DNA from: Macrostomum lignano
Taxonomy: Eukaryota
Assembly: GCA_002269645.1 (NCBI GenBank)
Contig: NIVC01001385.1
Span: 219,539 to 283,538 of the forward strand
DNA length: 64,000 nt
Direction of reading: 5' to 3'
The translations under genes and the position numbers were made by a program. Position 1 is the stretch's first letter; every line of letters starts with the position of its first letter. Below the pieces are notes generated by a model, which did not search any database, was not told where the DNA came from, and saw nothing but the letters and a program-made list of their open reading frames with translations. Shown here one piece after another: positions 1 to 64,000 of the stretch.

Positions 1-151
1 GTACTTCCGGTCTCTTTGCACAAGGACACGATGCTTCGAACCGACTGTTTTGGGTAACGCACCATTCGACCAAAAGACTTCCAGTTGTCACCTATCCTCT
101 ATCTATATTTGAGATTAAGACGTCCTTGGCGTATTGTCCGCTGCGCGTCAT
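1..151 (-). mobile_element. 5' fragment of a degenerate Tc1/IS630-like transposase (N-terminal HTH region), running off the left edge
   Basis: The minus strand reads ATG at 151 (MTRSGQYAK..ISNIDR) and, after frameshifts, KQSVRSIVSLCKETGS. This aligns with KLSVRNVVSTCEETGS at ~23245-23285, which lies upstream of clear DDE motifs. Confidence 0.5.
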
Positions 152-1946
152 TTTTTGTCTGGGTCTTCCAGCTGTGGCACAAACTCTGTGATAAATACAA
201 TATACGATACGGCAAATAGATTAGGCCCTAGACAAACCTATTGTTGGAGCATGTAAAGATTTTAAAACTATTGGCCCTCTTTGCCTATCGCCGGTCGGCG
301 AGTTCTACCAGACTTTCTCCGATAGTTGCAGGTACGGTACAAGTAAATAACAAACACGATTGAAGCGAGTCAAGCAGATTTAGAGAGTGATAATCCTAGA
401 TGATAAAGGCTAATCAAGATTTTGACACTTAATTTAGTTACTTCAAATCAATTACAAACTACTTAATACGCAAATTCGCGACGCAGATAAATTCGAGCAC
501 GGATAACAACGATATAATTAATTAGTTACGCACTGGTGAGCGGATCTCAGCTCTGAAAAAGAAGAAAGACCGAACAGGACCACGGAGAAAGACTCCTAAC
601 CACTGGCCTAATTCCCAGAACCTACTCTCAGGCGAGGACCCTGACGGATTGACAGTTCAGCGGAGCTCTGGCTAAGTCCTACCAGCTCTGCCCTTCAGTG
701 CAACACTGAGGCCCTCGGGGTCGAGGCCACGTACTGTGTCAAAACCGTCAGTTCCTGTCTAAACCCGCTTATTAACGACGCCCTCAGACAAGGTTATCGC
801 GGGCGTTACGCTAACAAGACTGCGGGTGGGCGAGGGAATAACACAAGGACCGGGGAGACGATGCAGACCAAGCGCCTCAAAGCGCGATAAGAAGGCGAAA
901 CGGCCGGGAAGTTGGACAAACTAAAGGCCAAAAAAACAGAAGTGAGATCCGACCGCCAAAACACACTTTCATATATAGTCACTTTCAAACCCCTCAAAAC
1001 CCCCCTCACGCCGGGTGGTGGGTGTCTGGCCGGCCGCTCGCTAAGCCGACTTGCACTGGACCCGCGGCGCTCTCTCAGACCGGGTAGACTTGGTTTTTGC
1101 CGCGTGCCAGGGTCCAGAACGATCGCGATTGGCTGGCCGCGCAAAGCCGGGGTATGCTGGAAAACTTCGACCCTCCGCTGAGTCACAATTAGCGTCTAGC
1201 TTCTGACTTGTTTACACAACAATAAACTCTAAACTAAGGGAAAAAGTACATTGAAACGCGTGACTAAAACAAGCAAAATAATTACTCGTATCAACAATAC
1301 AGAAACTAATTCAATCAACTAGCTAATAGAATGCAAACACTACATCTCGCTGTTTAAACCAAACTGATTTCTGTTGTCTATGGCTTTCTACGAGAATGGT
1401 ATGTCTGTGTAAAATCTCTGATCCGCCTCGCTGCCACGGCTAACGGCCACGCACCAATTTGAATGAAGTAAAAACCAAACAGGACGCAGAAATGAATGTA
1501 TATTTGGTGTCAATGCGTATTTCAGTGACGCCAAGAACGATGGTCAGTAGCGCTTAACGCAATTCGGGTGGCCTAAAATTAATATTTTTCACGACAAAGT
1601 CGATTCTCAGTGGCATCAATTATTAAAGAGCGTGGTGTCAGAAGTTAATATTTGTAATAAAATGGAATACACCAGCTTAAGGTCAACAGGCCCACCAAGA
1701 GACAAGGCTGAGTTAGAAGAGCCCTGTGCACTTTTTATGCATTCAGAGGTGCATCCATTCTGATTGAAGGTTATAAATTTTAACATAAGAAAACAGACGC
1801 GCATTATCAATATTTATCGATAACAAATTTTATGAATGCGAAATAATCCGAATAAAAAGCGTGTCTTCGCTCAAAAAGCGATTTTTTGGTAATTTTTTAC
1901 TTCTCGATAAGTTTCGGATTTTTATCATCTCGTATTTAAGAGTTTA

Positions 1947-3104
1947 TTAATTGTCATCGAGTTTACCTCCGCTAGCTAGTTCTCTCACTTTAATAGGATC
2001 CATATTTAATTCACAACTGGTGGCAGTGGTAGCCGATTTTTGATCTACCGGTTTCCAGCATTTTACCGTCTCCAAGAGAAGCCGACAGAACTTGGCATTC
2101 TTCCACACCAGCAGGATCCAGTTGGTGGACTGGCCAATGATGATGGTCGAGATGCCGATGTCGTGAACTCCCCACAACACGGTGGCCGTGTTATAATCGA
2201 TTCCACCAAAAAGCAGCGTTAGAACGTACTCGCTGGTTCGGGCAAAGAAAGTCAGCGAGGCAGACAGAAGCAGACAGACCGACAGAGCGAGGCAGATCAC
2301 TGTGTTTACTAGCCCGTCATCAGATTCCTTAGCAGAGCCCAGCCTCTTTCTATTGGCGGTGATCTCCCGTACCTTGTGAATCAGGAAGCAGTTCTCAATG
2401 AAAATAATCGCCAATAAAAGGGCCGGTGGGTAGTAAAGCAAAGCCGAATAGTAGTATAGAACGGTTTGTTGCCATGGTAACAGCGTGTGGAAGCTGTAGT
2501 AGCAAATTAGGTACACTTCAAAAGTAAACCAATGAAAGATAAAGGCGATGGGAAGGGTGATAATCACGCAGGCCAGAATCACCAATAACCCGGCCTTCAT
2601 CGCAGCCTTTCCACTGATGCTCTGAAATTTGAACGGAAAGTACAGGCTTAGAGTCCTGTCAGTCACCATTAGCAGAAACACTGCAGTCGATGTTAGGTGG
2701 CACAGGTGCTCAAAGTATTTGGCAAATCTGCACTGCACGTCTCCGTCGTTGCTATTTACATAACCGACGGACCCGTTGGTTAACCATGGCAGACCCTTGG
2801 CCAAGAACATCCACATGAAGCCGTTCACGATGATGTTGCAGCTGTCTGTGACCGCAATTATGCTGATGTACACATTCTGTCGAGTCCACGGTTGTTTGAC
2901 CAGGTTGATGTACACTATGAGAGCGTTGAACACGAGACCGGAGACAATGAAAACAGGCAGAATCAGGCCCGTGATGGCGCCAAGGACGGTGTTGACAGTG
3001 CAACTCGCTGTTCTGTTTGGGTCCCCACTTTGACAATCCGACACTATAAAGTCCACAGGGTCCAGGAAAATATAGTTGACAGCGCTTGGCGTCGCGTTAC
3101 TCAT
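1947..3104 (-). CDS. Intronless rhodopsin-like (class A) orphan GPCR, copy 1, intact (385 aa from MSNAT)
   Basis: ORF 1947..3119 has an in-frame ATG at 3104 and seven hydrophobic segments. Motifs: TM1 GLVFN, TM2 IAVTD, ECL1/TM3 Cys (DVQCRF), DRY-like DRT followed by LYFPFK, ECL2 Cys, TM7 STNWILL. Confidence 0.9.
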   Translation of the reverse strand: MSNATPSAVNYIFLDPVDFIVSDCQSGDPNRTASCTVNTVLGAITGLILPVFIVSGLVFNALIVYINLVKQPWTRQNVYISIIAVTDSCNIIVNGFMWMFLAKGLPWLTNGSVGYVNSNDGDVQCRFAKYFEHLCHLTSTAVFLLMVTDRTLSLYFPFKFQSISGKAAMKAGLLVILACVIITLPIAFIFHWFTFEVYLICYYSFHTLLPWQQTVLYYYSALLYYPPALLLAIIFIENCFLIHKVREITANRKRLGSAKESDDGLVNTVICLALSVCLLLSASLTFFARTSEYVLTLLFGGIDYNTATVLWGVHDIGISTIIIGQSTNWILLVWKNAKFCRLLLETVKCWKPVDQKSATTATSCELNMDPIKVRELASGGKLDDN

Positions 3105-3269
3105 GACTACTTTGAGCAAGGATTAACAGAGCTTGCGATGCGTTCGGTCCTTAGAGAATAAGATAGCAATAGCGTTGAACGATGAAGCTCTAGTTGGTTG
3201 CTTGCTAAACCAGCACTTCACAATGCAATTGAAAACGGCAGCTTCGTGGGTTTAAATAGCGCTGTTTTC

Positions 3270-3420
3270 ATCACCCCCAGCTGTAGCCCCGCCCAATTTT
3301 TGCGTGCCAATGGTGATTGAATGGGCGATTTCCGTTTGCCGGCTTTTTGTTTTACATGTTCAGTTCAACAGTCTTAACTCGATAAAAGCTGAGTGGTTCG
3401 ATGCTTTTAGCGGAAATTAG
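3270..3420 (-). promoter_or_regulatory. Conserved upstream block of GPCR copy 1 with GC box (AAAATTGGGCGGG)
   Basis: The same block (CCACTCAGCTTT..GAGTTAAG...GCACGC.AAAATTGGGCGGG) lies upstream of copy 2 (~5170-5305) and copy 3 (~21385-21530). It is ~190 bp from the ATG in copies 1 and 3. Function is inferred. Confidence 0.4.
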
Positions 3421-4425
3421 CGAAAATCGAACACAGTCACGGCATTATACTGCATGGATTCAGCCTCCGAGATAAATGAAAGGAAAAAATGAGTTTTAAT
3501 CGCCGCCGACCTGCAGCATTTTGACCGTTCCCTGAATTTTCTATTTTCTTACCGAGCTTTTAAATATAGCCCTCGCAGTCACGTGAAAGCGCTCTCCATC
3601 AAACCAGTCTGAAGCTATCTGAAGTGACAGTCTACTTCAGATAGCATTGTCTTCCATTTACTCGGGAGGACACAGAAGATTTTGATATCAATGCATCATT
3701 GGATCAATCGCTGTCCTAGCTAAAGTCTTGTAACGTACAGTGCGGTTGGTCGATTCCAGCCGGAGAGGCGATTCGATGGTCTGGTGGGGACTTTCTGCTG
3801 AGGCGTTCTCGAGGAGGCGACCGAACTTCTGCGATGTCATCTGTTCAACTACACAATATGGTTCTTGACAGCACAGCTCAGAATTTTTTCACTTAATCTC
3901 ACCATTTCTATTCAAAATCCGTTTCACCTACATTTCTGACAACCGTGAAAATACGGTAGTTTTTGGTGATTCAACCGACAAGGGGCAAGTTTGGCTAATT
4001 AGCTGGATCTAAAAATTGCGAATATCAATAGTATCCCCATGATAACTTGTGGGTTCTTACATTTTCTCTGCAAAAATATCTGATCTCGTACTTTCATTTG
4101 ATTTAATCGTCTATTTTATCGTCTACCGTCTATCGTCTACGGGAGTGTTGGCTGTTGAGAATGTGACAAATAGTCAAGTTTATAGAGGAAGCGAATGCGT
4201 TAGACGCTCCCTCACTCATATTTCCTGTCAGAATAATAATAAAGCAAATTTGTTTAAACGCTGTGTATTTAACTATTAGGACGCTGTACTTCAAAACCGT
4301 TAAGAAAGTATTTAAAGGCCGTTTTAAAGTTACACTTCTTGCTTTCCACAAACGGATTTTAAAAAAATTGGTTCTAGAGGTATTTTAAGATGTTCAGAAG
4401 ACAAATTTAAATTCAGAACTCCAGC

Positions 4426-4602
4426 ATTTAACATCGAGTAGTTCGAATATAGCAGACTTCATTGCTTCGCGGATTCCGCTGTGACACGCTGTACAACGTT
4501 ATGCTTCGCATGATCAATCAGTGCATGTCGCCTGACATGATATAAACTGGAATGGCCCAGGACTGCGGGGTCGCTGCCAGGTCGAGCTACTCGATGTTAA
4601 AT
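4426..4602. mobile_element. Possible MITE with a perfect 16-bp terminal inverted repeat
   Basis: ATTTAACATCGAGTAG (4426-4441) and its reverse complement CTACTCGATGTTAAAT (4587-4602). No clear TSD. Confidence 0.35.
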
Positions 4603-6103
4603 TGGCAGAAACTGACAATTAACTCTCTGTGAATAATTTTTAAGTATATTTTGCTAAAAAATATACTTAAAATATGGCCTAGAAAATGAAGCATGGCCCA
4701 GAAAACTGCTTCAATGGAAACCAGCTCCTGTAAAAATATATACTTTCCTACTCCAGATTGAATGTTTTCAGATCTGCATGACTTTAGCCTAGTTAGTAGC
4801 ACTCTGCTTCACTCTGCTTCTGCTCCGAGGGTTACAAAGGGTAACTCATACACGTATGAGCAAAATGAAGACGACTGTGAACAGAACAGTATGCTGGGCC
4901 TTTCTCTTTCTCACAACTCCTAACTTTAAAACTCACTTCCTGGACTTCAAAAATCGGCATCGCGAAAACTCAACAAAAATCCCAATCAAATTTTGTAAGC
5001 ACTCGTGGAGCTGACGCCAATCAGTTTTTTTTTCTCATTCTCAAGGAGATTCTTCCCGATTTGCTACCGGTTTTGAAGTCAAAAATTCCAAAAAGGAACT
5101 ACTGATAATTTGATATAATTTGACATAGATTGAACCAAAGACGCGTTGAAATATCTGGCAGTTTTGCTCGAACCACTCAGCTTTCATCGAGTTAAGAAGA
5201 CTGATCCGGATACGTAAAAAATGTAAGCTGGCGAACGGAAATCTCCCAGTGTTGCACGCACCATTAGCACGCGAAAATTGGGCGGGTTACCATTCTTGGG
5301 GCGATGATTCCTATATTTTATATATTTTATATATTATGTGTATCACCGTTTGTTTTAAATAAGTAGGGAAATTGTCTCTATAAAAGGAAGCCAACCGAAG
5401 GCCCAACAAAACTGAAACCTCCCTCTTTCCTTCGTTCGACTCGCTTAAAGCATTGTTTCATTTGCTCCAGTCACTCTATTTGGAGACAAAATCAATCAGG
5501 CTCAGGATTTGTTCTCGCGTTACTTATTTTTGAGTAGTAGATAGCGATTTAGAAACCACCCCAGAATTTGGAGAATTCAATCCATTCTTAGAGAACGAGG
5601 ACTCCCAGATTTAGAATCTGGGAAATCGCCCTAGAAGGCAGAACACCTACCAAAAGGTAGAATAAACAAGACTCAGAGTCTGAGAGACCCGCCTCAGGGC
5701 AGAATAGCCAGCAATTGAGCTGTGACCCTCTGATCCCGGGAACGCCCAGGACTGAGAGAAGAACCCTTTATAGGAGTAGAATAGAAGTATAGAAGTAGGG
5801 TTTAGTGCCAGTAGACCAGTATAGAAGTGTACACGCTACCAACAGAAGTGCATACGCTATCAGTAATAGATGAAATATCAGTAAAGTACATAAGTAATGG
5901 GAATATTAAGAGCCATAGGATAACATTGGTGGCATCTTTTTCGGATATTTATAGAGGGAGAAGCAGCACCCCTACAACAGCTGGTGGCATTAGTGAGATT
6001 TTACGGAGAGTAGAAGTACGACCACTACCACATTCTTTTCGGATGAATGAATGTGCCACAAGCTCTGCTAATTCTTGCTCGAAGCAGTCATGAGTAACGC
6101 GAC

Positions 6104-6295
6104 TGTTGTGGCCGCTGGCCAAATGAATAAAATCACTTCACTTGAGACGAAGGAGAGGAGAGGAGAGGTAGCTCTCAGCTAGTGAGCCAGTCAATATATA
6201 TATATTGAATATTTATATATTCTGATTGATACGAGCTAGATGTACATCAGTGTGCATACATTACATAATATCATTGAGCATGCACATTCACAACA
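6104..6295 (-). repeat. 3' LTR of the Gypsy element (192 bp) preceded by a polypurine tract
   Basis: Termini TGTTGTG...CACAACA form a 7-bp inverted repeat. The minus-strand PPT AAGGGGGTGA (6296-6305) abuts the LTR. Confidence 0.85.
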
Positions 6296-9200
6296 TCACC
6301 CCCTTGCAAAGAGGTTCAACGGCTTACGGGTGGGATAAGCCGACGCATTAAAGCAAGCAATGTCAATGGAACAGTTTTCTGTACATGAGCAGTCAGTTAG
6401 TCAAGTCAGAGTCACAACGTCAAACGAATTGAGGCGGTGCGCGAAGTCTCTCAGAACGGCGCAGCGGTGGCGTTGGCGTCGCCTCTGGTTGCCCACCGTC
6501 CGGTTGCGGAACCTCGGTATTGTCAGCCCCATCACCCCAGCCGTGATGGTCATCCATGATGCAGCGGCTGATGTGCCAGCGGCTGCCATTGGTCAGAGTG
6601 ATTGTGTTGCCCTCGTGACTGACAACTGTCTGTGGCTCGGAGACGCCGCTGCTGAGCTTTCCGCGCCTCGGCCGGCGGACGCGGACGCAGCTCCTGATAG
6701 TCAGCGCTGCGTCCTTCAGCGGCTGGTTCCGCTTGCGCATCCAGCGGTGGCTCTTGGCCTGCTGCTGTCGCTCCATGACGCTGCGCCGCAGCTCCTGGTC
6801 CGTCGTTGACTCGGTGCTTGCTGGTTGAAGATGATCGAGAGGCAGGCGGAGCTTTTGTCCCAGCATCAGTTTAGCCGGAGACTTCTTGGTCAGCGCGTGT
6901 TCAGATGACCGATACGTGAGCAGAAGCTCCTGAACCGCCTGCTTTACCAGCACGCCGTCGGCGAGAAGGTGCCCGCAGTGAGGTCTTGATGAAGCCGTTG
7001 AACCTCTCGACTCCTCCATTCTGCTGTGGGCAGTAGAACGGAGTGCAACTGTGCTTGATGCCGAGCGAGTTGAAAATGTCCTTGAACTCGGTCGACACAA
7101 ACTGAGGTCTGTTGTCCGTGGTAATTTCGTCTGAAAGCCCCCAGCGAACGAACAGGCTGCAAAGGGCTTCGATAAAGACAGCGGAAGTCACGGACGAAGA
7201 TGCAATAATCTCAGGCCACTTGAAGTAGAGATCGTGGACTACGATGAAAAATCGATGGGACTGCACATCGGCTTCCGGCAGCTCTCCGACGATTATCGAC
7301 TTGCAGCTGCCGCCACGGACCCACCGGTAGCTCCGTCACTGACCATGGGACCTTGATCGGCTTGAGCTCCTTCTCGGACAGGACGCAGGCGCTGCAGTTC
7401 TGCACGAAGGCCTCCACGTCGCTGTCGATGCGCGGCCACCAGACTGTATCGAGGCACCGCGCCTTGACCTTGGCGACACTGAGATGTCCTTGATGCGCCT
7501 CTGCCAGCACAAGAACGCGGAGCTCAGTCGGGATGACGGCGCGGCTGCCTCTCGCCGGGCAGCAACCATCGTTCCACAGGAAGAGCTCGTGGTGCACCTG
7601 GTGGAAGCCCTTCAAGTCGGCTGGGGCCTCGGTTGGCCATCCGTTGATGAGGAACCCGATGACTCGCTGCAGTTGGTTGTCGCACTTGGTTGCATCGGCC
7701 AGTTGAGTGACTGCTTCTGGCCAGCACCAGGTTGATGTCGGACTCGCTCTGGTGCTGCTCATTGGACTCTTTGGCTGCGCTCTTGCCGTCGCAGCCGTAG
7801 CGAGACAGAAAGTCGGGCTGGACGTTGAGCTTGCCGGGGACGTACTCGATGTTGAAGTCGTAGACAAAGAGTCGCTCGCACCAGCGCTGAAGTCGAAGAG
7901 GTCGTTGGCCGAATCCTCGAGGTGACAGCAGGGTCGTCAGCGCTTGATGGTCGGTGAGAAGCTTGAACTTGCGACCGTACAGCAGCAGGTGCCAATGCTC
8001 GCAGCTCCAGACGCAGGCCAAGGCCTCCTTCTCTGACGCAGAGTAGCGGCGCTCAGTGTCGGACAGGGCTTGCGAGGCGAAGGCTACTGGCCGCAGCTGT
8101 CCATGATCGTCGACTTGGCTCAGGTTTGCGCCAGGGCGACGTCGCTGCTATCGCAGGAGACGATGGTCTCGTGATCTTGGTCGAAGAACTTCAGGCATGG
8201 TGCTGATGAGATGAGCCGCTTCATTTCGCTGAAGGCTGCCTCGCATTTTGCGTCCCAGTTCCATGGCGCGTCCTTGCGCAGGAGCACTGTCAGCGACCCG
8301 GCGACGTGAGACAGGTTCTTGATGTAGAACTCGAAGAACTTTGCAAAGCCGAGGAATGAAGCTAACTCTGACGTATTGGTGGGTGCCTTGAGTTTTGATA
8401 CGGACTCGGTGTGCGACTGAAAGGGTTGAATTCCCGCTGCGCTGACGCGGTGTCCGTCGAACTCGATCTCCGACGCCTTGAATATGCACTTCTTGAGGTT
8501 GACGCTTACCGGATGCTGCAGCAGCTTGTCTAGTACCTAAAGTACGCGACTTTCGTGCTCGGCTTCCGTAGCGGCGTGAACGGCAATGTCGTCTTGATAG
8601 TGAACAACGCCTCTGATGCCTTGGAGGATCTTGCCGACGACCTTCTGGAAGGCCGCCGGAGCCGAGCTGATGCCGAACGGCATCCGTCTGAATCGGTAGA
8701 GGACGGATTCAGTGTTAAAGCAGGTCAGATTATTGGCGTCATCGTGCAGAGGCAGCTGTAGATGCGACTGGTTGAGGTCGATCCGTGAGAAAAAACTTTG
8801 AATTGTTGAATTCGGTCAGAGATCGGCGAAGGTAGGCAGTGACATCGAGTCGGGGATGATCGCCTTGCTGACCTTTCGCAGATCAACGCAGAGGCGCAGC
8901 TTCCCATCGGCCTTGCGGGCACAGGTGACGTTGGACTCGCTCGATGATGCCTTCTTCCTCCCAGCGGTGAATCTCGCTGTCGCACTCCTGGCGCAGCGCT
9001 AGAGGCAGTCGGCGCAGACGCTGAGCTACGGGCGGCACATTTGGGTCAACTCTTGGACGGTGGCAGAACCCTTTGATCTCACCAAGTCCGGTGCCCAGGG
9101 CGTGGACTTAGCTGGAATCCATTCGGGCATCGACGTGGTCAAAGGCTCCTCGGACTCGACCGCAGCAATCTGATGTCCGTAAGGCCCGAGAACTTTGCAG

Positions 9201-10160
9201 TTCAGCTTGTCCATCAGGTCGATTCCATGACGACGGTGAAGGTGAACGATGGGAGCTGGACGCAGTCGAACTCGACCGTGGCGTCAACCTCGCCGGCGAC
9301 GCTGATGCTGGAGCCGTTGTACGACACGAGGTGTCTCCCAGACGGTCGCAGGGGGACTTTCGAGCCGAAAAGCTTCCGGCAGGTCTGCATGTTGATGATG
9401 GAGACCTTGGCAGCTGTGTCCACCAACAGCGGAATGCTGAACCCGTTGATCCTGACGCTGGCTCTCTTGTACTCGCCTTTCTTGTCCGTGCTGAAGGCGA
9501 AGATGCTTTGCTGAGCGGAGCCCTGCGGAGCTGTCGAAGACAACGCCTTGAACCTTCTTCCGAGACGAATACGGTGCCGTGGTGCTGCTCTTGCGCACAC
9601 TCGCGAAGTGGTTGAGCTTCATGCATTTCTCACACGCTTTGCCACGGGAAGCGGAGCGCGGGTCGCTGTCTGTGCGGTGGCCCGGCTTACCGCAGTGCGA
9701 GCAGCAGGGCTCCTGCGATGGTCACGCTGCCTGGCCTCTGATGCCCATCGGAGCTCTCTTGGCGTTGATCTTCCTGATGCCGTCGTCAGCTGCATTCTTG
9801 CCGGTCAAGTACATCTCACTCTGGACAGCTTTTTCCACCTGGGCGGTAATTTTAATTGCTCCGTCCAGGGTGAGCTATTGCTCTAGCGGGAGGCGTTCGC
9901 GCACCTTTGCTGATTAAGTGCCAAAGATCAGCTGGTCCAGGATGAAGGCGTCGTGAAGGCTCTGGAACTCACAGTCGCTGGCGGCATGGCGCAAGTTTGC
10001 CACGAATGCGTGCACGCCTTCGCCGCTCCGCTGTACGCACTTCCGGAAGTCATGCCGCTTGGCATACACGCTGACAGTGGGCTGAAATTGTCGCTGGAGC
10101 TTTATTTGGAGACTTCATGAGAGTCCAGTACACTCGCACTGCTCGCACACATTCACAACA
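6104..10160 (-). mobile_element. Ty3/Gypsy LTR retrotransposon, degenerate, with 5' LTR/PBS/gag start missing
   Basis: Domain order on the minus strand is gag (LQRQFQP..FVANLRHAASDCEF; CCHC knuckle ~9600-9700), protease (LLVDTAAKVSII, ORF 9214..9600), RT (YQDD at 8588-8599), RNase H (EKEALACVW..TDHQAL), integrase (HQGH..C..C; TDNRPQF; NGGVERFN). 5-bp TSD GCGAC (6099-6103) / GTGAC (10161-10165). Many frameshifts. Confidence 0.93.
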
Positions 10161-10685
10161 GTGACACCAAGCGCTGTCAACTATATGTTTTCGGACTCTA
10201 TCGACTATATAGTCTCGGATTGTCAAAGTGGGGACCCAAACCGAACAGCGACTTGCACTTTCAACACCGTCCTTGGCGCCATCACGGGCCTGATTCTGCC
10301 TGTTTTCGTTGTCTCCGGTCTCGTGTTCAACGCTCTAATTGTACACATCAACCTGGTCAAACAGTCGTGGACTCGACAGAATGTGTACATCAGCATAATT
10401 GCGGTCACAGACAGCTGCAACATCATCGTGAACGGCTTCATGTGGATGTTATTGGCCAAGGGCTTGCCATGGTTAACCAACGGATCCGTCGGTTATGTAC
10501 ATCTCAACGACGGAGACGTGCAGTGTAGATTTGCCAAATATTTTGAGCACCTGTGCCACCTAACATCGACTGCAGTGTTTCTGCTAATGGTTACCGACAG
10601 GACTCTAAGCCTGTACTTTCCATTTAAATTTCAGAGCATCAGCGGAAAGGCTGCGATGAAGGCTGGGTTATTGGTGATCCTGGCC

Positions 10686-10890
10686 GCATGCAAGGTGGGT
10701 TCAGCACGTTTGTGTAGCAGGAGACAGACCAGGCCTACGAGCTAAGGTCTGCGATCCTACACACCTCCACCCCCTCTATTCTGGTGCAGGAATGGCAGGA
10801 GAACTCTCTCCAAGCTGACTCACAAGTCGACCCAGGGGTTCACGCCCCGCATGTGTTCAAGGCAGCTCTAGGGCTGCTGGACTGACTGGG
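10686..10890 (+). ncRNA. Predicted HDV-like (CPEB3-type) self-cleaving ribozyme at the 5' end of the non-LTR element
   Basis: P1 GCAUGC(10686-91)/GCAUGU(10849-54) with G1-U wobble. P2 CCCAG(10831-35)/CUGGG(10886-90). P3 GGG(10836-38)/CCC(10846-48). L3 UUCACGC. J1.1/4 GU. P4 UC-AA-GGCAGC/GCUGCU-G-GA. J4/2 CUGA with the catalytic-position C at 10882. G1 coincides with the TSD-defined element start. Confidence 0.8.
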
Positions 10891-12940
10891 CTCCGGCGGC
10901 GGCAACCCATCGGTGGCCAGTAGGCCAAGTTGGGTATGGGCTCCGCCCAGAAGTGAACCTGTGCGTATCAGGTACCTCTGGCCACCGCTCTGAGGAACAG
11001 GTATCACCCTCTGACCTTAACAGGGTATGCGACCAGTCCGCAGGCTCCGGAGGCAGTCCTCCTGCTTCCCTCAAGGGCCCAGTTTAGTACCGCGCTGATG
11101 GTCCTTTGGTTCGGCCTCTGGGTTTTCCAAGCCGGGCTCTTCGCCGGGGAGTTTCTCGGTTGCTAGCGGTCGGGCCGGTAAGGGCTTAAGCCACCCCCCG
11201 GTCGCTACCTCTTGGCCTGCCGGTGGGTTTGGGGTTACGGCCCAGCAGCTTCTCACCTCTAGTCCCCATTCGTCTTTCAGCGACTCATGTAGTATTCATT
11301 TACATCCAACACGTCCGAGGCTGCTGGAGCACCAACCGAGGTTGGTACCGCGGCCCAGCCGGACATTCGCAACACCGGAACCTCCGGTGCCTCTCAGTCT
11401 GCCGCTGCCGCCGCTTAGGACAACACCGGAGTGGCTGGACAACAGGACAGCAGACCTCAGATTTCTAAAAAGAAGGCCCGTAGCATTGCTCGCTACAAAG
11501 AGTTTCTCCAGCGCAAAGTGGAGGAACGGAGGAATGCGAAAGCCGCCCCTCCGGCCACCTCCGAGGAGGGTGCCGGTAACTCTGCGAACCCCGCGGAGGA
11601 GCCGACATCCGACAAGGGGGTGGACCCCGCGCGCCGGTCAGATGCATCAGGTGCCGCCGAAGCTCCTGGTGCGGCTGGCCCCTCCCGTGACTGGACCTCT
11701 GCCCGTGTGGAAGCTCCACGGCTGTGGAGAGATCCAAAGCGGGGGGTGCTGGCCAAACCACCAAGCCGAAGCGCACCTACGCGGCTATGGCCAAGAGGCA
11801 GCCGGCCCTGGTTATCCAAGGCCAGGAGACGCCTCTTACGGCCGAACAGTTCGACCTTATCTGGCGCCGGTTGGAGAGGACGGCTATCATTACTAGAGAG
11901 ACCGGGAAGTCTCCTTTCAAGTCACCGGGACCTGACAACATTTATCCTGCCTTCCTCCATGAGGCAGTTAAAAATGACAGGTTTCTCGGCCTCCTCTGCA
12001 ACCTCTTCAAGGCCAGCATTACCCTCGGGTATGTGCCAAAAGCCTGGCAAGAGGCTACGGTAGTCTTCATACCCAAGCCAGGAAAGGGAGACTATCACTC
12101 TGCCAAAGCTTACCGCCCTATCAGTCTGACGTCTTTCTTCCTCAAACTGATGGAACAGATGGTGCTCTGGCTGAGGAAAAGCTGAGGAACTCCCCGCTCT
12201 CCCCAAATAAGCACGCCTTTCGTCCTGGACGCTCCATCGAAAGTGCGCTGCACCCCATTGTCGACAAGCTGGAGCGCGCCGTGCTTGGCTGTGGATACGC
12301 ACTGTCGCTTTTCCTCGACATTGATGGTGCTTTCAATAATGTGCTCTTTAAAGCCTTTAAGCGGGCCCTGGAATCCCGGGCACGCACGAGCACCTCACTC
12401 GCTGGATCATGTACGTGGTCTCCCATCGTACTGCCACCTCGCATCTTCTGGGACACTCACGCTCCGTGGAAGTCCAGAAAGACGGACCGCAAGGTGGAGT
12501 CCTCAGCCCGATCCTCCGGAATTTAGTCATGGCTGCTTTTCCAGGCATCGTCAACTCCAGGGAAAAATCCGCAGTGAGGAATGCCCATTCTGCCTCTCCG
12601 GTGTCGAGAATGCGGAGCACTTCATCTGTGAATGCCCCGCCTTTACTCAGGACAGGCTCACCAACCTCGGCCCAAACCCGGACCTCTCCGATGTTTTCAG
12701 GCCCGAGAATCTCTGCCAGCTCGTCCGCTACCTAAGGGCTACCGGGCGAGCGACAATCCACCTCCTGGACTCTCCGGAGGGGGACCGCGCTGCGGACACC
12801 GGCGCCACCGGAACTCCCTGCGCGACACCGCAGCACCAGCTGCCCGTGGTCGCCAAAGGCTAGCAAAATGGGCGGCAACGCCTCCTCGCTGTTTCCGGAC
12901 GCACGGAGCCCCCTACAACTAAGTCAAGTAAGTCAAAGTT
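10686..12940 (+). mobile_element. Non-LTR retrotransposon (LOA/R1-group-like), internally deleted but with both ends intact
   Basis: RT N-terminal motifs: [53 protein letters not shown]-terminal [12 protein letters not shown] knuckle. 3' tail (TAAGTCAAG)n. Exact 9-bp TSD ATCCTGGCC at 10677-10685 and 12941-12949. The endonuclease, YADD and RNase H are absent. Clade assignment is from motif recollection. Confidence 0.85.
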
Positions 12941-13699
12941 ATCCTGGCCTGCTTGGTTGTCACCCTTCCCATCGCCTTCATTTTTGATATCTACGTAGTC
13001 TGCTACTTCAGCTTCCACGAAATGTTACCATGGCAACACACCGTTCTGTACTACTATTCGGCTTTGCTTTACTACCCACCGGCCCTTTTACTGGCGATTA
13101 TTTTCATTGAGAACTGTTTCCTGATTCACAAGGTACGAGAGATCACCGCCAATAGAAAGAGGCTGGGCTCTGCTAAGGAATCTGATGACGGGCTAGTAAA
13201 CACAGTGATCTGCCTCGCTCTGTCGGTCTGTCTGCTTCTGTCTGCCTCGCTGACCTTCTTTGCCCAAACCAGCGAGTACGTTCTAACGCTGCTTTTTGGC
13301 GGAATCGATTATAACAGGGCCACCGTGTTGTGGGGAGTTCACGACATCGGCATCTCGACCATCATCATTGGCCAGTCCACCAACTGGATCCTGCTGGTGT
13401 GGAAGAATGCCAAGATTGGAAACGGTAAAGTACTGAAAGCCGGTGGATCAGAAGATGGCTACCACAGCCACAAGTTAAATTTGGATTTCATTACAGTGAG
13501 AGAAATTAGCACTAGCTAGAGGAGATAAATTGCATGACAGCAAGCAAAACTATTATTTTTGTTCTAGTACTTCTAGAACTTGAGAACTTCGACTGTTTTC
13601 AACTCGAAAAACTGATCAAGAAATAAAAGTCATATTACATCAAAAAAACTTTTTTGATCCAAGATACGCTTTTTATTCGGATAATTATTGCAATCGTTA

Positions 13700-15010
13700 C
13701 CCTCTGAATAAGGTCGTTTAGACGCGCTGGGGGGTTCCGCTGTACTCCGGTGGAGGTTAAAGTGTGGGTTGTTGGCCGCGCCATCTAGCTTAAAGCCCCT
13801 TCACTCGGCCATTCTTGTCTCCGCCGCCATTTTTCAATTTTTGCTCAGCCGCCGTCATGAGTGCCAGCCCAAAGCGACTCAACGTGCGCCAACTCAAGGC
13901 TGAGCTGCGATACAGAGGCCTGCCTACTACGGGCCGCAAAGAACAGCTCGCCAAGCGTTTGTCCACTGCACTCGGCTTAGAGCAAGCTGACGAAGAGTTC
14001 AACAACTCCGAGATGACTTCGTCTGCTCCGGACGCCGAGGACGGCAGCGCGGGCAATTGTCCTCCTGGGGCGGAGAGCGACCGGCTTGCGGCGCTGCGAC
14101 AGGAAGTGGAGCTGCTTGAACTGCAAATCCTGGAAGGCCGTCGTCGGGATCTTCAGCAACAGCTTCACACTCAGCAGCGCTTGACGGCTCAGCCTTAGCC
14201 AGCATCATCATCAGGTGAGCAAGTCGTGCATGTCGGTCTGCAGTTGCCCGAGGTTTTTGAATCTGGGATGAGGGAGGCGGCTCAGATTCAGGCCGCTAAT
14301 TGCCAGGCTCCGACTCGCAAGTTGCATCTGATCAGAGACCACATCAAACTATAGCCAGAGGACCCAGCTCAGCCAGTCAGGAGCAGTTGATAGCCACAAT
14401 TGAGAATGGTTCTTTCATATTCAGAAAGCAGGAGCCGAAGCTGTCCAGTATCTCTGCTGGTCAGTGGATCGCGGCCAGCTCGATCATCCTGCAAAAGCTG
14501 ATCAAGGAAGAACTCCCGGCGGCTGCTGAAAGCAGTGATGGTCTCCTGACTGACGTCCTTGGCTACCTCAAGTACAATCGCAAGCGTTGTGATAGGCCGG
14601 ATCGTAACTCTAGCTCTTCCAGCGGACAAACACGTAGTCAGTCAGCTGGCCGGACTGACTTCGGACTCCGAGCGTGGGATCGCGTCTAGAGACTTGGTCA
14701 CAAACCTGGCCAGGCCCGCAAATAAATAAGACACGCGACTCACTCTTTGAACTTCAATACAGCAGTGGCAGTAACGGCGGTAGGGGAGTTATCTCCACTC
14801 TGGTAGAGGAGAACGTCTTGAAGTACAGACTGATTTTCACTGGTTCAATAAGACTAGTACGCTGAGCCTAGGTCAGTACGGAGGTGACTTCCCATGCCGC
14901 CGCACACGCCAACATATATACTAGTATTTGTGCTAGCCGGCTAAGCCCTGGGGTAAATTGCTTCCCCAGGCCCAGGCCCAGCTAGCCAAAACAACACTTT
15001 TGCTTGCAAG
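13700..15010 (+). mobile_element. Probable DIRS/Ngaro-type retroelement remnant: SAP-domain ORF plus gag-like fragment
   Basis: ATG at 13857 gives MSASPKRLNVRQLKAELRYRGLPTTGRKEQLAKRL (SAP pattern). ORF 14300..14689 has KLSSISAGQWIAASSIILQKL..LGYLKY, which resembles the gag-like ORF1 of YR retrotransposons. No RT/YR seen and the ends are approximate. Confidence 0.5.
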
Positions 15011-16254
15011 ATCGCGATGGGGTTGTAGTGCCCATCGCCGCAAGAGAAAATACTAGCATGGGGAAGGCCACCAGCCAATCGCGGGCTGTGGGGTGGTCAC
15101 AGGCAGGGGACGCGCTGGTAGGGGTGGGCAGCCAGCCAAAGCCGGCTGGCCCAGGCAGGCAGTGGGGTGGGTGGCGCGTAAACAACTGAAGGGGGAAAAT
15201 GCAGTGACTGGCGCACGGACTGCAAGCCCAAGATGGTAAAGCAGTGCAGATGCACCCCGGCACACAAGGAGGGTGTTGTGCCTGAGAATTTTGCTCCACT
15301 GCCAAGCTTGGCCATAGATATAGGAATTGAAAGCGGCAAAGTTGCTCGCGTGTGACACGAGCAGCTAGCCATCATTTTCTCTCCGCATGAAGACTGCTTC
15401 ATGAAATGCTTTTGATTTTTCATCAATTAGCAACCTAGACTATCCATCTGATAATGAAGAGAATTGATAATTTTTGAAAATTTAAGTTCACAACAAGTAG
15501 GTTGCGCAAATTTTAATTCTTTCTGTAGTGTCTTTACGATCTCTGTAGTGTGTCTTTTACTAGACTGATTGTTTTTTTGACCAGCTCATTTCTAAGGAAA
15601 ACGAGTGTAGCGATATAATTTAAGTGTCCATCAGAGGACAGTCCAGTACGAGTCAGAACTGTGATCTCCAGACGAGGCTTGAGGACAGCGCTTCTCCAGC
15701 AAAAGAAAGTCAAAGCTTCTGTTTGAGTGTCCATTATTAATCAGGTTTTTGTAATAGATGCGGTGTGTGGTGCGAACTTGGAGTATGCATTCGTATTCTC
15801 AATTATAATTACTTATAGCCGTATTTTTATAATCATGATAAACAATAGCATTGAAATGAGCACATCAAATTAAGCTTATAATAAGCACAGACGGCAGATG
15901 TTATACCAAAACCAGAGTTGTACCTTGTACGATTATGCAACACATGAATTGTACAAGTGGCGCAGCATACAATAGCCAATAGAAATGATTGAAAATCTTC
16001 AATTTTAGATTAATTCAAATACACAAAAAATTCAATTCAGCGGATTAAAACAAAATTGAGGCACAGCTAAAACCTTTAGGAAGGAAAATGTGGCAAAGAG
16101 AATGAATGATTAAGAAAAATAGCATTGGGTCAGTTTTTTCTAGGAATAGAAAACTATAATCTTCTGTTTTCATAATCTGCATCATTTTTTACTTCGAGTA
16201 TCTCACGGTTTTTACCTTGGATTTTTTTGTTTTACTTGGGTGTCCCACATATTT

Positions 16255-16350
16255 TACCTGGATATCTCCCAGGTTTCTACCTGGGTATCTCACAGATTTC
16301 TACCTGGGTATCTCACAGATTTCTACCTGGGTATCTCACAGATTTCTACC
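16255..16350. repeat. Short 23-bp tandem repeat (GATTTCTACCTGGGTATCTCACA, ~3-4 copies)
   Basis: Read directly from the sequence. Confidence 0.8.
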
Positions 16351-16437
16351 TAATTTCACAGATTTCACAAATTTTTATATACCTTCATTTAGACTGAATA
16401 AATAATCAGTAAGCAGTCGTGGGACGTATCTGACACA

Positions 16438-16928
16438 CTACTCGTTGATTGGATCATTCGACTTCTCAACCTCGCTGCTCAAGCCGCTCTCGCTGTCCCT
16501 GTCAATCAACGATTTATTCGCCTCGTCATCTTTCCGATTGACGCACAGGCAGAAGAGCAGCAGGCCAAGCAGCAGCGGGATAGCCAGGAACACACCAAGC
16601 CACAGGTACATCAAGTCATTGCTCAGCTGACTGCTGCCTGCGTGGGAGTTGAGAAGTTATCGGGAAGCTGAGTTCGATTTGAAAGGATCGCTGGCACGGG
16701 GGTGCAGGTAGGTTGTGGGTAGGCAGCCAATCTAACAGCATGTAGAATCACCTGTGTGACTAACAGGTAAACAGTCGTCCATCAGCATGTAGAATCTCCT
16801 GTGTGTCTAACAGGTATTCAGCTACAGCAAGCAAAGACGATACTCACTAGCAGTCACGTATCCTGTTGCATTCGAATCGGACATATTGAAACCCAACACA
16901 GGTGGAGCTCCCGTAGAGATGCTCAACA

Positions 16929-16962
<34 letters not shown>

Positions 16963-17109
16963 ATAAGGCTGCTGTGGCAGCTTCAAGTTAATCTCGTTGG
17001 ATCTCATTGTACCCGCGCCGCCGTCGATGGTGACATTGTTTAGGGTGATGTAGGACACCACCTGCTGTATCTGGGCCCTGTGAGCGCTTACTCGAGCTGG
17101 CGAGGCCAT
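16438..17109 (-). CDS. Two-exon small single-pass membrane protein with polyQ (~153 aa; exons 17109-16848, 16637-16438)
   Basis: ATG at 17109, Q11 tract, NxS/T sites (NVT, NMS, NAT). The GTGAGT donor and CAG acceptor are both phase 1. Exon 2 encodes LMYLWLGVFLAIPLLLGLLLFCLCV followed by an acidic tail and TAG. Further upstream exons cannot be excluded. Confidence 0.6.
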
Positions 17110-17672
17110 CGCGCCGGATTTCTTCGTCGAGTGGAGACAAAGAAACCAACAGGTTTCTTGAGTGAAAGCACAAGAAAAATTGGAAGAAACGGGAAATGTT
17201 AAGAAGCAAGAGGGCGCAGCAGAAACCTCTTAGCAGTATAAATGAAACAAGAAAAGTCAGGCCTGTGCTATGCTAGCAATATGCAGCAGCTGTTGCCCTC
17301 TCTGCTTCCCAGAAGTAGCAAAGGGTGATTTCCTGTGCGAATCTCAGTCGCCCACTCCTTGGCCATGGCGATCATTAGAACGATAGAACCTGGGGTTGTA
17401 AACTTATACGAGCGTCACTATGGCTAGTAGACTCTAGAGAAATATATTATACCATTAAACTATTGGAAATAAAAAACAGTAAAGCCTCTTTACACCGTCA
17501 TGAAAGAAGGCCAGATATTGTGTGATCACATCAAATTATACTGCACTAAATTTGGTTCCTTTTTTAATTGGACGCGTGATTTGATGGCTCATTTGATGGC
17601 AGTTGTGAGTGTGGCGCAGAGCCCAACACAACACACTCAGTTATTAGGGGTCTTGAGTGCAGAAAAGAAAAA

Positions 17673-18412
17673 GAGGGGTGACATGCGCGACTGAGGACAG
17701 AGGCGAGATTGAAGAGCCAATCAGAAGGCAGTAGGGGAATGAAATACGAGCTAAAAAGGAGGGGTGGAGTGCGCGACTGAGGACAGAGGCGAGATTGAAG
17801 AGCCAATCAGAAGGCAGTAAGGGAATGAAATACGAGCTAAAAATGAGGGGTGGAGTGCGCGACTGAGGACAGAGGCGAGATTGAAGAGCCAATCAGAAGG
17901 CAGTAAGGGAATGAAATACGAGCTAAAAGGAGGGGTGGAGTGCGCGACTGAGGACAGAGGCGAGATTGAAGAGCCAATCAGAAGGCAGTAAGGGAATGAA
18001 ATACGAGCTAAAAGGAGGGGTGGAGTGCGCGTTTGAGGGCAAAGGCGAGATTGAAGAGCCAATCAGAAGGCAGTAAGGGAAAGAAATACGAGCTAAAAAG
18101 GAGGGGTGGAGTGCGCGACTGAGGACAGAGGCGAGATTGAAGAGCCAATCAGAAGGCAGTAAGGAATGAAATACGAACTAAAAAAGAAGGGGTGGAGTGT
18201 GCGACTGAGGAAAGAGGCGAGATTGAAGAGCCAATCAGAAAGCAGTAAGGGAATGAAATACGAGCTAAAAAGGAGGGGTGGAGTGCGCGACTGAGGAAAG
18301 AGGCGAGATTGAAGAGCCAATCAGAAGGCAGTAAGGGAAAGAAATACGAGCTAAAAAGGAGGAGTGGAGTGCGCGACTGAGGGGAGAGGCGAGATTGAAG
18401 AGCGAGATTGAA
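17673..18412. repeat. Tandem array of ~85-86-bp units (~8.5 copies), each with a CCAAT box and a GT-box-like motif
   Basis: GAGCCAATCAG at 17717, 17803, 17889, 17974, 18059, 18145, 18231 and 18317. GGGGTGGAGT occurs in most units. Confidence 0.9.
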
Positions 18413-18974
18413 GATTGAAGAGAGAGATAAGAATATAATTATTATAATTAATTTATTATTATTATTCATCTTACTATTGAATGCGCACACCAAGAGGGTG
18501 CCGATTTTCGCATTTTTTTATTTTCTTTCTACATAACAGGATTTGAAAAAAATTGCACGCAAACAGAGTTGTCTGTACCAATATAAAGCTTCAGGGCAGT
18601 TGAACTCTTGCTTGTGTCGTGTCTTTCATAAATTTTGCTAGAATTCCCATTATGTCTCTGTCTTATTGAGTCATTAGGTAAAATACATTATCCTCTGCAG
18701 TAAGCTTTTTGAATTCAAAACTTTATCCCACAGATACAATATAACTAGATAGGTCACTCGGTTAATTTGCTCTCACACTACTCTTAGGACCAGCCATCAG
18801 TAGTGAAAAATAGCCAAAAAAAATCAATTTTGCAAACGTGTGCTCTGGTAAAGCCACAGAATATTCTGTGGCTCTGCATGGTAAAGCATCTAAGACAACG
18901 CTTTAGTTGCTGCTGTTGCTGTTTCAGTTCTTTCAGTGCACTTTCCTATTAAAAAATTAAATATTTGGTGCGAC

Positions 18975-19710
18975 ATGGACAACTACGATGTCGAAGATAC
19001 CGAAGATGTCGATGACTTGATCAAGGCGTGTGAGGAAGCCGAGCGGCAGGCAGCTCTGGAGGAGCAGCTAAGCTGTGAGGTTGCAAGCGAGCATGCTGCG
19101 GCTGCCGTCAATCTTTTCGAATACGACGAGATTGACGCTGACGATCTGATTGCCGCTGCCGAAGCTGAAGCTGCCAAAGCTGCTGCTGCCGAAGCTGCTG
19201 CTGAATTGCCCGAGAGGCAGAAGCAGCACCACCAAAAGCAGCAGCAGCAGAAGAGAGCATCTTTGCTAGTGACCGACTCGCTGCGACCCGGCTCTATTGG
19301 CCCGGCGGCGGCCGACGACGACAATGATGTTATGATCACTGCGAGCGTGGTCCCGGACAGTGACAAAGACACCGGGCCAGCCGATTAGCAGCAGCAGAAT
19401 TAAACGAGAACTATTCGGCGACGATGGCGACGACTTCCAACCCCGATTGTCGTCACCGCGGACGCCGCCGGTGGCCAAACGCGCCCGCGAGCAGCAGCTG
19501 GCACTGCCATCGTCGCCGCTCAATGTTGTCAGATCACAAAAGCCGACCCTGGAGCATCAACCGCGGATCTGGACGCCCTCGACTAAGAATTCGGCGACGA
19601 ATTGGACGCCACCAATGATGTCGTCGCCTGCTAGGTCGTCTTTCTTCCTGTTTCTGCTACCTTGCCAGTTTGCAGTTTCGTCTCTTTTGATGTTTTTTCT
19701 TGTTTTTTGA
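18975..19710 (+). CDS. Orphan acidic/low-complexity ORF, possibly frameshifted near 19380
   Basis: ATG at 18975 opens a D/E/A-rich ORF ending at 19388. The overlapping frame 19360..19710 continues in the same GC-rich coding-like composition (IKRELFG, several S/T-P). No recognisable domain. Confidence 0.35.
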
Positions 19711-21699
19711 CAATAAAATCAGCAATTTTAGATGATTTTTTAGTATATAGGACTGTACTGTTGACAAGTATTTTGAGGTGTTTCAAGTCCGAATTGTTAA
19801 ACTTATTGATGTCTTAAATGAAAGGGCATATGTTACTGCCTATTCTGCGCCAAAATAAGCATCTTACGATCAATAGCGTGCACAGGAGATACATTGAAAA
19901 ATGGGCCATCAATGAAATTTTCGCCAATTCTGAGTCTTTCGTCCTTCTACTTAAGTAGTCCTTGAGTCAAGAATGTACACTGTACATAGAAGATTGTGCA
20001 GATGGTTGAAAACTTCATTTCCGATCGATTTCATTTTAGTCAGTGATAAGAATGTTTCTTATAATTTGCATTTACACTACCGTCCTAAAAGTAGTATCAT
20101 TCTTGGTCCCCACAGCGAGATAGGGAGTGACCTATCTAGTTCTATAGTATCTGTGCTTTATCCTAGATATCCTGTTCAAATTTATCTGGGGAGCACAATT
20201 GAAGTTCCGACTAGCACTTTAACAGGAAGTGAAATTCACTTTGGGCAGGTCCCATTTTCGTAAGGGATCTCTGGTCTCGCAGTCCTCATTGCTTCGCAGG
20301 CCAGTTTATGGTTTGCTATTCTTATCTATGGCAGGGTGCGTTTTGATTCTGGATTGGAAATTTCTACATAGTACATTAGTTTTTGTTTGAGTAGTGCCAT
20401 TTGAAGCTGCTGTAAAAGGGACTTTGTAGAGTTATCTGCCTTCTGGTCTCCGGTGTCTCGTAAATTCCAGTTCAAACTAGCTTTGTGTGTTCTGATTGAA
20501 TTCGCTAGCTACTCGTTCATGTCGACAGTTTTGTATTATTTCGCTATTCATTTAAATGCTGTAAGGCCAGACAGGACTGAACTAGACAGAGAGTGACAGA
20601 AAGCATGCAGAATAAACAGAGACGAGAGCAGCTGACTAGATGAATGAGGTTTCGCCATAGACAAATTCGCTCGAAAAGAATCAGTCTGAAAAAGTCACAT
20701 TAAGCATCAAGAACAGCTTACGAACTTTCGCCAGAACTTTGCCTACTTGCCGGTTTCTGGTAGCAGTCCATGAACAAATGGAACAAATAGCTTGATAAAA
20801 ATGTGCATTGTATTGTATATTAGACAGAAATAACTGCATTTTTCAGCACTACCATTCCAAGGAAAACAACTGACAGACGTTCCTTGAAATGCATTCTGAA
20901 GCGAAACTGCACTTCCGTGTACATTATCTTTTAATTATTGATTGCAGCCTTGACGTCATCTGGCACGTCTTCAGAGCTTCTCGTGCTTACTGCATGTACG
21001 AGTACAGTGTGGGTAGCACCAGGCCGTTGAGCCGCCTCTCCGGTTGGCATCGACCCACCGGACTGTACGTTACAAGACGCTTAGCTGGGACATCGATTGA
21101 CCCAATGATGCATTGAAACAACAAACTCCTTCTTCCTGCAGCACACAGCCCTGGAGATAGCAGAAATTGAGATCTGAAGTTGGTTGTTTGATGGAGAGCG
21201 CTTTCACGTGACTGCACAGCTCTATTTCAAAGCTTGATGTCTCAATCGAAATGTTAATGCAGGGCGCGGTCAAAATGGTGTATGGTGGCGTCGATTTAAG
21301 TCATCTTTTGTCCCTTCAGTTATCTCAGAAGCTGAATTCGGTAAAATGCTTTGAGAGCCATCCAATTTCGTTAATTTCCGCTAAAAGCATCGAACCACTC
21401 AGCTTTTGTAGAGTTAAGACTGTTGAACTGAACATGTAAAACAAAAAGCCGCAAATGGAAATCGCCCAGTGTTGCACGCACCACCATTGACACGCAAAAA
21501 TTGGGCGGGGCTACTGCTCGGGGCGATGAAAAAACCCATATAAACCTATTTAAACCCATAAAACTGACGTTCTCAATTGCAGGGCCGAGTGCTGGATAAG
21601 CAGACTACCAACTAGAGCTTCAAGTTGAAGACTTTTGCTATCTTATTTTCCGATGAGCGAAAGTGTCACAAGTCCTGTTAATCCTTGCTCAAAGTAGTC

Positions 21700-22788
21700 A
21701 TGAGTAACGCGTCAAGCGCTGTCAACTATATTTTTGTGGACTCTGTCGACTATATAGTGTCGGATTGTCAAAGTGGGGACCCGAACAGAACGGCGACTTG
21801 CACTGTCAACACCGTCCTGGGTGCCATCACGGGCCTGGTTCTGCCTGTTTTCATTGTCTCCGGTCTCGTGTTCAACGCTCTCATAGTGTACATCAACCTG
21901 GTCAAACAACCGTGGACTCGACAGAATGTGTACATCAGCATAATTGCGGTCACAGACAGCTGCAACATCATCGTGAACGGCTTCATGTGGATGTTCTTGG
22001 CCAAGGGCTTGCCATGGTTAACCAACGGATCCGTCGGTTATGTACATCTTAACGACGGAGACGTGCAGTGTAGATTTGCGAAATATTTTGAGCACCTGTG
22101 CCACCTAACATCGACTGCAGTGTTTCTGCTAATGGTGACTGACAGGACTCTAAGCCTGTACTTTCCGTTCAAATTTCAGAGCATCAGCGGAAAGGCTGCG
22201 ATGAAGGCCGGGTTATTAGTGATCCTGGCCTGTATGGTTGTCACCCTTCCCATCGCCTTTATCTTTCACTGGATAATTTATGAGAGCTACATAGTCTGTT
22301 ACTACAGCATGCTCGAAATGTTACCATGGCAACACACCGTTCTGTACTACTATTCGGCTTTGCTTTACTACCCACCGGCCCTTTTACTGACGGTTATTTT
22401 CATTGAGAACTGTTTCCTGATTCACAAGGTACGAGAGATCACCGCCAATAGAAAGAGGCTGGGCTCTGCTAAGGAATCTGATGACGGGCTAGTAAACACA
22501 GTGATCTGCCTCGCTCTGTCGGCCTGTCTGCTTCTGTCTGCCTCGCTGACTTTCTTTGCCCGAACCAGCGAGTACGTTCTATCTCTGCTATTTGGCGAAT
22601 ACGATTCAGAAATAGGCACCGTGTTGTGGGGAATTCACGACATCGGCATATCAATGATCATAATTGGCCAGTCCACCAACTGGATCCTGCTGGTGTGGAA
22701 GAATGCCAGGTTCCGTCGGCTTCTATTGGAGACGGTAAAATGCAGGAAACCGGTGGATCAGAAGACGGCTACCACTGGCACAAAATAA
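21700..22788 (+). CDS. Intronless rhodopsin-like orphan GPCR, copy 3, intact (362 aa from MSNAS)
   Basis: ORF 21685..22788 with ATG at 21700. It has the same seven-TM motifs as copy 1 and a near-identical sequence apart from ECL2, ECL3 and the C-tail. Confidence 0.9.
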   Translation: MSNASSAVNYIFVDSVDYIVSDCQSGDPNRTATCTVNTVLGAITGLVLPVFIVSGLVFNALIVYINLVKQPWTRQNVYISIIAVTDSCNIIVNGFMWMFLAKGLPWLTNGSVGYVHLNDGDVQCRFAKYFEHLCHLTSTAVFLLMVTDRTLSLYFPFKFQSISGKAAMKAGLLVILACMVVTLPIAFIFHWIIYESYIVCYYSMLEMLPWQHTVLYYYSALLYYPPALLLTVIFIENCFLIHKVREITANRKRLGSAKESDDGLVNTVICLALSACLLLSASLTFFARTSEYVLSLLFGEYDSEIGTVLWGIHDIGISMIIIGQSTNWILLVWKNARFRRLLLETVKCRKPVDQKTATTGTK

Positions 22789-23199
22789 ATTTTTAATTTA
22801 TTATTCAAGAGTAATTCATGGGTAAAGTTCATGACAACTAATGACAAAATTCTTTTTTGAGGCTCGACTATTTTTAACACGAAGCAAAATACTTTTTTCA
22901 ATACGTTGACTCAATAAAAATAATAAATAATCTAGAAATAAAAAACCGCTACTGAGCTTTTTATTCGGATAATTATGCATTCATAAACTTGCTATCGGTC
23001 AATATCAATGATTCGTTGTTGTATTTATTTTATACAGCACATTTGGCTACATATACTGCACATATTTTATTACTCGTAGTATACGAAATATCATAAATCA
23101 GTCTGAATAAACCTCTAAATGCATAAGAAGTGCACAAGGCTCTAATACTGATGGGCGACCCTGTTTCTTGGTGGTCCTACTGGCCTTAAGCTAGTCTAC

Positions 23200-23950
23200 C
23201 ATGTTTTTTGACTTCAGCGCCACGCAAATTTCGCAAAACTGTCGGTCCGAAACGTCGTGTCCACGTGCGAAGAGACCGGAAGCACGCACACCCTACGGAA
23301 GGGAGGAGTGAAGGCACTGTGACTCACCGAAGCTGTGTGGAAGATGAGATCGCACCTGCTTTAAGCCAACAATGATGACTTCAACATCAGTCTCAGTGCC
23401 ATTAGTCGTGTTCTGGATGGCCAGTTGATATCACTAGAGCTTCCCGCGCTCGTTGCAAAGTAATGTCCCAGAATACACTGCAGCAGCTTCTAGACGAGGG
23501 TAGCCAAAACATCTTCTGTACGTAGACGAGTTCAGCATGAACTCTTGGACGGCTAGAACTCAGGGTCGTGCTCCCATAGGGACACCAGCAGCGACGGTGG
23601 TGAATGTTCAGCGAGGCCAAAATCTTACCATCTGCCTTGTCATCTCGCAACAGCTGCAGGGCTCGTGCACTACACTCTGATTAAAGATGCTTCAGAAACA
23701 AGCATTCAGAAGGAAACTTCATGCTTCTGTCTGATGGCACCCGTGCTCATCTGAATGCTACAGATATAAGTGACTGCCACACTCACAGATTCCTTCCACC
23801 TTACTCACCCTTCCTGAACCTTGTCGAAAAAGCGGCCGCACTGACAATAAGGCTTGTAAGATCCTAAACTAAAATTTCGGACACTTCGGCATGCAAAATG
23901 AAGTCAGCTGGCGCGGTGCGCAATCCACTGGCCAAATATTGACAGCAACA
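23200..23950 (+). mobile_element. Degenerate Tc1/IS630-like DDE transposase
   Basis: YVDEFSMNSWTARTQGRAPIG (first D at ~23525), RGQNLTICLVIS, GLVHY, SDGTRAH, FLPPYSPFLNLVE (23790-23828). Stops and frameshifts are present, and no TIRs were identified. Confidence 0.8.
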
Positions 23951-25080
23951 TCGATGTCACAGCTGCGCAGATTATCAGAATCATCCGCCAAAGGCTGCTT
24001 TTCACCCGTGGATGATGCCTGAGAAGCCTACACTTGTACCATGCAGTCGCTTTCCTGTGTATCAACTGTTTGTTCCTCACCGACGCCTACTCACAGTAAC
24101 CGTGCTTACATCCGACAAGCTCTCACCTGCACATCTCGCTAAAGTCCCCCAGGATTCGGCAAGAGGTCGCTCAAGTCCAGCGGAGTACTATGGACCGCAC
24201 CGGGAGAACGAGGGCTGCTGGGTGCCGACTGCAGTTACAAAACGACATGGTAGACGCAGCGTCAATGAAGGTAGTTCCCAAACCTGTTGGCGGCACTACG
24301 ACCAGCTTCAATAGCGCCAATCATCGGTGGGGGACAGCGCTGTCCATTCAGTAAGTCAACGTGTCGTCGACCGTTGTGCATCCGAAACTCCAGCCAGCGC
24401 CTTCAAGCCGGACACTCTGAGAGACAACGGAAACCGTGTGTACGAATGGTCACAGCTTGGTCGGGAGGTGTCGCGACGATCGAAGCAACTCCAAGAAAAA
24501 TGCATTCTAGAAATTCAACGGTGGTTCGTGAAATTCGACTAGAAGAAAACCCCCGGTTTGCAGATTTTTACCAGTAATCGGTGTTTCAAAAAAATTGTCT
24601 GAGGGTCTGTGTTAACGAATTTCACTCAATTAGTTAAATTTTAAGTCCCTTTTGATGAACTCGAAGTTGAAAAAAGGTATACATAAAGCGTTTCCCGGGA
24701 AAGTCTGCAAGTGCTAACAGCTTCTATTTGAGAAGTAGTCGCCATGACGGTGTCGTTTGAGCAAACATAACAGTAGTTTTATATTTGCTTCACTCTCAGC
24801 ACCTTTGCCATTTGAAGCACCTACATTAGGCTAGCTATAGTGCCAGTTCTCACAGCTCGAAGAAGGCAGTAGTATGAGCACAGTTAGTTTAAACAGAACA
24901 AAGTTCTTAGAGATATGCTCATCTTCCACATAGCTTTGTTTGCTAAATTCAAGTTTAGCTGTTTTGACAACCGGACAAACATGGTGCCAAAATTGAAGAA
25001 AGGTATTTTAATCTTTCCAATAGAGTCTGGTTGCCGAACTTTCCAAGAAAAACTTTCCAGCCTCACAAGTAAAAGGGATC

Positions 25081-46501
<21,421 letters not shown>

Positions 46502-47803
46502 GTGAGTCTGTCAACTTATGAACATCTGCAAATTCCAGGGGCCAAACTGATGGGCAGAGCAGCTCAGAGGTGCATGTAAACGGGTCTTGTGCACGAAAAT
46601 GTACGTGCCTGGAAGATTGGAAAGTCAAAGGGCCGCTGTAAACCCTGTGTGAGTGTGTGTGTGAGTGTGTGTGTGTGTGAGTTTGTGCATTAGGCATTTC
46701 TTGGGACAAGCGTGTATAAACTGACCCGTGCTATTAGGACCAAAAATGTGTTGGGCCAGGCCCAATATGTGCGTCCCGACACTTCTAAAAATCAAGGCTA
46801 CTAAATTAAAAAAATATTCGTTCGAACCGTCGTTCGATTCCCTTTTCAGAAACCAAACAACAGAAACCATATTTCTTACGATACATGAGTAATTTAGCGA
46901 TTAACAATGTCCCAACAGGTTAGGAAAATCATGCAAAACCATTTTTGGTTCAATAGAACAATTGGGACTTTAATCATACTTTCATGTCTCGTCTTTTTAT
47001 CATGTAATATTCTAAAAGGTCTACTTAAAGTAAAGCTGAATGCTTAATAAGGAGCCTGTCTAAAGCTGAAGAGATCAGATATCATTTGGCAGCGTGGTCG
47101 TGGCTACATAAGTTTTCCAGGATGTTTTGCTGTAAGAACTGTTAGTTTATCTCATATACACTCTAATCTATAAAATTCTACATTCTAATTGTAAAATTTT
47201 CAACTCTGAAGTATACTAAAATTGGGACAATGTTCAACACTACTAACACTTAGTAACTTTATCGCTCCACTACAGGTGTATTGTTTCTATTGTTCCAACG
47301 TACTCTTCTCCCTATTTCACCTATCAGCGATTCGCGAGCATATTAATATAGAGCTTAAAATTTTAACAACCACAATTAAAATTCTTGCATTCTTTTTCTT
47401 ACGGAGAGATTACAGAGCAAAATAAGCCCCTAGGCCTCAATCCCTCTCTCACAAAACGTTTTGGCCAGGCTAAACAGCTTGGTAAAGAACTTTGTCCCAG
47501 CTTCGATCGATAATCGAGCTAACGCGCGTGTGTACATTCTGAAGTGTGGGGACACGCACAAATAAAACCCAATCAACCTTCTCTCCAGGCCAATTGAGTG
47601 TACATTCAGAAGTGTTAGGACAGCCAAGCCACCCCTATTTAGAGCCCCCACAAACCTCTTTCAAAGGCCAATCGGAAGAACCAAACTAAATCTAGATTGA
47701 GACAATTTTGTACAATACATTGACTTCCCGATACTATTCTATTTACTATAAGCCATTCTGAATTTGATCTAGTCAAAATACTCGTAGCTACATACTTAAA
47801 ACA

Positions 47804-48586
47804 ATGCGGCAGAAGGCCGCTAAGAAGCTGAAGGCCCAAAGAAAAGTAAGAAAGAGGCCACTAGAGGTTAATGGCCATGCCAACCGAAGAGTGGAAGTGA
47901 AATTTGATAAAAGGCATCCCGCCTACGGCCAGACCAACGTTGTATATCTAAGCGACCTAAAGTTTAAAGGTCAACTATGCCATGGAACACGAGTCGTGAT
48001 GCAGTGGAAGGGAAAGGAGTGGAGCGGCACGGTGACTAACATGTAAGTGACATTAAAAAAAACTATATCTTCCTATACTAGTCTTATTGATTTCTAAATA
48101 ACACAATTACGTGCACACTGTACTTTGCGTAAATTAACACAAATATGTAATTTACTGCAGATACATTGATGCAGACCCACTACCGTTTGAAGCCGTTACT
48201 AAAGGGCTACCAACTCTAACAGGTATGTATGCCTATATTAAACATTCAATTACTTATCCACGAAGAGTATACTCATAAAGACTATCAATCTTACTTCTTA
48301 CTTATCAATGCCCGAAAAAATAGCAATGATGTTTAGGTGAAAAGAGATCCCTTAAATCAATTTTCAATTTTATAGAGGAACAATTAGCAAATCGAAACGT
48401 CTCATATAGTGGCCGTGCGTTTGAAAAATACTACATTGGTAAGAAAAAACATAATACTCTAAATCTTAAATGTACCTCCGTAAAAGCCTTGAAATTCCCT
48501 TGAAAGCGAAAACTAAAACTTTGTAGAGATGGAAGAAAAGCAATTTCGCAGCATCTTCAAGCTTAAAAAACATCGATCCAATGCAG
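47804..48586 (+). CDS. 5' exons of the tyrosine-recombinase-like gene (47804-48042, 48161-48222, 48376-48438, 48527-48586)
   Basis: ATG at 47804. The exons are open and phase-compatible (2, 1, 1, 1) with GT-AG boundaries. The joined protein is MRQKAAKKLK..WKGKEWSGTVTN-IYIDADPLPFEAVTKGLPTLT-EEQLANRNVSYSGRAFEKYYI-EMEEKQFRSIFKLKKHRSNA. It ends in phase 1, matching the repeated exon. Confidence 0.62.
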
Positions 48587-48762
48587 GTACTTTGACTGCA
48601 GAAACTGTATTTCACATAGAAAAGCACATATTAACTATATTATTTACACATCAAACGTAGAAAAGAAAAGCACAAAAAAAACATTTTTAGTGGCAACGGT
48701 CGGACAGAAAAACAAACACATTGCACTGGTATATACAAGCAAAGCTCAAATGTGGAGCAATC

Positions 48763-51700
48763 ATTGGGACAACATTGTGCGGATGTGATGTTTGAGGCAT
48801 TTATTGGGACGCACTTAATGGGACATGGAGTCTGTTATTTTTAACGCGGCTCTGGCTGTGACTAGAAAATGGTTCTTGTAGTTGAGCCAGCAAAGCATAG
48901 CTCTCTCTAAATAAACAAAACAGAATAGTAGCTTTCTAAGTAGCTCGAGTTTGAGTTTGGGAATCTGTGAAACTTTGCTCAGCCAATGATTACGTTCATG
49001 AAGTGTGTCTACACTACACAACTCCTTTCACACAGCTTCTGAAGTCGAGAGTTCCGCTGACGCGTCGCGGATTGAGCCCAACTTGAATGCGGTCTCCGCA
49101 AGCACAGACGCCACTGGTTCAAGCCTTGTCGCTGAACTAGCTAGTGCCATTCAGCCTGCTCAACAGCAGCCTCCAGCCGGCTTCAGCCAGACAGTTAGTC
49201 AGCTCCCAAGTGGTGCTACAGAAAGTCATTCAAGCGAAAGTGCAAATGCTAAGAGGAAACGGCGATCTGCTCAAGGTGAGCACTGCATGAGCATTGCTTT
49301 GTCTGCATGAAGGTACATGTACTTTAAGCGGGAGTGTTTGGGAGCCTTGGCAAATAAGGCAATGGATATTTTGGGCGGGCATCGGCAGGACAGAAAAACA
49401 CATACACTTGGGCACTTATTGGGACAACATTGTGCGGATGTGATGTTTGAGGCATTTATTGGGACGCACTTAATGGGACATGGAGTCTGTTATTTTTAAC
49501 GCGGCTCTGGCTGTGACTAGAAAATGGTTCTTGTAGTTGAGCCAGCAAAGCATAGCTCTCTCTAAATAAACAAAACAGAATAGTAGCTTTCTAAGTAGCT
49601 CGAGTTTGAGTTTGGGAATCTGTGAAACTTTGCTCAGCCAATGATTACGTTCATGAAGTGTGTCTACACTACACAACTCCTTTCACACAGCTTCTGAAGT
49701 CGAGAGTTCCGCTGACGCGTCGCGGATTGAGCCCAACTTGAATGCGGTCTCCGCAAGCACAGACGCCACTGGTTCAAGCCTTGTCGCTGAACTAGCTAGT
49801 GCCATTCAGCCTGCTCAACAGCAGCCTCCAGCCGGCTTCAGCCAGACAGTTAGTCAGCTCCCAAGTGGTGCTACAGAAAGTCATTCAAGCGAAAGTGCAA
49901 ATGCTAAGAGGAAACGGCGATCTGCTCAAGGTGAGCACTGCATGAGCATTGCTTTGTCTGCATGAAGGTACATGTACTTTAAGCGGGAGTGTTTGGGAGC
50001 CTTGGCAAATAAGGCAATGGATATTTTGGGCGGGCATCGGCAGGACAGAAAAACACATACACTTGGGCACTTATTGGGACAACATTGTGCGGATGTGATG
50101 TTTGAGGCATTTATTGGGACGCACTTAATGGGACATGGAGTCTGTTATTTTTAACGCGGCTCTGGCTGTGACTAGAAAATGGTTCTTGTAGTTGAGCCAG
50201 CAAAGCATAGCTCTCTCTAAATAAACAAAACAGAATAGTAGCTTTCTAAGTAGCTCGAGTTTGAGTTTGGGAATCTGTGAAACTTTGCTCAGCCAATGAT
50301 TACGTTCATGAAGTGTGTCTACACTACACAACTCCTTTGACACAGCTTCTGAAGTCGAGAGTTCCGCTGACGCGTCGCGGATTGAGCCCAACTTGAATGC
50401 GGTCTCCGCAAGCACAGACGCCACTGGTTCAAGCCTTGTCGCTGAACTAGCTAGTGCCATTCCGCCTGCTCAACAGCAGCCTCCAGCCGGCTTCAGCCAG
50501 ACAGTTAGTCAGCTCCCAAGTGGTGCTACAGAAAGTCATTCAAGCGAAAGTGCAAATGCTAAGAGGAAACGGCGATCTGCTCAAGGTGAGCACTGCATGA
50601 GCATTGCTTTGTCTGCATGAAGGTACATGTACTTTAAGCGGGAGTGTTTGGGAGCCTTGGCAAATAAGGCAATGGATATTTTGGGCGGGCATCGGCAGGA
50701 CAGAAAAACACATACACTTGGGCACTTATTGGGACAACATTGTGCGGATGTGATGTTTGAGGCATTTATTGGGACGCACTTAATGGGACATGGAGTCTGT
50801 TATTTTTAACGCGGCTCTGGCTGTGACTAGAAAATGGTTCTTGTAGTTGAGCCAGCAAAGCATAGCTCTCTCTAAATAAACAAAACAGAATAGTAGCTTT
50901 CTAAGTAGCTCGAGTTTGAGTTTGGGAATCTGTGAAACTTTGCTCAGCCAATGATTACGTTCATGAAGTGTGTCTACACTACACAACTCCTTTGACACAG
51001 CTTCTGAAGTCGAGAGTTCCGCTGACGCGTCGCGGATTGAGCCCAACTTGAATGCGGTCTCCGCAAGCACAGACGCCACTGGTTCAAGCCTTGTCGCTGA
51101 ACTAGCTAGTGCCATTCCGCCTGCTCAACAGCAGCCTCCAGCCGGCTTCAGCCAGACAGTTAGTCAGCTCCCAAGTGGTGCTACAGAAAGTCATTCAAGC
51201 GAAAGTGCAAATGCTAAGAGGAAACGGCGATCTGCTCAAGGTGAGCACTGCATGAGCATTGCTTTGTCTGCATGAAGGTACATGTACTTTAAGCGGGAGT
51301 GTTTGGGAGCCTTGGCAAATAAGGCAATGGATATTTTGGGCGGGCATCGGCAGGACAGAAAAACACATACACTTGGGCACTTATTGGGACAACATTGTGC
51401 GGATGTGATGTTTGAGGCATTTATTGGGACGCACTTAATGGGACATGGAGTCTGTTATTTTTAACGCGGCTCTGGCTGTGACTAGAAAATGGTTCTTGTA
51501 GTTGAGCCAGCAAAGCATAGCTCTCTCTAAATAAACAAAACAGAATAGTAGCTTTCTAAGTAGCTCGAGTTTGAGTTTGGGAATCTGTGAAACTTTGCTC
51601 AGCCAATGATTACGTTCATGAAGTGTGTCTACACTACACAACTCCTTTGACACAGCTTCTGAAGTCGAGAGTTCCGCTGACGCGTCGCGGATTGAGCCCA

Positions 51701-54700
51701 ACTTGAATGCGGTCTCCGCAAGCACAGACGCCACTGGTTCAAGCCTTGTCGCTGAACTAGCTAGTGCCATTCCGCCTGCTCAACAGCAGCCTCCAGCCGG
51801 CTTCAGCCAGACAGTTAGTCAGCTCCCAAGTGGTGCTACAGAAAGTCATTCAAGCGAAAGTGCAAATGCTAAGAGGAAACGGCGATCTGCTCAAGGTGAG
51901 CACTGCATGAGCATTGCTTTGTCTGCATGAAGGTACATGTACTTTAAGCGGGAGTGTTTGGGAGCCTTGGCAAATAAGGCAATGGATATTTTGGGCGGGC
52001 ATCGGCAGGACAGAAAAACACATACACTTGGGCACTTATTGGGACAACATTGTGCGGATGTGATGTTTGAGGCATTTATTGGGACGCACTTAATGGGACA
52101 TGGAGTCTGTTATTTTTAACGCGGCTCTGGCTGTGACTAGAAAATGGTTCTTGTAGTTGAGCCAGCAAAGCATAGCTCTCTCTAAATAAACAAAACAGAA
52201 TAGTAGCTTTCTAAGTAGCTCGAGTTTGAGTTTGGGAATCTGTGAAACTTTGCTCAGCCAATGATTACGTTCATGAAGTGTGTCTACACTACACAACTCC
52301 TTTGACACAGCTTCTGAAGTCGAGAGTTCCGCTGACGCGTCGCGGATTGAGCCCAACTTGAATGCGGTCTCCGCAAGCACAGACGCCACTGGTTCAAGCC
52401 TTGTCGCTGAACTAGCTAGTGCCATTCCGCCTGCTCAACAGCAGCCTCCAGCCGGCTTCAGCCAGACAGTTAGTCAGCTCCCAAGTGGTGCTACAGAAAG
52501 TCATTCAAGCGAAAGTGCAAATGCTAAGAGGAAACGGCGATCTGCTCAAGGTGAGCACTGCATGAGCATTGCTTTGTCTGCATGAAGGTACATGTACTTT
52601 AAGCGGGAGTGTTTGGGAGCCTTGGCAAATAAGGCAATGGATATTTTGGGCGGGCATCGGCAGGACAGAAAAACACATACACTTGGGCACTTATTGGGAC
52701 AACATTGTGCGGATGTGATGTTTGAGGCATTTATTGGGACGCACTTAATGGGACATGGAGTCTGTTATTTTTAACGCGGCTCTGGCTGTGACTAGAAAAT
52801 GGTTCTTGTAGTTGAGCCAGCAAAGCATAGCTCTCTCTAAATAAACAAAACAGAATAGTAGCTTTCTAAGTAGCTCGAGTTTGAGTTTGGGAATCTGTGA
52901 AACTTTGCTCAGCCAATGATTACGTTCATGAAGTGTGTCTACACTACACAACTCCTTTCACACAGCTTCTGAAGTCGAGAGTTCCGCTGACGCGTCGCGG
53001 ATTGAGCCCAACTTGAATGCGGTCTCCGCAAGCACAGACGCCACTGGTTCAAGCCTTGTCGCTGAACTAGCTAGTGCCATTCGCCTGCTCAACAGCAGCC
53101 TCCAGCCGGCTTCAGCCAGACAGTTAGTCAGCTCCCAAGTGGTGCTACAGAAAGTCATTCAAGCGAAAGTGCAAATGCTAAGAGGAAACGGCGATCTGCT
53201 CAAGGTGAGCACTGCATGAGCATTGCTTTGTCTGCATGAAGGTACATGTACTTTAAGCGGGAGTGTTTGGGAGCCTTGGCAAATAAGGCAATGGATATTT
53301 TGGGCGGGCATCGGCAGGACAGAAAAACACATACACTTGGGCACTTATTGGGACAACATTGTGCGGATGTGATGTTTGAGGCATTTATTGGGACGCACTT
53401 AATGGGACATGGAGTCTGTTATTTTTAACGCGGCTCTGGCTGTGACTAGAAAATGGTTCTTGTAGTTGAGCCAGCAAAGCATAGCTCTCTCTAAATAAAC
53501 AAAACAGAATAGTAGCTTTCTAAGTAGCTCGAGTTTGAGTTTGGGAATCTGTGAAACTTTGCTCAGCCAATGATTACGTTCATGAAGTGTGTCTACACTA
53601 CACAACTCCTTTCACACAGCTTCTGAAGTCGAGAGTTCCGCTGACGCGTCGCGGATTGAGCCCAACTTGAATGCGGTCTCCGCAAGCACAGACGCCACTG
53701 GTTCAAGCCTTGTCGCTGAACTAGCTAGTGCCATTCCGCCTGCTCAACAGCAGCCTCCAGCCGGCTTCAGCCAGACAGTTAGTCAGCTCCCAAGTGGTGC
53801 TACAGAAAGTCATTCAAGCGAAAGTGCAAATGCTAAGAGGAAACGGCGATCTGCTCAAGGTGAGCACTGCATGAGCATTGCTTTGTCTGCATGAAGGTAC
53901 ATGTACTTTAAGCGGGAGTGTTTGGGAGCCTTGGCAAATAAGGCAATGGATATTTTGGGCGGGCATCGGCAGGACAGAAAAACACATACACTTGGGCACT
54001 TATTGGGACAACATTGTGCGGATGTGATGTTTGAGGCATTTATTGGGACGCACTTAATGGGACATGGAGTCTGTTATTTTTAACGCGGCTCTGGCTGTGA
54101 CTAGAAAATGGTTCTTGTAGTTGAGCCAGCAAAGCATAGCTCTCTCTAAATAAACAAAACAGAATAGTAGCTTTCTAAGTAGCTCGAGTTTGAGTTTGGG
54201 AATCTGTGAAACTTTGCTCAGCCAATGATTACGTTCATGAAGTGTGTCTACACTACACAACTCCTTTGACACAGCTTCTGAAGTCGAGAGTTCCGCTGAC
54301 GCGTCGCGGATTGAGCCCAACTTGAATGCGGTCTCCGCAAGCACAGACGCCACTGGTTCAAGCCTTGTCGCTGAACTAGCTAGTGCCATTCCGCCTGCTC
54401 AACAGCAGCCTCCAGCCGGCTTCAGCCAGACAGTTAGTCAGCTCCCAAGTGGTGCTACAGAAAGTCATTCAAGCGAAAGTGCAAATGCTAAGAGGAAACG
54501 GCGATCTGCTCAAGGTGAGCACTGCATGAGCATTGCTTTGTCTGCATGAAGGTACATGTACTTTAAGCGGGAGTGTTTGGGAGCCTTGGCAAATAAGGCA
54601 ATGGATATTTTGGGCGGGCATCGGCAGGACAGAAAAACACATACACTTGGGCACTTATTGGGACAACATTGTGCGGATGTGATGTTTGAGGCATTTATTG

Positions 54701-57700
54701 GGACGCACTTAATGGGACATGGAGTCTGTTATTTTTAACGCGGCTCTGGCTGTGACTAGAAAATGGTTCTTGTAGTTGAGCCAGCAAAGCATAGCTCTCT
54801 CTAAATAAACAAAACAGAATAGTAGCTTTCTAAGTAGCTCGAGTTTGAGTTTGGGAATCTGTGAAACTTTGCTCAGCCAATGATTACGTTCATGAAGTGT
54901 GTCTACACTACACAACTCCTTTGACACAGCTTCTGAAGTCGAGAGTTCCGCTGACGCGTCGCGGATTGAGCCCAACTTGAATGCGGTCTCCGCAAGCACA
55001 GACGCCACTGGTTCAAGCCTTGTCGCTGAACTAGCTAGTGCCATTCCGCCTGCTCAACAGCAGCCTCCAGCCGGCTTCAGCCAGACAGTTAGTCAGCTCC
55101 CAAGTGGTGCTACAGAAAGTCATTCAAGCGAAAGTGCAAATGCTAAGAGGAAACGGCGATCTGCTCAAGGTGAGCACTGCATGAGCATTGCTTTGTCTGC
55201 ATGAAGGTACATGTACTTTAAGCGGGAGTGTTTGGGAGCCTTGGCAAATAAGGCAATGGATATTTTGGGCGGGCATCGGCAGGACAGAAAAACACATACA
55301 CTTGGGCACTTATTGGGACAACATTGTGCGGATGTGATGTTTGAGGCATTTATTGGGACGCACTTAATGGGACATGGAGTCTGTTATTTTTAACGCGGCT
55401 CTGGCTGTGACTAGAAAATGGTTCTTGTAGTTGAGCCAGCAAAGCATAGCTCTCTCTAAATAAACAAAACAGAATAGTAGCTTTCTAAGTAGCTCGAGTT
55501 TGAGTTTGGGAATCTGTGAAACTTTGCTCAGCCAATGATTACGTTCATGAAGTGTGTCTACACTACACAACTCCTTTGACACAGCTTCTGAAGTCGAGAG
55601 TTCCGCTGACGCGTCGCGGATTGAGCCCAACTTGAATGCGGTCTCCGCAAGCACAGACGCCACTGGTTCAAGCCTTGTCGCTGAACTAGCTAGTGCCATT
55701 CCGCCTGCTCAACAGCAGCCTCCAGCCGGCTTCAGCCAGACAGTTAGTCAGCTCCCAAGTGGTGCTACAGAAAGTCATTCAAGCGAAAGTGCAAATGCTA
55801 AGAGGAAACGGCGATCTGCTCAAGGTGAGCACTGCATGAGCATTGCTTTGTCTGCATGAAGGTACATGTACTTTAAGCGGGAGTGTTTGGGAGCCTTGGC
55901 AAATAAGGCAATGGATATTTTGGGCGGGCATCGGCAGGACAGAAAAACACATACACTTGGGCACTTATTGGGACAACATTGTGCGGATGTGATGTTTGAG
56001 GCATTTATTGGGACGCACTTAATGGGACATGGAGTCTGTTATTTTTAACGCGGCTCTGGCTGTGACTAGAAAATGGTTCTTGTAGTTGAGCCAGCAAAGC
56101 ATAGCTCTCTCTAAATAAACAAAACAGAATAGTAGCTTTCTAAGTAGCTCGAGTTTGAGTTTGGGAATCTGTGAAACTTTGCTCAGCCAATGATTACGTT
56201 CATGAAGTGTGTCTACACTACACAACTCCTTTGACACAGCTTCTGAAGTCGAGAGTTCCGCTGACGCGTCGCGGATTGAGCCCAACTTGAATGCGGTCTC
56301 CGCAAGCACAGACGCCACTGGTTCAAGCCTTGTCGCTGAACTAGCTAGTGCCATTCCGCCTGCTCAACAGCAGCCTCCAGCCGGCTTCAGCCAGACAGTT
56401 AGTCAGCTCCCAAGTGGTGCTACAGAAAGTCATTCAAGCGAAAGTGCAAATGCTAAGAGGAAACGGCGATCTGCTCAAGGTGAGCACTGCATGAGCATTG
56501 CTTTGTCTGCATGAAGGTACATGTACTTTAAGCGGGAGTGTTTGGGAGCCTTGGCAAATAAGGCAATGGATATTTTGGGCGGGCATCGGCAGGACAGAAA
56601 AACACATACACTTGGGCACTTATTGGGACAACATTGTGCGGATGTGATGTTTGAGGCATTTATTGGGACGCACTTAATGGGACATGGAGTCTGTTATTTT
56701 TAACGCGGCTCTGGCTGTGACTAGAAAATGGTTCTTGTAGTTGAGCCAGCAAAGCATAGCTCTCTCTAAATAAACAAAACAGAATAGTAGCTTTCTAAGT
56801 AGCTCGAGTTTGAGTTTGGGAATCTGTGAAACTTTGCTCAGCCAATGATTACGTTCATGAAGTGTGTCTACACTACACAACTCCTTTGACACAGCTTCTG
56901 AAGTCGAGAGTTCCGCTGACGCGTCGCGGATTGAGCCCAACTTGAATGCGGTCTCCGCAAGCACAGACGCCACTGGTTCAAGCCTTGTCGCTGAACTAGC
57001 TAGTGCCATTCCGCCTGCTCAACAGCAGCCTCCAGCCGGCTTCAGCCAGACAGTTAGTCAGCTCCCAAGTGGTGCTACAGAAAGTCATTCAAGCGAAAGT
57101 GCAAATGCTAAGAGGAAACGGCGATCTGCTCAAGGTGAGCACTGCATGAGCATTGCTTTGTCTGCATGAAGGTACATGTACTTTAAGCGGGAGTGTTTGG
57201 GAGCCTTGGCAAATAAGGCAATGGATATTTTGGGCGGGCATCGGCAGGACAGAAAAACACATACACTTGGGCACTTATTGGGACAACATTGTGCGGATGT
57301 GATGTTTGAGGCATTTATTGGGACGCACTTAATGGGACATGGAGTCTGTTATTTTTAACGCGGCTCTGGCTGTGACTAGAAAATGGTTCTTGTAGTTGAG
57401 CCAGCAAAGCATAGCTCTCTCTAAATAAACAAAACAGAATAGTAGCTTTCTAAGTAGCTCGAGTTTGAGTTTGGGAATCTGTGAAACTTTGCTCAGCCAA
57501 TGATTACGTTCATGAAGTGTGTCTACACTACACAACTCCTTTGACACAGCTTCTGAAGTCGAGAGTTCCGCTGACGCGTCGCGGATTGAGCCCAACTTGA
57601 ATGCGGTCTCCGCAAGCACAGACGCCACTGGTTCAAGCCTTGTCGCTGAACTAGCTAGTGCCATTCGCCTGCTCAACAGCAGCCTCCAGCCGGCTTCAGC

Positions 57701-60700
57701 CAGACAGTTAGTCAGCTCCCAAGTGGTGCTACAGAAAGTCATTCAAGCGAAAGTGCAAATGCTAAGAGGAAACGGCGATCTGCTCAAGGTGAGCACTGCA
57801 TGAGCATTGCTTTGTCTGCATGAAGGTACATGTACTTTAAGCGGGAGTGTTTGGGAGCCTTGGCAAATAAGGCAATGGATATTTTGGGCGGGCATCGGCA
57901 GGACAGAAAAACACATACACTTGGGCACTTATTGGGACAACATTGTGCGGATGTGATGTTTGAGGCATTTATTGGGACGCACTTAATGGGACATGGAGTC
58001 TGTTATTTTTAACGCGGCTCTGGCTGTGACTAGAAAATGGTTCTTGTAGTTGAGCCAGCAAAGCATAGCTCTCTCTAAATAAACAAAACAGAATAGTAGC
58101 TTTCTAAGTAGCTCGAGTTTGAGTTTGGGAATCTGTGAAACTTTGCTCAGCCAATGATTACGTTCATGAAGTGTGTCTACACTACACAACTCCTTTGACA
58201 CAGCTTCTGAAGTCGAGAGTTCCGCTGACGCGTCGCGGATTGAGCCCAACTTGAATGCGGTCTCCGCAAGCACAGACGCCACTGGTTCAAGCCTTGTCGC
58301 TGAACTAGCTAGTGCCATTCCGCCTGCTCAACAGCAGCCTCCAGCCGGCTTCAGCCAGACAGTTAGTCAGCTCCCAAGTGGTGCTACAGAAAGTCATTCA
58401 AGCGAAAGTGCAAATGCTAAGAGGAACGGCGATCTGCTCAAGGTGAGCACTGCATGAGCATTGCTTTGTCTGCATGAAGGTACATGTACTTTAAGCGGGA
58501 GTGTTTGGGAGCCTTGGCAAATAAGGCAATGGATATTTGGGCGGGCATCGGCAGGACAGAAAAACACATACACTTGGGCACTTATTGGGACAACATTGTG
58601 CGGATGTGATGTTTGAGGCATTTATTGGGACGCACTTAATGGGACATGGAGTCTGTTATTTTTAACGCGGCTCTGGCTGTGACTAGAAAATGGTTCTTGT
58701 AGTTGAGCCAGCAAAGCATAGCTCTCTCTAAATAAACAAAACAGAATAGTAGCTTTCTAAGTAGCTCGAGTTTGAGTTTGGGAATCTGTGAAACTTTGCT
58801 CAGCCAATGATTACGTTCATGAAGTGTGTCTACACTACACAACTCCTTTGACACAGCTTCTGAAGTCGAGAGTTCCGCTGACGCGTCGCGGATTGAGCCC
58901 AACTTGAATGCGGTCTCCGCAAGCACAGACGCCATGGTTCAAGCCTTGTCGCTGAACTAGCTAGTGCCATTCCGCCTGCTCAACAGCAGCCTCCAGCCGG
59001 CTTCAGCCAGACAGTTAGTCAGCTCCCAAGTGTGCTACAGAAAGTCATTCAAGCGAAAGTGCAAATGCTAAGAGGAAACGGCGATCTGCTCAAGGTGAGC
59101 ACTGCATGAGCATTGCTTTGTCTGCATGAAGGTACATGTACTTTAAGCGGGAGTGTTTGGGAGCCTTGGCAAATAAGGCAATGGATATTTTGGGCGGGCA
59201 TCGGCAGGACAGAAACACATACACTTGGGCACTTATTGGGACAACATTGTGCGGATGTGATGTTTGAGGCATTTATTGGGACGCACTTAATGGGACATGG
59301 AGTCTGTTATTTTAACGCGGCTCTGGCTGTGACTAGAAAATGGTTCTTGTAGTTGAGCCAGCAAAGCATAGCTCTCTCTAAATAAACAAAACAGAATAGT
59401 AGCTTTCTAAGTAGCTCGAGTTTGAGTTTGGGAATCTGTGAAACTTTGCTCAGCCAATGATTACGTTCATGAAGTGTGTCTACACTACAACTCCTTTGAC
59501 ACAGCTTCTGAAGTCGAGAGTTCCGCTGACGCGTCGCGGATTGAGCCCAACTTGAATGCGGTCTCCGCAAGCACAGACGCCACTGGTTCAAGCCTTGTCG
59601 CTGAACTAGCTAGTGCCATTCCGCCTGCTCAACAGCAGCCTCCAGCCGGCTTCAGCCAGACAGTTAGTCAGCTCCCAAGTGGTGCCTACAGAAAGTCATT
59701 CAAGCGAAAGTGCAAATGCTAGAGGAAACGGCGATCTGCTCAAGGTGAGCACTGCATGAGCATTGCTTTGTCTGCATGAAGGTACATGTACTTTAAGCGG
59801 GAGTGTTTGGGAGCCTTGGCAAATAAGGCAATGGATATTTTGGGCGGGCATCGGCAGGACAGAAAAACACATACACTTGGGCACTTATTGGGACAACATT
59901 GTGCGGATGTGATGTTTGAGGCATTTATTGGGACGCACTTAATGGGACATGGAGTCTGTTATTTTTAACGCGGCTCTGGCTGTGACTAGAAAATGGTTTT
60001 GTAGTTGAGCCAGCAAAGCATAGCTCTCTCTAAAAAACAAAACAGAATAGTAGCTTTCTAAGTAGCTCGAGTTTGAGTTTGGGAATCTGTGAAACTTTGC
60101 TCAGCCAATGATTACGTTCATGAAGTGTGTCTACACTACACAACTCCTTTGACACAGCTTCTGAAGTCGAGAGTTCCGCTGACGCGTCGCGGATTGAGCC
60201 CAACTTGAATGCGGTCTCCGCAAGCACAGACGCCACTGGTTCAAGCCTTGTCGCTGAACTAGCTAGTGCCATTCCGCCTGCTCAACAGCAGCCTCCAGCC
60301 GGCTTCAGCAGACAGTTAGTCAGCTCCCAAGTGGTGCTACAGAAAGTCATTCAAGCGAAAGTGCAAATGCTAAGAGGAAACGGCGATCTGCTCAAGGTGA
60401 GCACTGCATGAGCATTGCTTTGTCTGCATGAAGGTACATGTACTTTAAGCGGGAGTGTTTGGAGCCTTGGCAAATAAGCAATGGATATTTTGGGCGGCAT
60501 CGGCAGGACAGAAAAACACATACACTTGGGCACTTTTGGGACAACATTGTGCGGATGTGATGTTTGAGGCATTTATTGGGACGCACTTATGGGACATGGA
60601 GTCTGTTATTTTTAACGCGGCTCTGGCTGTGACTAGAAATGGTTCTTGTAGTTGAGCCAGCAAAGCATAGCTCTCTCTAATAAACAAAACAGAATAGTAG

Positions 60701-61710
60701 CTTTCTAAGTAGCTCGAGTTTGAGTTTGGGAATCTGTGAAACTTTGCTCAGCCAATGATTACGTTCATGAAGTGTGTCTACACTACACAACTCCTTTGAC
60801 ACAGCTTCTGAAGTCGAGAGTTCCGCTGACGCGTCGCGGATTGAGCCCAACTTGAATGCGCGTCTCCGCAAGCACAGACGCCACTGGTTCAAGCCTTGTC
60901 GCTGAACTAGCTAGTGCCATTCCGCCTGCTCAACAGCAGCCTCCAGCCGGCTTCAGCCAGACAGTTAGTCAGCTCCAAGTGGTGCTACAGAAAGTCATTC
61001 AAGCGAAAGTGCAAATGCTAAGAGGAAACGGCGATCTGCTCAAGGTGAGCACTGCATGAGCATTGCTTTGTCTGCATGAAGGTACATGTATTTAAGCGGG
61101 AGTGTTTGGGAGCCTTGGCAAAATAAGCAATGGATATTTTGGGCGGGCATCGGCAGGACAGAAAACACATACACTTGGCACTTATTGGGACAACATTGTG
61201 CGGATGTGATGTTTGAGGCATTTATTGGGACGCACTTAATGGGACATGGAGTCTGTTATTTTTAACGCGGCTCTGGCTGTGACTAGAAAATGGTTCTTGT
61301 AGTTGAGCCAGCAAAGCATAGCTCTCTCTAAATAAACAAAACAGAATAGTAGCTTTCTAAGTAGCTCGAGTTTGAGTTTGGGAATCTGTGAAACTTTGCT
61401 CAGCAATGATTACGTTCATGAAGTGTGTCTACACTACACTCCTTTGCACAGCTTCTGAAGTCGAGAGTTCCGCTGACGCGTCGCGGATTGAGCCCAACTT
61501 GAATGCGGTCTCCGCAAGCACAGACGCCACTGTTCAAGCTTTGACACAGCTTCTGAAGTCGAGAGTTCCGCTGACGCGTCGCGGATTGAGCCCAACTTGA
61601 ATGCGGTCTCCGCAAGCACAGACGCCACTGGTTCAAGCCTTGTCGCTGAACTAGCTAGTGCCATTCAGCCTGCTCAACAGCAGCCTCCAGCCGGCTTCAG
61701 CAGACAGTTA
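48763..61710 (+). repeat. Tandem array of ~19.8 x 655-bp units; each unit = ~415-nt intron + 240-nt symmetric (phase 1-1) exon
   Basis: 655-bp periodicity in the ORF track (49005, 49660, 50315...). The first exon is 49036-49275, bounded by CACAG| and |GTGAG, and encodes ASEVESSADASRIEPNLNAV..NAKRKRRSAQ. Confidence 0.95.
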
Positions 61711-64000
61711 ATCAGCCCCAAGGTTGTCGCGAAATCGATCAGTTCCTTTGTGCACCTGTGGCGTATTGTTCTGAAGATGCAAACTTTGCGATTTTAAAAC
61801 CGGTCTCGAATCCGAAGTCGTGCTGTGAGCCACATTTTGGGGCTCTGGCTTTTGCTGCTGATGATAGTGATCCATATCATCTGGAAAGCAATACTGGAAC
61901 CGATTGTTCAGCTGGAGCTGTAGTGGGTTGCTCAAATTACGAGAATTTGGCCGCCGACAATTCGAATTTTTATCCTCAGATGAATGCCTTGTCTGTGGTT
62001 CAAGATTTTTCTGCGCATTCGATGCCGTCCCAACTCGTTGATTTTGTAACTGCGAAAGCTGAAGATGGTGATCAAGTGACCTTTTCGGCTAATGTCAATG
62101 TTAGTTCCGCGCGGATTGAAGAAGAAAGTGTCTCAGTTACTCTACCTGTTTCCTTGAAGCCTGAGGATGACGCAGGATGCAGTGTTGTTTTGCAGAAGCT
62201 TGTCAGTTCGCGAACAAAGCTTCATTACTGCAAATATTGTGGCAAAATGTTGACGAAAATCTCTCGGCACTACAAAACCGCTCATAAAAGCAGAGTCTGA
62301 CGTTAAGCGCTTGCAGCAGATCCGCCGTAAGTCCATTCGTAGAAAGGCATTTAAGGCCCTTGAAAGCGAAGGCGATTATATTCACAATAAAATGGTTTTG
62401 GCAAAACGAGAAGGTGAATTAATAATTGCAAGGAGACAAAAGGACGATGAAAATTCTCCTGGGAGTTTTCTTCCCTGTCATCGATGCTTTCAATTCATAA
62501 AGAAGGATCTTCTCTACCGCCACAGAAATGCATGCTCCGGTAGCCTATCTGAAATTATTAAGGAAGACGAGAATGACTCCGATGAAGACACTGAGAACTC
62601 TTCGCCCTCCGAGTCAGAGAGTGCAGAAGCGCGCCTAAAAAATCCTACGAACAATCACTACGTGCAGCTGTCTCGAATTCTGCTAAAAATCCAGAGCCTG
62701 CTTCAAACTTCTGGAACCAGATTCGGAACTCTTTAAGACAGTTCTCTCAAGACTCATTTGTGATGATCTGTTTGATACAATCTGCAAAGATGAGCTTTTA
62801 CTTCGTTTAGGTGATCGTTATTTGTCTAAGCAAAAAAAGGTGAACCAGGCAGCACGTGTCTAGTAAAATCAGGGATGCAGCTCGTGTTTTTATTCAGCTA
62901 CAGCAGTTGCATGGTGATTATAGCTTAAGACACTTTCTGCAACCACAGTATTTTGATGATTGGATCGAAGTTATCCGAAAGTTATCGAATGAGGCCCCAA
63001 CATTCGCACTACGCATGGTCATTCAATACCGCATCTGTGCAATATCCTAATCGGTGAAGCGATTAGGACTTCTAATGATGGCCTTAAAAAGTCCGCATCT
63101 GACTTTCTTGAGCTGAAAAATACTGAGTACCACCATCTCGTTACTGCGAAGAGCCTCAAGACAATAAGTGAAAGAGCAGCACGCTTGTGCAGGACTGTGT
63201 ACCGCTGACGGACGACATAGTAAAACTTTCCACTTTTATGAAGTCGGCGATTGTCGATAAAATCGAAGAGCTCAAGACAGGAACATTGGATTCAAATGTT
63301 CCTTTGTTGTACGTGAACTAGTCTACCTAATCATGACAAAACTAACTTTTTTCAACCGGCGCCGATCCAGTGAGATTTCTCAAATGGTAATGGCGATGTA
63401 GATGCAGCTTCGGCATCTCACACGCAGGATGACCTGCATCAGTATTTGACGCCACTCGAGAAGGAACTCGCCAGCAGGTTAAAGGTCATAAATATATCAG
63501 GCAAAAGAGGACGAATCTGTGCCTATCGTTATCGATCGAATTTGTTGGGATGGACTGATGTGCCTAAAAGACTGTCGCGAGGCTGCCGGTGTAAGCCGAA
63601 AGAACGTATTTGTGTTTGCGATTCCTGGCTATGAACAATCCGTCTACAGATGTCCTGTGGCAATCGACAAAGTAGTGAAAATGAGCTCACTCCAAACTGC
63701 AACGAGCGGATCTCCTTCGCTCAAGATTTTTAAGGAAGCATTGTGCGACTGTTTCGCAACTTCTTGACTTAAAAGACAATGAGCTAGATTGGCTAGCTCG
63801 CCATCTCGGCCATGATATACTGTCCACAGACAGTTCTACAGATTACATCAAATACTCTCGAGCTAGCAAAGGTTTCGAAGATTTTGGAGTTGATGGAGAG
63901 TGGGAACCTGAAGAAATTTAAAGGAAAGGGTCTGGAAGAAATAACATTAGAAGATTTATCAGAGCCGCCGTTGGATGACCATGATGAGACAGCAGAGTTA
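61550..64000 (+). CDS. Terminal exon: C2H2-like zinc finger + tyrosine-recombinase-like catalytic domain (Crypton-like); frameshifted in this sequence and truncated by the window end
   Basis: CKYCGKMLTKISRHYKTAH; EGDYIHNKMVL; LPCHRC..LYRHRNAC; FNRRRSSE (63351-63374); GKRGR (63500-63514); LRKHCAT (63730-63750); LGH (63805-63813); VHRQFY (Tyr 63837-63839). These follow the R..K..xxxR..H..Y order of tyrosine recombinases. The frameshifts are mostly single-base losses in homopolymers. Confidence 0.8.

Follow-up and report, generated by a model that had tools for sequence, protein, structure and literature searches.

We consider it likely that positions 46646-64000 of the 64,000-nucleotide stretch of Macrostomum lignano DNA analyzed here (hereafter the window) represent the 5' two-thirds of a single copy of a DNA transposon that has a tyrosine recombinase (YR) as its only enzyme, works in a Crypton-like manner, and carries in its recombinase gene a tandem exon array that is spliced head to tail and resized by unequal exchange or slippage. 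The 5' non-coding part, the exons, the array, and the protein domains described below all lie on the plus strand.

Seven copies of the element were found, about 99.8% identical over 14 kb. Similarity between paralogs begins at 46646, at an imperfect (TG)n tract (46646-46681, no strand assigned; TRF row 46646-46687) that forms the 5' element junction and is target-derived and/or a terminal direct repeat. Upstream of it, the sequence is different in each of the four copies with a 5' flank; on the other side, the 3' flanks are of five different kinds, with one pair, L004 and L005, having a common 3' flank. Because the similarity between copies stops at (TG)n on both sides, the flanks are otherwise unrelated, and the copies occupy several genomic sites, the locus is interpreted as a mobile element, which is apparently young. 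Every copy starts with (TG)n-TTTGTGCATTAGG and ends with GTGCACGTTTG-(TG)n, the terminal tracts varying from 10 to 46 nt and being flanked by GTGCA-type motifs. In the window, the 5' non-coding part (46682-47803) starts with TTTGTGCATTAGGCATTTCTTGGGAC and is 99.85% identical to the paralogous copy L001 from position 2834 onward. The element measures approximately 13.7-15 kb when it contains 8-10 array units, and about 21 kb in the window copy.

Neither a terminal inverted repeat (TIR) nor a long terminal repeat (LTR) was found at the termini, which bear the (TG)n direct repeat only. The open reading frame (ORF) lists of the complete L001 element and the Pfam searches yielded no reverse transcriptase (RT), RNase H, or methyltransferase; the long ORFs of L001 were the YR gene and ORFs arising from tandem repeats. 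A YR retrotransposon of the DIRS, Ngaro, or PAT-like kind was ruled out, given the lack of an RT or RNase H ORF and termini consisting of (TG)n only. Rfam and tRNA scans of the window gave no matches. Three internal tandem arrays are present, with units of 655 bp, 38 bp, and 47/48 bp. The motif TTGGGAC occurs 34 times on the plus strand of the 14.4-kb element, versus 0.02 times per kb in the remaining window. Near the termini, it is present 43 nt in from the 5' end and, in inverted orientation, no more than about 90 nt from the 3' end; it is found at 46701, 46962, and 47222 in the 5' non-coding part, twice per 655-bp unit (both in the unit's intron, 40 bp apart), and once per unit in 11 units of the 38-bp array near the 3' end.

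The sequence-only reading of this DNA had assigned the C-terminal part of the encoded protein to the YR fold, and this assignment was confirmed by the two-domain fold of a structural prediction together with the catalytic residues. The analysis was made with P0001, a gene model annotated on six paralogous contigs, whose conserved part starts at about residue 313 and in which everything N-terminal of that point is predicted to be disordered; its AF2 model has pLDDT values above 85 for most of residues 313-898. In a Foldseek search of the model against the PDB, the top 12 matches were XerH, XerD, and poxviral and bacterial topoisomerase IB, XerH being matched at E 5e-4 with prob 1.00 over approximately 410 columns. 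In the viral fold database BFVD, only generic integrases were returned, with those of phages leading. The YR motifs are located at 63348-63374 (FFNRRRSSE, with R-I and the Glu), 63497-63514 (SGKRGR, with the Lys), 63727-63750 (FLRKHCAT, with R-II), and 63793-63845 (LARHLGHDI and TVHRQFYRL, with two His residues and the Tyr nucleophile). The catalytic residues are highly conserved: R697 and E700 in 32/32 sequences each, K744 in 28/29, R820 in 25/25, H846 in 24/24, H851 in 24/25, and Y855 in 25/26. The position three residues before R-II, usually His, is Thr in most members and Arg in P0001. The GH-to-Y spacing is +9, which we take to be the same as in XerD.

Two zinc fingers precede the recombinase domain, one of the CCHH type (62223-62285, P0001 residues 319-337) and one of the CCHC type (62470-62535, residues 401-420). 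Of 25-30 family members, 24-30 retain the Cys/His residues of these fingers, which give weak profile matches to Ros-type C2H2 fingers. Pfam matches were lacking for P0001 and P0003 at E≤10 and for the 32 members of alignment A1 at E≤1, PF12012 (DUF3504) matched none of these 32 members, and nothing significant was obtained with the stitched window protein, the repeat exon, the N-terminal exons, or the last exon. When P0001 and the family profile were searched against PDB sequences, nothing outside weak zinc-finger matches was found.

The recombinase gene is predicted to begin with four small exons, placed where the sequence-only reading had put them. Exon 1 (47804-48042, 239 nt) starts with ATG, has the donor GTAAGT, and has a GC content of 0.49 versus 0.28 in the following intron. 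Exon 2 (48161-48222, 62 nt; GC 0.45 versus 0.28-0.29 in the flanking introns), exon 3 (48376-48438, 63 nt), and exon 4 (48527-48586, 60 nt) have AG/GT sites and open frames. Splice sites are GT-AG throughout, no stops occur, and the four exons sum to 424 nt, so that they end in phase 1, as had been claimed. The peptide of exons 1-4 plus one repeat had no matches in a protein database search and no phmmer matches among 189 relatives, and these exons are therefore a prediction without outside support; the annotated gene models begin within the array, downstream of them and of the predicted junction 48586>49036. The exon 1 product would have a basic N-terminus and a small β-barrel (residues 30-80, pLDDT ~85 in a single-sequence AF2 model of exon 1 alone). 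The predicted barrel resembles a Tudor domain, its best Foldseek matches being the KDM4A Tudor domains, with prob 0.96-0.98 but E values of 0.2-0.5.

Downstream of these exons lies a tandem array of 19 complete 655-bp units and a partial unit (48757-61722), each unit consisting of a 240-nt exon and a 415-nt intron. The units in the window are 98-100% identical, and the array contains no N's. The first repeat exon (49036-49275, 240 nt, phase 1-1) is bounded by acag/C at its acceptor and CAAG/gtgagc at its donor. Further intact exons start at 49691, 50346, 51001, 51656, 52311, 53620, 54275, 54930, 55585, 56240, and 56895, and exons with an indel in the assembly start at 52966, 57550, 58204, 58857, 59505, 60158, and 60805. 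The claim of nineteen complete 240-nt phase 1-1 copies thus stood for the units, all of which have AG/GT sites, but not for the exons, of which 12/19 are intact and the other seven have 1-2-nt indels. The repeat-exon segment is predicted to be disordered (AF2 pLDDT ~30) and has a KRKRR basic cluster per repeat; from this composition and predicted disorder, we infer that the repeat exons would provide a disordered N-terminal region whose length is set by the number of units.

On paralogous copies, gene models derived from RNA-seq show head-to-tail, in-frame splicing of the repeat exons, in agreement with the earlier proposal of a spliced YR gene in which one exon is present in many tandem copies that preserve the frame. 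P0001 joins a repeat exon to a repeat exon to the terminal exon exactly at the predicted junctions, and it is reproduced exactly by L001 exons 10001-10034, 10450-10689, 11105-13720, and 14184 onward, all with GT-AG sites. The contigs with NIVC01 accessions belong to the Mlig_3_7 assembly, whose annotation is an RNA-seq genome-guided transcriptome built with StringTie/TACO (PMC5730564). P0002, an independent UniRef model from M. lignano, joins 10 repeat exons. Transcript-derived models contain about 10 repeats at most, and short-read transcript assemblies collapse repeats.

The array is followed by a large exon encoding a variable linker, the two zinc fingers, and the YR domain (61550-64000, cut by the window end); in L001 it is intact and comprises 2616 nt (11105-13720). 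Over its first ~58 codons it repeats the start of the repeat exon, and it diverges at QTVNQPQGCREIDQF (61701). The expectation of a terminal exon with a repeat-derived start, a zinc finger, and a YR was upheld and extended to two fingers, but not as one open frame: relative to intact paralogs, the window exon has 16 single-base indels and one substitution, and it therefore reads in three frames. As assembled in the window, with indels in seven repeat exons and in the large exon, the gene has no continuous ORF. At the start of the large exon, the window copy alone contains a 98-nt local duplication (61442-61642, plus strand; TRF period 98, 2.1 copies), to which L001 11094-11197 aligns twice. 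A short last exon after the large exon encodes a C-terminal motif which, judged by eye, resembles the C-termini of P0008 and P0025 and appears to be conserved in the YR family.

These defects bear on whether the array, or the length it has, was created by the assembly and the window gene is a dead, decayed copy, which we regard as unlikely. The identity of the units to the consensus drops from 99.7% to 97.8% over the last six units toward the window end, just before the 98-nt duplication and the 16 indels, and the M. lignano assembly was made from PacBio data with Canu for a genome that is highly repetitive and partly duplicated and has large duplicated blocks (PMC5730564). However, arrays of 8.7-13.7 units are fully contained in four other contigs, between unique element sequence, and gene models of separate source contain 10 repeats; the array itself, present in seven contigs and two gene-model sets, was ruled out as an artefact. 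Indels outnumber substitutions 16:1, which is not expected of mutational decay, and since six near-identical paralogous copies are intact and the identity drop runs toward the window end, the window indels look like long-read assembly consensus errors rather than decay. Because the window copy bears these apparent errors, the exact count of 19 units is less certain than the array itself; the doubt is limited to this number and to the frameshifts and leaves the architecture untouched. The large duplicated blocks of the genome and the common 3' flank of L004 and L005 would also fit a host gene family, a domesticated recombinase spread by segmental duplication rather than a transposon. This appears highly improbable, as the other copies are similar exactly up to the (TG)n tract at either end and differ in their flanks, the copies are nearly identical over 14 kb, and the catalytic residues are intact.

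Comparison with the other genomic copies, as the sequence-only reading had proposed, showed that unit number differs: 8.7, 9.7, 9.7, 13.7, at least 10.7, at least 17.5, and 19.7 units per copy. Four columns vary among 83 units, each copy has a distinct first unit, a degenerate partial unit lies upstream, and interior G/C variants are ordered differently copy by copy. Array length probably changes as units that are 99.7% identical undergo ordinary unequal homologous exchange or slippage, which would account for copies with 8 to at least 19 units and differing variant orders. The earlier suggestion that the recombinase itself makes and resizes the array by site-specific recombination, in an integron-like way and with circles of multiples of 655 bp, has in its favour the established ability of YRs to excise and integrate circles, the short motifs repeated in each unit, and the recurrence across the YR family of tandem modules unrelated in sequence, for which a built-in tendency would account. 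It now seems very improbable: the element junctions are (TG)n with GTGCA-type motifs, neither the units nor their boundaries have such a junction, and the variant pattern fits ordinary unequal exchange, for which 99.7% identity over 655 bp suffices. The non-coding 38-bp and 47/48-bp arrays also vary among element copies, as ordinary minisatellites do, and the first unit and the degenerate upstream partial unit resemble a normal array edge. A different possibility, which we hold to be a real though lesser one, is that the array matters or persists as DNA, as an intronic or leader VNTR that is neutral or in which TTGGGAC is a putative binding site for the zinc-finger/YR protein, with the exon splicing incidental and the recombinase perhaps starting downstream. 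Such sites would be comparable to subterminal transposase-binding repeats. The enrichment of TTGGGAC in the element, at both of its ends, in the units, and in the 38-bp array is in line with this, as is the restriction of conservation in P0001 to the part behind its disordered N-terminal region, and the units are too alike to reveal coding constraint. Against it, the RNA-derived models keep the exons in frame, nearly all 83 units retain the 240-nt open frame, the symmetric phase, and consensus splice sites, and the repeats of relatives are translated, in some of them inside an uninterrupted ORF. A role of the array as DNA is compatible with the preferred reading, that of a transposon gene with a spliced exon array resized by exchange or slippage.

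The element behaves like a Crypton, and the likeness is one of features. Cryptons are DNA transposons for which a circle that recombines with a matching target has been proposed (PMC3212892; PMC9977147); their genes can contain introns, their termini are a short direct repeat matching the target (PMC3212892), and CryptonF-1_cRei is active in Chlamydomonas (PMC9977147). The classification as a Crypton given by the sequence-only reading holds in that the YR is the only enzyme, TIRs and LTRs are absent, and the same direct repeat stands at both termini, but the label is held back because no Pfam YR (phage-integrase) or DUF3504 model matches. Crypton DNA transposons were reportedly described by Goodwin et al. 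in 2003. Unlike Cryptons, the M. lignano element is 14-21 kb long with three internal tandem arrays, its YR has two N-terminal zinc fingers, and its recombinase gene contains an exon-plus-intron VNTR; in place of the fixed 4-6-bp word that Cryptons have as terminal and target repeat, it has a (TG)n microsatellite tract, 10-46 nt in length. Endogenous nimavirus YRs, some encoded by multi-exon genes, have a C2H2 domain N-terminal to the recombinase and integrate into telomere-type simple repeats, and they have been set apart from Cryptons and DIRS (PMC10871703). By their description, they share with the M. lignano element the zinc fingers N-terminal to the YR and the simple-repeat flanks, but they are part of viral genomes exceeding 100 kb, with (TAACC)n or 28S rDNA as their target, whereas here the YR gene is the sole gene of a 14-21-kb element at (TG)n. 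Our literature searches turned up neither a YR or Crypton gene that carries an array of exons nor a Crypton that targets (TG)n.

The array also invites comparison with other modular loci. In the human LPA kringle IV-2 VNTR, the unit is one or more whole exons plus intron with symmetric phase, copy number sets protein length, and copy number changes by unequal exchange. The M. lignano gene differs in that it encodes a transposon recombinase, its length differs between mobile-element copies in one genome, and its repeated module is a disordered basic/acidic segment rather than a folded domain. Integrons likewise encode a YR beside a tandem run of similar-sized modules, but each of their cassettes is a different gene, delimited by an attC that the integrase recognises, whereas the M. 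lignano units are identical to one another, belong to the recombinase gene itself as spliced exons, and have no recombination site at their borders. An integron-like cassette array was ruled out, as no sites are present at the unit borders.

By analogy with Cryptons, the recombinase would join the (TG)n tracts of both ends to form a circle with one (TG)n, which would then recombine with a genomic (TG)n microsatellite, and insertion would leave (TG)n of variable length at both sides. If this interpretation holds, a well-delimited and apparently young YR-only transposon becomes available from a laboratory flatworm with a transgenesis system, and its ends show (TG)n microsatellites as recombination sites, so that the poorly understood Crypton-type mechanism becomes testable in an animal. 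A recombinase targeting a simple dinucleotide repeat could interest genome engineering. In annotation, unless such an element is seen to be a single unit, it will be split into a 'satellite' and an 'uncharacterized protein'.

The YR family to which the protein belongs has no Pfam model and, at E≤0.001, numbers 5,348 cluster representatives. Of 148 cluster representatives (clusters at 50% identity), 20 have near-identical peptide repeats in tandem outside the core. Comparable exon arrays also occur in distantly related members from fish, namely carp and loach, and the architecture, of which the sequence-only reading knew no described case, is not unique. The modules of different family members are unrelated sequences. 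Single-copy relatives in a sea cucumber (L007) and an annelid (L008) had no informative flanking repeats at their loci, and the repeat-bearing relatives P0171, P0025, and P0116 had no gene records. Tandem and often exon-encoded modules, predicted to be disordered and flanking the zinc-finger/YR core, seem to recur as a habit of the family, and the core therefore appears to tolerate or favour a length-variable tail. If this holds, a very large unnamed animal YR family gains a recurrent trait, length-changing disordered modules. One may go further and suppose that the family has a built-in way of making and resizing exon-cassette arrays in its own genes, in which the recombinase or a circular or replicative intermediate acts on intronic TTGGGAC-type sites and the flatworm and fish arrays share one mechanism. 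We give this little credence; were it true, each transposon copy would carry a recombinase with a heritable, quickly adjustable tail length. Skipping of whole-unit exons, which had been anticipated for the flatworm gene, is seen in the annotated isoforms of the homologue from Misgurnus (loach), which match throughout apart from length differences of exactly 55 and 108 aa and so lack whole repeat units. In the gene from Cirrhinus (carp), the genomic unit measures about 1.46 kb, contains two exons, and is present in about five copies (tblastn). The carp locus also has a prominent microsatellite.

The DNA from 46646 to the end of the window at 64000 is the 5' part of a Crypton-like, probably (TG)n-targeting tyrosine recombinase (YR) transposon that carries an exon VNTR in its recombinase gene. 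Between 48757 and 61722, a 655-bp exon-plus-intron unit is repeated head to tail in 19 complete copies and a partial 20th, spaced 647-655 bp from start to start and 97.8-100% identical to the reference unit; this array is absent from the TRF output because the period limit there was 500. Within every unit lies a 240-nt segment with an open frame in phase 1, bordered by acag and gtgagc (the first at 49036-49275, forward strand), whose product reads ASEVESS...ANAKRKRRSAQ. The terminal exon starts at 61550 on the same strand. Its opening ~58 codons repeat the start of the repeat exon; it departs from the repeat sequence at QTVNQPQGCREIDQF (61701) and then encodes a pair of zinc fingers, at 62223-62285 and 62470-62535, and the recombinase motifs, at 63348-63845. 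With its AG/GT sites and phase 1 exons, the tandem-exon YR gene described in a sequence-only reading of this DNA is real, and fish relatives make the arrangement wider than that reading supposed.

Using the stitched window protein as query, we retrieved P0001, a 971-aa annotated M. lignano product encoded on six NIVC01 contigs of GCA_002269645.1, and the element locus is present in at least six further, intact copies (L001-L006). This assembly, Mlig_3_7, was annotated with a StringTie/TACO genome-guided transcriptome built from RNA-seq and de novo transcripts (PMC5730564). In L001, the intact reference paralog, exons 10001-10034, 10450-10689, 11105-13720, and 14184 onward, GT-AG and phase 1 throughout, reproduce P0001 exactly, so that this RNA-derived model uses the repeat-to-repeat and repeat-to-terminal-exon junctions that had been predicted. 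The model has an additional intron close to its 3' end, starts mid-exon, and lacks both start and stop codons; its ends look like those of a partial ORF on an assembled transcript. A separate UniRef gene model of M. lignano, P0002, runs through 10 spliced repeat exons into the beginning of the terminal exon.

The claim that the repeat exons preserve the frame holds in the paralogs, where they are nearly all exactly 240 nt long with AG/GT sites (intact in 9 of 9 cases in L002 and in all 16 visible in L005) and where the large exon is a single open stretch of 2616 nt, but 7 of the 19 repeat exons in the window carry 1-2-nt indels. The terminal exon of the window is spread over three reading frames, and the gene is not intact as assembled. 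Compared with L001, the stretch 61539-64000 shows 17 differences: one substitution and 16 single-base indels, several of which fall in short homopolymer runs. A 98-nt duplication at 61442-61642 is absent from the aligned paralog L001 and likewise from the unit matches in other paralogs, and the last six window units drop steadily in identity to the unit consensus; the upstream part of the window is 99.85% identical to L001 across 8.4 kb. Indels outnumber substitutions 16:1, and the assembly behind the related contigs was built with Canu from PacBio data and then polished with short reads (PMC5730564); from this we infer that the frameshifts are probably consensus errors in a poorly supported stretch rather than decay. 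On that reading, the architecture is firmer than the number of units, 19. Over 57550-64000, single-base indels pile up while substitutions do not, and consensus quality seems to fall; this region may lie near the contig end or have low read support.

Four small exons had also been proposed ahead of the array. Re-derived from the sequence, they lie on the forward strand at 47804-48042 (ATG start, GTAAGT donor), 48161-48222, 48376-48438, and 48527-48586, and they total 424 nt without a stop, which leaves their end in phase 1 and in frame with the repeat exons. Their GC contents are 0.49, 0.45, 0.38, and 0.38, against 0.28-0.31 in the introns between them. The open frame and the phase were thus recovered, but no gene model or database protein in the protein search covers these exons, and they remain unproven predictions. 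In a single-sequence AlphaFold model, exon 1 forms a small beta-barrel (pLDDT ~85 over residues 30-80), which Foldseek matches best in the PDB to Tudor domains of KDM4A (non-significant E of 0.2-0.5, prob 0.96-0.98, rmsd 1.8-3.0 Å) and next to Sac7d/Sso7d. The modeled barrel slightly favors exon 1 being coding; if it is real, the recombinase would carry a chromatin- or DNA-binding head before the repeat region.

The ends of the element were located by comparing its copies. Similarity begins at a (TG)n tract (46646-46681 in the window), followed by TTTGTGCATTAGGCATTTCTTGGGAC, and stops at ...AATAAGTGCCTCGTGCACGTTTG, again followed by (TG)n; the 5' tracts measure 24-46 nt and the 3' tracts 10-40 nt. 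Beyond them, four 5' flanks (window, L001, L002, and L003) and five 3' flanks are unrelated. An imperfect TGTGTGAG flank pattern reaches within a few bases of the element body in the window, which fits a crossover within a pre-existing microsatellite. An excised circle is predicted to carry the junction ...GTGCACGTTTG(TG)nTTTGTGCATTAGG... Complete copies are 13.7-15.0 kb long and contain 8.7-9.7 units, and by extrapolation the window copy measures ~21 kb. In the ORF lists, the recombinase gene is the sole long ORF of the element, and the remaining ORFs arise from internal tandem repeats.

The number of repeat exons changes between copies, as had been anticipated: 8.7 units in L003, 9.7 each in L001 and L002, 13.7 in L004, at least 10.7 in L006 (contig end), at least 17.5 in L005 (locus limit), and 19.7 in the window. 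L004 and L005 have a common 3' flank and probably represent a single insertion lying in assembly regions that are duplicated or redundant; in that case, array length (13.7 against at least 17.5 units) differs between the duplicates. It had further been suggested that the recombinase itself built or resized the array, in the manner of a cassette array. A comparison of the units in the copies examined revealed nothing at their borders pointing to site-specific recombination, and this suggestion is left without support. Only four columns vary among 83 complete units; the first unit differs from the rest in each copy that has one, and the interior units are of two types, with G or C seven bases before the acceptor, in an order that differs from copy to copy. 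The 29 nt directly upstream of the array are 83% identical to the unit end and appear to be a worn edge like that of a normal tandem array. Other arrays of the element vary between copies as well, namely those of 47/48 bp (L001 ~15004-15860) and 38 bp (16134-16550), and L002 is 613 bp longer in the 3' non-coding array region. These patterns fit unequal exchange or slippage as the source of the variation in unit number. LPA kringle IV-2 is a multi-exon VNTR of a host gene, and the flatworm exon VNTR works like such arrays. The part of the element past the window end contains two 3' non-coding tandem arrays (L001 15004-15860 and 16010-16750).

A rival reading holds that the array matters as DNA and not as protein, and it builds on putative protein-binding motifs. 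TTGGGAC occurs 34 times on the forward strand of the L001 element; the other 46.6 kb of the window contain it at 0.02 per kb when both strands are counted. Its enrichment within the element is approximately 50-fold. In the window it lies on the forward strand at 46701, 46962, and 47222, and then twice in every 655-bp unit, 40 bp apart in the array intron, from 48764/48804. In L001 one copy lies 43 nt in from the 5' end of the element, each of the 11 units of the 3' 38-bp array (16134-16514, forward strand) contains one, and an inverted copy is located at 17098, no more than ~90 nt from the 3' end. TGTGCA(T/A) motifs are found alongside it close to the two element ends, and GTGCAC stands 5 nt before the 3' (TG)n. 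Both TTGGGAC and TGTGCA(T/A) are candidate binding sites for the element's protein.

Searches of Pfam and of PDB sequences gave no match for the recombinase part. When 1.84 billion cluster representatives were scanned in full with HMMER, 5,348 relatives passed E<=0.001 and 727 passed E<=1e-30; every one aligns to P0001 over residues ~485-895. Those with species names come from a sea cucumber, a coral, cyprinid and other fishes, an annelid, a crinoid, a bivalve, and a beetle, and every one is annotated as "uncharacterized". AlphaFold2, run with a 32-sequence alignment, modeled residues 313-898 of P0001 confidently and 13-312 as disordered. In Foldseek, the model matched XerH and XerD first among PDB structures (E 5e-4, prob 1.00, ~410 aligned columns), followed by type IB topoisomerases. 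The catalytic residues of YRs are conserved (R697, E700, K744, R820, H846, H851, and Y855), as are the CCHH and CCHC zinc fingers across the family. The YR fold assigned to the C-terminal region was thereby borne out, and the model identifies P0001 as a YR from a large unnamed family. By eye, the segment encoded by the last exon resembles the C-termini of two related proteins, P0008 and P0025. Another relative, P0156, contains a Ulp1-type C48 peptidase domain (E 4e-19); this domain is reported from proteins of some CryptonS elements (Kojima & Jurka, PMC3212892).

Near-identical tandem peptide repeats of 21-67 aa were present in 20 of 148 representatives of the full scan, leaving out the query and models that fuse several cores; this frequency (~13%) is descriptive and does not denote an enrichment. 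The repeats either precede the zinc fingers or follow the recombinase core, are unrelated in sequence from lineage to lineage, and in many cases contain basic clusters like nuclear localization signals. In the carp Cirrhinus molitorella (L009, 8988-15748), a 49-aa repeat is encoded by two exons of 81 and 72 nt, with ~five copies at a genomic period of ~1.46 kb. Like that of the flatworm, this is an exon-plus-intron array, but it lies at the opposite, C-terminal end of the protein. Three annotated isoforms of the loach Misgurnus anguillicaudatus (P0164, P0167, and P0170), from one contig, differ in length by exactly 55 and 108 aa, equal to one and two repeat units, and otherwise show no mismatch. 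They form a ladder of in-frame unit skipping, of the kind that had been proposed for the flatworm gene. In a metagenomic relative, the repeats lie within a single uninterrupted ORF.

Cryptons are YR-only DNA elements without TIRs or LTRs, are low in copy number, and have an identical short direct repeat at both ends that matches the target (PMC3212892; PMC9977147). By these criteria, the flatworm element works like a Crypton. It differs in using a microsatellite tract and not a 4-6-bp word, in its larger size and internal arrays, and in a YR that bears zinc fingers and for which searches against DUF3504 and the other curated YR models detected no sequence match. The nearest described parallel, likened by its description, is the endogenous nimavirus recombinase, a zinc-finger YR that inserts into (TAACC)n simple repeats (PMC10871703). 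In a non-exhaustive literature search, neither an exon array in a YR or Crypton gene nor a Crypton that targets (TG)n was found described.

The remainder of the window contains other genes and repeats. Three closely related rhodopsin-type receptor genes form a cluster at 1947-3119 (-), 10161-10745 (+) with 12953-13519 (+), and 21685-22788 (+), their Pfam 7tm_1 match lying slightly under the curated cutoff. The halves of the middle gene are parted by ~2.2 kb with retroelement-like ORFs (11342-12863), which looks like an insertion. A pol fragment from an LTR retrotransposon, split among several broken frames, lies at 6420-8021 (-); it includes RNase H and an integrase zinc-binding domain. Cadherin-domain exons of a large gene extend over 29630-36408 (+) and are broken at 34200-35400 by a long CTGT-type simple repeat (AT skew -0.49) with artificial "SVCLSVCL" ORFs; further long low-complexity arrays occupy 26347-29039, 30166-30792, and 37605-38201. 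The nearest host gene upstream of the insertion has a fibrinogen C-terminal domain exon at 41482-42117 (-; Pfam E 7e-36), and between it and the element there are short tandem repeats at 42795-42959 (16 bp), 43665-43975 (33 bp), and 45844-46079 (39 bp).

Follow-up and report, generated by a model that had tools for sequence, protein, structure and literature searches.

A 655-bp exon-intron cassette array of variable copy number in Macrostomum lignano probably belongs to a recombinase gene carried by a Crypton-like transposon

We analyzed a tandem array in a 64,000-nucleotide stretch of the Macrostomum lignano genome (assembly GCA_002269645.1, contig NIVC01001385.1, positions 219,539 to 283,538 of the forward strand; hereafter, the window). 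The array is probably a copy-number-variable repeat of one exon plus one intron within the sole long gene of a multi-copy, young transposon. We term this transposon Crypton-like because it lacks both a reverse transcriptase and long terminal repeats. In a preliminary description of this DNA, the array had been regarded as a free-standing coding variable-number tandem repeat (VNTR). It proved instead to be part of a recombinase gene in a multi-copy transposon that extends from position 46646 to beyond the window end.

The longest TRF period is 500, which makes TRF blind to the array, and autocorrelation was used in its place. The autocorrelation peak over the array gave a period of 655 bp. The array extends from ~48764 to ~61720 (12,957 bp). 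It opens with a partial unit of 272 bp, an intron tail, and continues with 19 full units (49036-61451); a fragment of 98 bp (61452-61549) and one more incomplete copy (61550-~61720) close it. Its features are as follows.

48764..61720, plus strand: 655-bp exon-intron cassette repeated in tandem, 19.8 units (autocorrelation, unit alignment)
49036, 49691, 50346, 51001, 51656, 52311, 52966, 53620, 54275, 54930, 55585, 56240, 56895, 57550, 58204, 58857, 59505, 60158 and 60805, plus strand: unit exon starts
51001..51240, plus strand: representative unit exon, 240 nt, phase 1-1, encoding (A)SEVESS...ANAKRKRRSAQ (unit alignment; junction in protein models P0001-P0004)
51241..51655, plus strand: representative unit intron, 415 nt, gtgagc...cacag, with three copies of a 14-mer (51377, 51417, 51431)
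61452..61549, plus strand: truncated unit fragment, 98 bp, containing approximately the first 88 nt of the exon; present in the window copy only

Variation between units amounts to 39 variable alignment columns, mostly singleton 1-bp deletions clustered in units 14-19. True substitutions apparently affect two sites only, a P/Q codon and one C/G position in the pyrimidine tract, which is too little variation to make a dN/dS comparison between units possible. Both the 655-bp unit and the near-identity of its copies had been noted in the preliminary description and are borne out by these data. A search elsewhere in the element for the source of the unit middle (exon 3' end plus intron 5' end) gave a single above-chance match, of 29 bp, in the left flank.

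The unit exon is bounded by cacag^ and CAAG^gtgagc (the caret marks the splice site), and the array contains 19 CAAG^GTGAG donors and 21 CACAG^CTTCTGAAG acceptors. Each unit thus supplies a whole 240-nt exon in phase 1-1 and a 415-nt GT..AG intron, so that the reading frame is kept at any cassette number. The junction codon G^CT (Ala) and the 80-residue S/A/Q/P-rich peptide ending in KRKRR are as previously described. The claim that acceptor and donor are exactly 240 nt apart in each unit holds for 14 of the 19 window units and fails for the other 5, and the frame is intact in 12 of the 19. The 19 KRKRR motifs reported earlier were an overcount, as the exact 15-mer coding for KRKRR occurs 17 times in the window and 12 exons are intact. 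The cassette peptide is predicted to be disordered, the repeat units having pLDDT values of 30-40 in an AlphaFold model, and a Pfam search with the repeat peptide gave no match. KRKRR fits both the monopartite nuclear localization signal (NLS) pattern K-K/R-X-K/R and the convertase pattern R-X-K/R-R.

The length of the open frame could not by itself reveal a coding unit, because the opposite strand of the unit is also open over 114 codons; on the sense strand the open frame reaches just 11 codons past each splice site of the unit exon. The predicted junction between units, ...KRKRRSAQ^ASEVESS..., is present in P0001, an M. lignano gene model from the annotation of GCA_002269645.1, which contains two unit junctions together with the whole long-exon open reading frame (ORF) described below, and in three independent UniProt models (P0002-P0004) with 8-10 spliced units each. 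According to its published methods, from which we took the provenance of the models, this annotation was built solely from RNA-seq and transcriptome evidence (PMC5730564). A look-up of the encoding contigs of P0002 found none on record. A word-indexed protein search with the spliced two-unit peptide returned nothing, which is a false negative, P0002-P0004 being that very peptide. The same tool found no protein containing the four predicted upstream exons, and this is a weak negative, since the tool had missed P0002-P0004. The cassettes are thus joined in mRNA, as judged from an RNA-seq-derived annotation and the three UniProt models. The exon-intron nature of the unit had been proposed correctly, whereas the expectation that annotators would miss the coding repeat was mistaken, as M. 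lignano annotations already splice the units.

The gene is predicted to begin upstream of the array and to end in a long exon downstream of it, as listed below. Exons 1-3 and the junction of exon 4 with the first unit are predictions from splice sites and frame.

47804..48042, plus strand: predicted exon 1, with ATG start, basic N-terminus MRQKAAKKLKAQRKVRKRP... and donor CAT^gtaagt (splice sites and frame)
48161..48222, plus strand: predicted exon 2, 62 nt (splice sites and frame)
48376..48438, plus strand: predicted exon 3, 63 nt (splice sites and frame)
48527..48586, plus strand: predicted exon 4, 60 nt, ...KLKKHRSNA, phase-1 donor (splice sites and frame)
61550..64000, plus strand: start of the long last coding exon, comprising the final partial unit (Q type), ~170 residues without predicted structure, two zinc fingers and a tyrosine-recombinase core

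Predicted exons 1-4 are delimited by canonical GT..AG sites. Together they measure 424 nt and therefore end in phase 1, as the unit exons need. In L001, a complete copy of the element from the Mlig_3_7 assembly, the frame of the last partial unit continues without a break as an ORF of 890 codons. This recombinase gene is the sole long ORF of L001, the others being minisatellite translations. The long exon, whose zinc fingers are of the CCHH and CCHC types, is broken in the window by 14 indels of 1-2 bases and is intact in six other copies. We rejected the idea that the window copy is a decayed pseudogene, as it differs from six identical copies by these 14 indels and only 1 substitution; the frameshifts look like assembly indels. 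The gene would thus read, in order, exon 1 (ATG at 47804), exons 2-4, N cassette exons and the long zinc-finger/tyrosine-recombinase exon, with each cassette lengthening the recombinase N-terminus by an 80-residue segment ending in KRKRR.

These observations bear on the alternative that the array is a non-coding transposon satellite. In that case its open frame and splice-like sites would be tolerated by-products, pervasive or aberrant transcription would account for the gene models, and the peptide would be without function. The array might then be neutral, or it might matter as DNA by clustering binding sites for the recombinase. Such a satellite would account for the unexceptional ORF length, for a disordered peptide without relatives beyond these models, and for the three 14-mers per intron, which are otherwise confined to the element ends; moreover, variation between units is too small for a test of coding constraint. 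It does not explain why one frame, opened by the ATG, runs unbroken across four exons and every unit to reach the recombinase, a continuity that needs a unit exon of exactly 240 nt in phase 1-1, nor why 60 of the 65 unit exons at the Mlig_3_7 loci keep exactly that length, nor the junctions in transcript-derived models. On balance, we consider a non-coding satellite unlikely, and we favor the coding cassette array of a transposon gene.

The genomic distribution of the array places it inside a mobile element. The same array with the same 2.1 kb and 5.9 kb flanks occurs at seven loci with unrelated surroundings. The element is found at no fewer than seven places, the window and six Mlig_3_7 loci, with an identity of >99%, although consensus polishing across repeats may have raised the perfect identity among copies artificially. 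It measures ~8.4 kb plus the array, or ~14-21 kb overall, the array being an internal part. Within the window, two features define it.

46646..46687, no strand: (TG)n run forming the 5' boundary of the element, the exact end not being placeable within the run (four copies with unrelated upstream flanks turn identical here; TRF row)
46688..64000, plus strand: Crypton-like element, main body (six Mlig_3_7 loci match at >99% identity; 3' end and flanks in L001, L003, L004 and L006)

The 5' flanks are unrelated among the window, L001, L002 and L003, and the 3' flanks are unrelated among L001, L003, L004 and L006. The element extends ~3.6 kb past the window end, up to a second (TG)n run. The element boundaries are sharp, and (TG)n is present at both ends in all element copies examined. 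No long terminal repeats (LTRs) or terminal inverted repeats (TIRs) were found, the terminal 500 bp having no direct or inverted similarity save the TG run, and an Rfam search of the window yielded no RNA family.

Unit counts per copy are 8, 9, 9, at least 13, at least 17, at least 10, and 19, and thus range from 8 to at least 19, with the reservation that exact counts in long arrays may be assembly-dependent. In all copies the layout is the same, with Q-type units at the edges and P-type units in the interior. An assembly artefact, with units collapsed or over-expanded so that the loci differ in unit number only in the assembly, is possible but doubtful, and it bears on the count rather than on the nature of the array. 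It is suggested by the many consensus-type indels in the last units and ORF of the window, by the repeat-rich and redundant character of the published genome, and by two Mlig_3_7 contigs (L004, L006) that begin in or beside the array. Against it, L001-L003 each contain a whole array of 8-9 units together with unique flanking sequence on either side, and the array is present in at least two independent assemblies or annotations. The array may expand and contract through unequal exchange between units.

The window copy lies in an intron of a cadherin gene, whose last exon before the insertion is the following.

46160..46501, plus strand: last cadherin exon before the insertion, ending ...SYNVA^gtgagt, phase 0 (Pfam Cadherin, E=6.5e-19; donor and phase reading)

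The next cadherin exon (VYENVPSG) was located in the matching Mlig_3_7 contig L006, and the reconstructed short intron consists of ~144 bp, the TG run and ~72 bp. The element is thus inserted in sense orientation into an intron of formerly ~0.25 kb, and the placement of the array on the same strand within a phase-0 cadherin intron, as first described, is correct. The preliminary description had further stated that inclusion of a unit exon would frameshift the cadherin. This does not follow, because 240 = 3 x 80 and the frame is kept; the phase-0 reading meets a stop after 16 codons. The insertion has expanded the intron from ~0.25 kb to >20 kb and filled it with same-strand splice sites, and it has already given rise to a chimeric transposon-cadherin gene model.

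Given this position, the array might be read as a host gene nested in the cadherin intron, that is, a coding VNTR for a nuclear protein with multiple NLSs or for a furin-cut secreted polyprotein. The exon-intron cassettes and their spliced junctions are real, and KRKRR suits the NLS and convertase patterns alike. A host gene is nonetheless highly improbable in view of the identical 2.1 kb and 5.9 kb flanks at seven unrelated loci and of a frame that passes from the upstream exons into a tyrosine-recombinase ORF. RKRR sites, as a secreted form would require, do occur, but secretion is disfavored by the strongly basic predicted N-terminus MRQKAAKKLKAQRKVRKRP, which lacks a hydrophobic signal-like stretch; as read from the sequence, the predicted MRQKAAKKLKAQRKVRKRPLEVNG... 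has no hydrophobic core, and a further basic cluster lies in exon 1. We therefore rejected a furin-processed secreted polyprotein on the grounds of its basic, signal-less N-terminus and recombinase C-terminus. For the nuclear recombinase of a transposon, without a signal peptide, an NLS-like reading of KRKRR is plausible, and the motif would serve as a nuclear-import or DNA-contact patch.

The assignment of the long exon was based on structure and on conserved residues. In the AlphaFold model, a core spanning approximately residues 315-850 has pLDDT >90 and shows the two-domain fold of core-binding and catalytic domains. In Foldseek, XerH accounted for the top six PDB hits, at probability 1.00 and over 404-426 aligned columns, with topoisomerase IB next, and the top five hits in a viral library were phage integrases with TM up to 0.54; E-values were modest (2e-3 to 2e-4), with TM of 0.4-0.55 relative to the target. 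The columns R697, E700, K744, R820, H846, H851 and Y855 do not vary among 46 family members, and their order and spacing are those expected, their putative catalytic roles being assigned by pattern; His II of the HxxR box was not picked out among these invariant columns. Sequence profiles were less informative. Pfam PF00589 (Phage_integrase) was matched by 3 of the 46 relatives (best E 5.4e-6), and P0001 matched no recombinase model in Pfam even at E up to 10. A comparison of P0001 with PDB sequences gave no useful match, a profile search of PDB sequences gave zinc-finger matches only, and a Pfam search with frameshift-patched ORF pieces of the window gave no match. The fold, with XerH and phage integrases as best matches, together with the R/E/K/R/H/Y columns, indicates that the long exon probably encodes a tyrosine recombinase. 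Related clusters of this recombinase number 5,414. The family members that we looked up are unnamed or carry the labels "uncharacterized", "hypothetical" or "unnamed protein product".

Crypton DNA transposons were reportedly described by Goodwin et al. in 2003. Cryptons are DNA transposons with a tyrosine recombinase as their only enzyme (Kojima and Jurka, 2011; PMC3212892), and in the current model an element end recombines with a matching target (restated in PMC9977147 and PMC13465315). The element described here resembles them in having a tyrosine recombinase without a reverse transcriptase or other transposase (as seen in L001), an intron-containing gene, no TIRs or LTRs, copies at unrelated genomic sites, and the same short direct repeat on both sides of the insertion. 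In contrast to Cryptons, the flanking repeat is a TG microsatellite rather than a 4-6 bp word, and the protein has two zinc fingers. Assignment to CryptonA is unlikely because its signature domain, DUF3504, was matched by 0 of 46 relatives. We found no described Crypton whose recombinase gene contains exon-intron cassettes in tandem. The presence of (TG)n at both ends fits an integration in which an element end rich in TG recombines with a TG microsatellite in the genome. A comparable preference is found in the tyrosine recombinases of endogenous nimaviruses, which insert into microsatellite-like repeats and share a C2H2-type zinc-binding region, an N-terminal SAM-like domain and a multi-exon gene (PMC10871703). 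Those recombinases, however, reside in giant viral genomes and target telomere-type repeats or rDNA, whereas the present element is small, has one gene and targets TG. DIRS, Ngaro and PAT retrotransposons are likewise eukaryotic mobile elements using a tyrosine recombinase, but they have a reverse transcriptase and split or inverted terminal repeats, neither of which occurs here.

A 14-mer, GCAYWTATTGGGAC, is present in three copies in each unit intron, at both ends of the element in inverted orientation, and precisely at the left array edge; no copy was found in the 46.6 kb of the window that lie outside the element. The subterminal copies are as follows.

46694..46707, plus strand: 14-mer motif GCATTTCTTGGGAC, subterminal, candidate recombinase binding site
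46759..46772, minus strand: 14-mer GCACATATTGGGCC, subterminal, inverted orientation

Its positions suggest that the 14-mer may be a recombinase binding site. A more speculative possibility, to which we give little credence, is that the element's own recombinase makes and resizes the cassette array by unequal site-specific exchange at the 14-mers, forming a self-modifying transposase gene. If this were true, the transposon would alter the number of its own basic, disordered modules and of its internal binding sites.

Tandem arrays inside mobile elements are familiar from the 5' monomers of mouse L1 and from the subterminal repeats of CACTA/En-Spm elements bound by TnpA, which are intra-transposon repeats with cis-acting sites. 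The present array similarly varies in number and shares a short motif with the element ends. Those repeats are non-coding, however, whereas here each unit also gives a spliced coding exon, and binding at the 14-mer is hypothetical. A parallel in coding terms is the kringle IV-2 VNTR of human LPA, the classical coding VNTR of exon-intron cassettes, which like the present array repeats a whole exon and intron in near-identical, spliced, frame-preserving units of variable number. LPA is a host gene with folded kringles and allelic variation, in contrast to the disordered modules of a transposon gene that vary among element copies.

The results imply that a block appearing to repeat-finders as satellite-like is the protein-coding sequence of a transposon gene, and they present an unusual case of a recombinase whose N-terminus would be assembled from spliced cassettes in varying number. 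The recombinase family is very large, with >5,000 clusters across animal phyla. From the multiple copies at different sites we infer that the element is mobile, and it may still be active because its copies are essentially identical. Active Cryptons have so far been directly observed only in Chlamydomonas (PMC9977147). If active, the M. lignano element would offer a tractable system for studying Crypton movement. Transgenesis works in M. lignano, and a recombinase transposon that targets TG repeats in this flatworm could become a genetic tool.

Autocorrelation of the sequence gave a period of 655 bp in the region for which the preliminary description had proposed a satellite of that unit length, confirming that the tandem array is real. 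TRF was silent on the array because the longest period it considered was 500. The positions of the array, of the exons predicted upstream of it and of the surrounding landmarks are as follows.

Features of the array, the element and its host intron (window positions unless L001, a complete copy of the element in the Mlig_3_7 contigs, is named)
46501: end of the cadherin exon before the element, ...SYNVA/gtgagt, phase 0
46646-46687: (TG)n run, 5' start of the sequence shared among copies
46694-46707 (+) and 46759-46772 (-): GCAYWTATTGGGAC near the 5' end, both at most ~125 bp from the element end
47804-48042: predicted exon 1, ATG at 47804, canonical GT..AG sites
48161-48222: predicted exon 2, canonical GT..AG
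48376-48438: predicted exon 3, canonical GT..AG
48527-48586: predicted exon 4, canonical GT..AG
~48764: array start, within the stretch previously taken as intron
49036-61451: 19 full units, followed by a 98-bp fragment
~61720: end of the final partial copy of the unit
L001 17098-17111 (-): GCAYWTATTGGGAC near the 3' end, at a distance of ~40-90 bp that varies with the point taken as the element end in the TG run

Each unit contains an exon bordered by an acceptor (cacag/CT...) and a donor (...CAAG/gtgagc), with 240 nt and phase 1-1 and encoding (A)SEVESS...ANAKRKRRSAQ. The donor-acceptor spacing of 240 nt, previously ascribed to every unit, was exact in 14 of the 19 exons but deviated in the other five, and the frame was unbroken in 12 of the 19. 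The exact 15-mer encoding KRKRR was counted 17 times, rather than the 19 times reported before. The near-identity of the copies was borne out: almost all of their differences were 1-bp deletions private to one copy, which cluster in the final six units, and likely true substitutions were found at two sites only. The stop-to-stop open frame of the unit comprises 102 codons, compared to an open stretch of 114 codons on the reverse strand; thus ORF length by itself is no proof of coding.

We used the ORF 3' of the array as a query in a protein search, which gave two proteins. The first, P0001, is a 971-aa model from the annotation of GCA_002269645.1 (Macrostomum lignano Mlig_3_7 assembly) and contains two unit-unit junctions and the entire ORF. 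The second, P0002, is an M. lignano entry of UniRef and has the cluster mates P0003 and P0004; in these three models, 8-10 units are fused exactly at ...KRKRRSAQ/ASEVESS... and continue into the downstream ORF. The only evidence used to build the Mlig_3_7 gene set was RNA-seq and a transcriptome assembled de novo (StringTie, TACO, TransDecoder; PMC5730564), and P0001 therefore provides transcript-derived support, at the level of a gene model, for the junction that had been predicted. The exon-intron reading of the unit was thus right, with units joined at that junction in all four models. A word-indexed protein search with the spliced two-unit peptide gave no match, a false negative, since the database holds proteins of that repeat; the negatives of this tool with repetitive queries are unreliable.

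Upstream of the array, the four predicted exons total 424 nt and end in phase 1, as needed by the unit exons. These exons, and the junction of exon 4 to the first unit, are predictions; the word-indexed search found no protein carrying exons 1-4, which is a weak negative. The protein would begin with the strongly basic MRQKAAKKLKAQRKVRKRP..., which contains no hydrophobic stretch resembling a signal peptide. At the other end, the last partial unit continues directly into the long last coding exon, which in L001 forms an unbroken ORF of 890 codons.

P0001 was not recognized by Pfam or PDB sequence searches. An exhaustive HMMER search gave 5,414 related clusters, including 739 at E <= 1e-30, with conservation in a ~410-residue core and in a second, zinc-finger region. 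The ten closest members looked up included teleost, beetle, sea cucumber and priapulid proteins, which were named 'uncharacterized', 'hypothetical' or 'unnamed protein product' or had no name. When 46 relatives were submitted to Pfam, three matched Phage_integrase and none matched DUF3504. Residues invariant in a 46-member alignment include R697, E700, K744, R820, H846, H851 and Y855, within the motifs FNRRRxGE, GKRGRxVP, LRKxxAT and HLGHDxxVHRxFY; the catalytic roles of individual residues, assigned from this pattern, are putative. The AlphaFold model built with the same alignment had pLDDT >90 across approximately residues 315-850, and pLDDT 30-40 in the repeat units and the next 140 residues, which it leaves unstructured. 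Six chains of the tyrosine recombinase XerH were its top PDB matches (probability 1.00), with type IB topoisomerases next, and its top viral matches were phage integrases. We conclude that the ORF probably encodes a tyrosine recombinase whose N-terminal part has two zinc fingers (CCHH and CCHC). We could not find a named form of this family.

P0001 is annotated on six contigs, and all six loci matched the window at >99% identity in the order (TG)n run, 2.1 kb of unique sequence, array and ORF. In four copies with flanking sequence, the regions 5' of the TG run were mutually unrelated. The 3' limit of the shared sequence is a second (TG)n run ~5.9 kb past the array, beyond which the flanks are likewise unrelated. 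No LTRs or TIRs were found, the terminal 500 bp having only the TG run in common, and the element contains no reverse transcriptase, its sole long ORF being that of the recombinase. Unit number differs among copies: the fully spanned arrays have 9, 9 and 8 units, the truncated arrays at least 13, 17 and 10, and the window 19. In all copies, the units are Q-type at the 5' edge, P-type in the interior and again Q-type in the final partial copy, a layout that we infer to be the expected outcome of unequal exchange among interior units.

The element thus has a tyrosine recombinase without reverse transcriptase, a gene with introns, no terminal repeats, an identical short sequence at both ends, and many copies at unrelated sites, which are the defining traits of Cryptons (PMC3212892, PMC13465315, PMC9977147). 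However, Cryptons are flanked by a 4-6 bp word, whereas this element is flanked by a TG microsatellite, and its protein is not DUF3504-like. We call it Crypton-like, without assignment to a named Crypton lineage.

Allowing up to 2 mismatches, the 14-mer GCAYWTATTGGGAC occurs three times in the intron of every unit (unit copies span 48757-61245) and otherwise only near the two element ends, where the copies are in inverted orientation. It was absent from 46.6 kb of non-element window sequence and from the L001 flanks, against a chance expectation of 0.4-1.3. This distribution, and the coincidence of the left edge of the array with one copy, suggest that GCAYWTATTGGGAC may be a candidate binding site of the recombinase, multiplied by the array. 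Two more minisatellites lie in the 3' region of the element past the window end (L001 15004-15860 and 16083-16528; units of 48 bp and 38 bp). The 48-bp unit number varies among element copies, and a relative of the terminal motif, TTGTTGGGACAGCC, is present in every 38-bp unit.

Across 2,282 bp of the ORF there is no difference among the six Mlig_3_7 copies, whereas the window shows 1 substitution and 14 indels (1-2 bases each) relative to them. Such an excess of indels makes long-read consensus errors of the assembly a more probable source of the broken window ORF than decay, and the indels in units 14-19 would likewise be consensus errors. The exact length of 240 nt is kept by 60 of 65 unit exons at the Mlig_3_7 loci.

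The element starts 144 bp past the end of the cadherin exon. At the same locus in Mlig_3_7 (L006), ~72 bp separate the 3' TG run from the acceptor at which the following cadherin exon (VYENVPSG...) begins. The cadherin intron would therefore have been ~0.25 kb originally, and is >20 kb now. Inclusion of a unit exon had been expected to frameshift the cadherin, but the downstream frame is kept, as 240 is divisible by 3; read in the phase-0 cadherin frame, the exon reaches a stop after 16 codons (LLKSRVPLTRRGLSPT*). P0003 (UniRef A0A1I8J6G4) is a chimera of transposon repeat units, part of the recombinase and downstream cadherin exons; the region tied to it is L006 12642-14947. It is publicly labeled 'SANT domain-containing protein', and nothing observed here supports the names 'Kazal-like' and 'SANT' on these models. 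Other features were observed in the window.

Other features of the window
1947-3119 (-), 10161-10745 with 12953-13519 (+), and 21685-22788 (+): three rhodopsin-like receptor ORFs, closely related to each other (7tm_1 E=8.6e-6, below the Pfam cut-off); a ~2.2 kb insert seems to split the middle ORF
11342-12863: ORFs of that insert, retroelement-like in appearance
~6400-9900 (-): frameshifted LTR-retrotransposon pol remnants (Integrase_H2C2 E=5e-14)
17668-18403: 86-bp tandem repeat, 8.6 copies, 94% identity
26573-45903: cadherin introns, almost each filled by a different minisatellite (unit 12-36 bp, up to 1.1 kb)
26573-26986 and 28450-28868: related 16-bp units
27658-28071: (TCTA)103
31931-32983: 23-bp array and 19-bp repeat, present a second time at 39239-39969, as if an intronic block had been duplicated
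41482-42117 (-): ORF encoding a clear fibrinogen C-terminal globular domain (Pfam E=7e-36), antisense to the cadherin and flanked by its exons; apparently an intron-nested gene

In general terms, both coding VNTRs built from exon-intron cassettes and tandem arrays in transposons are already known; we could not find a description of the combination seen here, a cassette array in a transposon recombinase gene. The array does not belong to a hidden host gene; it is a variable run of cassettes within a recombinase gene, that of a young Crypton-like transposon.
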